The translations under genes were made by a program, and so were the position numbers. A stretch of DNA of 64,000 nucleotides from Giardia intestinalis (taxonomy: Eukaryota): NCBI GenBank assembly GCA_000002435.2, contig CM018790.1, one strand, 5' to 3'. This document shows positions 1 to 64,000 of this stretch, piece by piece. Below the pieces are notes generated by a model. It ran no database searches. It saw only the letters and a program-made list of their open reading frames with translations, and was not told where the DNA came from. Positions within the stretch are counted from its first letter, which is position 1. Each line of letters opens with the position of its first letter.

Positions 1-30
1 AACTACGCCAGAAGTAAGTTGCCTGTTGGC

Positions 31-3000
31 ATGAGCCTCCAGCACGCCAGCGGTTCTCCCTCGGGTGATATCAGACAACACATTAAAAGACTGTCGCCCC
101 TGGATATAATCAGACTCAACTCTCTGGATTGTGCCAACAGCCCAGCTGACGTAGTCAAGGAGCTTATTGAAAACTCTTTGGATGCTGGGGCCACGGTTGT
201 CAAGGTCTTCTACTCCTACTATGGATACAGAGAAATCGCGGTTTATGACAACGGATTGGGGATTTCTGGCTATGACGATAGCTTCGAGGTCATTGCCAAC
301 AGTAATTGCACGAGCAAGATCCGCATCTACGACGAGATCTTCTCTGTGCGGACGTACGGATTCCGAGGCAACGCCCTAATGTGGATCAGTTTAAAGGGAG
401 AGCTTCAGATATTCAGCCGCGGGAGCGATGATGCAAAAGTCATGCGAGCCATCTATGTCAACGGTGGTCTCTTTTCTATCGTCTCTATTCGCACAGAGGA
501 CGAGGAGTACGTCCTTCGGTCGTTTGTTGGTCATACTACCATAGACGTGTCAGGAAGATTCACCATTATGGTTGTCTCGAATTTTGGCGATAGTCGCCGT
601 GAAACGGAGATGTCTCCTTCTACACAAAGGAGCGAGCTGGAGGATACCGTTAAGCGCTACGCCATACCCCACTATGACAAAGAGTTCCTTCTCTACGATA
701 CAGATATGAACATTCCCATTCTTGCTTTGGAAAAGCGGCCCAGTATCTATGACAGGCTATTTGATATCCGACGAGATATATTTACCTCAGGTCACGTTGA
801 GGGCGGGCAAGCTAGGGCTCCATCAGATACACCTACTGGGGCGCCATCTCACTTGATCACCCGATCGACCACCTTATACATTTCAGAGAAGGAAATCTTG
901 CAAAGCCCTTTCTATGTTGCCATTAAGAACAAGCACGAGAGTCGTCGTTCTCTTTCTACATGCGCCCCTTCTATTTCTATAGAGAACCACGACACAGCTA
1001 CCTGTACTACACGGGTTTCGAGCACATGTACGGCTAGGGCCAGGGATGCCCGTAGTCCAGAGACCTTCCGGGTGGTGAATCTCGATCAACGTGAAACTCT
1101 GAAAAGGACGTCATCTGCTCCAGCTTCCCTTGGATCACCGGTCATGTCTACTCTTCCTCCAGTTCCTGATACTCTTTGGTACACAGACGCGGTCACAAAG
1201 GGGGACAACTCGGCCCAGATTCGACTTGTTCCACAACTAACTCCATTACTCCTAGCATCGTACTCCACTGGATCCTTACACTTATCAGAAACCTCAGCAG
1301 CCCCAGGAAAGCAGTTACATTTGAAGCACTGTCGCTTCATTAGAGAACTTAGTCACCATTGTCCATCGCACCATAGCTATGTCGCTGCACTTCAGATTTC
1401 CATCCACGCAAGCAATCCACTAATTCATCCTATAGCTAGAAAAAGTTCACAGCAAACTGCGCTCATAAATAGCCTCGTTACTGGCAAGACGATGATGAAT
1501 GCAAATTTGGCCGTGCTCCTATATTATAATAAACGGCCAGTCATTTCAAAGCGTCTTTTCGACGGAATACATGCATGCATAAACGCGTATTTCAAGGAGA
1601 TCTGCGGCCCTAGCCTACTGTTGATAATCATGGAATCGGTTCAGGGCACCTGCTTCTGCGACTTGGATAGAACCCCAGAGAAGAAGTTTATTACATTTGG
1701 AAAGTACATTGGGAAACTTATTCAGGAGAGAATCCTGAGGCTGTTGTCATCCATCTTTTCAAAGAATCTGGGTCGCAAACGGGTGCGGCTCAATGAACAC
1801 CAGCGTCTCCTGGCGAAGGCTAATATGTTTGGCGACTCATTAGACATAGGTGCCAGCGCCAACTCCCACGCCTTGCGATTATTAGGCGGACTTCATGGTG
1901 TGGCGCGGATGGATCCAGCAAAGCTTCTCGACTTTGATTACAGGCTCAGTCTCTTCTTTGAAAAGTGCACTCAGTACCTTTATGAACGGATCTTCGAGGG
2001 CGCGGCTGGGAGCGAGTACCATAGCGGGGTAACAAACCTTGACTCTCGCGCGGCAACGCGGCATATCAACAACAATGTGATCGTCAAGACAATTAAACTG
2101 TATCGTGAGGAGTTCAAAACCTTCGATCCTTATGCTCTGGTGCACCGGAACGTTTCTGAGGAGGTTATGGGCCACAACGGCCCACACTGCCAGACACTCA
2201 CTTCAAATCGCTCTCCTATGGGCGAACAAGGCAGTTGTCGAAAGAGCCACACAGTTGAAGCACGTAGTCCAAGACAGACAGGGTCACATAAGAGCGCTCA
2301 GTCCTGCAAAATCAGCAAGGTGACCACAGATATCATGAAGCGGGTTCTTGGCTGTGACTTTCACACCATCAGAAGTCTCAACAATCCAGTCAAGAAGAAT
2401 TACAAGGCCTTGTTTCTGTCTACCTATCTGCTCTATGGTTCGCAGTATGCGTTGATCAAAAGCTTCACCTTGATGCGTCCGGATCTCATCACTGGTATTT
2501 TGCAATTGGCGCCACATGTTGGCCATTCTCTCAACTATGGTTCTGGCGTTTCTCTCAGCGTCTTGGCGGCTATCTTCAACTCCATTAATAGTTCCTCTGC
2601 CCCAACTGCGGTGCGGTATTCTAAGGTGTATGCCCTGTCCAGCTGCCAGGAATCTAGTGACTGGGTTTCTGAGGCCAAATTTGTGGCCAGGAATCCGTCT
2701 AGCAGCGTCTTTGCACTCAGATCTAGACATACCAGACACTCCTTGCAGGGCAAACAAAAGAACAGCCATATTGCCCCGCCTCCGTCTTCTACTGTCAAGC
2801 TCGTCGGTAGCGCACCTGATGTCCAGCTTCCTGAGACAGTTTCCTCCCGACTAGACACGTCTTACATACCAACTATGACTGCTAGCATGGCGTCGCCCCT
2901 CCTAGAGTATTTGACGCAATTTGCCACCAAGACTGCACACCCAACATCTTACCAGGACGACTGCACCGACATCTCCGAAGTCCCGCTGCACGAACCTGCC

Positions 3001-4455
3001 GGACTCTCTACCAGCAGCGAGTCAAGCAGATCTCCCTCACTATCGACTTCTCGACGCCCCCGTCCCAAACTGAGCTCCCTCACCATTCCCAGTGACGATA
3101 CTTCAAATATGGGAAAAACTGAGGCTCAGTGCAACTCTGAATCGCAGGAGCATGATGCTTTAGAGTACTGTGAAATCTTCAATCCGATCTCAGAGGCAGA
3201 AAAATCGATTGAAAGCGTTGTCAAGCAACGTGATCTAACTCTTTCGTCAGAGGATTATCAAGAAGATAACTATTACAAACTAAAAAGGTTCACTCGAGTA
3301 TTTGACCTTGACGTAATTAGGTCACGCTTTCATCACCTTGAGAACCATGTAATCCTCGTTCTCGAAGAAGAACTGAAGGAGAAAAGGCCCATTAGCCATA
3401 TTTTAGGGCCTAGCCCCAGAGAGGCTCGGGCGGCAAAAGAAAAGCAGAAAACACTTGTTGATTCTTCCGGGAAAAGGGAGATTTTCACAGAAGCAGATAT
3501 TAAAACAATGGGGAAGCAACGATTAGATGCCATGTCAGATGCTATCTCAACCAGCGAGCCGATTTCACTAGCCCGCATAAATAGCTATATTCAGAGCCAG
3601 AAAACGTTGATTTCAAAGGCAGAGCTGAATATTGGAAATCTGATCAACATAGATGGCACTATTGTGGCATATTACAATCTTGACAATTATTGCTGCAATC
3701 TAAATGCAACCAGAGTGACAACTAAGGTATTCAAGATCATTCTTCTTAAGTACTGGTTGGGAAACGCAGTAAAAAGCCTCTACAATCCATCCGTTTCCTT
3801 TCACAAAGTTCCCTTGATGCGTGTGCCAGCGCACTACAACGTGCTCATCGAGACGTTTATCGATCTGTTTGTAGCAGTGGGTATCGGCGTCTCTGTAGCT
3901 GATAATAGAGTGGTAGCGGCGTCAACAAAAGTCACAGGCATGGCCCCTATTCCCAGCCAGATATGCATTCAATTACTAATTCACCCCCTGCTACTCGTCA
4001 GCGAATATTATCAATGCTTTAGGCTTCTATTTGAAGCAAACAAGACAGCAGTGCCGACTGAGTCTGACTTCGAGCAATTCTTATCCAAAATTCAGCTGCT
4101 TCTTTTCTACGATCATCTGGAAGCCCCGGACCCTATCAGTATTGGAAAGCACAAGGCGCTTCGGAAGAGACTAGGTGTGCTGACCTATGGACATCCGATA
4201 CGTATCGAATGCTTGAAAGATATAAATTACACTATTCCTTACTCCAACAAGACCATTAAACTGTTTATCCACTACTACTGTGAGTTCCTGGCTACCCACT
4301 TTATCCGCGTAGCGTACGAAAGTCAGTCTGCAGAGGTCATCAGAGCGTACTTCCGCCTCGTCATTGATCATCTGAGCGTGGAAGACTTGGACACGCCATA
4401 CAAGATGCCAATCTATACAGAGAACGAGGCCCCGGCGATTGACCAGACGCTGTGA
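31..4455 (+). CDS. MutL-family (MLH/PMS-type) GHKL ATPase, putative DNA mismatch-repair homolog with a long C-terminal extension. First ATG is at 31, the frame is open to base 1, so the true 5' end may lie upstream of the window.
   Basis: N-terminal motifs KELIENSLDAGAT (MutL motif I, ELVENSLDAGAT), YDNGLGI (DNGxGI) and TYGFRGNAL (GFRGEAL) in the order expected for the MutL ATPase domain. The ORF finder start at 19 is a TTG. No DQHA(x)2E(x)4E endonuclease motif was seen in the C-terminal half. Confidence 0.6.
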   Translation: MSLQHASGSPSGDIRQHIKRLSPLDIIRLNSLDCANSPADVVKELIENSLDAGATVVKVFYSYYGYREIAVYDNGLGISGYDDSFEVIANSNCTSKIRIYDEIFSVRTYGFRGNALMWISLKGELQIFSRGSDDAKVMRAIYVNGGLFSIVSIRTEDEEYVLRSFVGHTTIDVSGRFTIMVVSNFGDSRRETEMSPSTQRSELEDTVKRYAIPHYDKEFLLYDTDMNIPILALEKRPSIYDRLFDIRRDIFTSGHVEGGQARAPSDTPTGAPSHLITRSTTLYISEKEILQSPFYVAIKNKHESRRSLSTCAPSISIENHDTATCTTRVSSTCTARARDARSPETFRVVNLDQRETLKRTSSAPASLGSPVMSTLPPVPDTLWYTDAVTKGDNSAQIRLVPQLTPLLLASYSTGSLHLSETSAAPGKQLHLKHCRFIRELSHHCPSHHSYVAALQISIHASNPLIHPIARKSSQQTALINSLVTGKTMMNANLAVLLYYNKRPVISKRLFDGIHACINAYFKEICGPSLLLIIMESVQGTCFCDLDRTPEKKFITFGKYIGKLIQERILRLLSSIFSKNLGRKRVRLNEHQRLLAKANMFGDSLDIGASANSHALRLLGGLHGVARMDPAKLLDFDYRLSLFFEKCTQYLYERIFEGAAGSEYHSGVTNLDSRAATRHINNNVIVKTIKLYREEFKTFDPYALVHRNVSEEVMGHNGPHCQTLTSNRSPMGEQGSCRKSHTVEARSPRQTGSHKSAQSCKISKVTTDIMKRVLGCDFHTIRSLNNPVKKNYKALFLSTYLLYGSQYALIKSFTLMRPDLITGILQLAPHVGHSLNYGSGVSLSVLAAIFNSINSSSAPTAVRYSKVYALSSCQESSDWVSEAKFVARNPSSSVFALRSRHTRHSLQGKQKNSHIAPPPSSTVKLVGSAPDVQLPETVSSRLDTSYIPTMTASMASPLLEYLTQFATKTAHPTSYQDDCTDISEVPLHEPAGLSTSSESSRSPSLSTSRRPRPKLSSLTIPSDDTSNMGKTEAQCNSESQEHDALEYCEIFNPISEAEKSIESVVKQRDLTLSSEDYQEDNYYKLKRFTRVFDLDVIRSRFHHLENHVILVLEEELKEKRPISHILGPSPREARAAKEKQKTLVDSSGKREIFTEADIKTMGKQRLDAMSDAISTSEPISLARINSYIQSQKTLISKAELNIGNLINIDGTIVAYYNLDNYCCNLNATRVTTKVFKIILLKYWLGNAVKSLYNPSVSFHKVPLMRVPAHYNVLIETFIDLFVAVGIGVSVADNRVVAASTKVTGMAPIPSQICIQLLIHPLLLVSEYYQCFRLLFEANKTAVPTESDFEQFLSKIQLLLFYDHLEAPDPISIGKHKALRKRLGVLTYGHPIRIECLKDINYTIPYSNKTIKLFIHYYCEFLATHFIRVAYESQSAEVIRAYFRLVIDHLSVEDLDTPYKMPIYTENEAPAIDQTL

Positions 4456-4536
4456 CTCCTGTCTACTGCAGTTCCTAAAGTATTTTGAATTCATTTTTGA
4501 GCAAAATAATTGTAACAAAGAGAAAAAGGTATCTAC

Positions 4537-5865
4537 ATGGGCAAGGAGAAGAAGCACATCAACCTCGTCGTCATCGGGCACGTCGACAACGGGAAGTCGA
4601 CGCTGACGGGCCACCTCATCTACAAGTGCGGCGGGATCGACCAGCGCACGATCGACGAGTACGAGAAGCGCGCGACGGAGATGGGCAAGGGCTCCTTCAA
4701 GTACGCGTGGGTCCTCGACCAGCTCAAGGACGAGCGCGAGCGCGGGATCACGATCAACATCGCGCTCTGGAAGTTCGAGACGAAGAAGTACATCGTCACG
4801 ATCATCGACGCCCCGGGCCACCGCGACTTCATCAAGAACATGATCACGGGGACGTCCCAGGCCGACGTCGCGATCCTCGTCGTCGCGGCGGGCCAGGGCG
4901 AGTTCGAGGCCGGGATCTCGAAGGACGGCCAGACGCGCGAGCACGCGACCCTTGCGAACACGCTCGGGATCAAGACGATGATCATCTGCGTCAACAAGAT
5001 GGACGACGGCCAGGTCAAGTACTCGAAGGAGCGCTACGACGAGATCAAGGGCGAGATGATGAAGCAGCTCAAGAACATCGGCTGGAAGAAGGCCGAGGAG
5101 TTCGACTACATCCCGACGTCCGGCTGGACCGGGGACAACATCATGGAGAAGTCCGACAAGATGCCCTGGTACGAGGGCCCGTGCCTGATCGACGCGATCG
5201 ACGGGCTCAAGGCCCCGAAGCGCCCGACCGACAAGCCCCTCCGCCTCCCGATCCAGGACGTCTACAAGATCTCGGGCGTCGGGACCGTCCCCGCGGGCCG
5301 CGTCGAGACGGGCGAGCTCGCGCCCGGGATGAAGGTCGTCTTCGCCCCGACGTCCCAGGTCTCGGAGGTCAAGTCCGTCGAGATGCACCACGAGGAGCTC
5401 AAGAAGGCCGGGCCCGGGGACAACGTCGGCTTCAACGTCCGCGGGCTCGCCGTCAAGGACCTCAAGAAGGGCTACGTCGTCGGGGACGTGACGAACGACC
5501 CGCCCGTCGGCTGCAAGAGCTTCACCGCCCAGGTCATCGTCATGAACCACCCGAAGAAGATCCAGCCCGGCTACACGCCCGTCATCGACTGCCACACCGC
5601 GCACATCGCGTGCCAGTTCCAGCTCTTCCTCCAGAAGCTCGACAAGCGCACGCTCAAGCCCGAGATGGAGAACCCGCCCGACGCAGGCCGCGGCGATTGC
5701 ATCATCGTCAAGATGGTCCCCCAGAAGCCCCTGTGCTGCGAGACGTTCAACGACTACGCGCCCCTCGGCCGCTTCGCCGTCCGCGACATGAAGCGCACCG
5801 TCGCCGTCGGGATCATCCAGGAGATCGACAAGGAGGAGTTCAAGCCCCCCAAGGGCGGCAAGTGA
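4537..5865 (+). CDS. EF1A: Translation elongation factor 1-alpha (copy 1), 442 aa.
   Basis: Protein starts [35 protein letters not shown] and contains DAPGHRDF and NKMD GTP-binding motifs, full-length eEF1A. GC3 is extremely high, unlike the flanks. The overlapping ORFs 4171..5604(-), 4485..6071(+) and 4620..5018(-) are GC-driven frame artefacts. Confidence 0.97.
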
Positions 5866-5871
5866 GTAAAC
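5865..5871 (+). terminator. Giardia-type polyadenylation signal AGTAAAC (AGTRAAY) overlapping the EF1A TGA stop.
   Basis: The sequence aagTGAGTAAACgtc lies directly at the stop, and the identical arrangement occurs at copy 2. Confidence 0.6.
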
Positions 5872-6211
5872 GTCTAAGCGCAGGGCCGAGCAGTTTACTC
5901 TGTTGCGGGTTGTGGGGTGTCTACATTGGGGCTGAACGCAGATGTGTCTGTGTCTTCTGCTGGTGTGTATGGTCAGTACTGCCTGCTGGCTGCTTTAGGC
6001 TCTCTTCAGAACCAGTCTCCAGTTATCGAAGCAGAAGTATCTACGAGGCGCGCATACCTGCATTGCCCTAAAAACACCTCTCTCCTCCAATACTCGTCCT
6101 TATTCGAGGCAGGGACATCGTTATACACCGATTCTCCAGGATGCCAAGCAAAGTATCACGTGGTGAAAGCTAATAAAGGATACAGCTGTAGTTTCTAGCG
6201 CAGTTACTATT

Positions 6212-8689
6212 TTAATGGGTGCTTGCAACGATAGACTGCTTGTAGAGCGGTGGAACCCCGGCCTTCTTTCGGAAGACGAAAACCCAAACCAGCACACCCG
6301 CCACACCGCCGACGACGAGGACCACGCCGATGGCGATGCCAGAGATGGCCCCCGACGAGAGGGCGGACTTTTTGGAGGTGTTGTCATACTCCAGACATAT
6401 GGGCTTGACTGCGCCCTCTGGAACCACGCAGAGGCTGCACTTGGAGATCGCCTTGTGACACGCCTTGCACGTGCTCTCGGAGAAGTAGTACCCGGCCAGG
6501 CAGGTGAAGCATGCCTTCCCATGAGGACAGGTGGCGCAGCCCTTGGAGCACGCCTTGCACGCCCCCTTCTCCAGGTAGAACCCACTGTTGCAGGCGCTGC
6601 AGACCCCACTACTACACATTGCACAGTTCGTCGGGCATGTAAGGAGCGTTCCGTTGTACGTTATCCCGTACCCGGCCACGGTGCTATCACACCAGCCGTC
6701 GCTCGCCTTCGTGCAGACAGTCTTCCCGGGGAGGAGCGTGGAGGTGTAGCACCCCCCGTTGAGGCTGAAGGAGTTCGAGCTGCAAGCAACACACCTACCG
6801 GCGGCGACATTCGCGCACGCGATGCCAACCGCCCGCGAGCCGGAGGAAGTGCACGCCCCGTTGTTGGGGTACTCCGTGCTCTTGACGCAGCGCGAGCAGT
6901 AGCTGGTCCCGCCCACCGTGAGCCCGCACTCTGCACAGCTGCTGTCCTGCACGCACTGCGGGACGCACGATCCCTTGGCACCGTCGCTGTACTGCAGCCG
7001 CCTCTTGGCAGGGCAGGAGGTGCAGTCGCCGGATGCCGGTCCGCTGCACGTGGCACACTCAGAGCTGCACGGCTTGCATCCTCCCGAGCCCTCGACGTAG
7101 AACCCGTCCCTGCATGCCTTGCACTTGGATTCCGACTCGCAGACTGCGCAGTTGCCGAGCGTGCACGCCACGCACCTCGAGACGCCCCCCACGGTGGCCT
7201 TGTAGTACCCGGCGGAGCCCAGGCAGTCCTTCACGCACAGACCGTGGGGGTCGAGGCTGTGGTCATCGGCACACTTTGTGCACACGTCTCTGTTCTCGCA
7301 CGTGTCGCAGTTGGGGTCCTTGCACTTGGTCGCCACGCACTGACTGCCGGAGAGTGTGTAGCCATACTTGCACTTCTTACAGCTCGACTCGTCACATTCA
7401 GCGCAGTTCTCCACCGTGCACCCGACACACTTCCCGTCCTTCAGATAGGACCCGTCATCGCATGCGCAGCTGTGGACCGAGGATGAGGACCCCTGTATGC
7501 CCTTCTGCCCCTTGGGACAGCTGGCCAGGCAGCTTCTCTTATCCAGGCTCAGGTAGAGGTCGCGGCACTCCAGACACTGAAGACCACTGTCCTTCATCTC
7601 ACACCTTTGGCATCCCTCTATTCCCCCGTTGGCTGAGTCCCCGCAGCGCCAGCATCCGTTGTTCTTGGTGAACACATCATTGATTGAACTGTTGCATGTG
7701 GTGCAAATGTTGTTCTCCGCTGCTTGGCAAATCGTAGTTCCTATTTGTTCTCCTGAACCATGATTAGCCGAATAGCAACCCCCGTAAAACAAATAGTAAC
7801 TAGTATCGCCCTTATTCTTGCAAGCAGTGCACCTTCCGGTTTTAGTATCCTTCACACAGATGTCAGAGAACTCAGCGATTGCCACACAATTACCCTGCAA
7901 AGGAGCCTCCGACGAGTTGGTGCATTGGACACACAGAGACCGGTCAGTTATGTCTATGATATTCTTTGGCAAACAGATACTATTACCGATTGGACTATCT
8001 ATAGAAAAGCAAGCATTAGCACTCAAGATGTGTGTTGTGGGACAACTAATACAGTATCCCGTATCTACGCCACTAGTGACAATTTTACACCGATAATCGA
8101 AGGTGCACATTGTCTGTGGCAGCGAGCATGAGAAGCAGTCTGCCTCTGTTTTCCATGCATATTTTGGGGGCTTGCAGTATTGGCAATGAATTGTTCCGCT
8201 GTATCCGCCAAAACCCACGGGATCCCCACAGTGGATGCAGCGTTCAGGAGATGTGGTATTAGGGTTTGTAAAGACTATTGGGATAGATATCTTACTGCCC
8301 TTTCCACATTCCTTGCAGACTCCACCCTCTGCCCTATCACAGATACCTGCTTTCCATCCGCCGGTCAATTCATAGCAGCCACCATAAAATAAGAAATAGC
8401 CATCACCACATTTCATGCACCATCCTCCCATTGGTGATTTAGCACAACCAGCCTTACTAACCGCTTCATGTGCGGTAGAAACACACGTTCCATTGATTGG
8501 AACGTGTTCAGAGCCACACTCTACACAAAAAAACCCACCAGCTAGGTCAAATATGCAACTATTTGGAAGGCAATTTGGCATTCCATTTTCACAAGAGTAC
8601 CCAAACCCATTGCGATATAGAGGCGTCTCCTCAGAGAAGAACCCTATCGGAAGACAGGCCAATAGCAGAACTGATAAAGATCGTGACAT
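6212..8689 (-). CDS. High-cysteine membrane protein (HCMP, VSP-like), 825 aa, with signal peptide, CXXC/GGCY-rich ectodomain, one C-terminal TM helix and a short basic tail. It is not a CRGKA-type VSP.
   Basis: N-terminus MSRSLSVLLLACLPIGFF. Dozens of CxxC pairs. Three GGCY motifs (YFLFYGGCYE, YLFYGGCYS, NGGCYTS). C-terminus ISGIAIGVVLVVGGVAGVLVWVFVF followed by RKKAGVPPLYKQSIVASTH. AT-rich initiator region upstream of ATG at 8689. Confidence 0.8.
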   Translation of the reverse strand: MSRSLSVLLLACLPIGFFSEETPLYRNGFGYSCENGMPNCLPNSCIFDLAGGFFCVECGSEHVPINGTCVSTAHEAVSKAGCAKSPMGGWCMKCGDGYFLFYGGCYELTGGWKAGICDRAEGGVCKECGKGSKISIPIVFTNPNTTSPERCIHCGDPVGFGGYSGTIHCQYCKPPKYAWKTEADCFSCSLPQTMCTFDYRCKIVTSGVDTGYCISCPTTHILSANACFSIDSPIGNSICLPKNIIDITDRSLCVQCTNSSEAPLQGNCVAIAEFSDICVKDTKTGRCTACKNKGDTSYYLFYGGCYSANHGSGEQIGTTICQAAENNICTTCNSSINDVFTKNNGCWRCGDSANGGIEGCQRCEMKDSGLQCLECRDLYLSLDKRSCLASCPKGQKGIQGSSSSVHSCACDDGSYLKDGKCVGCTVENCAECDESSCKKCKYGYTLSGSQCVATKCKDPNCDTCENRDVCTKCADDHSLDPHGLCVKDCLGSAGYYKATVGGVSRCVACTLGNCAVCESESKCKACRDGFYVEGSGGCKPCSSECATCSGPASGDCTSCPAKRRLQYSDGAKGSCVPQCVQDSSCAECGLTVGGTSYCSRCVKSTEYPNNGACTSSGSRAVGIACANVAAGRCVACSSNSFSLNGGCYTSTLLPGKTVCTKASDGWCDSTVAGYGITYNGTLLTCPTNCAMCSSGVCSACNSGFYLEKGACKACSKGCATCPHGKACFTCLAGYYFSESTCKACHKAISKCSLCVVPEGAVKPICLEYDNTSKKSALSSGAISGIAIGVVLVVGGVAGVLVWVFVFRKKAGVPPLYKQSIVASTH

Positions 8690-9907
8690 GCAGATTATTA
8701 TTCTCTATCAGATAATTATAGAATTTACATGCAATGAAGTAAGAAAGTTGTTGGCAAACTAATTTCGAGAGCAAGGTTGCCAAACCATTCTCCCTCATTG
8801 TCTTTGAAAGAAGAGCAAGACGTGTTGCTCATAAAAAACTCACTCTACTTACACTAAGTATCAATTCACACGCCGTTTAAACCATTTTGTGGATTGACCT
8901 CCATAGCAAAGGACGCTAAATCAGTATGGTTGTACCTGTTATCAGAGGAGACCGGTGAATTTTAAAATAGATAGTAGACTTGATGTCCCCAAAGCTTCCA
9001 CAAGATCTCCAAGGCAGAGGGCTCCTCAGTGGAGACGCACCGGACGAACGCGTCTGGCACACAATGTATCTTACCAAGGGCTCTTCAGCTTCATGAACAC
9101 CATTTCGGGTCGTGAGTGGGCACCTGTGGGCAGGCTCTTAGGGAGCTGCATGGCTTCAGGTAGTTGTCCATTCTCTGGCCTGGACGAGTCACGCGCCAAG
9201 GGCCAGCACTAACACCTCTGATAAGTAGGGTGCTGTGAGGATAGCACTCCAAGGTCCGCTGGATGTCTGGGAGCACCAGCTCGCCAGAAGGCATCATTTG
9301 CCAGCACAGGCTATCCAGGTCTTCTTTCCTGGAAGGGATCGTGGCCACGGGGCTGTGTCTTTCTGCCCACCGGTGCCTCATTGTCCACAAGGCCCTCAAT
9401 GCTTGAAGCATCGAGCCCAGAAGATGTCCAGTCATCAGAGTGCTGGCCCCTGCAATGACCGTTCGAGACTCTTCAGCGCAGATCCAGTGTCGGGAGGATC
9501 TTCACTCCTTCCAGAGGCACGGCACATCCAGCGAATCGTTGTCTGAGGCCCTCCCCGCACCCACTCAACAGTCTCTGTAGAGGGGCCTGACACGTGACCC
9601 TCTGCAGGCTGTGCTGAGTGAGGGTGCTGCTATTGCGTGATGGCATGGTCCTCCTCTCTTTTACCTGTAGGTGAGACAGCCGATCACTACCAGCCTTTTA
9701 TACCCGCTGACGTGCACGGCACAGCAAGAAGATTGACTGCATGGCTACCGTACCTGCCTGTGAACCGGGCGTAGGCAGAGCAGGGTGTCGCGGTCTGGTG
9801 GTGCCCAGAAGCTATGCAGAGGCAATGGGCCTTCGGTAGAGATGGCCTCAGGTGGAAGCTCGGCCGCACAGATGCAAACAGTCGCCAGTAGAATCCACCA
9901 ATGACGC

Positions 9908-9914
9908 GTTTACT
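9908..9914 (-). terminator. AGTAAAC poly(A) signal 6 nt downstream of the VSP TGA stop (minus strand).
   Basis: Minus strand reads ...TGCAGAGGGAAGGCGTGActtaggAGTAAACgcg. Confidence 0.6.
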
Positions 9915-9945
9915 CCTAAGTCACGCCTTCCCTCTGCAAATGAAC
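9915..9945 (-). repeat. 31-nt conserved VSP 3'-end element (copy 1) encoding FICRGKA plus stop plus start of 3' UTR. It is identical to 11685..11715.
   Basis: The string cctaagtcacgccttccctctgcaaatgaac is present at both positions. Confidence 0.9.
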
Positions 9946-11647
9946 CACCAGCAGAGGAACCCGACAAGCCCTCCGACGACGACGATCACGGCGACGGAGA
10001 TCCCCGCGATGGCACCCGTGGAGAGGCCGCTCCTATTACTGCCAGAGGACACACACCTGCCACCCTCCAGACTGTACCCATCACTGCACTCCCCACACAC
10101 ACCGTCCATCACACAGCTCTTGCAGTTGGTGTCAGAGCACAGCACACACCCAGTGCCATCCCTGTTGGGCTTCTTACCACTGTCACAAGAGGTACATATA
10201 GCGGGGGCCATGCCAGCTGTTGTTAGAGCTGTCGGGGCTGTGCACTGAGAGCAGCCATCCACCCCCACGTATGCCTTCTGACCAGCCAGCTCGACCCCAA
10301 GGGGGTTCCCACAGGAGAGGACAGACTGCTTGTCCTTGGTGGGCGAGGGAGGGATGAAGTACCCGCTGCCGCCTCTGTGCAGACACCCTCGCCTGCCTTT
10401 GTGCACATATGACTACCAGGTTGAGTTGACACACTATAGCAGCCTCCCATGTACAAGAAGTATCCTGTAGTACATGATGTACATGTATGATTGTTACAGT
10501 TATTCTCCTCTTTCTTTTCATTCCCAACACATAGTCCATTAATGGGGAACTCACTGTCCTTTCCACAGTATGAACAGTAGTGATGCTCCTTCCCTGTGTT
10601 GTCGATCACTATTGCATCGCAGGCTCCAGAAGTACCACCACAAGCCGTGGGGTCTTCACAAGTCTTCTCACACGTGACCGCTCCTCCAGCCCCTACCTTC
10701 TTTTGGTAGTTCACCTTACAAGAGTCACAAGTAAACGAGCCAGAGAGGGTGCACGTTGCACAGCCGGGCACTCCATCTGTCGGATCGTCGCATGGGACGC
10801 ACTTCTTGGTCCCGTCATTCTTTAAGAAAAACCCTGGCTTGCACTTTTCACAGGTATCTATAGCGCCTCCTGGCCCGCACTTTCCGCAATCGCCAGCGCA
10901 CGCAACGCATACGGCGGGGTTACCGTTCCCGCTGTCGTAGTAGCCATCGAGGCACGTCTTGCATTCTGGCTTAGCGCCGTTCTTGCTGCAGGTCCCGCAA
11001 CCGGGGCTTCCCTTGTTATTATCTGTCTTGCTGCTATCGTTGCTACATAGTATGCATTCGGCATCTCCGTCGCTCAAGAAGTTCTCACCAGTTGCTCCGC
11101 TTTGAGTGCAGGTGCCGGCGTCTATACACGTAGTCGTCCCGTCGGCCTCTTCCTTGACTATCTTAGCTCCATTACATGCCGTGCACTTTGGGCCCCCAGT
11201 TGCCGGGTTGTACTCACACGTGGTGCAATCAGTTATTGCAGACGCCTTGCAGGTCATTGTCACAGGGTCAGCATAAGTGTTTCCAGTGCATCCATCACTA
11301 TTCACGCATGCATTATCCTTCAGGAACGTATTTCCCTTACAAGAGGTACACTGGGTCTCTGTAGTCTCACAGGTCAGACAGGACTGATCACACTTCTCAC
11401 ATGTCTGAGCGTTCTTATAGTATCCATCTCTGCAGGTATCACACGTGGCCGCTCCTGGACTACCACTTGGTGCCGTACATGTGGCGCAGTTAGCCACCCC
11501 TGTATATCCATCTGCCCCATTGACATCATGACAGAGGATGCACTCGCTACCCTTCTCTGGTGTTGCATCAGGGTTCTTGAACAGGCCGTTAGCTGTGTTA
11601 CAAGTAGTGCATACTCCTCCCTCAGCCTGTGTGCATATGTCACTCCA
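9921..11647 (-). pseudogene. VSP: Variant-specific surface protein (VSP) gene, 5'-truncated (no start codon or signal peptide) and frameshifted. The 3' end is intact with the canonical ...[10 protein letters not shown] tail.
   Basis: ORF 9921..10406(-) ends [27 protein letters not shown]. ORF 10223..11497(-) in another frame is a classic CXXC-rich VSP body including YFLYMGGCYS and CTKAGEGVCTEAAAG. The two frames overlap by about 180 nt, with a 1-nt indel near 10345-10355. The body frame stays open upstream to 11647 (WSDICTQAEGGVCTTCNTANG...) with no ATG and meets an in-frame TAG at 11648-11650. Confidence 0.75.
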
Positions 11648-11684
11648 CTATCACCTTCTATCACACACTATAGAGCATTCACTA

Positions 11685-11715
11685 CCTAAGTCACGCCTTC
11701 CCTCTGCAAATGAAC
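11685..11715 (-). repeat. 31-nt conserved VSP 3'-end element (copy 2).
   Basis: Identical to 9915..9945. It is followed on the minus strand by AGTGAAT (AGTRAAY; plus strand 11677-11683). Confidence 0.9.
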
Positions 11716-12281
11716 TCTACAAGACCACTTGCAACAACGATCACAGCCACAGAAATACCTGTAATAGTACTAGTAGAAGCACGCTTCTGTTGACACTAAA
11801 AGACACGCACTTTTTATCATCATCTAGAACAAATCGTCGTTACACTCTGTACATGTATCGCCAAGACATGACTTGCAGTTGGGAAGATTGCAGCTAGCAG
11901 GCACATCCACACAGGTGTTCGGAGCCGATCCATCGCCATGTGGGCAGTCATCGTAGTACTCGCCCTTGTAGAGGTAGGTGCTCCCTTGCACGATTGCCAC
12001 GTCTCAACCAACGCCCTGACCCTAACCTGAGTGCAGGCCTCGAGGGACCCAACCGTCTCACATTTTTCGTGTGCACAGGTGGCCAGGTGGTTCTCGTCTG
12101 GCTGACAATCCACTGTGAGTGTGTTCAGCACGAATAGGAATACTAACAGCAAGATTGTAATGTAGATTGGATTGTGTGTGGACTGATAGCAGTGACTCGA
12201 CGGGCTCCTTCCTCTACTAAGATTTCCGTGCAGAGGATTGTCATCAGGGAGGAGCCCTAATACGTGCGATAGTAAACACAC
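11691..12281 (-). pseudogene. VSP: Degenerate VSP remnant with a signal-peptide-like start, frame-broken Cys-rich fragments, and a TM helix shortened by deletion before ...FICRGKA*.
   Basis: ORF 11820..12281(-) encodes a hydrophobic leader ...IYITILLLVFLFVLNTLTVDCQPDENHLATCAHEKCE. A second frame encodes ...YKGEYYDDCPHGDGSAPNTCVDVPASCNLPNCKSCLGDTCTECNDDLF*. The 3' part reads [21 protein letters not shown] and lacks the CWWF segment of the intact motif. Its own AGTGAAT poly(A) signal follows. Confidence 0.6.
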
Positions 12282-12419
12282 CTACCGCTGCAACCCAGTT
12301 GGTCGTCATACAACAGGGTTCTAAAGACGCTGGTACTGTGAGTAGAGCTCTTGTGCAGTGAGGGTAACGATGCTGCTGCACTACTAGTTTACTCACAATC
12401 GCTTAAAAAACTCTGACTC

Positions 12420-14453
12420 ATGACCAAGCATAAGAAGGCATCTTCGAGTAAGCCAGCCGAGAAGCTGGTCATCACAATAAGTACTAAGACCACTATAAGG
12501 CCTACAGTAGATGCGTCGCCTGAAAATCCTATCCTCGTTGACTCTGACCGAAACACAGTTCTCCCCTTTCTAAATCACCGGGCAATCCCTCCTGACGGGA
12601 AACCATACACCCAAAGACTTGCACGATCAGGATATGTTCCCCAGCAAAAGCATTTTGCGTTTCTTACGGCGGTTATTGAAAAGCGGAATGCAACGATGGC
12701 TGCGGGGATCATTTCCTCTGTAGTCATTCAGCAGGCCATCAGTTACATCCAGAAGCACATCAACGAAGCATTTCCCTTCCTTTCGTTGCAGCTGCAACCG
12801 TATGGGGGAGCCGTCAATGGAATCAGTACAGACGGCGGGGACATTGACTCTACTCTGGTTGTGGATAACTGTGACAGGGCAGAGCAGGTTGCTGCAGAGT
12901 ATTTCTGGTCCTTTTTACAGGAACAGGCCAGAGACAGGCTCCATGACAATCCGGTGGCTGAGGTAGATTTTCTAGATAGAGCGTTCACAGAAAGGTTTCC
13001 GTTCCTCAGATTTGATGCATCTAGCTACTATAGAGGGGTTACGCCTAGCAAGGACATCATGACAGAGTACTCACTATTCTGCCCGTCTCGCTGCCTTAGT
13101 GATGCAGCGTGTATTAGGGATCCGTCCCAGCCTATCAATGTCATGGATCTTTTTCCAGATGCTACGGCGCCGTCTGGAGAGATGGTCCATTTTATTCTCA
13201 AGCGTGCACGTTGGCAGGACATTATTATTCTGGGAAGATTGGCGGCCTCCTTCAACGCCTTTGAAGTCTCATCCTTCATAACCCGCAGCAGGATTCCCGT
13301 CCTGAAGATAAGCCTCAAATACTCTAAGAGATTATGCCAAGTTGTCTCTGCCGCGGAAACAAATGCTAAGATTGAACAGGGCCTTCTACCATCGTACTAT
13401 GCTGATCTCCCCATGAATCGTTCCGTGCAGTTCATCGTACCAGAAGGTGAAGAGAAGATAAACACTCATATAGATAGCGATATGATGCTACTAAATGTGG
13501 ACATCTGCCTCAATAATAGGCTAGCAATTCGTAATACGCTGCTACTAGCAGAGTACCTTAGAGCAGATCCGGTTGTATCGCCGCTGATACGGTGCGTCAA
13601 GAGTTGGGCGTCTGCAAGAGGTCTGTGCAATACCTGGCAAGGTGGACTGTCGTCCTACGGCTTTGTGCTGCTTGTGATCTTTTATCTCCAAATCCTTCAG
13701 ACTCCAATTCTACCGGTTCTCCAGCCTGGTCTTGGATGGGGACCCGTGGTCAGGGGCTGTGACACAGGCTTCCTTTCTGTAGAAGATGCATGGTGTCGGC
13801 GGTCTCTTATGACTGGCTTCTCCCAGCAAAAACCTGCACCGCGCAAGCCTACAATTTCAGAGCTTCTTTGTGGGTTCTTCCGTTTCTATGGATATCAGTT
13901 TGATAGTACCGACTCGGTTGTGTCTATCCGCTTGGGTCGGGCGCTCTCCAAACAAGAGAAAGGATGGGATGAGAATTCCAACGCTCAGCGCAGCCAGCGT
14001 CACGGAGAATGCTTCGATCATGCAGAGACTCATGAAAGCGTGAGAGCAGCAGATGTTCTCCGGGTATTTAGATACCCCCCAGAGGTCCCGGACGCAGAAG
14101 TGTCCCAGCACATATACACGAAAGATGGTCAGTTCTTTTATATGTGCATAGAAGACCCCTTTGAGACACATATCAATGTGGGTCGTCTTCTGGATCTTAA
14201 AACAACCGAGCTATTGGGGAAAGAGTTCAGACGTGGATATGCGCTGCTTCGGAAAACGGAGAAGCCGCTGGATCGTCTATTTCTTTCAAGCACCATCGAT
14301 CCCCCAGGCGGTAGCGATGTTCCTCTGAGTGATCTTTTACGGATGGCATCGAAATCTGCACTTCAACCTACACATGTCAAGATCGAGGTGGCTAAGAATA
14401 AAACCTTCGAATTTGTTGATACGGCACCTGTGCATTCTGATATACATGATTGA
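12420..14453 (+). CDS. Non-canonical poly(A) polymerase / terminal uridylyltransferase of the Cid1/GLD-2/Trf4 family, 677 aa.
   Basis: Pol-beta nucleotidyltransferase signature PYGGAVNGISTDGGDIDSTLVV (GS...DxD). PAP-associated domain motif VKSWASARGLCNTWQGGLSSYGFVLLVIFYLQ. Confidence 0.7.
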   Translation: MTKHKKASSSKPAEKLVITISTKTTIRPTVDASPENPILVDSDRNTVLPFLNHRAIPPDGKPYTQRLARSGYVPQQKHFAFLTAVIEKRNATMAAGIISSVVIQQAISYIQKHINEAFPFLSLQLQPYGGAVNGISTDGGDIDSTLVVDNCDRAEQVAAEYFWSFLQEQARDRLHDNPVAEVDFLDRAFTERFPFLRFDASSYYRGVTPSKDIMTEYSLFCPSRCLSDAACIRDPSQPINVMDLFPDATAPSGEMVHFILKRARWQDIIILGRLAASFNAFEVSSFITRSRIPVLKISLKYSKRLCQVVSAAETNAKIEQGLLPSYYADLPMNRSVQFIVPEGEEKINTHIDSDMMLLNVDICLNNRLAIRNTLLLAEYLRADPVVSPLIRCVKSWASARGLCNTWQGGLSSYGFVLLVIFYLQILQTPILPVLQPGLGWGPVVRGCDTGFLSVEDAWCRRSLMTGFSQQKPAPRKPTISELLCGFFRFYGYQFDSTDSVVSIRLGRALSKQEKGWDENSNAQRSQRHGECFDHAETHESVRAADVLRVFRYPPEVPDAEVSQHIYTKDGQFFYMCIEDPFETHINVGRLLDLKTTELLGKEFRRGYALLRKTEKPLDRLFLSSTIDPPGGSDVPLSDLLRMASKSALQPTHVKIEVAKNKTFEFVDTAPVHSDIHD

Positions 14454-15261
14454 TACGAAGGCTGCAACCGACCCATCATCTGTCTGCTTGATGATTCACG
14501 GGCTGTTCGGATCTGCAGCCCTTTTTCGGCAGAAGACCGGAGCAATCCGCAAACTCTGCAAAAAGCTTCTTTACACATACGTAGATGCACCGCTGCTTGC
14601 TGACTCAGACGCTGAAAAAGATAGCAAAGCGAAGGATGGCTCTGCTACCTCTTCGGCGGTATATGCGTGGTTCAGGCACACCTCGGCTGACTTGCCGGTG
14701 TCTGCGCAGCCTTCTTTGTGTAGCTCCACTGCTTGCTGGACATGTAGACCAGTTGCTGTGTATGACTTCAAGCTAGGACTCAATCATTTTAGGGCAGTGA
14801 CAGCCGAAACTAATCCGGCGTGTATTTTGTGTTTCTCGCAAGGGGCCACAGTTGCTTTAACCGCGATCTTACTGGATTTATTAGATGCATGGGAAGGAAG
14901 GAATGACGCGGCTGGACATTTGGCAAGCGTGAAGAGCATTATCCTAGCATCCCCATGGGTTCCGCATCCTTGCCAATTCAACTCATGCGATGAGCCCCAG
15001 CAGGGAAATCCGGTCACAGATGTCCTTACTCGCGTAGCACGCTCCGAAATGGGCCGTGAAGCTGATCTGCAACTACCGTTTCGAGTTCTAGTGATCTATG
15101 GTAGTGCGGACCCTGTCACTCCTCCCTCAGGAATCGCGTATCTCCGCTCTATCTGTCCGTTCTTCAGGTACGTCGAACATCCTAACGGACACCTCATACC
15201 AACGACAGAGCCCGTGCGGACGGCGCTCCGGGACGAATTCGAGAACGCAGCGGCCTTGTGA
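14446..15261 (+). CDS. FSH1/OVCA2-family serine hydrolase (alpha/beta hydrolase, DUF341-like). Its ATG overlaps the stop of the upstream nucleotidyltransferase gene by 8 nt.
   Basis: CLMIHGLFGSAALFRQKTGAIRKLCKKL...YVDAP resembles the FSH1 N-terminus. Nucleophile-elbow region ILCFSQGATVA (GFSQGA in FSH1). C-terminal HPNGHLIP matches the catalytic His region. The ORF finder start at 14329 lies inside the upstream gene, and the first in-frame ATG after that is 14446. Confidence 0.6.
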   Translation: MIDTKAATDPSSVCLMIHGLFGSAALFRQKTGAIRKLCKKLLYTYVDAPLLADSDAEKDSKAKDGSATSSAVYAWFRHTSADLPVSAQPSLCSSTACWTCRPVAVYDFKLGLNHFRAVTAETNPACILCFSQGATVALTAILLDLLDAWEGRNDAAGHLASVKSIILASPWVPHPCQFNSCDEPQQGNPVTDVLTRVARSEMGREADLQLPFRVLVIYGSADPVTPPSGIAYLRSICPFFRYVEHPNGHLIPTTEPVRTALRDEFENAAAL

Positions 15262-15270
15262 ATGACCCTT

Positions 15271-15277
15271 ATTTACT
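15271..15277 (-). terminator. AGTAAAT poly(A) signal 8 nt after the RPS11 TAG (minus strand). It lies 10-16 nt downstream of the FSH1 stop on the opposite strand.
   Basis: Minus strand reads TAGgcagcactAGTAAATaagg. Confidence 0.55.
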
Positions 15278-15285
15278 AGTGCTGC

Positions 15286-15885
15286 CTAGAAGGGCGAGAA
15301 GCGCTTCTTGGCGGCCTCGCTGACAGGCTCGACCTTGATAACATTGAATCTGATCGTCTTCGACAGGGGGCGGCACTCACCAATGGTGACGATGTCTCCC
15401 TCCTTGACGCGGAAGCACGGCGAAAGGTGTGCAGCGACGTGCTTGTGGCGACGCTCGTAGCGCTTGTATTTCTGAACAAAGTGGAGATAGTCGCGACGGA
15501 CGATGATAGAGCGCTGCATCTTCGCGGAGTGCACGACCCCGCGGAGAATGCGTCCGCGGATGGAGACGTTGCCGGTGAAGGGGCACTTCTTGTCGATGTA
15601 GGTCCCGTTGATCGCCGTTATGGGTGTGTGATAGCCCATGCCGATGGACTTGTAGAAGCGGAGGCATCGCGCGTTGTCCTTTCTAAGGAAGCGCCCCTGG
15701 AAGATCTGGGATTGCTTGTGATACGCTCGCTCGTGCTGGTTCTCAGCCATCTCGTAAGCAGCCTTGCGCAGAGTCTCGGCTCTCTCAAGGGCTCTTCTCT
15801 CGCGGTCTGGATCCGGCCTAAGCGGGTGTCTCCCGCCAACCTTCGCGCCTGCGTTGCTCTGCTGCTTGTCCTTCGTCGCTGACAT
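15286..15885 (-). CDS. RPS11: 40S ribosomal protein S11 (uS17). Start chosen at MSATKDKQQ..., which gives a roughly 45-aa N-terminal extension. The alternative start [10 protein letters not shown] at 15750 gives a canonical roughly 156-aa protein.
   Basis: [43 protein letters not shown]...[30 protein letters not shown]...[17 protein letters not shown] matches eukaryotic RPS11 almost motif-for-motif. The AT-rich stretch 15905-15945 upstream of the 15885 ATG argues against the longer ORF-finder start at 15984. Confidence 0.88.
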
Positions 15886-16005
15886 CCCAGAGGGACTTTT
15901 GGTGGGATGTAATTCCAAATTAAAATAGTTTGCTGCTTCATATGAGATGCACGTCACACGGAACGGACAGAGCCAGACAGCCAAACAGATTGATTTACAA
16001 GATAG

Positions 16006-17019
16006 CTAATATTTAATACGTTTGGAGGGGGGCTGGACGAGAGGCATTATCGCTTCATCGTGCAGAGTTGCAGACCCGGAACGTATGAAGCAATGAAGAG
16101 CCTGGCCGCACTTTTGGACGGCGCTGATGTTCTGACCAGAAACAGCTTTGAGGTCGTCTAGAAACTTTAGAAGCTTTGTTTTAAGAGATGCATTCTTCAC
16201 ATTCACGCAAGCAGCTAGATAGATGGCCGCGCATGCTTGCACGGAAGGTGAGAATTGCAGGAAAACTGGATTACTCAGTATTAGATGAAGGTAGTTCATA
16301 ACGTCTTTGCAAAATCGAGGGAACGAGTCCATGGGGCCAGGGCTACCTCCCCACGGATCTGGCCGCAAGTAGTTGAAATCTGAGTTCGGCGGGGAATCTT
16401 TTTCACCTTGAGGCGAGTATGGAGGGCAATGCTGATTCAACCCTATCTGAAAGCAGGTCTGCATCAACATCATTAAACAGTCTTCAGCAAAGGTTAGTGA
16501 CGTAGGGACAAACACTTCCCATTCTAGCGCCCGAAGGATTTTTGCCTCTAGGTCTATGAGAAGATTGGAGCTAACTTTGCACATCTGTATGAAAAGGGGG
16601 ATGCACGATTTTTCTCCCTCAACTTTCACTGCAATGTTGAAGCACATCATGGCAACAAATATGTACGCAGTGTTGTTGCAGCGTAAGGCTGCCGCCGAGA
16701 GCTCTCGGTCGTCTTTGATTGAATAGACCGTCGAAAAGTAGCGGTCCATGAGGGAAGTTGCTCGAACTACTGCAGAGAGAGGCAAGCGCTTACTCAGGGC
16801 AATCTCAGTAAACCACTCTATAAGGATCGTCCTGTCGTTCTCGGTGAAGGCTCCAAACTGACATTCCGTGAAATAGAAGCTGTGAGGTTTATACCGCTGC
16901 TCTCTCTCGATCATCTGCCGCAGCCAGTCAAACGTTACGTCAGTATTGTACGAATGCACGTTGCGTTCAAAGGCGAGGAACGAGGCCAAGTAGGTTTGGG
17001 AGACCGTTTCGCGAATCAT
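16006..17019 (-). CDS. Cyclin (cyclin-box protein, A/B-like), 337 aa.
   Basis: Cyclin-box signature DRTILIEWFTEIALSKRLPLSAVVRATSLMDRYFS (compare MRAILIDWLVEVHEEYKL...ETLYL...DRFLS), followed by a second helical fold region. Confidence 0.7.
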   Translation of the reverse strand: MIRETVSQTYLASFLAFERNVHSYNTDVTFDWLRQMIEREQRYKPHSFYFTECQFGAFTENDRTILIEWFTEIALSKRLPLSAVVRATSLMDRYFSTVYSIKDDRELSAAALRCNNTAYIFVAMMCFNIAVKVEGEKSCIPLFIQMCKVSSNLLIDLEAKILRALEWEVFVPTSLTFAEDCLMMLMQTCFQIGLNQHCPPYSPQGEKDSPPNSDFNYLRPDPWGGSPGPMDSFPRFCKDVMNYLHLILSNPVFLQFSPSVQACAAIYLAACVNVKNASLKTKLLKFLDDLKAVSGQNISAVQKCGQALHCFIRSGSATLHDEAIMPLVQPPSKRIKY

Positions 17020-17184
17020 GTATTTTTATTCCTTTTGGCCATGAAATCTTGAAACAGGCAAACCAGATACCCAGGGAAACGGAAACATTTACTCATCTGG
17101 GTCCTGCCCAACAACTAATTACATTGCTTTGCGGAAGCAAAGCATCTCATCAGCATCCTCTCCGAAGATTAATAATTGTTATTA

Positions 17185-20100
17185 ATGAGCGGGTACTTCA
17201 CAGATCTCCAAAATGCGGAGGTTTTGCGAGCAGCTGAATCGATAGTAAGCTCTGGACAGGCTGTGCTTCTATGTGGCCCTTCAGCCTCTGGCCGAACAGC
17301 TCTGCTGTCACATCTTGCATCTAAGCTTGGCGCAAAGCCACCCATCCCCCTACACCTTACTACTGCGCAAGATACCCGTGACCTAATTGGATCTTATGTT
17401 ATGACAAACAAACCGGGGGATTTTCGCTTTATTCTTGGCCCCCTTGCTTATGCCGCTCAATCAGGCCGCTGGATTAGTATAGAGGAGATCACAACCATTT
17501 CACAAGACTCCTTACTTCTCCTTTCATCTGTTGTTAACACCAGGACACTTTCTGTAGGATCATACCAGATTTCTGTGCATCCAGACTTCAGGATTCACGC
17601 CAAGACCAGTGCTGACCCAGCTCTCCTCAGCACGATCGTTAAAAGCATGTTTTATCCCCTTGTTCTGCCTCCTCTTGGCAACCACTTATTTCAAGTGCTT
17701 ACAAAGCATTGCAACAGGGGTATTTGTACCATATTGGCACACATTCACGTCCAGTTTGAAACGCACAGGTTAACAGCAGGGCGGATTTCAGCCAGCGATA
17801 TGGTCAAATGGGCTCGGAGAATCGACCTTGATCTCAAAAACGGGGGTGCTGTGTTGAACAAGGCCGTCCAAGAGGCCTCGGCAGGCACTGCTGCCACGAC
17901 TCTAGTATCATGGCTTGACGATAATACGCGTATGGTTATGATTAAGAATGCATGGGAGGCGTTTGTCCTTAGGTACTCCAAGGAGCAGACCCGGAGGGCC
18001 TTTCTTGATATACTCCGACTCTCTCTCAATATCCACGAGGAATTGATGCTATCAACGCTACTGAAAATAAAAGTCGATATTCGCCACGACTATACGCAGA
18101 AGCGACTTGTCTGTGGGCGCGTATCTCTTCCTTTCTATGAATCTCCAGACGAGCGCTCTCTTGATGATATCTGTAGAACAAACCACACGACAAGATTGCT
18201 AGAAATCATATCATCTGCTATTAGAAACAACGAGCCTCTCCTACTGGTGGGGCCCACCGGAATAGGCAAGACCACGTGTCTGCAAGTCATAGCGCGAGCC
18301 TTGGGAAAGAAGCTACACGTTGTCAACATGTCGAGTCAAACAGATGCAGCAGACCTTCTAGGAGGCTATGTGCCCGCCACCTTGGATCGCATCTTGAGGA
18401 ACCTCTATGATGCCATCACAGGCAGTCTTGGGCTCTACATTTCTGTCAGAAAAAACCAGATCTTTGTTACGGAGCTTCACAAGTCATACGCAGAAAAGGA
18501 TATAGCAAAATTCCTAGCTAACTGTGAAACCGCGTTATCCGGAATGAGACAAGTTCTCAGAAAGGAGGTCGGGGAGGTGGTGGAACAGGGCTCTACTGAA
18601 CAGCGAGTGTCACACGATAAAAAATATGCCAGAAGAGGTACATATGAGAACTCTCTCTATTTTCTGCAGTCTCTGGGAGATACCCTAGAGCAGGCAACTG
18701 AATTGCACAAGATCCTCTGTCACGAGGTAGAAACTAAGAAGCCGACCATGGCCTTTAAGTACCAAGAAGGTCTCCTTGTGCAGGCGCTCGTGAAAGGCGA
18801 CTGGATTCTTATAGATGAGATCAATCTTGCGAGCTACGATCTGCTTGATGTGATCTCTCAGCTGGTCAATCCTGAGCACAACGAGATTGCAATCCCAGAC
18901 AAAGGATTTGTAGCAAAGAACCCTCACTTCAGAGTCTTTGCAGCCATGAATCCGGGGAGCGATGTGGGGAAGAAGGACCTGCCACCGACCATTCGCCGTT
19001 GCTTTACAGAAATAAACGTTAGCGAAATGTCTGATGACGTGGACATTGTTGCTCTTACCAAGTCGTATCTGCGAATGGATGATGCAATGATAGAGGATCG
19101 TCAGGGTCTCGACCCTAATGTCGTTTATCAGCTTTTCACCGTGCTGAAGGCCAGGGCGAAGACAGATCTGGTCACCGCCGCCGAGGCCAAGTCTCCTTGC
19201 TTCAGTCTACGTTCTCTGTGCCGCGCTCTCAGCTTTGCGCATCGATTCCGTGCAGCTGCAGGACTTCGCCGCTCCATGTACGAAGGATTCATGCTAGCAT
19301 TTGGATCAATGCTCAATGAAAAGAGTAGACAAGCAGTGCATGCGTTGATTCTTGATAAGCTACTTAATGGAAACAAAGAATACCTGCTAAATCCATTCAT
19401 CATACAACCATTTAATAAGCCATGCACCGCTATGATCTTCCAAGCCACCACAAAGGACGAAGCCGTCACCGTGGAATATCAAGAGCCACAGGCTGCTCAC
19501 GGGTTTCTTGAGGAAGAGAAATCCCGGGCTCGAAGCACTGACTATGTGCTGACAAAATCAACCAGATCATACATGACGACAATCTCTAGGGCCATCGCTG
19601 CCCAACTTCCAATCCTTCTGGAAGGTACGACATCGTCGGGGAAGACAAGCCTCATCAAGCACATTGCCAAGCAGTTTGGCTGTCCCATTACGCGCATTAA
19701 TAACCATGAACATACAGACCTCTCGGAGTACTTTGGGTCCTACCAGCCAGATCCGCTGACGGGTCAGCTTGTTTTCAAAGATGGGCCTCTCGTGACTGGG
19801 ATGAAGCAGGGTCACTGGGTCATTCTGGACGAACTTAACATGGCGTCTTCGGAGATTCTTGAGGCCCTTAACAGGCTTCTAGATGACAATAGGGAGCTTT
19901 TGGTTCCTGACACACAGGAGATCGTTCGGCCTGCCCCTGGCTTTCTCTTATTTGCAACTCAAAATCCATCCGGATCATATGCGGGGCGAAAGATGTTGTC
20001 TGAAGCCTTTCAGAATCGCTTTATCATGATAGAGTTTGCTGATATATCAACAGAGGAGCTGAAAGAGATCCTAATCAATAGAAGTACAAGCCGTCACCTT

Positions 20101-23100
20101 GCTCCCCAATATTGTGAGAAGTTGATCACCACTATCCAGGCTATAAAGATGCAACTGAGCCACAGAAATAACAATGCAGTCATGACTAACGCGCTCATCA
20201 CCTTGCGTGACCTCTTCCGGGTTGCTGATCGTCTGCCTCGCACGCTTACTGAGCTTGCAATGGGGATTTTTGAATTGATCGGTGAGCGACAGCGTGACCC
20301 AGCAGACAAACAACTGGTAGCAGAGATCATCGCCAAAAACCTGGGGCTCAAAACATTCTCGGTTTCGGCAGCGGAGCAAGAGTACGCCATTCGAGTGCGA
20401 CCAATTCAAAGTATGATTGAGAAGGCTCTCAAGGCGGGCGCTGATAGTCCCAAGTCGGCCTTCTTGTTGAAATTTCAGGACATCGTGTGGACTCCGAGCA
20501 TGATCAGGCTTTTCGCCCTCTTGTTCACCTCCGTTTCCAATGGGGAATCGCCACTGCTTGTTGGAGTGAGTGGAGCGGGCAAAACGACATCCGTGGAGCT
20601 GATTGCAGCCATCATGGCCCAGCAATTAGTGCAGGTCAATCTTCATAAGCATACAGAAAGTGCAGACTTCATAGGAAGCCTGCGTCCATTGCGTTCTCGT
20701 GAGTCTATGCATGCCCATCTCTCAGTTCTAAAGGAGTATGCAGCCACAACTACAAATGTAGATAAAGCTGTCTATGCCGAGATAAAGCGCCTTGAGACAA
20801 CGCTTGGGACTAAGCTATTTGAATGGGAAGATGGGCCGATACTGAATTGTATGAAGCGTGGCCACATTTTGTTACTAGATGAGGTCTCACTGGCTGACGA
20901 GTCTGTCCTCGAACGACTCAACTCAGTCTTGGAGACATCTCGCGAGCTCACTGTTGCTGAGAACCCAAACATGCCTCGGCCAGTGATTGCTCACACCGGG
21001 TTCAAGCTTATTGCGACGATGAACCCTGCAGGAGATTATGGGAAGAAGGAGCTTAGCCCTGCAATGCGATCCCGTCTTACTGAGTTTTGGATGCCGCATA
21101 TTCGAGACATCAATGAGGTTAGAATGATTTTAACAAGGAAGCTGCAGAAGACTGCCATCTATCGCTTAGGGCACCAACAAGGTCTTGATGTGGTCTCACT
21201 CTTGGCGGACTTCTTTGCAGAGATGGATAGAATAACACAAAGCGGCAGACTAGGAGATGTGTTTACTCTCAGTATTCGAGATATCCTGGCAGTTTGTGAT
21301 TACATTACAGAGGTGCAGACGAAGGAGGGTACTGAACTGGGGCAGATGCTCATCGATGCCGTCACGTTATCTATCTTAGATGGGCTCCCGGTTCGCACAC
21401 AGCTGGGAAATATGCCCGCTTGTCGTGAAGTTAAACACGAAATGGTTCTCTACCTTGCCAACCGCATTCTTTCCGCAAACCTGACAGACATCGATTTGAT
21501 CCAAGACCTAACAGTTAGCATTTCCAAAGACACCAACGAATTGACGTTTCTTCAAGCCTCTACACAAACCGTTTTGGCTACAATCCCTCCTGGTCCGCAA
21601 TACAACCATGCAAAGGCCCTTCGAAAGATGACATCGTTTAGGCTAGACGCTCCCACAACCATTAAGAACGCGTGCAGAATCGCCAAGGCGCTTCGGTTTC
21701 AGAGGCCGATTCTCTTGGAGGGCGATCCAGGCGTGGGAAAGTCCGCTCTAGTATCTGCCATTGCGGAAATCTGCGGGTATTCACTAGTCAGAATTAATCT
21801 TTCAGAACAGACAGACCTCTCCGACCTTTTAGGGTCTGATTTGCCTGCAGAGAATGGCTTTCGCTGGGTAGATGGTGTCTTGTTGAAGGCCGTTAAAGAA
21901 GGCGCCTTTATTCTTCTAGACGAGCTCAACCTGGCCAATCAGACCGTCCTGGAAGGTCTCAATTCACTTCTTGATCACCGCAGAAGCCTGTTCATTCCAG
22001 AGTTGATGCTCTCCGTCAAATCTCCGGATACCCTTCGGATCTTTGGCACCCAGAACCCTCGCTCGCAGGGTAGTGGTCGCAAGGGTCTTCCGCAATCCTT
22101 CATCAACCGATTTCTTAACGTGTACGTAGATGTATTAAAGAGTCAGGACTATGACTGGATCTTGAGCAACCTTTTCACCGATATCCCCACATACGTACTT
22201 GACTACATTCTCGGGTCCACTAAACAGCTTCGAGCAGGTTTGGAAGAGCTGAAATTCGGCATATCTGGCGGCCCGTGGGAGCTAAATGTTCGCGACATGA
22301 TGCGGCTCTGTGACATGTTGACTACAACCCCTGGCCTCGCACAAGGCATCACCCTGGCTCATGCCAAGCACTATGCACATATTCTATTTGGATATCGCTT
22401 TCGGACCGCTGATGATGATGCGTACGTCCAAAATGTGCTATTTTCTCCACACTCTCTTGACAGCGTTGCAGAAGCCACACAGTCACACCACTGGTACTCA
22501 CTACGACCTCTTTGGAACGTCACAGAAGACGTTGTGAAAATTGGCTCTCTTGCTATACCACGCATTGACCCTGTGTTTAGAGACGTTTTAGGGACGAAGC
22601 TGTCTTATGCACACACCTCGTGTTTCCTTACAGCACAGCTAGTTGCTTTAGAGGCACTGGCAGTAGCAGTGACACAGAACCTGAGCTGCATTTTGGTTGG
22701 ATCTCCTGAGTCTGGGAAGAGTAGCATTCTACGGACTCTTGCAGATGTTGTAAGACAGCCACTGGTCCACATTTCAGCAAGCACAGCAACAGATGTCTCA
22801 GATTTGATTGGTGCCTACGAACAAGTCGATGTTTTGTATGACTTGAAGAGTGTCATTAGAGATTTGTGTCTTTTCGTTCACTCACTGCCCATAAAGGCTT
22901 CTTACTCTGCTATCTCCTTCTCTGAATTCCTAAAAGACCTCACCGCCTCTCTCGATAGAGAGATTGGGGACGGATTGGGGTCCAAGAGCCGTGCGATATC
23001 AATGGAATCAATCGTTTCAGAGGTTGTACAGAAGCTTCTTCTGGAATTCATGGCTAAGTTTTCTCCGGATCTCGACTCTGGTGGACTAGCAGCCAAGAAC

Positions 23101-26100
23101 TTTTCCCTTTTCTGTTCAGAGATACTCACTCAAGACACAACACCTGTGGACGAACGCTTTTCACCTCACATGCCAACAATCCCCGAACTATGCAAGAGCA
23201 TGGCATCCCTCTATTTGTCCACTCAGCAGAGCCAGACAGGGCGCTTTGTGTGGAGGGACTCAGAGTTGATTCGGGCACTTGAGCGTGGTTACTGGGTAGA
23301 GCTGACAAACGCAAATTTCTGTATGCCTTCTGTTCTCGATAGACTCAATTCTCTTTTAGAGCGTGGAGGTGGTCTAGAAATACTAGAGCAAGGACTTGAG
23401 GAAACACGCTCCATTAAAGTGCACCCAAATTTTCGGCTCTTTATCAGCTACGCGCCCACAAGTGACATTTCTCGTGCACTCAGAAATCGCTCGCTAGAAC
23501 TGTCAATAGACATTCAGGTTTCTCATTACAATCTGCTTGATATTGTGCGTTGTGTCTACACGAGCTCAACTGCCAGTGGTGTCTCGCTAGATCCGTACTT
23601 GATAAAGCTCGTCTCACTGGTCTACTTTGAGCTTTCCAGAGATAACCCGGAGATTGTTGGCCTGGGGCTTCTCTTCAAATGGCTTAAGCTTCTTGTAACT
23701 TACCACAAGCGATTTTCCACGTCGGTTGGCGACCCCAAAGCAGTGTCCTCTTGGGTGGACCGCAGCTTCAGCTCTGTGTTCATAGCATCGACTCTGAACG
23801 CTGACCTCCATCGACAGTATATGCAGGTGTACCAGAACGCACGCCTGGCACTACAGGGAGATGGAAGCCTAGAGGCGTGTACTTTAGTTGAAGCTGCAGC
23901 TGTATTGAATCAGTTAACCTTGGGTGCCGTTAGAAAGCTCAGTATAAGCAATTCACTACAACATAGCTTGGCTTTGCTCGAGCTGCGTACTACCGTCAAA
24001 CCACTTGATCAGCTTGTCTCTCTTGCTGATCAAGAACCCCAGATCATGGAACCCTTCTCTCAAGTTAGTGGATGGCTAGCAATATGTGTAGGTCATTCAC
24101 TTGATTTCCAACACCACAAGGAGCTAGTCTCCAATTTGCTTACTAGCACAGATATAAATCCAATGTATCTGCTAACTCCGCCCGAGCCTTCAAGCCAGGC
24201 GTTGCTGAAGTACATATCACAAGGCTATCTTGATATGTACTCAAGTCCCGATTCGATTATCCACCAAGTTATTAAGTACGTCTCTTTATGCAGTCCTTTT
24301 TACGCCTCAATTCTCAAGCTTTTTATTGAGGGAAAGTTCACAACAAAAGATTCTTATCTACTATTATATTTGATAGAACTGTCTCAACATCTAGCGACTG
24401 ACCCCAATAACTACGATTATGTAGCCCTTTTCTTCTCCTTGTTTGAGCTTCTCATATCTCATTCCATAGACCCATCAACGAAGACATACTCTCTCGGCCA
24501 ACGTCAAGTCATGAGGACGTTCTTTGACATGATCTTGACAGATCAGTACTTCGAATCGATGCCGAGGCTTCTTTCAGGATACATTAGGTCTTTGTTCATT
24601 TCTGCGGCACGAAACGATCTAGAGACTGCCTGGCTCGCTGTCCGCAAGAACTTAGCGCTGGCGCGCATTTCAGTCCACTACCTTCCAGAGTTATTTAAAG
24701 TGTTTAGATACGTAATTGAACGACTGAATCTTTGCATCTCTCCAGAGGGCGTTGTGTTCCTTCAAGAAGGACTATCGGACAGCATTACAGCAAGTCTCTG
24801 GAAGGACATCTTGGCGACCGTCATATATATGGCATGTAGGGCAGATGACCAAACTGGTGATTATGTCCCAAAGCTTGCAATCCTGCAAGACTCGGCAAAC
24901 CGCATCGATCTTTGCGCATCGAAGCTCTCTGGCAATCAGCACCCGACAGCTCGTGCCTTAGCTCAGATGCAATCGCTTTTCTTGCTATTTACAGGAAAAG
25001 CCTTTTGCATGCAGGTGTCGGACACTCTCGAGGGTTGGTCGCAGAGAGATTTGACGACACAACTACCGATTCTCCTCTTCAGATCCATGAGCTTCTATCA
25101 TAGAAACGCTGCGGGGCCAATTACATACCTTAGGGGCCCAATCTTTGTCAGCACCGGGGAGTTCGTAACAAGCTCTCTGTCTGTTCCCGCTCTTCTGACT
25201 AATGCTATTGAAGAGCAGGCAACCTCAGTTCTCAAATCTCTCTTGTGCAGAAGTGAGGACTTTCTGTCGTATGTCGGTAACGTCATCAACTCCATTACAA
25301 CGATTGTGCTGCGGCTATTCTTCGCAGCCCTTGAGCGTGAAGCACCATCGTGTGACTTTACTGACGGCTCTTTCCAACTCTTCGCTCTCATTCTAGAAAC
25401 AATAGTTCACTCCAGCAACCCCCTTCTAGCGTCTCTCACTCAAGGAGTTGAAGATATTCTCAAAGCTATCATATCTGTGCAGCTTTCTCCAAGTCCTCTT
25501 CTTTTGTCTGGACTTGTTCTTACTGTTGCATCGCTAGTCCTCTACTTGCTCACGTCTATAGCTAATCAACGTGATCCGATAGTTATGACCAAGCATAGAG
25601 AAGTCCTCTACAGACGTCTGGCCAAACTGATTGCGACTTCCATCGAAGATTCTAAGCTGCACGCCTTGTTCGTGTTTGGAGACGGCGCGCTGTCTGAGAG
25701 CTCCTCGATATACAAAGAGCTATCGACACTTTACAATTCTTATGCCGAAGCAGCTGATCAGTATGCAGCTGAGCTGCTTGTGAGAGCAGATGACGAAGAT
25801 AATACATTCTTTGAAGATCTGTCGTCTCAATTAGCCAGTTTGGATGGCTTTGAGGTACATGTGTTGACTTTTGTTTCTGGGGTATTGAATTTGGAGAAGG
25901 TCCTCCAAATGCACGAGAGCACGGAGTGCATTGAGGCTATCCTTGATGGACTTGCTGTAGCCGAACGCCAAATATCAACCACTCTAGCTGCTCTTCTCCC
26001 CAGACTCATAAACTATACCGTTGAGAGCAGCTACTATCTCGATATGACCATTCCCATAGCCTCTTTTCTAATGTGTCTTAGGGTAGGGCTTTCTGCCGTT

Positions 26101-29100
26101 ATTTCCTCCGTGTATGCCCATGTTTGTGATGCGATAAACGCGGCCCGAAGGCTATCAAGCGAAGGCATTGGACTGCAGATAACCCTCCAGGATTTGCTTC
26201 TTCTTATCCAGCGGGTCGTCGTCGGTACTGGAGATGAGTTTCTCGACCTTTTGTGCTATGACAAGTTCATACGTTCATGCTGTTCTTCCAAGACCGTTTC
26301 TACTCTTCACGTAGCCCGCTTATTCACACTCTCACTTCTGCAATACTCTTCATGTTCCAAGGGAGTTCAAGGTGACGTATCGCAGTTTCTTCTGGCTGAT
26401 ACGTTGAGGCCTGAGCGTGTGTCATCTATTGCCGCCCAATTTGAAATTGAGGAAGCCAGAAGTTATCGGAAATATATAGCAGACCATAGCATCTTTAAAA
26501 CACGCAATCAGTCTTCGACGGCCGAGGGAGTCAGTGAAGAGGATGAGCTGAAAACGCAAATTGCTGCTCTGTTCCCAAAGAATGATAGTCACTTCATTAA
26601 ATCTGATACATCCTCAGACGATGAACAACCAATCAGCATGTCTGCTCAGACGAAGGTTGATTACGATGATGCATACGCCACTAGCTTCTTCACACGCATG
26701 AATATGATCCTGATTATCGGGAACTGTATCTTGCATCTATATACATCAGACACAGAGGCCCTCCCTATACAAGAACGTCTCCAGAACCTCTCGTCTATCC
26801 TTCAGGCCCATGTTCCTCATCTATCTCGCCCCTTAGTGGCCCTGCAAGCGGTTACATATGCACTGTCTATCTGCGCCGGAGGTGTGTCATCTAATTTATC
26901 TATTAGGTCTCCGCTGACACCAGAGACAGACAGACTTATGTATCCACTAGTGACAGGGGCTACCATGGGTCTAGTACGTGTGCTCAGCTCTCGAAGCCCC
27001 AATGTTGATTATGCAAAGCTCCAAACAGGTAAAACACGACGCGCAATTCATTGCGAGGACATCTATAGCCGCCCCTATCCTTACGAAACTGCGGAGTTTT
27101 GCTCCACTTTGCTTCGGAAGATCATTGTTCGGACGCAGCATCTCCTCACAGAGTGGCCAGATAATGTGCAGCTCCTAGACATCATGCATGTTTGCGACAA
27201 GCTCATGGAGCTCCCTGTTTTAGAAGCGCCACTTGTCATGTTTCTCACTGGGGCAGAGGTGCTTGTACGTCACTTGGAAACATGGGACAAGGGGGCACCT
27301 GCCGTCTATAAATACGTAACGAATCCGAACGTCCCTGTTCCAGAAAGCCTTACTAAGTCGTTAATTCATCTAATGGTGACGTGGAGGCGCGTTGAGCTGA
27401 TGTCTTGGAACGGATTCTTTTCTCGCGTGCATACACAGTTCTCGAACGTGTCTCTCACGTATTGGCCAGAGCTCCTAATAGCGAGCCTAACGTACCAACG
27501 ATCAGTGACTCAGGGAGAACCATCTACTGAAGCCTATTATGCGCAGATGCGCGAATTTCTCTACGAATCTAATGTAGGGGAGTTTCCAGTTCGTTTGAAA
27601 CTACTGTACACACTTTCAGCTCTACTAAGCAATATCGAGGAACTTGCGGAGCCAGAATTAGTTAGCTCACCCCATAAGACGATGACATCTGCTGTGCTGT
27701 TTTCTATTGCATCCGAAGCAGTGGAATTTGCTAAGTACATGAACAAAGAGTTCGAAGAGGAGGCTGCGCAGATCAAGAAGCGCTTTGAGGACCAGATTCG
27801 CATCTTTGAGTGGAACGAGCGCTCGTCTTACACGTCGTGGCTCACTGCACAAAATTCCCACCGTCTTTGCACTAAGATAATTAGAGAATATACAGAGGTT
27901 CTCCAGCATGCTACTCGTGCTTTTCATATGGGGTATAGCGCAACGTATGATCGAATACCATTGTCTGTTACAGTCCAGGAGTATCTTCCTTTGAGCTCTG
28001 AGTCTGGGATGCTACCTCCTGCGCTCTCACAGGAACTTGTGGAACGCCTCAACTATTGCGTTGAGCAGATGTGTCATGGACGCAAAGAATCCGAAACACT
28101 CAAGAGAAATGAAAAGAATAGGCTTTTAAGTGATGTACTGGATGTTCTTAAGGAGACGCTAGGCTGTGTTCTGTCCTCCGGTTTCGCCTTCAAGCAATCG
28201 TTCGGCTGGAAACTTGCTCATCTTTGTCTACCGAGTGTTCATTCAACATTTGAGCTTATGCATATGTTTCACGATTCTCTATGTCAGCGGTGTAATGAAG
28301 TTGAGCCCCATGATATTGAGCGGATGAAGAGAATAATCGCCTGTCTGAACCAGGTTTTCGTGCAACTATCCGAGCTAGTTGTGGAGCTGGCAGATATCGA
28401 ATTGCTATCTAGAGTAATGAGAACAGCCCCAACTGGTTCATCCAAGTCTCAGGCTGATAGCGTGCTTTATGTCTACTTGGCTGACAACTCTGTTCCTCAG
28501 CTTTTAACTACTCAGGTTATGTCTCACGTGACAAAGGCGCATAAGATGTGCATGTCTTTACAGGAATTTCTCATTGGGCTACCTCTCGATAGTTGCAAGT
28601 CATCTCCTACTAAGCTCCATGAGCAAATAGGCGGGTTTCTTGAGCGCTTCTCTGCTGATTCTGTAACGGCTCTCAATCGCATAAAGATATTTTCTAAGTT
28701 CTCTGCGCTCATAAAGCGCCTGTGCTCTATCACGCTTATTCCATTGGCATTCTTTGAAGAAGCAAAGGCTATTCTGCAGCAAATCTTGGCTGATCTTTCT
28801 CCTATCTTTTCAGCATTAATAGCCGTCTTGCCAACTGCACCTATATCGACATTTGTCACAGAACATGCAAAGTACCTTGCTCAGGTCACAGAGGTTATCG
28901 ACACTCTCACGGAACAGCTTGCGCAATGTAGGGTAGAGGAGGCGGCTACTGTATCGTCGATAGAATGGCCATATTTTGCCCTGCCGTTTGCTTCAGTTGG
29001 CGAGGAAGGTCTTTCAGTTGAGATTATTGTAGATAACGCAAAGAAACAAGTATCTGCGTATATGACTGCCTTTTTCACTTCGACACTTCAACCTATTTTA

Positions 29101-31692
29101 CAATGCGCTACCCGTCACGTTGTATCTCTGCCTGTGCTGCCTCAGAAACTGCTGTGTCAAATAGAAACCTTGAAGGGCGATATGCAAGCGCTCGCTGATG
29201 TCCTAGCGAAATTTATTGGGCCCCTCATATCTGGCGCCATAGCTCTTCTCCGTACTGGATTTCACTGTCACGTAGATGATGACCAAAAGGAAACCGACAA
29301 TGACAACCAATCTGGCCTTGGACTCGGCGACGGAACAGGAGATCAGAACGTTTCTAAGGAAGCGGCAAAGGAGCTGTGCGAGGATGATCTGATGGGCAAT
29401 CAGAATGACCGTGATCAACAAGAACAGCAAGAGAAGGACGGAGACGATGAAGCCATAGAGATGCAGAATGATTTTGGAGGCATGTCAGAGTCGTTGCATC
29501 ATGACATTGAGGAAGAAGACTCTAACGGCTCAGATGAGGAGGAAGTGCTCGAAAAGGAGATGGGAGATGAGCAAGGTGAGGCCATAGACGAGCGCAACTA
29601 TAACGAGGATGATGACAGTGCCGAAGAATATTCGGATGAACAGAAGAAGAATACCAACAACAATAATGATACCATGGAGTTAGCTGCTCAAGAGAAAGAC
29701 CAGGATAGTATTAACAGCGAGCTGAGCGATCCATCTGGCGAGCAACATGAAGAACAGGCGGATGCCACAGGCAGTACCGATGAGCAGGCGCAGGAAGACG
29801 ATTATAATGACCTCGATGACAAGAATCTGTCAGGACAGTCAGACCTCAGCGTACCAGAAGCCGATGGAGAGGACGAAACAGTCAATGAGGAGCTTGAGGA
29901 AGAGCAACAACAAATGAGCGATCTCAGCAACCCTGACCAAGATGCGTGTGCTATCGAAGAAGATGATGACCGAGACTTGCCCAGTTCTGATGAAAACGCA
30001 GAGGAGCATGATGAGCATGAAGCCCCTGTGGACATTGATGACAATGAGGCCAGTGATGAGCAAAGCACCTATAACGATAACGATCGTGACGATGCAATTA
30101 ACATCAGTGCCCAACAACAAGCGACCAATGATGAAGAAGAAATGCAGAAAGATACAGAGTATGACCAGGAAAATATCACAGATAGTAATCCAGATGCCAA
30201 CGAAGTAGGTACGAATGATCAGAAGCAGACCCATGAAGATAACGATCAGTTCAGGCAAGAAAATATAGAGGATCAGTGGGAAGCAGAGAGTACGGAAAAC
30301 AGTCAAGGCGAAGGAGCGGAGAGTGCAGATTTGAAGGAGGGCAATCCAGATATGAGCCTAGAAGAGTTCCAGAGAATTTGGAAGGAGCGCTTAAACATCC
30401 ACGACAGGGAAAGTGAGAAAGATGAGGCTGCAGAGCCTCAGGACATGCCTCTTCAATCGAATAAGACCGTTGAGTTTGACGACAGTAAGAGCGGCCGCGA
30501 TGGTGCCCTGGGACTTACCGAATCAAAACACAGGAATCTCACCAACCAAGAGTTTGATAATCCAAATGAGGAGAGGAACGTTGAGCACAACAGCTCGTGC
30601 GAAACAAGCCAATCTTCGCATGATCGGCCGCCAGCAGAGCACTTGAACCCTGAAATATCCGATGAAGGAGAAGAAAGCAGTACTGCATCTGATAAGCAAG
30701 AACAAGCCGTGCTTTCTCACATGCGCGAATCGTCAAAGGACTTGCTCAACCCTGAAGGCGAGGTATACCAAGAGCTTGCCGTGTCATTGGCCTCTGAAGA
30801 GACTAAGCGGGCCCCTGAAGATGTGGCAGCTGCCAGTGCAAGAGGAAACCATCTTCTTCTTGATTTGATTAAGCAGACGTCTGCAGCGGCCTTCTCCCTG
30901 GCCGAACGACTGCGCATCATCCTTGAGCCAACGGTTACTTCAGACCTCAAAGGTGATTTCCGCACAGGAAAGAAACTGAATTTGAGAAGGATCATCCCGT
31001 TCATTGCCTCAGAATTTCAGAAGGACAAGATTTGGCTTAGAAGGACGAAGCCAAGCAAGAGAGTCTACCAGGTACTCCTTGCCGTCGACGATTCCAGCTC
31101 AATGGCACCTATTGCTAAGTATGCCCTCCAGGCTATCACGCTCCTCTTCAATGCCTGCAAATTCCTAGAGGTTGGCCAGCTTAGCGTCTTTTCTTTTGGA
31201 CAGAAGTTTGAGCTCCTTCTTCCGATAACTGATCAGTACAACGATGCATCTCTTGCGTATGCAATCGGGTCATTCACATTTGCACAGAATGAGACAAGGG
31301 TTTCGGACGCGATTAGCATCGCCTCTGATTATCTGGATAGTGTCCGTTTCTTCAAGGGTAGTGATAGTGCATTGCAGCTACTTCTTATGATCTCTGACGG
31401 AAGACTTAAAGAGAAGGGTGGAGTGGCCCGCGAGATTAGAAAGTGCATGGGTAGGGGTCAGCTGCCGGTGCTGATTGTTCTGGACACAGATAAGAAGAGT
31501 ATTATGGACATCAAAAGCGTAAGTTTTATCACAGATTCCTCCGGCAAACGCGTAGCACAGACGTCTATGTATCTCGACGATTTTCCGTTCCAGTGCTATG
31601 CTCTCCTCAGACACATTGAAGACCTTCCAGAGACCCTTGTCGCCGTCATCAAACGGTGGATAGAATCTGTATCCGTTTACAATGCTGTGTAA
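17185..31692 (+). CDS. MDN1: Midasin (MDN1/Rea1), a giant AAA ATPase with an N-terminal AAA ring, helical linker, hyper-acidic D/E-rich region (about 29280-30760) and C-terminal VWA/MIDAS domain.
   Basis: Multiple Walker-A P-loops (GPTGIGKT, GTTSSGKTS, GVSGAGKTT, GDPGVGKSA, GSPESGKSS). Long D/E/N/Q low-complexity stretch. C-terminal MIDAS motif LLAVDDSSSMAP (DxSxS). First ATG is 17185, and the ORF-finder start at 17176 is TTG. AT-rich initiator (ttaataattgttattaATG). Confidence 0.9.
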   Translation: MSGYFTDLQNAEVLRAAESIVSSGQAVLLCGPSASGRTALLSHLASKLGAKPPIPLHLTTAQDTRDLIGSYVMTNKPGDFRFILGPLAYAAQSGRWISIEEITTISQDSLLLLSSVVNTRTLSVGSYQISVHPDFRIHAKTSADPALLSTIVKSMFYPLVLPPLGNHLFQVLTKHCNRGICTILAHIHVQFETHRLTAGRISASDMVKWARRIDLDLKNGGAVLNKAVQEASAGTAATTLVSWLDDNTRMVMIKNAWEAFVLRYSKEQTRRAFLDILRLSLNIHEELMLSTLLKIKVDIRHDYTQKRLVCGRVSLPFYESPDERSLDDICRTNHTTRLLEIISSAIRNNEPLLLVGPTGIGKTTCLQVIARALGKKLHVVNMSSQTDAADLLGGYVPATLDRILRNLYDAITGSLGLYISVRKNQIFVTELHKSYAEKDIAKFLANCETALSGMRQVLRKEVGEVVEQGSTEQRVSHDKKYARRGTYENSLYFLQSLGDTLEQATELHKILCHEVETKKPTMAFKYQEGLLVQALVKGDWILIDEINLASYDLLDVISQLVNPEHNEIAIPDKGFVAKNPHFRVFAAMNPGSDVGKKDLPPTIRRCFTEINVSEMSDDVDIVALTKSYLRMDDAMIEDRQGLDPNVVYQLFTVLKARAKTDLVTAAEAKSPCFSLRSLCRALSFAHRFRAAAGLRRSMYEGFMLAFGSMLNEKSRQAVHALILDKLLNGNKEYLLNPFIIQPFNKPCTAMIFQATTKDEAVTVEYQEPQAAHGFLEEEKSRARSTDYVLTKSTRSYMTTISRAIAAQLPILLEGTTSSGKTSLIKHIAKQFGCPITRINNHEHTDLSEYFGSYQPDPLTGQLVFKDGPLVTGMKQGHWVILDELNMASSEILEALNRLLDDNRELLVPDTQEIVRPAPGFLLFATQNPSGSYAGRKMLSEAFQNRFIMIEFADISTEELKEILINRSTSRHLAPQYCEKLITTIQAIKMQLSHRNNNAVMTNALITLRDLFRVADRLPRTLTELAMGIFELIGERQRDPADKQLVAEIIAKNLGLKTFSVSAAEQEYAIRVRPIQSMIEKALKAGADSPKSAFLLKFQDIVWTPSMIRLFALLFTSVSNGESPLLVGVSGAGKTTSVELIAAIMAQQLVQVNLHKHTESADFIGSLRPLRSRESMHAHLSVLKEYAATTTNVDKAVYAEIKRLETTLGTKLFEWEDGPILNCMKRGHILLLDEVSLADESVLERLNSVLETSRELTVAENPNMPRPVIAHTGFKLIATMNPAGDYGKKELSPAMRSRLTEFWMPHIRDINEVRMILTRKLQKTAIYRLGHQQGLDVVSLLADFFAEMDRITQSGRLGDVFTLSIRDILAVCDYITEVQTKEGTELGQMLIDAVTLSILDGLPVRTQLGNMPACREVKHEMVLYLANRILSANLTDIDLIQDLTVSISKDTNELTFLQASTQTVLATIPPGPQYNHAKALRKMTSFRLDAPTTIKNACRIAKALRFQRPILLEGDPGVGKSALVSAIAEICGYSLVRINLSEQTDLSDLLGSDLPAENGFRWVDGVLLKAVKEGAFILLDELNLANQTVLEGLNSLLDHRRSLFIPELMLSVKSPDTLRIFGTQNPRSQGSGRKGLPQSFINRFLNVYVDVLKSQDYDWILSNLFTDIPTYVLDYILGSTKQLRAGLEELKFGISGGPWELNVRDMMRLCDMLTTTPGLAQGITLAHAKHYAHILFGYRFRTADDDAYVQNVLFSPHSLDSVAEATQSHHWYSLRPLWNVTEDVVKIGSLAIPRIDPVFRDVLGTKLSYAHTSCFLTAQLVALEALAVAVTQNLSCILVGSPESGKSSILRTLADVVRQPLVHISASTATDVSDLIGAYEQVDVLYDLKSVIRDLCLFVHSLPIKASYSAISFSEFLKDLTASLDREIGDGLGSKSRAISMESIVSEVVQKLLLEFMAKFSPDLDSGGLAAKNFSLFCSEILTQDTTPVDERFSPHMPTIPELCKSMASLYLSTQQSQTGRFVWRDSELIRALERGYWVELTNANFCMPSVLDRLNSLLERGGGLEILEQGLEETRSIKVHPNFRLFISYAPTSDISRALRNRSLELSIDIQVSHYNLLDIVRCVYTSSTASGVSLDPYLIKLVSLVYFELSRDNPEIVGLGLLFKWLKLLVTYHKRFSTSVGDPKAVSSWVDRSFSSVFIASTLNADLHRQYMQVYQNARLALQGDGSLEACTLVEAAAVLNQLTLGAVRKLSISNSLQHSLALLELRTTVKPLDQLVSLADQEPQIMEPFSQVSGWLAICVGHSLDFQHHKELVSNLLTSTDINPMYLLTPPEPSSQALLKYISQGYLDMYSSPDSIIHQVIKYVSLCSPFYASILKLFIEGKFTTKDSYLLLYLIELSQHLATDPNNYDYVALFFSLFELLISHSIDPSTKTYSLGQRQVMRTFFDMILTDQYFESMPRLLSGYIRSLFISAARNDLETAWLAVRKNLALARISVHYLPELFKVFRYVIERLNLCISPEGVVFLQEGLSDSITASLWKDILATVIYMACRADDQTGDYVPKLAILQDSANRIDLCASKLSGNQHPTARALAQMQSLFLLFTGKAFCMQVSDTLEGWSQRDLTTQLPILLFRSMSFYHRNAAGPITYLRGPIFVSTGEFVTSSLSVPALLTNAIEEQATSVLKSLLCRSEDFLSYVGNVINSITTIVLRLFFAALEREAPSCDFTDGSFQLFALILETIVHSSNPLLASLTQGVEDILKAIISVQLSPSPLLLSGLVLTVASLVLYLLTSIANQRDPIVMTKHREVLYRRLAKLIATSIEDSKLHALFVFGDGALSESSSIYKELSTLYNSYAEAADQYAAELLVRADDEDNTFFEDLSSQLASLDGFEVHVLTFVSGVLNLEKVLQMHESTECIEAILDGLAVAERQISTTLAALLPRLINYTVESSYYLDMTIPIASFLMCLRVGLSAVISSVYAHVCDAINAARRLSSEGIGLQITLQDLLLLIQRVVVGTGDEFLDLLCYDKFIRSCCSSKTVSTLHVARLFTLSLLQYSSCSKGVQGDVSQFLLADTLRPERVSSIAAQFEIEEARSYRKYIADHSIFKTRNQSSTAEGVSEEDELKTQIAALFPKNDSHFIKSDTSSDDEQPISMSAQTKVDYDDAYATSFFTRMNMILIIGNCILHLYTSDTEALPIQERLQNLSSILQAHVPHLSRPLVALQAVTYALSICAGGVSSNLSIRSPLTPETDRLMYPLVTGATMGLVRVLSSRSPNVDYAKLQTGKTRRAIHCEDIYSRPYPYETAEFCSTLLRKIIVRTQHLLTEWPDNVQLLDIMHVCDKLMELPVLEAPLVMFLTGAEVLVRHLETWDKGAPAVYKYVTNPNVPVPESLTKSLIHLMVTWRRVELMSWNGFFSRVHTQFSNVSLTYWPELLIASLTYQRSVTQGEPSTEAYYAQMREFLYESNVGEFPVRLKLLYTLSALLSNIEELAEPELVSSPHKTMTSAVLFSIASEAVEFAKYMNKEFEEEAAQIKKRFEDQIRIFEWNERSSYTSWLTAQNSHRLCTKIIREYTEVLQHATRAFHMGYSATYDRIPLSVTVQEYLPLSSESGMLPPALSQELVERLNYCVEQMCHGRKESETLKRNEKNRLLSDVLDVLKETLGCVLSSGFAFKQSFGWKLAHLCLPSVHSTFELMHMFHDSLCQRCNEVEPHDIERMKRIIACLNQVFVQLSELVVELADIELLSRVMRTAPTGSSKSQADSVLYVYLADNSVPQLLTTQVMSHVTKAHKMCMSLQEFLIGLPLDSCKSSPTKLHEQIGGFLERFSADSVTALNRIKIFSKFSALIKRLCSITLIPLAFFEEAKAILQQILADLSPIFSALIAVLPTAPISTFVTEHAKYLAQVTEVIDTLTEQLAQCRVEEAATVSSIEWPYFALPFASVGEEGLSVEIIVDNAKKQVSAYMTAFFTSTLQPILQCATRHVVSLPVLPQKLLCQIETLKGDMQALADVLAKFIGPLISGAIALLRTGFHCHVDDDQKETDNDNQSGLGLGDGTGDQNVSKEAAKELCEDDLMGNQNDRDQQEQQEKDGDDEAIEMQNDFGGMSESLHHDIEEEDSNGSDEEEVLEKEMGDEQGEAIDERNYNEDDDSAEEYSDEQKKNTNNNNDTMELAAQEKDQDSINSELSDPSGEQHEEQADATGSTDEQAQEDDYNDLDDKNLSGQSDLSVPEADGEDETVNEELEEEQQQMSDLSNPDQDACAIEEDDDRDLPSSDENAEEHDEHEAPVDIDDNEASDEQSTYNDNDRDDAINISAQQQATNDEEEMQKDTEYDQENITDSNPDANEVGTNDQKQTHEDNDQFRQENIEDQWEAESTENSQGEGAESADLKEGNPDMSLEEFQRIWKERLNIHDRESEKDEAAEPQDMPLQSNKTVEFDDSKSGRDGALGLTESKHRNLTNQEFDNPNEERNVEHNSSCETSQSSHDRPPAEHLNPEISDEGEESSTASDKQEQAVLSHMRESSKDLLNPEGEVYQELAVSLASEETKRAPEDVAAASARGNHLLLDLIKQTSAAAFSLAERLRIILEPTVTSDLKGDFRTGKKLNLRRIIPFIASEFQKDKIWLRRTKPSKRVYQVLLAVDDSSSMAPIAKYALQAITLLFNACKFLEVGQLSVFSFGQKFELLLPITDQYNDASLAYAIGSFTFAQNETRVSDAISIASDYLDSVRFFKGSDSALQLLLMISDGRLKEKGGVAREIRKCMGRGQLPVLIVLDTDKKSIMDIKSVSFITDSSGKRVAQTSMYLDDFPFQCYALLRHIEDLPETLVAVIKRWIESVSVYNAV

Positions 31693-31725
31693 CGCATCTG
31701 CGCAACCATTTTAAGTAGAACACAC

Positions 31726-32262
31726 CTAGAATAGCACAGAAGCCGTGCCCATGGCAAGCAGCATTGCGACCGCAAGGGCTATAAGAGACAAGGAAGCGTC
31801 GACTGGAGTTCGCGCTATGGTACTGCTGAATTTGGTGGCCGTCCCTGGCCAGATGGCAGTGGGGGTGACTAGCTCTGGCACGGTCACTACTCCTTGTTCG
31901 AGCCTGGACGCCCAAAAGTCCTCCCCAGACACACGTGAACTGCCACAGAAGAGTTCATCTCCTACCAAGTTCATGTCATCCGGATATGCATTGAACAAGA
32001 AGAGGTCTGCCTCTTCACGAGTACACACAGCCCTGTCTGTCCTATGCGTCGCGTACATGTGCTCGTAAGCAGCCCAGCGCGGTGGAACGCAGAAGTCTTG
32101 GTAACTCAGTCCAACTCCTCGGCAGACATATCCCTTCGGCACGGTTACATGACGCAATCCAACTTCAAACTTTATTCTGCGTGTAATGATAAATTGCGAC
32201 GCAGGGTCGAGGCCATAGAACTGGATTTCTGCTGGAGCAAGATACCGGTAGTACTTTGGCAT
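31726..32262 (-). CDS. Hypothetical tail-anchored membrane protein, 178 aa, with possible DUF1353-like (bacterial/phage family) core.
   Basis: The C-terminal hydrophobic stretch ASLSLIALAVAMLLAMGTASVLF is a predicted TM anchor. The central region VPKGYVCRGVGLSYQDFCVPPRWAAYEHMYATHRTDRAVCTREEADLFLFNAY loosely resembles the DUF1353 pattern (vP.GF.TDGASIP ... HDylY ... R.eADrif). The start ATG is 1 nt from the stop of the upstream NEK gene. Confidence 0.45.
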   Translation of the reverse strand: MPKYYRYLAPAEIQFYGLDPASQFIITRRIKFEVGLRHVTVPKGYVCRGVGLSYQDFCVPPRWAAYEHMYATHRTDRAVCTREEADLFLFNAYPDDMNLVGDELFCGSSRVSGEDFWASRLEQGVVTVPELVTPTAIWPGTATKFSSTIARTPVDASLSLIALAVAMLLAMGTASVLF

Positions 32263-32263
32263 T

Positions 32264-33163
32264 TTAATTATTCAAAGCGTCTACTTTCTGCTGAGATCTA
32301 CTGGCACTGTTGACCAGTCGCTCAAGTGCTATCTTAATTTCACAGTTTGTAAGCAGATCCTTCGCAGATGGTCGTATGACAGGGTCAAAGATAAGGCATC
32401 TATGAATGAAACGACTGAGCTGAAAAGAGAAATCCTTTATAAAGACCTGAGGTGTTCCCATAATTTCTCGGGGGTCAAATGGCGGAAGCTTCATAGTCGC
32501 TACTTCCAGCAGTACACACCCGAGAGACCAGATGTCGATCTTCGTGGTGTATGTCGCCCCCTGTTCCCCTTGAGCCATTTCCGGAGCCATGTGGTATGAG
32601 CTCCCGATAGCTAGAAAGCCACGAGTGAACGAAGGGCCTGTCTTCGCGTGCTCAAAGCCTCCGAGCTTTACATTACCTGACGAGTCAAAGTAAATGCAGC
32701 TAGGATTAATGTTATGATGTACGATAGGAGAGTGCATAGACTCTGCTTCGGGAGCACTTTGGTCCGACGGCTCCGGATGGTGCAAGTACTCCAGAGCCTT
32801 TAGCAGTTGAGCAGCGATCTCCCAGATGAGGTTTTCTGTGATGGGCATCTGTGCAAGACCGTTGCGCTGGTCGGCAAGAAGTTGCTCAAGGGTCCCGTTG
32901 GCACAGTCCTCAGACTCTAAGATCACCGTCGATTTCTCTTCTAGTATTCGCGTGTACCTTCTGATGAAGGGACAGCTGAGTTGGGAGCAAAAGCGGTAGT
33001 CCCTGGAAACGTTCTCCAGAGCCTCGTCATCTATGGTTTCGAGGTCAATCCGGTACAGAATACATGGGCGTGCATTGCCTATGGAAACAGCCCTGTAGAC
33101 GTCCCCGCAGTAAAACTTGCGAAGGAAAACTGTATCGCTGTAGCCTTCAAAGGTGCAGATCAT
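32264..33163 (-). CDS. NEK-family protein kinase-like protein, probably a catalytically inactive pseudokinase. An alternative longer start at 33253 would overlap the upstream gene by 86 nt.
   Basis: Kinase subdomains are recognisable: YHMAPEM (APE), DIWSLGCVLLE (subdomain IX) and HHNINPSCIYFDSSGNVKLGGFEHAK (the HRDxKxxN and DFG positions read HHN and GGF). No clear GxGxxG loop. Confidence 0.65.
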   Translation of the reverse strand: MICTFEGYSDTVFLRKFYCGDVYRAVSIGNARPCILYRIDLETIDDEALENVSRDYRFCSQLSCPFIRRYTRILEEKSTVILESEDCANGTLEQLLADQRNGLAQMPITENLIWEIAAQLLKALEYLHHPEPSDQSAPEAESMHSPIVHHNINPSCIYFDSSGNVKLGGFEHAKTGPSFTRGFLAIGSSYHMAPEMAQGEQGATYTTKIDIWSLGCVLLEVATMKLPPFDPREIMGTPQVFIKDFSFQLSRFIHRCLIFDPVIRPSAKDLLTNCEIKIALERLVNSASRSQQKVDALNN

Positions 33164-33167
33164 ATAT

Positions 33168-33980
33168 TTACTTAAGATTGGAACTATAGGCTGCTGTAAG
33201 GGCAGGGTTAGCAAAGGAAAAAACAAAGCCCTGGAGTTCAAAGGTTGGTGCATCTTTCGGACTATCTGTTAAAAGAGGAAATGCCCGATGAATCTGTTCT
33301 AGTTTCGCTCGCTGGGCTATCTTATCTTCGACCTTACCACGCGTTGTATTCTTTTGCCACCCAGCTGCAAGCTTCTTTAGCGACTGGAGCGTCATGTCTC
33401 CACCCGGCGCCAACTCCACAACAGGGTTGGGGGCGCCGGGTCGTAACTCTGTTAAGGGTTCAACCTTTGGAATAGGTGAGTCGTCCTCCTCAGAACCAGA
33501 TTGCTCACTATTGTGAGAGGACGGTCTGCTGGATGATGTCTGAGAGTCAGCATCTTGAACGGGCCGTTCCTCGCCGCGTATCTGGGTGACCTCTTCAAGT
33601 TTGCTGCGTGCGTCAGCTAAAGCCTGCGCCTCATTACGAAGCAAGGGGATCACAAGCTCTAAGTAAAAGGAGCACTGTATCCTGAAGGAAACGTCGGGCC
33701 CCTTCCTGACAATCCGGGCCGTTCTTTCCTGTGCATTGTCCACGTCAAGGGGGAACCGGGGATGGTACAGAGCCATCCAGCTTCCCAACTTGATGTGCAC
33801 CGCATCCTTATCCACAGTAACATCAAGGCAGCGTGGATCTTCGTTGATCGGAATAGGTACCCGAAGCTTCACCCGAGAGTAGCCCCTGACAGACCCCATG
33901 TCAAGGCGTTCTCCCTCTATGTAGTCACCGTAATCTACTGTCTGTATGTAGCTGACCTTGACCTGCAGAATCTTGGCCAT
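33168..33980 (-). CDS. Hypothetical protein, 270 aa, with a structured N-terminal half and a Ser/Glu-rich C-terminal half.
   Basis: Intact ORF with ATG at 33980 preceded by an AT-rich initiator. The stop is 4 nt from the NEK ATG. No family assignment is possible by eye. Confidence 0.5.
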   Translation of the reverse strand: MAKILQVKVSYIQTVDYGDYIEGERLDMGSVRGYSRVKLRVPIPINEDPRCLDVTVDKDAVHIKLGSWMALYHPRFPLDVDNAQERTARIVRKGPDVSFRIQCSFYLELVIPLLRNEAQALADARSKLEEVTQIRGEERPVQDADSQTSSSRPSSHNSEQSGSEEDDSPIPKVEPLTELRPGAPNPVVELAPGGDMTLQSLKKLAAGWQKNTTRGKVEDKIAQRAKLEQIHRAFPLLTDSPKDAPTFELQGFVFSFANPALTAAYSSNLK

Positions 33981-34140
33981 AGAGTCCTCAAATTTCCATC
34001 AAAAAAGGTGACTCGATAACCCAATGAGTAGCACTGAATGCGCATATCCCGGAACTAACTAGAAGATTACGTTGATGCAGGTGAGCTTAGTGTAATGTAT
34101 AACGCCTGTAAAGATTTATTTCTATCTTCCGGTAAAATTG

Positions 34141-35037
34141 ATGCGCAAGGCCAAAGGTTCAAATGTCAAGGGTTCGAAAACTGGTGCCGTCATGAACTTT
34201 GATGAGAGCATAGACCGGTTACCCACAGAGCAAGGATTTAGCTTATACTCAACTAAGGCTGAACAAAGCTATAGGGAGACCCCCCGCAGAGGTAGTTCTT
34301 CACTCGTGAAGGGCTCTCAGAGTGTCTTCTGTAGTAGTGTCTATAGTGTGGATGAACGACCCACTACAAGAGATAGACTATCCACAGATAGATTTAGGGC
34401 TGTGCACACTCAAAGAAACAGCACAGCAAGAGAGTCATGTTTCGACCCACTGCCGAGGGTAGAGTACGTTGATCTTAATGGCAAGCTTCTCGATCCTGAC
34501 AAACTGCGCAACTCAAACCTGTTGCCCGGGCAGAACAATACAAGAGCTGTTTCCCAGCGTGTCTTCTCGGACTCAGCTCCATACCAGTCTCCTTCTCTAT
34601 ATGCGTCTCCGCTTTTGGAATCAAAGCAAACTTCTGAGCGCGAGCGGAGCCCGCGACCCTCACTGCCCGTATACGCCTTAGAAGAGCCTTATTCTCAAAG
34701 GACCTATAGAGAGGAGCTAGCATATGCAGGAAACATAAGCCATGACATTCAGGAAAAGTATGCTGTTCTGCCTTCAGAATTTACGCAAGTGAAGACACTT
34801 TTCATCCCAGTCTCTTCATCTCGGCAACAATCTTCATATGACCAGCAACAATGTCATCGGACAAGTCCTGCGTCTCCCATTAGATCTCCTATGCACGACA
34901 CTTACGAAGACTCTGCAGACTTGCCTACGAGTTACAGGATCGTTGAGCGACGCGGACGCACGCTGATTAACGACTTGCTGCTGGATCCTGTAACGGGTAT
35001 GCCTGCGCCCGTTCGGATGGCCAACCAAAACCTCTAG
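34141..35037 (+). CDS. Hypothetical Ser/Arg/Gln-rich low-complexity protein, about 298 aa.
   Basis: ORF with AT-rich upstream region (ttatttctatcttccggtaaaattgATG). Composition biased to S, R, Q and P. No recognisable domain. Confidence 0.4.
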   Translation: MRKAKGSNVKGSKTGAVMNFDESIDRLPTEQGFSLYSTKAEQSYRETPRRGSSSLVKGSQSVFCSSVYSVDERPTTRDRLSTDRFRAVHTQRNSTARESCFDPLPRVEYVDLNGKLLDPDKLRNSNLLPGQNNTRAVSQRVFSDSAPYQSPSLYASPLLESKQTSERERSPRPSLPVYALEEPYSQRTYREELAYAGNISHDIQEKYAVLPSEFTQVKTLFIPVSSSRQQSSYDQQQCHRTSPASPIRSPMHDTYEDSADLPTSYRIVERRGRTLINDLLLDPVTGMPAPVRMANQNL

Positions 35038-35090
35038 CCTACCAATCTGTCTGTGAGGTGATGTGCTTTAGCGAGTGTTTTCTATAGTAA

Positions 35091-35738
35091 ATGAATCCAA
35101 GCATCATTGTCCCCGAGTCTGATATAGATTGTATGCTGCTTGTAGCGGACAACTTAGTCAAGCTATCTTCCCATGTTTACAACACTCTAATACGTCGGGT
35201 TAGTATTCTATATCCCACTCCCATAGGAATCCTTCACATCTGGCCCAGGCCTGTACACAAGCGCATCTCTGCACTACTCTATAGAGCACTGAGGGTGTCA
35301 CACGCGCTAACATTTAAGATCCAGCTGGTCACCACTGACGCTCTACTGGAGTCTCTTTTCGACTTGTCGATTGGAGTCACTAGAGCCCCAAGACGCCCAC
35401 CTGATCCCGGCAGAAAGATAGAGACAGTCTTGCAAAATACCATAATGTGCGGGATTTACCAGTTCTTCGCTCTTTGTGTGAAGAGGCTTTCGCATCAAGT
35501 TGAACGATGCCTCCGAGAGGGAATTACCTTTACAAACTTCACAGTCATGGCCACTGCAGGAGGAAAGTGCGTCTTTCCAGTGCAAACGACCATGCTGACA
35601 TCAGGAAGGCGAGAGCCCGTGGCTGCAACCGGTCATCCCGTGGTGTCCAAACGGTCCTCGGGAGAAGTTCTCTTCGTCAAGAGCCTCGTATTCTATGACC
35701 CTCGGTTCTCGGTCTCATTCTTACTTCGATGGCGTTAG
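35091..35738 (+). CDS. Hypothetical protein, 215 aa.
   Basis: Intact ORF starting at an ATG after tagtaaATG, convergent with NAC-alpha and ending 54 nt from it. No family recognised. Confidence 0.4.
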   Translation: MNPSIIVPESDIDCMLLVADNLVKLSSHVYNTLIRRVSILYPTPIGILHIWPRPVHKRISALLYRALRVSHALTFKIQLVTTDALLESLFDLSIGVTRAPRRPPDPGRKIETVLQNTIMCGIYQFFALCVKRLSHQVERCLREGITFTNFTVMATAGGKCVFPVQTTMLTSGRREPVAATGHPVVSKRSSGEVLFVKSLVFYDPRFSVSFLLRWR

Positions 35739-35792
35739 GTGGGCACCGTTCAATCACCATTTACACTGGCAGTACACTGGCAAAGCTCCAAA

Positions 35793-36200
35793 CTAGTCTG
35801 CATCGGTGGTCGCGGCAAGAACCGCGTTACCGACGTCTCCTGTTTCACGGAGCAGACGGATTGCCTCGTCCTTTGAGACGTTCCCCTGTTCCATGACCGC
35901 CATGACATCCTCTTCAGAGAAGCCCTCCGGCTCTGGGTTAGTCTCTGCCTCGCCAGGGGCGTTTCCGGACTGTGCCATCTGCGAGTACATCATCTGCATG
36001 TATTGCTTCAGGCTGCTGGCCATTTCGTTACTGCGGGGCTCCCCTCCGACAACATATGTCTTCGTTTTAGGATTGTAGTAAATCTGAAGCCCCTCGTTGA
36101 TGGTGAATTCATGCTTCCCGCGGATAAACACAACCTTGTCGACGCCCTCCACCTTGACGAGCTTGAGCTTTTCCACCAGTGAATCCATAGATCCCGTCAT
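35793..36200 (-). CDS. NACA: Nascent polypeptide-associated complex alpha subunit (NAC-alpha), 135 aa.
   Basis: NAC domain LVKVEGVDKVVFIRGKHEFTINEGLQIYYNPKTKTYVVGGEP and C-terminal UBA-like SEEDVMAVMEQGNVSKDEAIRLLRETGDVGNAV. Confidence 0.8.
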   Translation of the reverse strand: MTGSMDSLVEKLKLVKVEGVDKVVFIRGKHEFTINEGLQIYYNPKTKTYVVGGEPRSNEMASSLKQYMQMMYSQMAQSGNAPGEAETNPEPEGFSEEDVMAVMEQGNVSKDEAIRLLRETGDVGNAVLAATTDAD

Positions 36201-36280
36201 TCAAAAAACTCGGAATTAATGAATGACAAATTAATTTTACTTTTTGTTATTTTTCGTGAAATGTCTCACTGTTGCAGCAT

Positions 36281-39163
36281 TTACTGCATCAGGTTCATTA
36301 TGCTCTCCTTCGAAGGCCCCACAAGATCCATACGGAGACAAACCTTTTTGTCTACAAGGTAGATCTTACATCTAACAAGGGCAACAGACCGCAGAAACAC
36401 TTGGCCTCCGAGGAACAGAGTGATTTCTTCGCTAGTCTCATTAACCTCCAGCAGAGAAAGCCCCAGGAAACTTGGGATTCTATCTGCGGCGTCCTCCTTT
36501 GTTGACAGGTCTGGAAGCTGAAACGTACCAGAAAGCACGTCCTTTGAGTCGGCAAACGAGTCACGAAGTGGTGCGAGCGCTTCAGAAGTGGCATTGCTTA
36601 CTAAATCAAAGCTCGAAGGGCCAAATGACCTCAATCGTACAACATCCGACATCCCATTGATTTCGTAGGTGAGAGTACCCCCGAATATTTCGTAGCAGTC
36701 TGTCTTACTAAGAAGTTCATCGAAACTTTTATACGGTAGCTGTTCGAACGAGAGCCAGAGGTATTTCTTGACTGGACTGGTACTTGACACATCCTCTGCA
36801 AATAAAGACTCAGCTGGACAGGAGAGCTCTGCCTCGTTCATGGTTAGGTGCAGCCGCATCACATCTGCTTTTAAGTCTTTATCCGAGGTCCCCATGGAGA
36901 ACAGTATTAAGACACCCTTGTGCAGAGCAGCATTAACGAAGATATAAGAGGCATCGCACCGTACGTCATAGCTACTGGTGACTATCGGGTGCCATATCCC
37001 GTTAGTAAACAGATAATTTGATAAGGCTCTGGTACCCTTGATGTCTGCCAGGTCGTTCTCTATGGCCTTTATTTCACTATCGTCTAGAATGGCAGACTCA
37101 CATATATGCGTAAAGCAATCTTCAAGAAGCTTATGAACACTAAGTGGAGCAGGCTCTTTAAACTTGGTTGGCTGGACATACTTCTGTGCTGCCAATGACA
37201 CAGTGCGCAAGGATTGTGACTTGGAGCACTCAAGCATCGTGTCTGGTCTGATGGTGGGCTGTGATGACGTCAGCTCTATAGAACTGAGATTTCCTTTGAG
37301 GATCTCCTCTTCTGCGGCAAGGATGCTATTCACGTCCAGGTACATAATGAAGTTACCCGCAGACCTGCTATCCTGTGCATTCTTCTGCTGCTGCAGATGG
37401 CTCATGATATAGTCCTTGACATACTCGTCACTTGCAGCAGTAATGTCTGCCAAGATGTAAAGAACACGTGTACATTCCTGTTGTATGGTGTCTGGACACC
37501 CAGAGTTGACGCTCAAAGAGTAAAGGGCATCTATGACAGCGAGGCGGGTGGATGATGGCTCTAGCCTTGCGCGGTTCCAGAGGAGGCAGACAATGGGAAG
37601 CAGCGCCTTTTCTGCAGCGTCATCAAGGGACAGGGCTGATTGATCTTCAGAGGTGTTGCGGCCTATGTCAGAGGACTCTGAAAAGCTTCCTCTATACATG
37701 TAGTTGGTAACGTCCAGTCTAGAAATCAAGTCACAGATCTTCTTTGTTATGAAGGAGTTAGGTGAGTCCTCGAGTAGCTCCAGTATGACGCGGAGAGACC
37801 GAACAGAGAGTTCAATGGCGCGATCGTTTGACTTGCTTAAAGGTTTTTCTGAAAAATCTATGAGGAGCCCAAATGTTTGAGTTCGTAGAGACGAATCACG
37901 AAGCTCTAAGAACTGTGCAAGAATGGGCAGGGAGGCAGTCACGTCGTGGGGAGAGACCTTGGCATACTCCTTTAGGGTTGAGAGGAAGCCAGACCTCAAA
38001 TTGTTGTTGACATTTGGTAACAGGGAGATTACTGTATTGAGTAGCTTTCCAATGGATGGTTCTGAGCCGCTACTTTCCTTGAATGCTGTATATGCCTGAG
38101 CAAAGGGTGTCCCTGCTATCCAGCAATGCAACTCTATCAAGACTTGCCCAGCAAGAACGGCAACAGCATGCGATGCAAACCCAGCTGCAGCCTCTATAGC
38201 TCCAAGTAACGTAAAGGTGCTAGTATCTGAGCTAGCTGTCTCTAGAGTAAAGCTTTCAAAATATCCACTTTGACTACAAGATCGCAGCAGTGAGTGTGCC
38301 AGATTAAGCCCAACAGTCCGGCTGACAGATCCAACGGCACTGGAGAGGTAGTGTGCAACGCCTAAAATGATGGCCTTCAACTTACGCGAATAGACTGCAT
38401 AAGGAAGAAGGAGGACCGCCTTCAGAGCCTCCAACGGACACATCTGATCGATGAATGAGGTGGAGGCTCCAGAATGACCATCGTACTTCTTCATGGGGGC
38501 AACCTGCTTGGGAAAGTGTTCCATAAGAATCTTCAGCTTCCGCTGATCATCAATCTCCTTGCTGTCTACCAGTCTGCGAATAAGAACCAGCTGCGCATAA
38601 GGGTTTGTTACTTGGCTAAGCTTGTCGACTTTTACATAGCTCGCCAGAAAAGCACCTGCAGGCCCCTTAACAGTCGTGCAGTTAGGAGCAGCCTGATCAG
38701 CTATTGAGACCCCAATCACCGATGCGGCATACCCTGCGGCGGAAACCAGGGTCGGGTCACGGGAATCACTGGCGGCTATGCGGGCCATTTTGGTAGCCTC
38801 TGTTACATTGGCGTCAACTGAGACCTCAGAGAGAAGACGGAGACACAGGGGCTGCAGTGGCTTGGCCTGATCATAAAGCTTGCAAAGAGAGTTGACAATA
38901 AATAACGCAGAGTCCAAGCGGGGAAGAATCGCATGTACGCAGCGCATGGAGAGGATTTGTACTGTCATGGTCGACACAGTGAGGACCTTCGTCAACGATA
39001 TAAACAGGTTCTTGAGATCTGCATCAGACATCACTTTTGTACCCTCTGTGTTAAAGATCCACAGTAAAGCAACGAGAATATCGCATCTGGCCTCTTCTGA
39101 CGTAGAGTGCTCAGCCAGAAAGCGACATTGTTGCAGAGTCTGCCCCTTATCGAAGACAGCCAT
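36281..39163 (-). CDS. Large all-helical (HEAT/ARM-like) protein, 960 aa, with a C-terminal beta-rich domain. It may be an adaptin/coatomer-type large subunit.
   Basis: Long uninterrupted ORF with amphipathic-helix repeat character, ATG at 39163 and an AT-rich initiator. The C-terminal about 120 aa (…ITLFLGGQVFLRSVALVRCKIYLVDKKVCLRMDLVGPS…) resembles an appendage or platform-type domain. No diagnostic motif found. Confidence 0.4.
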   Translation of the reverse strand: MAVFDKGQTLQQCRFLAEHSTSEEARCDILVALLWIFNTEGTKVMSDADLKNLFISLTKVLTVSTMTVQILSMRCVHAILPRLDSALFIVNSLCKLYDQAKPLQPLCLRLLSEVSVDANVTEATKMARIAASDSRDPTLVSAAGYAASVIGVSIADQAAPNCTTVKGPAGAFLASYVKVDKLSQVTNPYAQLVLIRRLVDSKEIDDQRKLKILMEHFPKQVAPMKKYDGHSGASTSFIDQMCPLEALKAVLLLPYAVYSRKLKAIILGVAHYLSSAVGSVSRTVGLNLAHSLLRSCSQSGYFESFTLETASSDTSTFTLLGAIEAAAGFASHAVAVLAGQVLIELHCWIAGTPFAQAYTAFKESSGSEPSIGKLLNTVISLLPNVNNNLRSGFLSTLKEYAKVSPHDVTASLPILAQFLELRDSSLRTQTFGLLIDFSEKPLSKSNDRAIELSVRSLRVILELLEDSPNSFITKKICDLISRLDVTNYMYRGSFSESSDIGRNTSEDQSALSLDDAAEKALLPIVCLLWNRARLEPSSTRLAVIDALYSLSVNSGCPDTIQQECTRVLYILADITAASDEYVKDYIMSHLQQQKNAQDSRSAGNFIMYLDVNSILAAEEEILKGNLSSIELTSSQPTIRPDTMLECSKSQSLRTVSLAAQKYVQPTKFKEPAPLSVHKLLEDCFTHICESAILDDSEIKAIENDLADIKGTRALSNYLFTNGIWHPIVTSSYDVRCDASYIFVNAALHKGVLILFSMGTSDKDLKADVMRLHLTMNEAELSCPAESLFAEDVSSTSPVKKYLWLSFEQLPYKSFDELLSKTDCYEIFGGTLTYEINGMSDVVRLRSFGPSSFDLVSNATSEALAPLRDSFADSKDVLSGTFQLPDLSTKEDAADRIPSFLGLSLLEVNETSEEITLFLGGQVFLRSVALVRCKIYLVDKKVCLRMDLVGPSKESIMNLMQ

Positions 39164-39589
39164 TCCAAAGGCCTGTAAGTTTTTATTTCATAGTATCAGC
39201 CAGCCAACACGAAGACTACCGGAAGCTCTCCTATGAAACTGCAGAAAGGCGTTTCCTTCACGGGCAATATCTGTCATTATGGCATCGAGTCCTTACCTTA
39301 GTGTGCACGTACTACCATGTGTCTATGAAAGCTCACTAGCAGATTTATTGAAGCATGTTGCAGACCATCAACACGCGTATGTTTCTACTCCCATTTGTAA
39401 TACCACAGGCTCTTCGACTGACGCTACTGGCAGAGAGCATAGTATATGTTGGTAGTTCTTCGTCACTCTTCAAGAGTAACTTAAAGACCCTTTGCTGGGT
39501 AACATTTGCCATTCAACTGTTCAGCCTGAGATCCATTGCAGCTAGTATGCACGGCACGTTCGCCAGACGAGGGCAGAAATATAAAGATA

Positions 39590-41410
39590 ATGCCCCTCAT
39601 ATCATTCTCTGCTGCGCAGGCCATCGTAGCTCAGCTTCTTTCTTCTACTACTGAACCTATGTCTCCAGCTGATCCAGAGACGATTGTTACGTCGCTAGTG
39701 GGGATCTTTGTTGTAGAAAACTACTTTGGCTATCTGCCATCTCCTCGAGATTATAGCGGCCTAGAAGACGATACCCCCTTCGTACACTCTAAGCACCTCC
39801 TTGACCATGCCAAAAAGAGTCTGGTGGAGCTTCCGACCAATCGCGTTGAGCACTGGCAAGGAATAATTGCAGTTTTAGAGTCTGTTTGCCAGCCATATAG
39901 CGTACTACGAAACACTTTCCACAGGTATTTCGGGGCTGTCCACCAGGCGCTGCTACTGATTCAAGATATAGACATGCCCTTGTTGGCTCTAAAGGATGGA
40001 CCAGAAGAAGAGTTGTATAAAGACTATCTGCGTGCTCTCCACACAATTCAGGAGTATCCCCTTTCGTCACAGCTTAATCTTGATAGGCTTACAACACAGC
40101 TTAAATGCCTCCTTGAAAAGGTGCGCCGCGCAGAAGCCGCAGAAGACACCACTCTCTCAGCCAGTCTCCTCGCGTGCTTAGTGGACCTTCTTATTGTCTC
40201 ACACACAATCGAAGACGCAGATTGTGCAGAAAACAATCATAAGGCACTAGTAGCTATCGAAACACACCTGGTAGCACTGTTTCCAGGGGACGATCTGGAG
40301 CGGGCCATCCAATTTGTCTTCTCCACACACCTATTGGGATTTCCCTACTTCATGCTACGCTTTTGCAAACTTCAGCTGTATTTATTCGCATCAGACTACG
40401 CCTCGATTTATCGTGAGCTCTCGCTGATCGGGTGTCATTCCAATGCTCTTGAGTTCTTAATATTAGCTAACCAGGTGGAGATGGCCAAGAGCCTACTACT
40501 CATACGCCTGTCAACGACATTGCAAACACAATATAGTACTACTGAAGGTCTTTTCACAGATTTTCCTGACGCTATACTTAAGAAAAGTGCATACCCTTTG
40601 ATAATGTCCACCTCAGTAAGAGAACCCTTTCTTCATTACCTCCTTCTCCTGGGGGAATTGGCAGATAATCGCCTTGTTATGCGCTTTGTCCTATCTAAAA
40701 CAACTAAGCATAAGTTCAGAGCTGCGTCTGATCTGGGTCTTTGGTACTTAAACAGGTATCAAGAAGCGCACGAAATAAAAGCACTGCATATCTCCTTAAG
40801 GTACTACTTGAAGGCTCTTCGTCAGAATACAACAAACATAGCAGTGAAGGACAGGTGTGGAACGCTCTATCTTTTGTTAGCTCGAAGAACATACAGTGAG
40901 AATAGACGGAATAGATGTTTGGAGAAGGCGTATGAGCTGTGCAAGAGCCTTTGTGAGTCAACTTCGGAGCAGTACAAGTTCTATCACACACTCGGTCTCA
41001 TTACTCTGGAGCAGGGGCACGTTTCCGAGGCGCTTTGTCACTTATATAGCGCTTGCCGTGCGGCCATAAGCTGTGATCAGGTTGATAAGACACCGTTCCT
41101 AACTTATCTCTCAGCAATCAACCGCTTGCCGGGACTCCATTGTCAGAGATTTAATATTGAAGAGCTTTCGCTTGTCATTCAGTTTCTTTGGACGTTTCAA
41201 GAGCGCCAGTCTACGTCTGTGGACGTTCGAAGTTTGATCATCGTCGGAGCGCTGGTCCTTCGGGCTATACGCTTGTTTCCAAGGATAAAGCAATCCATGG
41301 CCTTTGTTGCCTCGTTTTGCCGTTGGGAAGAAATATCCCAGACAACAAAGAACTTGATCCTCCAGTTGCATGTTACTGCTATCAAAAAGGAGCTCGATCT
41401 TATCAGCTAG
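39590..41410 (+). CDS. Hypothetical helical (TPR-like?) protein, about 607 aa.
   Basis: ORF 39536..41410. The ORF-finder start is TTG, the first ATG is at 39590 (MPLISFSAAQ...) and it is preceded by the AT-rich ggcagaaatataaagataATG. No conserved motif recognised. Confidence 0.45.
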   Translation: MPLISFSAAQAIVAQLLSSTTEPMSPADPETIVTSLVGIFVVENYFGYLPSPRDYSGLEDDTPFVHSKHLLDHAKKSLVELPTNRVEHWQGIIAVLESVCQPYSVLRNTFHRYFGAVHQALLLIQDIDMPLLALKDGPEEELYKDYLRALHTIQEYPLSSQLNLDRLTTQLKCLLEKVRRAEAAEDTTLSASLLACLVDLLIVSHTIEDADCAENNHKALVAIETHLVALFPGDDLERAIQFVFSTHLLGFPYFMLRFCKLQLYLFASDYASIYRELSLIGCHSNALEFLILANQVEMAKSLLLIRLSTTLQTQYSTTEGLFTDFPDAILKKSAYPLIMSTSVREPFLHYLLLLGELADNRLVMRFVLSKTTKHKFRAASDLGLWYLNRYQEAHEIKALHISLRYYLKALRQNTTNIAVKDRCGTLYLLLARRTYSENRRNRCLEKAYELCKSLCESTSEQYKFYHTLGLITLEQGHVSEALCHLYSACRAAISCDQVDKTPFLTYLSAINRLPGLHCQRFNIEELSLVIQFLWTFQERQSTSVDVRSLIIVGALVLRAIRLFPRIKQSMAFVASFCRWEEISQTTKNLILQLHVTAIKKELDLIS

Positions 41411-41910
41411 TTGCTCCCAATGATTGTACGAGGATTTACAATTTTCAATCTTGACTAGTTCAACCACATTAAAATAAAATCTTGCAATAAGGGAGTCTCA
41501 CAGCTCATAGACTGCTATGGCCAGCCAGAAGATATATGGTAAAATAAGGAATTGTCTTTCTAACATCCCTTAATCCCTGTTTGTGCAAAGTATATTCCAT
41601 CGGGTTGCTGAGAACTAGGGGAACAGTTTTCGGCAATAAACGCTCTACTATGCTGCTTGGGTACACCTGACTTTCAGATAGTCACAGGAATGCTTTGAGG
41701 GCCCTGCACAACTTTTCCTCAAGAGGTAAGCCAAAACATCAGTATTTGGGATGCTTTTCAATCCTTCCAGCTAAACTGCTTGGCATTCTTGTGCTCATGA
41801 GTAGTTTGACAGCCTGATCTAGAAAAACCAGACCCTTTGAGGACGAGAATAAAATGCAATAATAATCTATTTTAAATTGACTTTACATTTCACTTTTAAA
41901 AGGTCCCCGA

Positions 41911-43239
41911 ATGGGCAAGGAGAAGAAGCACATCAACCTCGTCGTCATCGGGCACGTCGACAACGGGAAGTCGACGCTGACGGGCCACCTCATCTACAAG
42001 TGCGGCGGGATCGACCAGCGCACGATCGACGAGTACGAGAAGCGCGCGACGGAGATGGGCAAGGGCTCCTTCAAGTACGCGTGGGTCCTCGACCAGCTCA
42101 AGGACGAGCGCGAGCGCGGGATCACGATCAACATCGCGCTCTGGAAGTTTGAGACGAAGAAGTACATCGTCACGATCATCGACGCCCCGGGCCACCGCGA
42201 CTTCATCAAGAACATGATCACGGGGACGTCCCAGGCCGACGTCGCGATCCTCGTCGTCGCGGCGGGCCAGGGCGAGTTCGAGGCCGGGATCTCGAAGGAC
42301 GGCCAGACGCGCGAGCACGCGACCCTTGCGAACACGCTCGGGATCAAGACGATGATCATCTGCGTCAACAAGATGGACGACGGCCAGGTCAAGTACTCGA
42401 AGGAGCGCTACGACGAGATCAAGGGCGAGATGATGAAGCAGCTCAAGAACATCGGCTGGAAGAAGGCCGAGGAGTTCGACTACATCCCGACGTCCGGCTG
42501 GACCGGGGACAACATCATGGAGAAGTCCGACAAGATGCCCTGGTACGAGGGCCCGTGCCTGATCGACGCGATCGACGGGCTCAAGGCCCCGAAGCGCCCG
42601 ACCGACAAGCCCCTCCGCCTCCCGATCCAGGACGTCTACAAGATCTCGGGCGTCGGGACCGTCCCCGCGGGCCGCGTCGAGACGGGCGAGCTCGCGCCCG
42701 GGATGAAGGTCGTCTTCGCCCCGACGTCCCAGGTCTCGGAGGTCAAGTCCGTCGAGATGCACCACGAGGAGCTCAAGAAGGCCGGGCCCGGGGACAACGT
42801 CGGCTTCAACGTCCGCGGGCTCGCCGTCAAGGACCTCAAGAAGGGCTACGTCGTCGGGGACGTGACGAACGACCCGCCCGTCGGCTGCAAGAGCTTCACC
42901 GCCCAGGTCATCGTCATGAACCACCCGAAGAAGATCCAGCCCGGCTACACGCCCGTCATCGACTGCCACACCGCGCACATCGCGTGCCAGTTCCAGCTCT
43001 TCCTCCAGAAGCTCGACAAGCGCACGCTCAAGCCCGAGATGGAGAACCCGCCCGACGCAGGCCGCGGCGACTGCATCATCGTCAAGATGGTCCCCCAGAA
43101 GCCCCTGTGCTGCGAGACGTTCAACGACTACGCGCCCCTCGGCCGCTTCGCCGTCCGCGACATGAAGCGCACCGTCGCCGTCGGGATCATCCAGGAGATC
43201 GACAAGGAGGAGTTCAAGCCCCCCAAGGGCGGCAAGTGA
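41911..43239 (+). CDS. EF1A: Translation elongation factor 1-alpha (copy 2), 442 aa, with a protein identical to copy 1.
   Basis: Same protein string as 4537..5865. GC3-saturated. The overlapping ORFs 41896..42978(-), 41877..42152(+) and 42555..43289(+) are artefacts. Confidence 0.97.
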
Positions 43240-43245
43240 GTAAAC
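43239..43245 (+). terminator. AGTAAAC poly(A) signal overlapping the EF1A copy-2 TGA stop.
   Basis: The sequence aagTGAGTAAACgtctaagcgcaggg is identical to the copy-1 3' end. Confidence 0.6.
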
Positions 43246-43669
43246 GTCTAAGCGCAGGGAGAGATCAGCTGGTCGTTATCTCTCAATGACGGCGTCGGCT
43301 CGCTGCCTTTCCTGGGTGTTTGGTGCACGGACCTGGGGTGTTTACTTCCTTTGCAAGAATCGATAAAAACGTCATAAACGCTGAGAAAGCCGAAATGTAG
43401 TGTAAGTAGAAATCTGAGGGTTGATGGTCATAAATCGAGCAATTCTACGCAGCATACCGTAGGGAGATAATATGGTGGTTTCTGCGATGTGAGCTGAAAC
43501 GCCGATTGGACCTACCTGCAATCTTAAGAGGAAATCTCAGAATTGTTCTCTACAAACAACTGCCCACAAGAATTACAGACAGAGGTGTGGCGTATACTTT
43601 ACTGACAAAAGTCCTAGTTCTGTACTTTTGCAGTATGTAGTTTATTATATTCCGTTGGTTTATATTTAA

Positions 43670-46600
43670 ATGCTTGCGGTCCTTGGTCTGCTGATCGCCT
43701 TTCAAGCAGCGAAGTGTACACACTCCAACCAGGTCAGCGATTGCGCAGAGGACCGTTGCGAGGAGATCAACGGCCACGAGCTGTGCACAGAGTGTAGGAA
43801 TGCTGGCTACATACCCTTCAACGGACACTGCATTAAGTATGATAGCGAGCAACACTCTTCATGCAAGAGTGCAGATGGTACACCCATTGTAAGCGAAAAG
43901 AGGTGCGGGATGTGTACAGACTCCATGTATCTATACAAAGGAGGCTGCTACGCGTGCGGTAATCTTTACCCCGGGAACCTTATATGTAGCGAGTGCGATA
44001 AAGGAGTTTGCAAGTCTTGTACGTCTGGTTTCTTTAGGAACCCTGCAGCGTCGCAAACAGTCGATTCGTGTGTTCGGTGTGATGACACAACAGGAGTGGC
44101 GGACTTTGTAGGAGTTGCCGGTTGCCTGCATTGCCTCTCGCCGTCTAAGTCTAAGGGTCCTGACGTGGCCCTATGTGTCAAGTGTAAGCTCTCGACACAC
44201 AAGCCTAATCCGAACGGAGACATTTGCTACAGATGCGAGATCCCAGACTGCCCTAGGTGTGCGGCTGATGATTCGTGTGCAGTTTGTGGTCGCGGGTATC
44301 TTAAGGGAACAACCAAGCGTGTTTGCGTCTCTCAGTGTGGAGTTGGCTTCTACGTAGCCCCTACTCAGCTGCGACAATGCAAAAAATGCTCTGGTGCGTG
44401 TCAAACCTGCGAAGGACCTAATGAAACAGATTGCACCTCTTGCAATGAATCGGAGGGCTATTTTCTGGCAGCAGAGAATGGAACGGGGAGGTGTGTTTCC
44501 TGTGGAGACGAGCAGGGACACGCTGGATGGAAAGGAGTAGCAAATTGCAAGACCTGCATTCCTCCCAGTACGCCTGGAGTGGTTAAATGCACAACATGCG
44601 AGTTGGGCCATTCGCCTATTAATGGAAAATGCGAAGTAGAGTGTGGCGAGCCATCTGGGTATTGCGAAGAAAATAGCTGTAACGTTGCCTGGAGCGACGA
44701 TCTCCTCTGCTCTCGGTGCATCGAAGGATATGCGCCTATCGAAGGTATGTGTAATGTAGTTACACCCGATCATGGAAGTGGCTGCGTTGCCAATAAGGGA
44801 CGTTGTGAAAAATGTGGTTTGTGGTACTTCCTTTACCAAGGAGGATGTTATAACGTATGGTTGGGATACAATCACTTTGTTTGTTTAGAAGCCGGGGCCA
44901 AACCTGAGGAAATTGGGTTGTGTAAGAGGTGTGCAAGTGGATTTCGGAATGAGAAAGGTATTTGCGTGCGCTGCCGGGACCCGTACTGTAAGACGTGTAT
45001 TCAGGACACAAACACGTGCGAGTCCTGCATCGACGGATACTACGATCCGAGCTTTTGCAAACGATGCCACGATGACTGTGAGACATGCGTAGGAGAAGGT
45101 CCAAGGCGATGCCTCACATGTCCCTCGAAGAAGTACTTATTGCCTATATATAAAAACATCGGAGTTTGTGTGGATGGGTCGCAATGTGGCTACGGGATGT
45201 ATGGAGATATCTCTTCTCAGAAGTGCCTTCCCTGTAGTGCAGGATGTGCTACATGCAGAAGCTCGAGAGATGATGAATGCATATCCTGCTACCTCCGGAC
45301 ACACTTCTTTGTTCCTACTGGGCAGAACCGTGGCAAATGCATCGAATGTGGAGACACAACCAATCCTAAAGGGATTAATGGTTGTAGAGAGTGCGCTATG
45401 GAAAACGATTTGGTTAAGTGTCTTTCTTGTAGGGTCGGCTATATATTGGTCAATGGCAAGTGCCAGTCCCACTGTGAGGACCCCAATTGCGCGGCGGGCT
45501 CGTGCATGGTGGGAATAGGCGAGGAGCTGTACTGTAGCTTGTGCAAGACGGATGGACACGCGCCTGTGGACGGCATTTGCACTGATGTAACAAGCGCACA
45601 CCCCAGCGGTTGCGTGACTGGCGTAGGTTTTGACTCAGCGCGGAGCTGTATTCGGTGTGGTGCGGGGTACTTCCTGTACATGGGCGGTTGCTACCAGGAG
45701 AACAAGGAGCCCGGAAAAAGCATCTGTACCTGGGCAGGTGTTCCTGGTTACGTTAATGGAAACAACTACGGTCTTGGTCTTTGTAATGCATGTGCCGCCG
45801 GCTATGAGAACCAAGACGGAGTCTGCCGCCCCTGTACCACGGTGAATTGCGAGCGGTGCCGGATGGATGACCAGGGGGAGGTGTGCACACACTGCATGGT
45901 CGGGTACGTTCTGGATCAGGCAGGCACATGCACCACCAAGACCATGGGTTCATGCACGGTCCCAGATTGCGCCGAGTGTACTGAGGGCAAGAAGTGTCGG
46001 CGTTGTGGACCCGGGTTCTTCCTCACCAGTGTGGGGACCTGCGTGGACAACTGCAGAAGCATTCCCGGGCACTACGCACTTGATGCCACGGAGAAGAGCC
46101 CCGCAAGGTGCGCTCTGTGTGAGATCCCGAACTGCAAAGAGTGTGGAGCCGGTAAGCTTTGTGCTGTGTGCTCGGACGGGTACTTCTCCGACAACGGAGT
46201 CTGCACTCCTTGCGACAGCACGTGCGCCACCTGCGTAGCTAAGGGCCCCAGTAGCTGCGTGTCTTGCCCGTCGGGCTACGCGGTAACGTCTGAATCGGGG
46301 GTCGGGGAGTGCAAGAAACCGTGTACCCCGTCAGCCGACGGCTGCAAGAGGTGCGACGCGAGCATCGACGGAGCAAGCTACTGCTCTGTATGCAGCGCGC
46401 AGACCGCGTTCCCTCTGAACGGCAAATGCGTCGGGCTCTCCGCACGGGCAGGGTCCGCGTGCGTCTCTGTGGTCGACGGCGCCTGCACGAGTTGTGCAGA
46501 CGGATACTTCCTCCTGTCGGGAGGATGCTACCAGGTGGACACATATCCTGGACGCACCGTCTGCCATGCAGAGGAGAGGGGCGTGTGCACCAAGGGCGCG

Positions 46601-47104
46601 CACGGAAAGATGGTCAGCGAGTCGGGCATCCTTCAAGAGTGCTCGATCGCAAACTGCGCCGAATGTACGGCCGACGCCTGCGTGACATGCAGGCTGGGGT
46701 ATGTGAGCGTGGACGGCCAGTGCCAGAAATGCGCCCAGGGCTGCGTCACCTGCATTGCCCCGGACAATCCGCAGATGTGCACCCTCTGTGACACAGGGTA
46801 CTACCAGTCGACAACTGGATCGGCGTTCACATGCACAGCGTGCGGTGCGGACAACAACGGCATGAAGGGGGTCAACGGATGCACTTGCTGCATGCCTCCT
46901 GAGGGCAAGGTCGGATCCGTCCTCTGCTACTCCTTTGATGCGCTCCCGAGCATCATCCCGACGCCCAAGCCCAGCCCAGATCCAGTCCCGAGCTCGACAA
47001 GGAAGACGGCCTTCATAGCCGGGGTATCTGTGACAGCAGTCCTCCTTGTCACGGGCCTGGTCAGTTTTCTCCTGTGGTGGTTCCTATGTAGACGCAGCAG
47101 GTAA
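43670..47104 (+). CDS. High-cysteine membrane protein (HCMP, VSP-like), 1144 aa, with a VSP-like TM helix but a CRRSR tail instead of CRGKA.
   Basis: Signal peptide MLAVLGLLIAFQAAKC. More than 100 Cys in CxxC spacing. GGCY motifs (LYKGGCYAC, FLYQGGCYN, FLYMGGCYQ, LSGGCYQ). C-terminus TAFIAGVSVTAVLLVTGLVSFLLWWFLCRRSR*. AGTGAAT poly(A) motif at 47104-47110 overlapping the TAA. Confidence 0.8.
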   Translation: MLAVLGLLIAFQAAKCTHSNQVSDCAEDRCEEINGHELCTECRNAGYIPFNGHCIKYDSEQHSSCKSADGTPIVSEKRCGMCTDSMYLYKGGCYACGNLYPGNLICSECDKGVCKSCTSGFFRNPAASQTVDSCVRCDDTTGVADFVGVAGCLHCLSPSKSKGPDVALCVKCKLSTHKPNPNGDICYRCEIPDCPRCAADDSCAVCGRGYLKGTTKRVCVSQCGVGFYVAPTQLRQCKKCSGACQTCEGPNETDCTSCNESEGYFLAAENGTGRCVSCGDEQGHAGWKGVANCKTCIPPSTPGVVKCTTCELGHSPINGKCEVECGEPSGYCEENSCNVAWSDDLLCSRCIEGYAPIEGMCNVVTPDHGSGCVANKGRCEKCGLWYFLYQGGCYNVWLGYNHFVCLEAGAKPEEIGLCKRCASGFRNEKGICVRCRDPYCKTCIQDTNTCESCIDGYYDPSFCKRCHDDCETCVGEGPRRCLTCPSKKYLLPIYKNIGVCVDGSQCGYGMYGDISSQKCLPCSAGCATCRSSRDDECISCYLRTHFFVPTGQNRGKCIECGDTTNPKGINGCRECAMENDLVKCLSCRVGYILVNGKCQSHCEDPNCAAGSCMVGIGEELYCSLCKTDGHAPVDGICTDVTSAHPSGCVTGVGFDSARSCIRCGAGYFLYMGGCYQENKEPGKSICTWAGVPGYVNGNNYGLGLCNACAAGYENQDGVCRPCTTVNCERCRMDDQGEVCTHCMVGYVLDQAGTCTTKTMGSCTVPDCAECTEGKKCRRCGPGFFLTSVGTCVDNCRSIPGHYALDATEKSPARCALCEIPNCKECGAGKLCAVCSDGYFSDNGVCTPCDSTCATCVAKGPSSCVSCPSGYAVTSESGVGECKKPCTPSADGCKRCDASIDGASYCSVCSAQTAFPLNGKCVGLSARAGSACVSVVDGACTSCADGYFLLSGGCYQVDTYPGRTVCHAEERGVCTKGAHGKMVSESGILQECSIANCAECTADACVTCRLGYVSVDGQCQKCAQGCVTCIAPDNPQMCTLCDTGYYQSTTGSAFTCTACGADNNGMKGVNGCTCCMPPEGKVGSVLCYSFDALPSIIPTPKPSPDPVPSSTRKTAFIAGVSVTAVLLVTGLVSFLLWWFLCRRSR

Positions 47105-47110
47105 GTGAAT
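47104..47110 (+). terminator. AGTGAAT (AGTRAAY) poly(A) signal overlapping the HCMP stop codon.
   Basis: The sequence caggTAAGTGAATtac lies at the stop. Confidence 0.5.
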
Positions 47111-47731
47111 TACCCAGGTGGTGAAATTGCTACCTCATACTGTATTGCATTACCCACAAAATCCTCTACTGTGAGGGATCGCTTCTAGATATGGATGGAA
47201 AGTACTAAAATTGAGGTGTTGTTAGTCTACTTGGGATCCCTCGCAGGCTGCTGTAACTACCAAGTCCCCGGGGATAAAGCCGTGCCTCTTTCGAGAGTAT
47301 AGCAAAGTAGGTATCGTATGACAGGAATAAAGGCAGAGCGGCATCAGTTCCAGTAGCCACGCGGTTAACGAGACAGAACGTTCGCAAGCAATGAGATAAT
47401 AGAATGATGGCCTTCATTTCGAGACTAGGCATCGATAAGCACCTCGCAAGGTTGAAGTGTTAGTTGCCTATCATGTTGTAAATCCATAAGCTAAAGTTAG
47501 CAGTCAGATAGGTGGCGTCATTGAATATATCTTCGCATTAGAGCGGGAGCTTTCAATGAAAAAGAAGATGAAGCATGCTTAAGAAAAACTGCCAGTTCTA
47601 ATTCAGTTATCACAGAGTAGGTCACCTTGCACGTAGAAGGGTTATGAGTACTATGACTGTGCCCTGAAACCGGTCTAAAGGCTTAACGAGAGTAATGCAC
47701 GGGAGTTACTATTAAAAAATCCAGAAATAGC

Positions 47732-50700
47732 ATGTCTCCTCCGGTTCTTACGCGCGAGCGTCGACTGAAGAGATTCGGCATCGAGTGCGTCTCTGAGATC
47801 CTCTTCTCTGGGTGGAAGCCTGATGGACGGGTCCACACCCAGAAGCTGACACTCAAGAATACAGGTAAAAGCCTTCAGACGCTTACATATATGCTTCCAC
47901 AAGTCCCTAATTTCTTTGCTCCTTTCCCCGACCCTATACCTCTACCCGTTGGCATGGAGTACTCTATACCCATCTCCTTCAAGCCCACCAGTACCACAGA
48001 GCTTGAGACATACTTAGGCATTCATAGTTCCTTGGCAAATGAAAAGTTTTATATTAAGTTAAGGGCTGAGCTACCAAAGCTTTCTTGTCAGATAGAGCGA
48101 GACCTCGACTTTACGAGGGATCCCACTGCAGTTGCAGAAAAATCTTCTATTACCACACCGTTGCTTAATGACGGTGAAATTCCTTTTCTTTTCACGTTTG
48201 AGTCTCTCCTCCCATTCACTGTTTCGCCCATAACTGGGATAATTTTACCTAATGAGCAGTGTCCGGTGACCTTTTACTTTAACCCTAAAGAAGCCGGCAG
48301 TTTCTCCGGAGAAATTGTACTTTCAATTAAGAAGACGTCTCCCGACCAGCTGGCCAAAGATGAGAAGATCGTCTATGTGGTACATCTGAATGGACTAGCG
48401 CAATACTCATTCATGCGGATAAGCTTTCCCGATCAAGCAGGAACCGTATGCTGCTTTAGGCACACTCCTCTTTTTTCTACTGCATCTAAGTTGGTCTACT
48501 TAGAGAACGACTCCAACGTTCCTTTCTCATTCTCCGTCCACCCTTCTTGGGAGGAACGGGCAGGGTCTGAGGATCACGGAAGAGAGCTATCAGAATATTC
48601 AATAGAGCCCCGTACAGGATTAATTGAAGCTCACGGGAAGACCACTCTCAAGGTAAAGTACACACCTCTATACTGCAATGCATTCTACAATAGCTCGGAC
48701 GTTTACAATGTAGAGTATGTTACCATCGAGGCATTGTCTGGGGTAAAAACGCAGTTTTCAATCGAGGCCTCGTCCTGCCCTGTCCCTTTGGAGCTCTCAG
48801 AAAACAAAATTAATTTAGGAGTTGTATCATTTGGTCATGTCGTCTCCCATACTGTTCAGCTCAAAAATGCAGGCAAGCATCCATGTCCCTTTGAATTCTC
48901 AGCTCCGTTCTTGCGCTCATACAGCACCCCCACGTCATTTGTGGACCCTATAAGTGGGAAGTCTAAATCGGCTAAGGTCATCCTATCTGATAGTAGCGAG
49001 TTTCTAAGTGCAAACCTTCTCATTCCAGATACCGCAGATATAGGACTAACTAACCAGGTAAGGCCGACCAAACGACTCTTGCGTGACCTTCCATGCTACA
49101 TTTCTCCATCTTCCGGGATAGTTCCGGCGGGGATAGCGATTACTCTACAACTACAATTAGACCTGCGGGGGTATACTTCGGAAGTCTCTACATTGGGCTC
49201 CAGAGATGGTGACGGTAAAGGCTTCTTTGCCCCATATCCCTTGGCCGGCTACATCGCGTTGAAAATCCCAGGCGGATCTCCACTCTTTCTTCTTATTTCA
49301 GCTTCTATTCTGCCTGAGAAAGGAATTGATGTTCGTCCCCCGCCTATTACGTTGAGCTATATGGAAAGCTGGCTTGAAATGCGCAGTCGTTACAACATAG
49401 ATGAAGTCTTCTCTCCTCTTACCCCGAGACTTGGAGAGGACCAGCCGCGATACGAACTGTCTCCGTTATTTAATGACTCGGACCTTCCTGAGTTTGCTAT
49501 CAATGAGGCCATGAAGCAATTGAAGGGCATCTGCCAGCCTATCTGTCAGAAGATTAGTGATTATCAACGAACCTCACCTCTTGCTGGTTTTACAAGCGTG
49601 TCAGGAGTAGCAAGCACCTTTCCCTATGCAATGGATCCTTCTATGTCTTTGAACTATGAGCTGTTTGGCTCCCCCGTTACATACTTAAAAGGTGGTGCTG
49701 GAATCAAAGTCTCCCAGCAATACATTGATTTTGGATATGTAGAATATGGTGCTACAGAGATTGCATCCTCATCAGATGCGCGTGAAACCTTCTTTTATAT
49801 CTACAACGACAGCAAGGATGTTAGCCTGATCGTCTCGTGGACCTGCTCCACTATAAGGGGCGGCTTCAAGCTGAGATTTAATGGAATCAGTTCGCAGCCA
49901 GACTACCATCCGTCTATGGCTTACACGATTCCAGAGTTAGACGAGCAGGATGCTGTTGCGGAGTTTATCGCCAGTAAGGGCCCTATTTCTCCAACAATAC
50001 TTACCGAGGATGACGGAGTCTACCTTCCTATCGTGCTAAGTCGAGGCCTCATCTGCAGAATACCTCCTCAGTCATATGGACACTACTCCATTCTCTTCAT
50101 CCCTGATCAATCTGACTCGTTCTATCACACACACTTTACAGCTATTTGTGCTCACGTGCCATTACTACAATACCGAAGCATGCGCCACTGCATCGTAGGC
50201 TCTCCGATTCACACATCAATAAGCGTCACTGGCTGCACGCGTCAACCTCTGAAACCCACGTTAAGTTCTGGAATGCCCGAAATATCTCAGCCTGTTGTAA
50301 CAATGAACAGTCGTTATTACCTGGTAGCGCCTCCGTCCGCTCCCGGCCGTGTTACTCGGACATCTTTTGCACTGACCAATAACACTGAGAGCCATATGAT
50401 ATTCTCGTGCGTCCCTTCTATTTCTTCTGGTCGAGACGCACAGTTTGAACATGCTCATGATCCTACTGCTTCTTTCTTGTTTATTTCACCAAAGATTTTT
50501 GTCATTCCCCCCAATGGTGGAACAAAGATAGTCACTTTTGCCGTCTTTTTCCCCCAGGACGCTATAGAAAATAAGACTAAATACGGTTATGCCAACGTTG
50601 ATAGATCCGCCCTTGGGCTGTCCTCCACTGTGCTCTTCTCTACAGACATTCAGTTCAAGATGAATGGGAGTGAGGAGACGAACATAACCATTAATTTTAG

Positions 50701-53700
50701 CGCTATCTGCTCTGCCCCAAAGCTTATCTTAACCACAGCAAGTGGGCTAAATGAACGGCTTCTTCTTAATTTCGGCATGGGAAGGGATAAGCCGACAAGA
50801 CAAGGAGCCACAACTGCTTTGGGTGATCAGTTCATCAATCACGAGATATTGCAACAGTTAACTCTTCCTCCGCCTCTGTTAGATACTACCGAGCGTAGAT
50901 TTGAAGATACAGAGGGGTTACCAGACGTACCCAACTCCGATACAGTAGACATTGCATTCAGTCCTGTATCAATAGGCTCAGAAGTGCTTCATAATTGTAT
51001 GTTGAAGAATGCATCGGCTGTCCCCGTTGAGGTCCATTTCGACACCAGCTTGTATGTTAGCGAAGCGAAGCAGTGTTATATGCTCATCTCTTCGCCTCAA
51101 GTTACAACGTTACAGCCATACAGCATTTTGCAGCTACAGTTTAAGGTGTTTGCAGATCAGACTTTACTCAGCATAGGAAGATACCAATGGCCCTTTAATG
51201 TTCACGCCTTTATACCCCTAAAGCTCCTCCCTGGCTTCGATTTTGTTACCGCCATCAATCGTGCAGACTTTTATTACGACAGACTGCATAGCTTGTGCTC
51301 TAACACGAATTTAGAAAGAGGCGAGGAAATTGACGGGGACACGCTTATTGCTGTGTCCACAGAGTTGTGGCGTGATGTTTTGAACCATTATACCCAGACA
51401 CCTCTATCAGATATTGTCAGAAGCACTGCCTCCTTTGGGCTCCGTAGCCACAATTACTTTAGAGCAGGGTACGTGGGTGACGCTTATTTGTCAGCCACCA
51501 TACCGCAGCAGTGTATTGGTGTTCCTGAGGTGGCTAGAGCGATGGTAGCAGACACCCTTGTTACAGGAAAGCTTGGTGCCATTATCAGTGTCACACCGCG
51601 ATCTGTAACACTGACACCATCGATACTAAATCTTGGGCCATTTATTCCCGAAACAAGCCACGATATGCACTTTGTGCTTAAAAACAGCAGCAATTGCTCT
51701 ATCTCTTTTGTTATTGAGATACATGAAATAATGCCCAACTTCCCCTTTCTACCCGACCTAGATTCATCAGAGGTATCTCTTAAACGGTATTTATTTGAGC
51801 AAGCGAATGATGGAACAGAATGCTATGTTCCTTCTCTACTCAATAGATTGACGAAGGGTGAATCTGTACTTACAGATAACCAAGTCAAGCGTTGCCCAAC
51901 CTTCTTTGTTCGGACAGGCTCCTGTGGAATTGTTCACTCGAATGCTCAAGCCACGATCACTATTGTGGCAGTTCCTCGACGAGCAGGGTTTATCAAGGGG
52001 CGACTCGTGGTAAAGGTAGTTGAGCTTGTAGGGGCAGTGCTGAGCGAAAATGCTATTTTGGACGAGCTTCGATCAGAATGCATTTACGTTCAGGGCTTAG
52101 CAAAGCAGCTTCTCAGTATACCACTCAAGGAAACGGATACCTTATTCACAAGCAACATTGAAATACGAGCCAATTACCCCAAGTTTTTCATCGCTGATGC
52201 CAGCTGTCCGAAGGTCCCTAGCAGCCAGCTACGTGATATTCTCGACGTTGATTCCCTTAACGAATTTCTATTGGGCGATGTGACGGCTGGAGAACGTGTT
52301 TACAGGAAAAGCCTTCTTATGCGAGAAAAGCTTGCACGAACTATTCTCGATTCGGACCAGCAAGAGAGCGCCGAATCCCGTGTAAGCCAAGTGACACGAA
52401 TGGCTAGGAGCAGGAAAAAATCCGATATAAATGCACAGTCATTGGTCTCCTCTGAAACAACGTCTGTACCGCGTGGAGATAATATTGAAACCACAGTGGA
52501 CATTGAAAATGTGAAGCTTATAAAGTCATTTCCAGTAGTCCTTGGACCAGGTAACAAGCAGACGACAACTTCCAATTACAGAGTCATTCTATCACTGGCT
52601 AATCCCTATGACATCCCTGTTGAGCTATCTCTCACGCTTCCCCACGAGGAACCCAATCTTGAGGCTTGTCCATGGGCTAGAAGTCTTCCCCCAAAGCATG
52701 AGCAGCGAGCCATGGATTTGCTCTCGCGGGGAGTATTTATCATTGCACCAGAGCGTATTTACTTAAAGAAGAATGAGAAGCGTGCATTCATTATAACTTA
52801 CTCTCACGTTGAGGAAGGTGTCCACGAGCTGCAAGTCCAGGTCAGCATAACCAATGGCCGAGTGTTCATTCTGCATCTAATCGGTCAAACGTTAGGTAAA
52901 GACGAGCCAGCCGTTTTAGCACCTATAGAGCAACGCTTCTTGCCAATTGCATTGGGAGAGATCATATCTCCGCGTCAAATTGTAAAACTGACAAATCCGG
53001 GAAAAGTTGGCGTCAATTATGCTTTTCTACGCCCAGAGATGTTTATTTACTCTGCCGAAGGAGAACTAATATTATTAGATCAGGATAGCGATTCTCCACA
53101 ACAGTCGAATCTAGCTCTGCAGGGTTTGCGGTGTTTTTCTGTTGAGAACCATGAAAATTCAGAAGATACATCTGTTGTCGTGCAGAAGGAGCTTACGGTT
53201 CGCCAAAATGTCACGGACATTCTAACATGCTTAAACCCTCGCGGATATTTGGCCCCGAACAGCTCTATTAACATTGTCTTTAGCTTCAGCCCCAAGTGTG
53301 TAGGCTTCCACCACTTCAAGGTGGGGCTAGTAATTTACCCCACTAGCAAGCCCGGGATAAAACTAGAGCGACCACGCAGTCACGGGCTCAAAGAAGTCAC
53401 TGCACCAGGGGCTTCTAACGAGGAAAAAATGGGAGATCATAGTAGTATTAGTCCAATCAATCCCCGTTCCATCAATACAACCTTCACTCATGAATGCGGA
53501 AGTCCTCGTAACGATATTTCCATGCACACAACAGATTTGGAAGCCTATTACGACGCCAATATTTTGGACATCCCAGCGGGCGGCCTTGTGGGATACGGAG
53601 AGTTCGATGATGATGGACTAATAGAAGGCGCTAAGCCTGTTCCGACTAACAAGTTAGCGGAAGTACGCAGGAGTAACACAAATAGTAGAGCAGGAAGTAG

Positions 53701-55120
53701 GTGTAATACCGCTTCATCTGTTGGCAACAGCGGTGTGCGGAGCACAAGGAACTCGTTGCCGAGCAGCGCGATAGTTAAGTCGGCAAGTAGTGTCAACGGG
53801 CCTGCTGCCTCCACTGTGCAAGAGCACGTCGATTCTAGAATATATCAAGTTATTGATCTTGTGGGGTATGTCTTTCTTCCCCACACCCACGTTCCCCAGG
53901 AAATTATTCCGAGCTATGCCCTTGGAGCGGACGCGGATTCTCCCGGCTGTGGGTCTGTTACCATCAAGTCGCAAGACATAGATCCCTCGCTCTTGGCTAA
54001 CACTCAAACTGGTGTAGGACTTTGTTCGCTAAGCTATGGAAGACTAATTCTAGGTGCGCTGCCATGCTTAGGCTATACTAGCACCATTGTAACAATCACG
54101 GGATCCCCCATTGGCAGTACAAGTGTACATCCTTATCTCTCACAATTTAATACTGGACATTATGAATGGTCCTTGATTATGCCTCTGCCAAACCCGAATA
54201 TCCGCATATCCGTTCATCCACAGAATGGGGTACTTGCGCCTGGCGAGACCCAATCTGTACTCATTAACGTATATACAGGAAGCATTCCTATGGTAACCAT
54301 CGAGGACATAGGCTTCAGCGTTATCTTTGTGACAGATAAGTCTGCTCTTATACGTGCAAACACATTTAACTTAGAAAGCCTGAGCTCAAACAATCGCCTT
54401 TCTGTCACTCTGGCCAACACGCAAGCCAGCGCTGCCCGTATTGTGGAGCAAGCGCACCACAAGGGCTTCAACCCACAAGAGATAACCAAGGCTGGTATAG
54501 ATATAGAATCTCGTAAGCATCGTGCCATCTTTCATGGAATATGCTTAAAGGGAGAGGATGACGGAGCAGTCTCCACGCCTCTTAGTCGATACAGTACCCA
54601 CCCCCACGATGATGTCCTCTGGCTAACCCTCATGTGCCACACCCACAGGGCCGCTGATTTGGAGTGTTACACGCATGCGGCATGGGGGCTCAAGCTTGGC
54701 AAAATAGCATGCGAAATGAATGACTTTGGGACCGTTAACTTCAGCAGCAAAGAAGCTAATGAAAAGTATACTGATTTGACCCAAACAGAGACAGAAGAAC
54801 TGGATAAGATCTTAAAGGTTACTCTCCGTGGCGTTGTGAATAGACTCTGCACAGAAGAAACTCCAAAGCAACGATTATCAGATGCAGCAACACGGACTAA
54901 GCGGCGCGTGCTCAATGGAATGAGAAGGGCCAACTTCATAAGTGAGGGATTGGACAATCCTGTCACAATTCTAGATTCAGAAGATGTGGAGCCAGGCGTG
55001 AACTGTGCACCCTTTTTGCAGGCTTTATCGCGTGCAATCTTTTCCTGCTCAACTGAAGACACCTCTCCAGGCAGACACAGATCAACATCAAGTATGCCAG
55101 ATAGTAAGGACGAAACGTAA
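47732..55120 (+). CDS. Giant putative axonemal/flagellar protein, 2462 aa, with repeated ASH (MSP/PapD-like Ig) domains. It falls in the Hydin/CFAP65/CFAP47-like class.
   Basis: The N-terminus FGIECVSEILFSGWKPDGRVHTQKLTLKNTGKSLQTLTYMLPQ...FFAPFPDPIPLPVGMEYSIPISFKPTS is the typical first ASH-domain pattern of ciliary ASH proteins. Similar beta-rich units recur with the pattern (…LKN.G..P..F…F.I.P..G.I.P…) through the protein. Single uninterrupted ORF. Confidence 0.5.
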   Translation: MSPPVLTRERRLKRFGIECVSEILFSGWKPDGRVHTQKLTLKNTGKSLQTLTYMLPQVPNFFAPFPDPIPLPVGMEYSIPISFKPTSTTELETYLGIHSSLANEKFYIKLRAELPKLSCQIERDLDFTRDPTAVAEKSSITTPLLNDGEIPFLFTFESLLPFTVSPITGIILPNEQCPVTFYFNPKEAGSFSGEIVLSIKKTSPDQLAKDEKIVYVVHLNGLAQYSFMRISFPDQAGTVCCFRHTPLFSTASKLVYLENDSNVPFSFSVHPSWEERAGSEDHGRELSEYSIEPRTGLIEAHGKTTLKVKYTPLYCNAFYNSSDVYNVEYVTIEALSGVKTQFSIEASSCPVPLELSENKINLGVVSFGHVVSHTVQLKNAGKHPCPFEFSAPFLRSYSTPTSFVDPISGKSKSAKVILSDSSEFLSANLLIPDTADIGLTNQVRPTKRLLRDLPCYISPSSGIVPAGIAITLQLQLDLRGYTSEVSTLGSRDGDGKGFFAPYPLAGYIALKIPGGSPLFLLISASILPEKGIDVRPPPITLSYMESWLEMRSRYNIDEVFSPLTPRLGEDQPRYELSPLFNDSDLPEFAINEAMKQLKGICQPICQKISDYQRTSPLAGFTSVSGVASTFPYAMDPSMSLNYELFGSPVTYLKGGAGIKVSQQYIDFGYVEYGATEIASSSDARETFFYIYNDSKDVSLIVSWTCSTIRGGFKLRFNGISSQPDYHPSMAYTIPELDEQDAVAEFIASKGPISPTILTEDDGVYLPIVLSRGLICRIPPQSYGHYSILFIPDQSDSFYHTHFTAICAHVPLLQYRSMRHCIVGSPIHTSISVTGCTRQPLKPTLSSGMPEISQPVVTMNSRYYLVAPPSAPGRVTRTSFALTNNTESHMIFSCVPSISSGRDAQFEHAHDPTASFLFISPKIFVIPPNGGTKIVTFAVFFPQDAIENKTKYGYANVDRSALGLSSTVLFSTDIQFKMNGSEETNITINFSAICSAPKLILTTASGLNERLLLNFGMGRDKPTRQGATTALGDQFINHEILQQLTLPPPLLDTTERRFEDTEGLPDVPNSDTVDIAFSPVSIGSEVLHNCMLKNASAVPVEVHFDTSLYVSEAKQCYMLISSPQVTTLQPYSILQLQFKVFADQTLLSIGRYQWPFNVHAFIPLKLLPGFDFVTAINRADFYYDRLHSLCSNTNLERGEEIDGDTLIAVSTELWRDVLNHYTQTPLSDIVRSTASFGLRSHNYFRAGYVGDAYLSATIPQQCIGVPEVARAMVADTLVTGKLGAIISVTPRSVTLTPSILNLGPFIPETSHDMHFVLKNSSNCSISFVIEIHEIMPNFPFLPDLDSSEVSLKRYLFEQANDGTECYVPSLLNRLTKGESVLTDNQVKRCPTFFVRTGSCGIVHSNAQATITIVAVPRRAGFIKGRLVVKVVELVGAVLSENAILDELRSECIYVQGLAKQLLSIPLKETDTLFTSNIEIRANYPKFFIADASCPKVPSSQLRDILDVDSLNEFLLGDVTAGERVYRKSLLMREKLARTILDSDQQESAESRVSQVTRMARSRKKSDINAQSLVSSETTSVPRGDNIETTVDIENVKLIKSFPVVLGPGNKQTTTSNYRVILSLANPYDIPVELSLTLPHEEPNLEACPWARSLPPKHEQRAMDLLSRGVFIIAPERIYLKKNEKRAFIITYSHVEEGVHELQVQVSITNGRVFILHLIGQTLGKDEPAVLAPIEQRFLPIALGEIISPRQIVKLTNPGKVGVNYAFLRPEMFIYSAEGELILLDQDSDSPQQSNLALQGLRCFSVENHENSEDTSVVVQKELTVRQNVTDILTCLNPRGYLAPNSSINIVFSFSPKCVGFHHFKVGLVIYPTSKPGIKLERPRSHGLKEVTAPGASNEEKMGDHSSISPINPRSINTTFTHECGSPRNDISMHTTDLEAYYDANILDIPAGGLVGYGEFDDDGLIEGAKPVPTNKLAEVRRSNTNSRAGSRCNTASSVGNSGVRSTRNSLPSSAIVKSASSVNGPAASTVQEHVDSRIYQVIDLVGYVFLPHTHVPQEIIPSYALGADADSPGCGSVTIKSQDIDPSLLANTQTGVGLCSLSYGRLILGALPCLGYTSTIVTITGSPIGSTSVHPYLSQFNTGHYEWSLIMPLPNPNIRISVHPQNGVLAPGETQSVLINVYTGSIPMVTIEDIGFSVIFVTDKSALIRANTFNLESLSSNNRLSVTLANTQASAARIVEQAHHKGFNPQEITKAGIDIESRKHRAIFHGICLKGEDDGAVSTPLSRYSTHPHDDVLWLTLMCHTHRAADLECYTHAAWGLKLGKIACEMNDFGTVNFSSKEANEKYTDLTQTETEELDKILKVTLRGVVNRLCTEETPKQRLSDAATRTKRRVLNGMRRANFISEGLDNPVTILDSEDVEPGVNCAPFLQALSRAIFSCSTEDTSPGRHRSTSSMPDSKDET

Positions 55121-55291
55121 AAGGTGGTGGACGGCTAATTCCGCTATGGAATATCTGGGTCTTGTTTAGAAGCAGAGATTTATCAAAGCACAGGCATCAG
55201 ATTGCTAATGGCTTCTAACCTATATTCACCGTGCAAAGGCAGAAAGGGATAGAGCCCTTTATGAAGTGCAGATTAAAGTAAATTAAAGGCC

Positions 55292-58003
55292 ATGGCACGC
55301 CTGCTTTGTGGGTCCAGGCGCTTCAGGGCTCACTTTGTAGCGTCCCTGCGACTTGCACTGAGCCTGCGTCTAAAGTTCATTGTTGGGATGGTCATAAACA
55401 TAACTCTTGGCCTCGTTTTCCCACTATTGATGACTATCAGTATATCTAGCACAGCGCCAAAAGAGAAGCTCTCCTTCGATGACATACACCTTGATTCTCC
55501 GTGCCTAAAAGTGGGGACCTGCTATACATTTGCGTGGGGCCCGACAGGAAATAAAGATGTAGAAGCATTTATGTCTGCTGTTTTTGAAGAAGCAAGGACT
55601 GCTATCAGCAGAAACGACGTAAAGGATATCGGCTTCCAGACGTTCGAGGAGCTTTATGGATTTATAACCGGAGAAGGGCTGGGCCATGTTGGTGTCGGTC
55701 TTTTTATAGAGAACTCAACGCGGAAAATACGCTTATATTGCAATAATAAGGTCCCTAACGTGCCACTAATGGCCGATATCTCTCTCGACAGCTCTACCTT
55801 ACTGCAGGTGGTGAGGATTTTGAACACGGTGCATTCGGGCATTTCCGGGTACGACATACAATTCTATAATACCATGAGTCTATTCTTTCAGAGCATAGGT
55901 GCTACGAGCATTTCTATAGTATCAATGACCTTCATAGTATCAGGAATGTACACCCTTTCAAACATAGGGATGATGAAGGGCAATCGCCGCTACGAATACC
56001 TTGTATGCCATGGGCTGCATAGACTTGCATATCAGATAGCAAACGCAGTCGTCACGCTGGGTGAAATTGCCATCGTGCTTGTAGGCACCATCCTTATTTG
56101 CTATTACTTTGGAATAGGGTCAACCAGCAACCGTTGGCTTACTGTGGTAGTGCTCCTCTTATCCATTTTCCCAGTGGCAGCGCAGAATGTGTCATGGTCG
56201 CTGTTTTGCGCCTCAACAATCAGCAGACCCAACACAATGCAGCTTCTCTTTTTCCTTCCATCCATGTTGGTCGCCATAGTCCAAATGATAATTACGTTCA
56301 CCGTGAAACAGGAGTTGCAATCTACGAATAACAGTGGAATACAGTTTCTAATGGCCATCCTGTCTCTTCTATTCCCGCCGTTTGCCAACAGCTCCTACTT
56401 CACAGCTGCAAGCATGGTGTTTGCACATGACTCTTTATACTACTCTACCTTTGGACGAGTAACGTCCATTACTGACGGTCTCACCAAGTCTACTAAGTAT
56501 TACCCCAATCTTTTGCTCCTAGTATTGAGTAGTATTATTTCTGGTCTTGCATATTTTGCACTCGCTGTGTACCAGGAGTACACTAGCCCCGGAAGCGCAG
56601 CTCCCAGGAAGCCACGCAGCTTTCCGATTCATTGGCTCCAGACAAGAAAGACTAGCACTAAGAAAAAGACAGAGGATGATAAGCAGAGTGAGGAACCATC
56701 ATCAATTAACCTGTCGACCTCTCAGCTAATTGAGTCACAGATCCCGTTGCTCAACGGACCCGATCGTGAAAACGTATCAGAGTATGCAATTTCATTAAGA
56801 GACGTCTCAGTCATATTTCCCCTCAAAGGCAGGGCAACAAAAACTGAAAATCCACCTATAGGAGATGTTATATCTGCAAAGTACGTAAGCAACGGATCTC
56901 TATATACGACTGCCCGCGGATACAACGTGAGCGCAAAGGATACAAAGGCACTTTATCATCTGACACTTAACCTGCCATATAATAGCGTTATTGGGTTACT
57001 GGGTGCAAACGGAAGCGGGAAGAGCACGTTACTGAAGGTTCTCTTGGGAATGTATAAGCCAGTGAGTAGTCGGTACCTACCCAACAAGTACGCTGAGGTG
57101 GCCAACGGTAGCGTGTGCCTTCTAGGAACGTACTGTCCTGTCACTGCCGAAGAGGAATTATACAGTGGAAGGCATTTGGCTCTTGTATTGCAAGAAAACG
57201 TGATGTTCCCAAAGGCCACAGTAGGGGAGCAAATTAACATATTTGCAGCCATTGTATTGTACGACTTTCCGCTCGGGGAACGCAGCCAGCTGATCCTGAC
57301 CAGTCTTGAGTGCATGGGGTTGGCTGATAAGCTGAACCAAAAGGTAGAGACTCTATCTGGGGGTCAGAAGAGGCGCCTAAATATTGCCATGACCATACTC
57401 CTCTGTGAGGCGGGCCTTGCTGAACTTCTAATCATGGACGAGCCTGCATGCGGTGTGGACATCGAGTCCCGCACCTTCTTATGGAAGTATCTCAAGAGTT
57501 TACGGATTCGAGCGCAGCAGACAGATAAGCGCTTCTGCGTCCTCCTAACAACGCATCTCTTTGAAGAAGTGGAAGAGCTCTGCGAAACAGTCGTCATGCT
57601 CAGAGATGGAAGGCTTTTAGCTGCAGGAAGTCAGCTCTTTTTCAAAACTGAGTTTGCGGGAGGCTATCAATTGCTACTAGATTGTCCTAACTCAAGAAAA
57701 ATCCTTTTCGATGTGCACAGAAAATTCTTTTATGCACACCCTATCTCTAATGATGATTGTGAGGATGAGCTCTTAAATGTAGTCACAGTAGATCCGTACA
57801 ACCACAATCTCAGCGCTCTGTTTATTAGCTACGCTGACCAAGCAAAGCTTCCAGATGCGCTACAATATCTCGCTGAAAGGGGCATTCCCCAGGAACAATG
57901 TGCTCTGCATACAGCTTTGCTATCGGAAATTTTCATTCAGCAGCAAGAAAAAGAGATGCCGGAAGTGCCTGCTGTAGAGCATGGGTGGTATTGTGAAAAA
58001 TAA
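55292..58003 (+). CDS. ABC transporter, a half-size TMD-NBD protein (ABCA-like), 903 aa.
   Basis: N-terminal polytopic hydrophobic region. Walker A LLGANGSGKSTLLKVL. ABC signature LSGGQKRRLNIAMTIL. Walker B LLIMDEPACGVD. H-loop region LLTTHLFEE. Confidence 0.85.
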   Translation: MARLLCGSRRFRAHFVASLRLALSLRLKFIVGMVINITLGLVFPLLMTISISSTAPKEKLSFDDIHLDSPCLKVGTCYTFAWGPTGNKDVEAFMSAVFEEARTAISRNDVKDIGFQTFEELYGFITGEGLGHVGVGLFIENSTRKIRLYCNNKVPNVPLMADISLDSSTLLQVVRILNTVHSGISGYDIQFYNTMSLFFQSIGATSISIVSMTFIVSGMYTLSNIGMMKGNRRYEYLVCHGLHRLAYQIANAVVTLGEIAIVLVGTILICYYFGIGSTSNRWLTVVVLLLSIFPVAAQNVSWSLFCASTISRPNTMQLLFFLPSMLVAIVQMIITFTVKQELQSTNNSGIQFLMAILSLLFPPFANSSYFTAASMVFAHDSLYYSTFGRVTSITDGLTKSTKYYPNLLLLVLSSIISGLAYFALAVYQEYTSPGSAAPRKPRSFPIHWLQTRKTSTKKKTEDDKQSEEPSSINLSTSQLIESQIPLLNGPDRENVSEYAISLRDVSVIFPLKGRATKTENPPIGDVISAKYVSNGSLYTTARGYNVSAKDTKALYHLTLNLPYNSVIGLLGANGSGKSTLLKVLLGMYKPVSSRYLPNKYAEVANGSVCLLGTYCPVTAEEELYSGRHLALVLQENVMFPKATVGEQINIFAAIVLYDFPLGERSQLILTSLECMGLADKLNQKVETLSGGQKRRLNIAMTILLCEAGLAELLIMDEPACGVDIESRTFLWKYLKSLRIRAQQTDKRFCVLLTTHLFEEVEELCETVVMLRDGRLLAAGSQLFFKTEFAGGYQLLLDCPNSRKILFDVHRKFFYAHPISNDDCEDELLNVVTVDPYNHNLSALFISYADQAKLPDALQYLAERGIPQEQCALHTALLSEIFIQQQEKEMPEVPAVEHGWYCEK

Positions 58004-58789
58004 AATGGCGCTCAGAAAGCCGCAAGTAACTATGGGCAATAACGTTTTAAAGATACATCTATCCGTACCGATCCAAAATACTGCCGACACCATATCAACC
58101 TTGCATAGGTTCATTGATAGCGTAGAAGATTTGTGCTACAAATCAGACTATGGAACAATAGCTTTAACGATAAAATGCAAGCCGCGCACCTGCCCGCAAA
58201 GTAATTGCTGTACGATTTTCAATAAGATACCAAGGAACAGACAGGTCAACAGTCGAAATCGAAAGCTAAAGTCACACCGTAGATATGTAGCACCTCCCTT
58301 TAGTCCAATGAACGGCAGTAGGCCAGACTGTCCCAAAGACACTAAATCCGTAAAGGCTACTACTCAGAACGAAGCTCTAGCGCATAGCAGTAATTTGAAC
58401 GCGGGCTTTCTGGGGTCTCGTACCAGTGAAACAGGGTGCACCAGCGCCTCTCTCGCTGCAAATGAAATGAGAACCTGTGAAGACCCAATCGATGAATGAT
58501 CGTGAAATCTCTTGTCTAAAGCTACACGCAAATATATCCTCATACGAGCACTTGAATGTCAAGAGCAGACGTTAAATTAAGCACTCATTCGTCAGTAAAC
58601 CAGTATGCTAGATACCACTCTGGTTGAGAAATAGCTTGTTGAGTATGGTTGTTATCAAAAAACGTGCATGACTGGTGAAGCCGACTAGTAGCAAATGCTT
58701 GAAACCGAACAGACACGCCTTGGCGGAAATGGACTATTTCGAATTTTCAAATTTTAGCAAAGCTTTCCGTGTCCGAGTTGTAGCGTGCA

Positions 58790-59686
58790 ATGGGCAAAGT
58801 AATGGCAATGAAGCAAGGAGACAAGCTACCTACGGCCAGAGAGCCTTTGCGCGTCTTTCCTTATGTGTACAAAAGGGATGAACTGGCTAAAATGCGCCGG
58901 GTCTTCGCTTCTGCAATACACATCACAGAGATGGATGCCGTCTCCCTCCATTACACTCACGTCAAAAGGAATATATATGTAGGGTGCAAGCGCCCTAGCG
59001 CGGCACGGAAGACGTTCTGTACTTGTACGTGCAAAGAAGGAACTGGATGTGGGACAAGCTGTGAGCTCAGGAAGGTTCATCTTGAGTGCTACAAAGAGTG
59101 CTGCGCAGGATCGCCATGCTCCAAGCAATTTATAGTCAGACCCTTGTTTGGTAACTCTATAGATCTTCCAAAAGACGCTACGACACTTCATAAAGATAAC
59201 AGTAGGCTTGCCGACTGTGGAAACCAAAGGCTTCAGAGGATGCAGTACGCTCGGACAGCTGTCTATCCGGCTGGGAGGAAAGGCTATGGTCTGTTTGCAC
59301 TTACTAGCATTCAGCGAGGAGCGCTCGTGACAGAATACATAGGTGAGGTTATAACAAGGGAAGAGTGCATGCGGCGGAAGAAGAGCGCGAAGGGGCACTT
59401 GTACTTTCTTGCTTTAGACAGAGAACTCTACATAGACGCTGCCCATAAAGGAAATGAGAGTCGGTTTATCAACCATTCTTGTGACCCTAACTGTGAGGTG
59501 CAGCTATGGTATGTCGGCGAGGAGCCAAGAGCTGCCATAGTTGCCCTACGGAGTATTGCTCCCCATGAAGAGCTTAGCTTCGATTATAAGTTTGACTTTT
59601 ACCCCGGCGTGAAGCCTAAATACCCGTGTTTCTGCGGCTCGCTCTATTGTAGAGGGTACATAGATGCACCAAAGTTAAGGACATGA
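58790..59686 (+). CDS. SET-domain histone-lysine methyltransferase with AWS (pre-SET) and post-SET modules (SET2/ASH1/NSD-like architecture), 298 aa.
   Basis: Cys-rich AWS region CTCTCKEGTGCGTSCELRKVHLECYKECCAGSPCSKQF. SET core GYGLFALTSIQRGALVTEYIGEVI ... RFINHSCDPNCEV ... ELSFDY. Post-SET CFCGSLYCRGY. Confidence 0.8.
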   Translation: MGKVMAMKQGDKLPTAREPLRVFPYVYKRDELAKMRRVFASAIHITEMDAVSLHYTHVKRNIYVGCKRPSAARKTFCTCTCKEGTGCGTSCELRKVHLECYKECCAGSPCSKQFIVRPLFGNSIDLPKDATTLHKDNSRLADCGNQRLQRMQYARTAVYPAGRKGYGLFALTSIQRGALVTEYIGEVITREECMRRKKSAKGHLYFLALDRELYIDAAHKGNESRFINHSCDPNCEVQLWYVGEEPRAAIVALRSIAPHEELSFDYKFDFYPGVKPKYPCFCGSLYCRGYIDAPKLRT

Positions 59687-59714
59687 CATGATGACTCGCA
59701 TGGATTTACTATCT

Positions 59715-61208
59715 TCACAACGGCGTCTGTGTCCCTGGCAACCGGATACCACGGTCTTGGAAGGACACTTGCGAATATGTAGAAGATGATGTAGACGAAG
59801 TAGCTAACGAGGGCACAGTATACTTTGCAATCCTATCTGAAATAAGATTGGTTGAAAGGTCGTCGGAATTACCAACAGTAACCCTGTTGGGTGTTCCCCC
59901 ATACTGCTTAGCTTGAGCCTGTAGCTCTAGCTGTTTTAGACGGTGCATGATAGGTAGGTTGTTGATTGACGCAGGTTTAGGTGGTATGGAGGCATTTGAC
60001 TGCGTACCATACGTGCTATATGTACTATTTATTCCATACTTAGCTAGGATATTGCGGGCATTTGTACTTCGAGCCCGTGAAATAGTCGTCTGATTGGTGG
60101 AGAGCGAACTTTCTGTGAGATCATCGTCCTTGGAGAATCGAACAGAGGGCATGCCTGGTTGTGGTCTGTCCTCTTGCTTGAGTGGCGTATACTGAATAGA
60201 ATTTGTTGATACTCCAGATAACAATGATCCGTGTGAATCAGATCCATTACCCGAGTCGACCGAAGCTGTTAACATGGTAGATGACGGCCTTATGCCGGTA
60301 TTTAAATCTCTGCTTCCAGTGGTACGGATCTGATTGTCCAGAAGGTTGGTTACCCTGTCCAGTTCTCCACGGAGACGACCAATCTCCTCTGAATACTGCT
60401 GCTCACGACTCTGCAGCAGCGTCTCTAGCTCAGCAATCCTTGCGTTCGCTTTCTGAAGCTCTTCCTCGCTAATATTCATGTGAGACATGTGCATCGCAGA
60501 GTTTGTCTTGGCTGCGGATAGTTCGGCTAGCACATCTGCGAGCTTTGTCTCCACTGACGCCTTTGCTTCCAACGTGGCAAGCTTTTCTCGTTGCAACTCA
60601 GCAAGTTGCGCTTCATAATTTGACGCCAGTTCTTGCATTCGAGCTTCTAGCTGCCTTGTTGATGACTCTGCAAGAGCCAATTTCGATTCTAGGGTGGCCT
60701 TTTCGCTTTCAACCCTACCTATGCGTAGCTGGAATGTGCTGAGCTCAGTGTTGAGCCTCGCTTCTAACTGCGCAGCCACTGTGCTGATATTTCTAGCGAT
60801 AGATCGATCCGAACCCTTACGGAGTTGAACGGAGAAAAATGGAACGCGGAGGCTAGGCCGCACCGTCAGAAACTGCAGCACAGCAGTCTCCATCTGCGCA
60901 TCTGTCTCCAGTATGCAAATGTCTGTCCCCACACTTGCTGCAGATGGTGTACTAGATAAGGTTGGCAATATATCCGAATTAAGCAAACTGGGAAGGCTGC
61001 TGATGTGTAGGAAGTCATAAGAGAAAGTAGTACACACTGTTCGGAAGTCCTCGGCTCCCATGCTTACCTCATATAAGAAGAACATATCATTTGAGTTCGT
61101 CAAAGTCATGTCCACCCTGTCCTGCGTGCTTGAGAGTACACACGACAGACACACTTTCATCTCTGCTTGGCTTCCGTCAAATGTCTTGTGAAGCAGAGTA
61201 AACTCCAT
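59715..61208 (-). CDS. SAS6: SAS-6-like centriolar cartwheel protein with N-terminal PISA-type head domain plus a long coiled coil, 497 aa.
   Basis: The N-terminal segment LTNSNDMFFLYEVSMGAEDFRTV...DFLHI matches the SAS-6 PISA motif (LTDDTDPFFLY...EEDFQ...VDFLAFP). About 200 aa of heptad-rich coiled coil follows (LEARLNTELSTFQLRIGRVESEKATLESKLALAE...), then a disordered Ser/Thr tail. Confidence 0.55.
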   Translation of the reverse strand: MEFTLLHKTFDGSQAEMKVCLSCVLSSTQDRVDMTLTNSNDMFFLYEVSMGAEDFRTVCTTFSYDFLHISSLPSLLNSDILPTLSSTPSAASVGTDICILETDAQMETAVLQFLTVRPSLRVPFFSVQLRKGSDRSIARNISTVAAQLEARLNTELSTFQLRIGRVESEKATLESKLALAESSTRQLEARMQELASNYEAQLAELQREKLATLEAKASVETKLADVLAELSAAKTNSAMHMSHMNISEEELQKANARIAELETLLQSREQQYSEEIGRLRGELDRVTNLLDNQIRTTGSRDLNTGIRPSSTMLTASVDSGNGSDSHGSLLSGVSTNSIQYTPLKQEDRPQPGMPSVRFSKDDDLTESSLSTNQTTISRARSTNARNILAKYGINSTYSTYGTQSNASIPPKPASINNLPIMHRLKQLELQAQAKQYGGTPNRVTVGNSDDLSTNLISDRIAKYTVPSLATSSTSSSTYSQVSFQDRGIRLPGTQTPL

Positions 61209-61287
61209 AGGGGGATGGAAGAAGGCAATATTTTAAGTCGATTTTTCTGCCTGAAAGTCCCTGTGCATTCTACTTCCAGCGGAAATA

Positions 61288-62625
61288 ATGGAGCCTCTGC
61301 CCTTTAGAACCATGCTCAATCCAGCCGCAATGGCTCTTTCGGATTCGTCATCCGGGGAGCGGGAAGATTCCCCTTCACCTGTATTTACAACAGAGTGCCC
61401 TCTGGACTATTGTAGCAGAACAAGCATCCAGCTGTCCTTTTCCTCTTGTTCATCAACAGCTGACTGCGCCAGAGCAGTTCCCCTCTTGAAACGTGCTTAT
61501 AAGGCAGTCTTTGGAAACAGGTACTTAGGGGAATCAGAGATGATTCAAAAGTATCTACTTTCTGACAGCTTACTGATCTTACGCGATAGGAACAGCAAAG
61601 ATGTTAAAGGAACAGTTCAAGAGACACAGCCACCTGACCTACAAGTCGCTGACGTCGATGCTGATAAAGGGCTCGATGCTGATATCTACTCACACCGCAC
61701 ATACAAGGACTTTCATCTCATCTTACAGACTATTCAGGAAGGGCTTAGAATGTATGTCTCTGTCTCTGGATCTGCACTCTATGCCAGGCCCTACAGCGTT
61801 ATATTAGATGACCTGTTCCACCTTGCACAACTTCCACAGAAGACCGCCAACGGGTACATAGACAGGCAGCTGCAAAATAACAAGAATGCTATTAAGACTA
61901 TCATTGCCGATATATGTGCATACAGGCGGGCACTTCTCGATTGCTATAAGCACATTTCCAAGCTGCCGTTTGTGGTAGTCTTGGGAAGTAACTTTGAGGC
62001 GCTATTTGGACATTGTGATGCACTGGGTAAGGATGACTTCTGCATGGTGTCGGGCTATCCAGGCATCATCGAGGCCCTTGAACACACCCTCAGACATCAA
62101 TCTTCTAAAGTAGGACAAGCGCTGAAAAATATAGAAGGTGAGCCTCGGTATACCTCATATCACATACATCGTGAAGGGTCATTCATTTATATAGTTGGAA
62201 ATATCACCCTGGTGACAAATTTTTTCCTCTATAGAATTCCACTAAGTATAGGGCTTCATAGCGCTGAAAAGTCTCTCCCTCGGATATATTCTATGAGGTC
62301 GTTTGAATGTAGCTTTCAGAATACAAATATTGCATGCACTGTCAATGAGGATGATAGGCTTTTTTCCATAGATTGCTATATGCCATTCTTTAGTGTGAAG
62401 CAGGTGGTTGAAGGGTTACAAAGGGCGATGGCCGCTGCGTCGAGTGACTGTCAGTTACTTGTCGAGCTGAGTGCACCAACGCAACACAGTAGGAACTTCA
62501 ACTACCCCATCTTAGCCCGTGCAGATGGAGCCTCTGAACCATCTCAAAAGAATAACACATCGAATATACGTGGCTTTCTTAAGCAACTATCTGTTGACGC
62601 CAAAGGCTTTATGTCTTACTATTAA
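61288..62625 (+). CDS. Hypothetical protein, 445 aa.
   Basis: Intact ORF divergent from SAS-6, with an 80-nt AT-containing intergenic promoter region. No family recognised. Confidence 0.45.
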   Translation: MEPLPFRTMLNPAAMALSDSSSGEREDSPSPVFTTECPLDYCSRTSIQLSFSSCSSTADCARAVPLLKRAYKAVFGNRYLGESEMIQKYLLSDSLLILRDRNSKDVKGTVQETQPPDLQVADVDADKGLDADIYSHRTYKDFHLILQTIQEGLRMYVSVSGSALYARPYSVILDDLFHLAQLPQKTANGYIDRQLQNNKNAIKTIIADICAYRRALLDCYKHISKLPFVVVLGSNFEALFGHCDALGKDDFCMVSGYPGIIEALEHTLRHQSSKVGQALKNIEGEPRYTSYHIHREGSFIYIVGNITLVTNFFLYRIPLSIGLHSAEKSLPRIYSMRSFECSFQNTNIACTVNEDDRLFSIDCYMPFFSVKQVVEGLQRAMAAASSDCQLLVELSAPTQHSRNFNYPILARADGASEPSQKNNTSNIRGFLKQLSVDAKGFMSYY

Positions 62626-62740
62626 GTTCTAGAAAGGATCAAATTAACTTTTCTCTGCTACTAAAGCTCTTCATTTGATAAATATTTACTTAACCTGATT
62701 CGTCGACTGTATAATTGCCTATCGGACTAAATATATGTAA

Positions 62741-64000
62741 TCGCGCGTATCTCGATATCTGTGCTTAAAAGGATTAATTCCATCTGTACTTTTATCTCTT
62801 TTTATCTCCAAAAACTCGCTGCATTCCGCTATTGTCTCTCCAGAAAAGTTTGCAGCTCTCATACAGGCTGCCCTTTCACCAAGCAGTACAACTGATGAGA
62901 GGGCCGCTTTAGGCCTCGAGATTGTCAGCCTCTTGTCCTCTAACGAGGCATATCCATCTGTCCTGGCCAAAGTGTCGTTATTGCCCGATGAACTAGCAAG
63001 TGTTCCTGTTAAGCTTGCGTCTCTTTCTCAAATTCGGCAGATTTTCAATCAATCTCGCTGTCCCCCTGTGCACACTGCTGATGAAATATTCGTGTCACTC
63101 TTCAATACAATTTGTGCAACGCCGGTGCCGTCTCTGCTCTCGGCGTCAGTTGATACTTTTTCGACGGTACTTGCACGCTCTTCTCAGTCACCTTATAACG
63201 TACTACTAGCTGTTTGTGCATCTACTGATAGCGTCTGCGGGATTGTTCTTAGATCAAGGAACATGACTCCTGCCGTTCTCTTCAGTGCTGAGGCACATGT
63301 CGCTGAGCCAGAACTCTCGGTGCGCATCTTAAAACTTGTTGAATCTATAATAGAGAAGCTATCTGTGCACCACCTCACGTCAGAGAAGAGCCTGGGAACT
63401 AATCTTGACTCGTTTATTTGTTATATGATTGCTGTAACAAGCTACGTTCTTTTCCAATATGGGGACTTATCTGTACTCAGCTCCCTCTTGACGCACGCCT
63501 TATCAATCTTAACTTCGTTAATTCCAGGCACTTGCACTGTTCCACAGAGTATTGTCGAACCTCTTGTAACGGAGATTCTGACACTTGTGGCCAACATCTT
63601 GACCAGTGGCCAGCATGCTACCGCAAATGAAGGATCAGTGTACGCCCTTCTCGCAGGTTCATGGCGCTGCTTATCGCATATCTTCTCTGTCTATCAAATG
63701 GAGTTAGATAGTGCACTAGACACAGCACGGGATCTTGCGTGTAGAACTATATTGACTGATCTGTCGTCGACGGTCACATGTACAGAAGTAGCGACTATCT
63801 GTGGAACCGTAGGTGCTCGTTTTCTAAATGCGTTGCCAAAAGACCCCAGTGGGCCCTTTGGAGCATACATAACAGGCCCCCTATCGATTCTACAAACAAT
63901 TCTGAACCATCGGAACATGCAAACAAGCGACTTGGCCGCTAACTCCTTCTTTTGTAATCAAGCTGTATCTGCCGTGATATCAGACCTGATTATTCACGGT
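62741..64000 (+). CDS. Partial CDS of a hypothetical helical protein running off the 3' edge of the window. It has no in-frame ATG for the first 170 codons (first ATG at 63253).
   Basis: Reading frame 2 is open from the TAA at 62738-40 to the window end (more than 419 codons). The translation is protein-like (…AALIQAALSPSSTTDERAALGLEIVSLLSSNEAYPSVLAKV…ILKLVESIIEKLSVHHLTSEKSLGTNLDSFICYMIAV…). It is not in the ORF track because it has no stop inside the window. Confidence 0.5.

Follow-up and report, generated by a model that had tools for sequence, protein, structure and literature searches.

Two EF-1alpha genes 37 kb apart in Giardia intestinalis very probably evolve in concert by interlocus gene conversion

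The stretch of DNA analysed here (the window, 64 kb in length) carries two EF-1alpha genes in direct orientation, copy 1 at 4537..5865 and copy 2 at 41911..43239, both on the + strand and each consisting of 442 codons plus a stop. An ungapped comparison at the fixed offset of 37,374 delimits a block of 1349 nt common to positions 4537-5885 and 41911-43259 with 2 mismatches, namely 4776 C/42150 T in codon 80 and 5697 T/43071 C in codon 387, both at third positions and both synonymous. The two ORFs are uninterrupted and encode one and the same 442-aa protein, exactly the identical proteins and the two silent differences described in the original prediction. That prediction also placed the start of identity at the ATG and its end 20 nt past the TGA, and the same comparison finds the block edges there: the 5′ edge falls exactly at the ATG (4537/41911) and the 3′ edge at +20 from the TGA (5885/43259), so that the shared segment after the stop codon occupies 5866..5885 in copy 1 and 43240..43259 in copy 2 (both +). 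The drop in identity to approximately chance level is abrupt, at 4536/4537 on one side and at 5885/5886 on the other.

Outside this block the flanks of copy 1 and copy 2 match each other at about chance level, and their description as unrelated is therefore largely right, with the exception of a 7-nt motif, AAAAGGT, found at -13 to -7 in both upstream regions (4524..4530 and 41898-41904, +). Flanking homology beyond this 7-mer, which would mean a plain segmental duplication, was looked for and none was seen. A repeat search returned no other direct or inverted repeat of at least 40 nt in the 64-kb window besides the EF-1alpha pair, and neither the Rfam scan nor the tRNA scan of the window gave a hit. 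Overlapping the stop codon of copy 1 (TGAGTAAAC, 5863-5871, +) there is a poly(A) signal-like AGTAAAC, to be compared with the Giardia poly(A) signal consensus AGT[A/G]AA[T/C] (PMC1872034).

The identity of the genes is straightforward. Their product shows the Pfam domains GTP_EFTU, D2, D3 and eEF1A_C in the expected order (PF00009, 4e-57; PF03144, 9e-17; PF03143, 7e-25; PF22594, 2e-34), is identical at 442/442 residues to Giardia duodenalis/intestinalis EF-1alpha in NCBI/UniRef and shares 85% identity with the Spironucleus salmonicida protein. A GTP-binding domain ahead of EF-Tu domains 2 and 3, together with close identity to characterised eEF1A, makes it a member of the eEF1A family. Given the 100% identity of the protein and the presence of three Giardia VSP genes among its neighbours, the window is assigned to Giardia intestinalis assemblage A. 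According to a passage of PMC9928461, which cites Skarin et al. 2011, the genes GL50803_112304 and GL50803_112312 differ at two nucleotides of the coding region, both silent, and otherwise only in their flanks; the pair in the window appears to be these two genes, in a WB-like assemblage A genome. The observation of two copies with two silent differences is thus already published. What is new here is the cross-assemblage evidence for concerted evolution, the polarity derived from synteny and the lineage-specific borders, which were not found in the papers searched; our literature searches returned no report of the EF-1alpha pair evolving in concert across assemblages, and neither gene is listed in the supplements of PMC3610916.

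The two copies lie in different surroundings. Copy 1 follows an 81-nt intergenic region (4456..4536, +) after a gene of ~1478 aa (19..4455, +; start codon uncertain) with a weak HATPase_c_3 match, which anchors the orthology of this locus, and it is convergent with a VSP gene (6212..8689, -) whose counterpart in the DH assembly (A2) is 97.9% identical over 3 kb. Copy 2 is immediately preceded by a gene of 624 aa (39536..41410, +), the orthology anchor of the second locus, and further upstream by a 960-aa gene (36281..39163, -) that serves as synteny anchor; another VSP gene lies downstream (43670..47104, +). VSP or VSP-like genes adjoin EF-1alpha in A (both copies), in E and in G. muris.

Both surroundings can be followed across lineages. 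The copy-1 context, a gap of 81-82 nt after a HATPase_c_3 gene of 1473-1481 aa, occurs in A, E and B. In the copy-2 context EF-1alpha comes after a gene of 606-624 aa, itself preceded by a divergent ~960-aa gene and a NAC-domain gene; this arrangement occurs in A, A2, E, B and a Giardia lineage of greater divergence, here called X, and the gene order NAC(-), 959 aa(-), 606 aa(+) is found in contigs of both B and X. Over the 400 nt upstream of copy 1, A is 78% identical to B and 87.5% identical to E, and over the 400 nt upstream of copy 2 the corresponding values are ~57% and 70%. The copy-2 upstream region aligns across A2, E, B and X; between the copy-1 and the copy-2 upstream regions no alignment was obtained. 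For the copy-1 locus in X, a search for homologues of the upstream neighbour, made with its C-terminal 600 aa, gave no match, and we infer the copy-1 context in this lineage from a contig junction (see below).

With both flank contexts in A, B and E, the duplication must predate the split of these assemblages. In G. muris there is one EF-1alpha place on record, beside NAC(-) and an 848-aa gene(-), which are homologues of genes upstream of copy 2; the 848-aa gene, directly upstream of the G. muris EF-1alpha, is the homologue of the 960-aa gene in the window (tblastn E = 8e-93). On the basis of this synteny, copy 2 (41911) is probably the older, ancestral locus and copy 1 (4537) its daughter, and the duplication is likely to date from between the G. 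muris split and the A/B/E radiation.

Against this age, the coding sequences group by lineage and not by locus. Over the 1329 nt of the CDS, the two WB copies differ from each other at 2 positions and B sequences from the copy-1 context differ from the B copy-2 context at 1-2, while A differs from E at 5 positions, from B at 23-25 and from lineage X at 74-76. There are 22 sites where the two A copies agree on one base and the tabulated B sequences (3/3) on another, and 3 of these 22 changes alter an amino acid. The B sequences tabulated were L014 and L011, with the copy-1 upstream context, and L017, with the copy-2 context; for the latter, the full-length CDS comes from this single short-read metagenome contig, since L030 and L031 reach only +17. 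Within-lineage paralogues are thus closer than between-lineage orthologues, a comparison that for B relies on the one short-read contig L017, at two loci that have orthologous flanks in A, B and E, with the copy-2 context and a graph junction at -14 in X. Moreover, the ten B-type loci listed yield a single coding sequence, into which B copies differing at 20-odd sites would not collapse. Loci that are older than the lineages, yet whose copies group by lineage, carry the signature of sequence exchange between them.

At both variable sites every other lineage has C, as does DH copy 1 at coding position 1161, so that each T of the window (42150 in copy 2 and 5697, a private T, in copy 1) is derived. 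Each copy therefore carries one young C-to-T change to a less-used codon. They are the only two differences in this genome and no mosaic tract is detectable within it. A scan of JGI metagenomes with the start of the CDS returned one contig that is not Giardia (627/1329 positions differ).

We consider it very probable that the two genes are an old pair undergoing concerted evolution by interlocus gene conversion, with copy 2 as the ancestral locus. One EF-1alpha gene would have been duplicated after the G. muris split and before A, B and E diverged, and homologous-recombination repair would since then have repeatedly copied one locus onto the other without crossover. A new substitution would then be lost again or end up in both copies, so that the pair evolves as one sequence. 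Only stretches in which the loci still resemble each other would be open to conversion, in A the stretch between the ATG and the 20th nt after the stop, and outside this block the copies would stay distinct, each with a conserved, AT-rich upstream region and VSP-bearing downstream DNA of its own. Divergence is also slowed by very strong selection on codon usage (GC3 = 0.99) and by purifying selection on the protein; on their own these cannot account for the pattern. The two C-to-T differences would be young mutations, one per copy, awaiting erasure. We infer both the non-crossover nature of the repair and its current activity, and the former is in line with a midasin-like gene inside the 37-kb interval between the copies: crossovers between direct repeats would delete the interval and should not be tolerated. 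The idea of an ongoing gene conversion, already put forward in the original prediction, can be retained as ongoing or recurrent conversion, backed by the old flanks in A, B and E and by 2 differences between the A copies versus 23-25 between A and B.

The extent of the homogenised block changed over time, as its 5′ border in B and X differs from that in A and E. In B, the stretch from -13 to -1 (aaaagacctccga) is common to both contexts and divergence begins at -14. In X, four independent contigs begin exactly at -13 and a contig with the copy-2 context ends at +17; the resulting overlap of contig ends is exactly 30 nt (-13 to +17), the length predicted if a k=31 graph has a junction at -14. 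Copy 1 of A and E carries ggtatctac opposite ggtc[c/t]ccga in copy 2, and it is the latter form that the sequences of B (gacctccga) and X (ggctctga) resemble. The A/E copy-1 form is therefore a derived patch that shifted the border from -13 to the ATG; the AAAAGGT of the window is a remnant of the -13 border, which B and X still have intact. The patch has been kept since the A/E split.

On the 3′ side, A copy 1, A copy 2, E, B and X all differ from one another beyond the first 6-20 nt after the stop. The B contigs with the two upstream contexts are identical to about +68 and then ~84% alike over ~300 nt, whether they represent two loci or two isolates. No nucleotide similarity was detected between the B downstream flanks and either of the two A downstream flanks, and tblastx gave only generic cysteine-rich/VSP similarity. 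The P15 (E) sequence downstream of copy 2 resembles the VSP near window copy 1 (73-74%) and a VSP 3′ end (86%); we attribute this to similarity within the VSP family, not to orthology, and accordingly claim neither a rearrangement nor a chimeric P15 contig. The X contigs continue unbroken for ~700 nt downstream, which is unusable as evidence of shared DNA because short-read assemblies cross repeat junctions arbitrarily.

In A, the block from the ATG to +20 nearly coincides with the transcript, considering that the EF-1alpha 3′ UTR is 16 nt and that Giardia 5′ UTRs are generally 1-14 nt long (PMC3610916). The proposal that conversion is confined to the transcribed unit agrees with the A block and with the published poly(A) site at +16, but it holds only roughly, since the block of B and X starts at -13, the B sequences are identical to about +68 and the 3′ flank differs in each lineage. 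Lineage-variable borders and fast turnover of the 3′ flank lead us to read the borders as limits of surviving homology. On this reading they are held by selection on the CDS and on the poly(A) signal, not by a mechanism tied to the transcript.

A transcript-sized block nevertheless invites the question of whether copy 1 began as reverse-transcribed EF-1alpha mRNA, a processed retrocopy, or whether later conversions use a cDNA template. Such a scenario concerns the origin or the template and is compatible with concerted evolution, being an add-on and not a replacement. In its favour, the ancestral block runs from -13 (B and X, with the vestigial AAAAGGT in A and E) to about +20 and is approximately mRNA-sized given the UTR lengths above, histone genes start transcription at A triplets located 1-27 nt before the ATG (PMC1872034), and copy 1, the derived locus, sits in an intergenic gap of 81 nt. 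However, no A-run follows +16, where copy 1 reads agggccgagcag, no target-site duplication and no direct repeat was found between 4500-4523 and 5886-5910, identity extends 4 nt past the reported poly(A) site, and the similarity of the two B contexts continues well past that site. We regard a retrocopy as unlikely. EF-1alpha is intronless, and loss of introns is unusable as a retrocopy test.

In its most explicit version, which we hold to be slightly less likely still, the ancestral block (-13 to ~+16/+20) would be the EF-1alpha mRNA itself, and copy 1 would have arisen by reverse transcription, for instance by the enzyme of a Giardia non-LTR retrotransposon, and inserted in an AT-rich gap that happened to work as a promoter; cDNA might also template later homogenisation. 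If true, this would make copy 1 a functional processed retrogene of a protist that has almost no introns and is putatively asexual. The particular form originally offered, a very recent retro-style duplication, is not borne out: the duplication is old, and copy 1 has neither a poly(A) remnant nor a target-site duplication.

More generally, a recent duplication at the DNA or RNA level, too young to have diverged and with no gene conversion at all, would account for there being only two differences in 1349 nt. We find it very improbable, as both contexts exist in A, A2, B and E with diverged orthologous flanks and the coding sequences of both contexts have accumulated lineage-specific substitutions.

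About equally improbable is an old duplication kept identical by purifying and codon-usage selection only, with no exchange between the loci. Selection on these genes is evidently strong: GC3 is 0.991 in EF-1alpha and 0.49-0.65 in the neighbouring genes, and the CDS is 98% identical between A and B, where upstream flanks are 57-78% identical. This extreme codon bias explains why the CDS and not the flanks are conserved between A and B, but selection cannot make both copies acquire an identical set of 22 lineage-specific changes, the more so as most of the 22 are C/G swaps between equally GC-ending codons, and it leaves unexplained the lineage-specific -13 to -1 stretch common to both B copies.

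Finally, an assembly artefact, with one gene placed twice or a mis-joined contig, can practically be dismissed, even though short-read assemblies do mis-join the flanks of the EF-1alpha repeat, because two upstream and two downstream contexts recur across independent assemblies, DH carries both copies on one contig and a passage of PMC9928461 states that there are two genes. A single 129-kb contig of the independent DH assembly contains the whole of copy 2 together with the 3′ end of copy 1; the two are in direct orientation, their flanks are as in the window and their stop codons lie 35,603 nt (~35.6 kb) apart as computed from the record coordinates. Contigs for each upstream context occur in the P15 assembly; in the GS assembly (B) the copy-1 upstream context is represented by a contig. 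Checked against these three assemblies, the possibility of an artefact, named beforehand as something that would undo the prediction, is excluded and the pair stands. The copy-1 sequences of DH and P15 are partial, so that comparisons with them cover the sites they span and not the E- or A2-specific ones. Across samples, short-read assemblies join the two upstream flanks to the two downstream flanks in all 4 combinations; short-read assemblers collapse the 1.35-kb repeat and traverse it arbitrarily, which limits their value as proof. In such contigs the linkage to a flank is firm only within one read length, as for site 81, and they do not assign the T at coding position 240 to either locus.

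Concerted evolution is a textbook pattern among elongation-factor duplicates. The TEF1 and TEF2 genes of Saccharomyces cerevisiae are unlinked eEF1A genes that encode identical proteins and have near-identical coding regions with unrelated flanks; they derive from the whole-genome duplication and lie on different chromosomes, unlike the Giardia pair, which is a single-gene duplicate on one chromosome. In bacteria, concerted evolution of tufA and tufB by gene conversion has been described (Abdulkarim & Hughes 1996; Lathe & Bork 2001, as referred to in a passage of PMC4342817). There too, a homologous elongation factor is present as two near-identical dispersed copies; the difference is that Giardia is a eukaryote, that its copies are direct and 37 kb apart, and that exchange between them is deduced from sequence comparison. 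For Giardia duplicates at large, a 2010 survey considered that gene conversion could explain the highly similar ones and called the mechanism "still unresolved" (PMC2829556).

As a discovery the present finding is modest, a small increment (cross-assemblage evidence and lineage-specific borders) on a textbook phenomenon. Its interest lies in offering clean sequence evidence that non-allelic recombination has operated repeatedly in Giardia, where sex and recombination are debated. There are also practical consequences. Since short-read assemblies mis-join the flanks, gene order around the 1.35-kb repeat should be trusted only in long-read assemblies. In addition, ef1-alpha is listed as a Giardia genotyping marker, and mixed calls can reflect differences between the copies instead of mixed infection or allelic heterozygosity.

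A parallel within Giardia is found in the core histone genes, whose copies have identical coding regions and share 5-16 nt of 3′ non-coding sequence, attributed by the authors to recent duplication or gene conversion (PMC1872034). The histone copies have a further 50-99 nt of 5′ non-coding sequence in common, promoter included (PMC1872034); in the EF-1alpha copies the common upstream stretch is 0 nt (A, E) or 13 nt (B, X) and the upstream regions are distinct. The 81-nt intergenic region before copy 1, conserved in A, E and B, is a putative promoter/initiator that ends in tatctac, the last 6 nt being specific to A and E. For copy 2, the same role may be played by a conserved AT-rich segment of ~45 nt (41866..41910, +) found in A, A2, E, B and X. 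That the copies have different initiator regions, as had been claimed, is consistent with these observations, the two upstream regions being different and each conserved across lineages, and two different AT-rich regions driving the same CDS would fit this cross-assemblage conservation. For one of them there is experimental support, as a passage of PMC9928461 reports tagged EF-1alpha expressed from 200-250 bp upstream of GL50803_112304, and the upstream region of this gene, either copy 1 or copy 2 of the window, is therefore active.

Past +6 to +20 after the stop codon, the sequence 3′ of EF-1alpha is unlike in each lineage compared, and for this reason the EF-1alpha 3′ flank looks like a rearrangement hotspot. 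The comparison took in the downstream flanks of copy 1 (window 5886-8689) and copy 2 (43260-47104) together with EF-1alpha-bearing loci from other assemblies (L002, L011, L017, L021, L023 and L026). A VSP or VSP-like cysteine-rich gene lies 3′ of EF-1alpha in assemblage A (both copies), in assemblage E and in G. muris. Only weak cysteine-rich/VSP-like similarity is seen at this position in assemblage B, and no VSP-like or cysteine-rich similarity was found in the downstream sequence compared for the divergent lineage X. Elsewhere in the window, a possible VSP-family ORF of 424 aa (10223-11497, minus strand) gives a weak partial match confined to positions 114-248 of PF03302 and may be a VSP fragment or some other cysteine-rich protein.

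Over the 1329 nucleotides of EF-1alpha, lineage X, represented by loci L026-L029 and L032 (SRR17450158, SRR17450160, ERR3333379 and ERR3333381), shows 73-76 differences from assemblage A (~5.6%) and 77-80 from B, and its copy-2 upstream region is recognisable. Differences between A and B are mostly third-position C/G swaps, and the two differences between the copies of the window genome are each a derived C-to-T change. GC3 of the coding sequence (4537-5865 and 41911-43239) reaches 0.991, against 0.49-0.65 in neighbouring genes.

Across Logan short-read contigs from assemblage A isolates (L003-L006), all four pairings of the two upstream with the two downstream flanks occur, the result of chimeric joining across the 1.35-kb repeat. 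Gene order at EF-1alpha is misrepresented in public short-read Giardia assemblies.

Upstream of copy 2, between the ~960-aa gene and EF-1alpha, G. intestinalis carries a gene of 606-624 aa (window 39536-41410, plus strand) that has no Pfam match and whose homologues form only four clusters among 5.8 billion proteins searched. Since the 848-aa G. muris homologue of the ~960-aa gene directly adjoins EF-1alpha (L021), either G. intestinalis acquired the intervening gene or G. muris lost it or moved it. For the upstream neighbour of copy 1, the C-terminal 600 aa (window 2653-4452, plus strand) used as a query found no homologue at E ≤ 1e-10, despite orthologues being clearly present in L003, L011 (assemblage B) and L022. 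Swamping of the word-based candidate step is the probable cause.

Between the two EF-1alpha direct repeats sits a 4838-aa ORF (17176-31692, plus strand), which a crossover between the repeats would remove. It carries AAA_5 six times along with midasin lid domains and is identified from these as a midasin/Rea1-like ribosome-biogenesis ATPase. Other plus-strand genes of the window encode a 677-aa Cid1-family poly(A) polymerase/terminal uridylyltransferase-like protein (12420-14453), a 2462-aa CFAP65-like ciliary protein (47732-55120) and a 903-aa ABC transporter (55292-58003).
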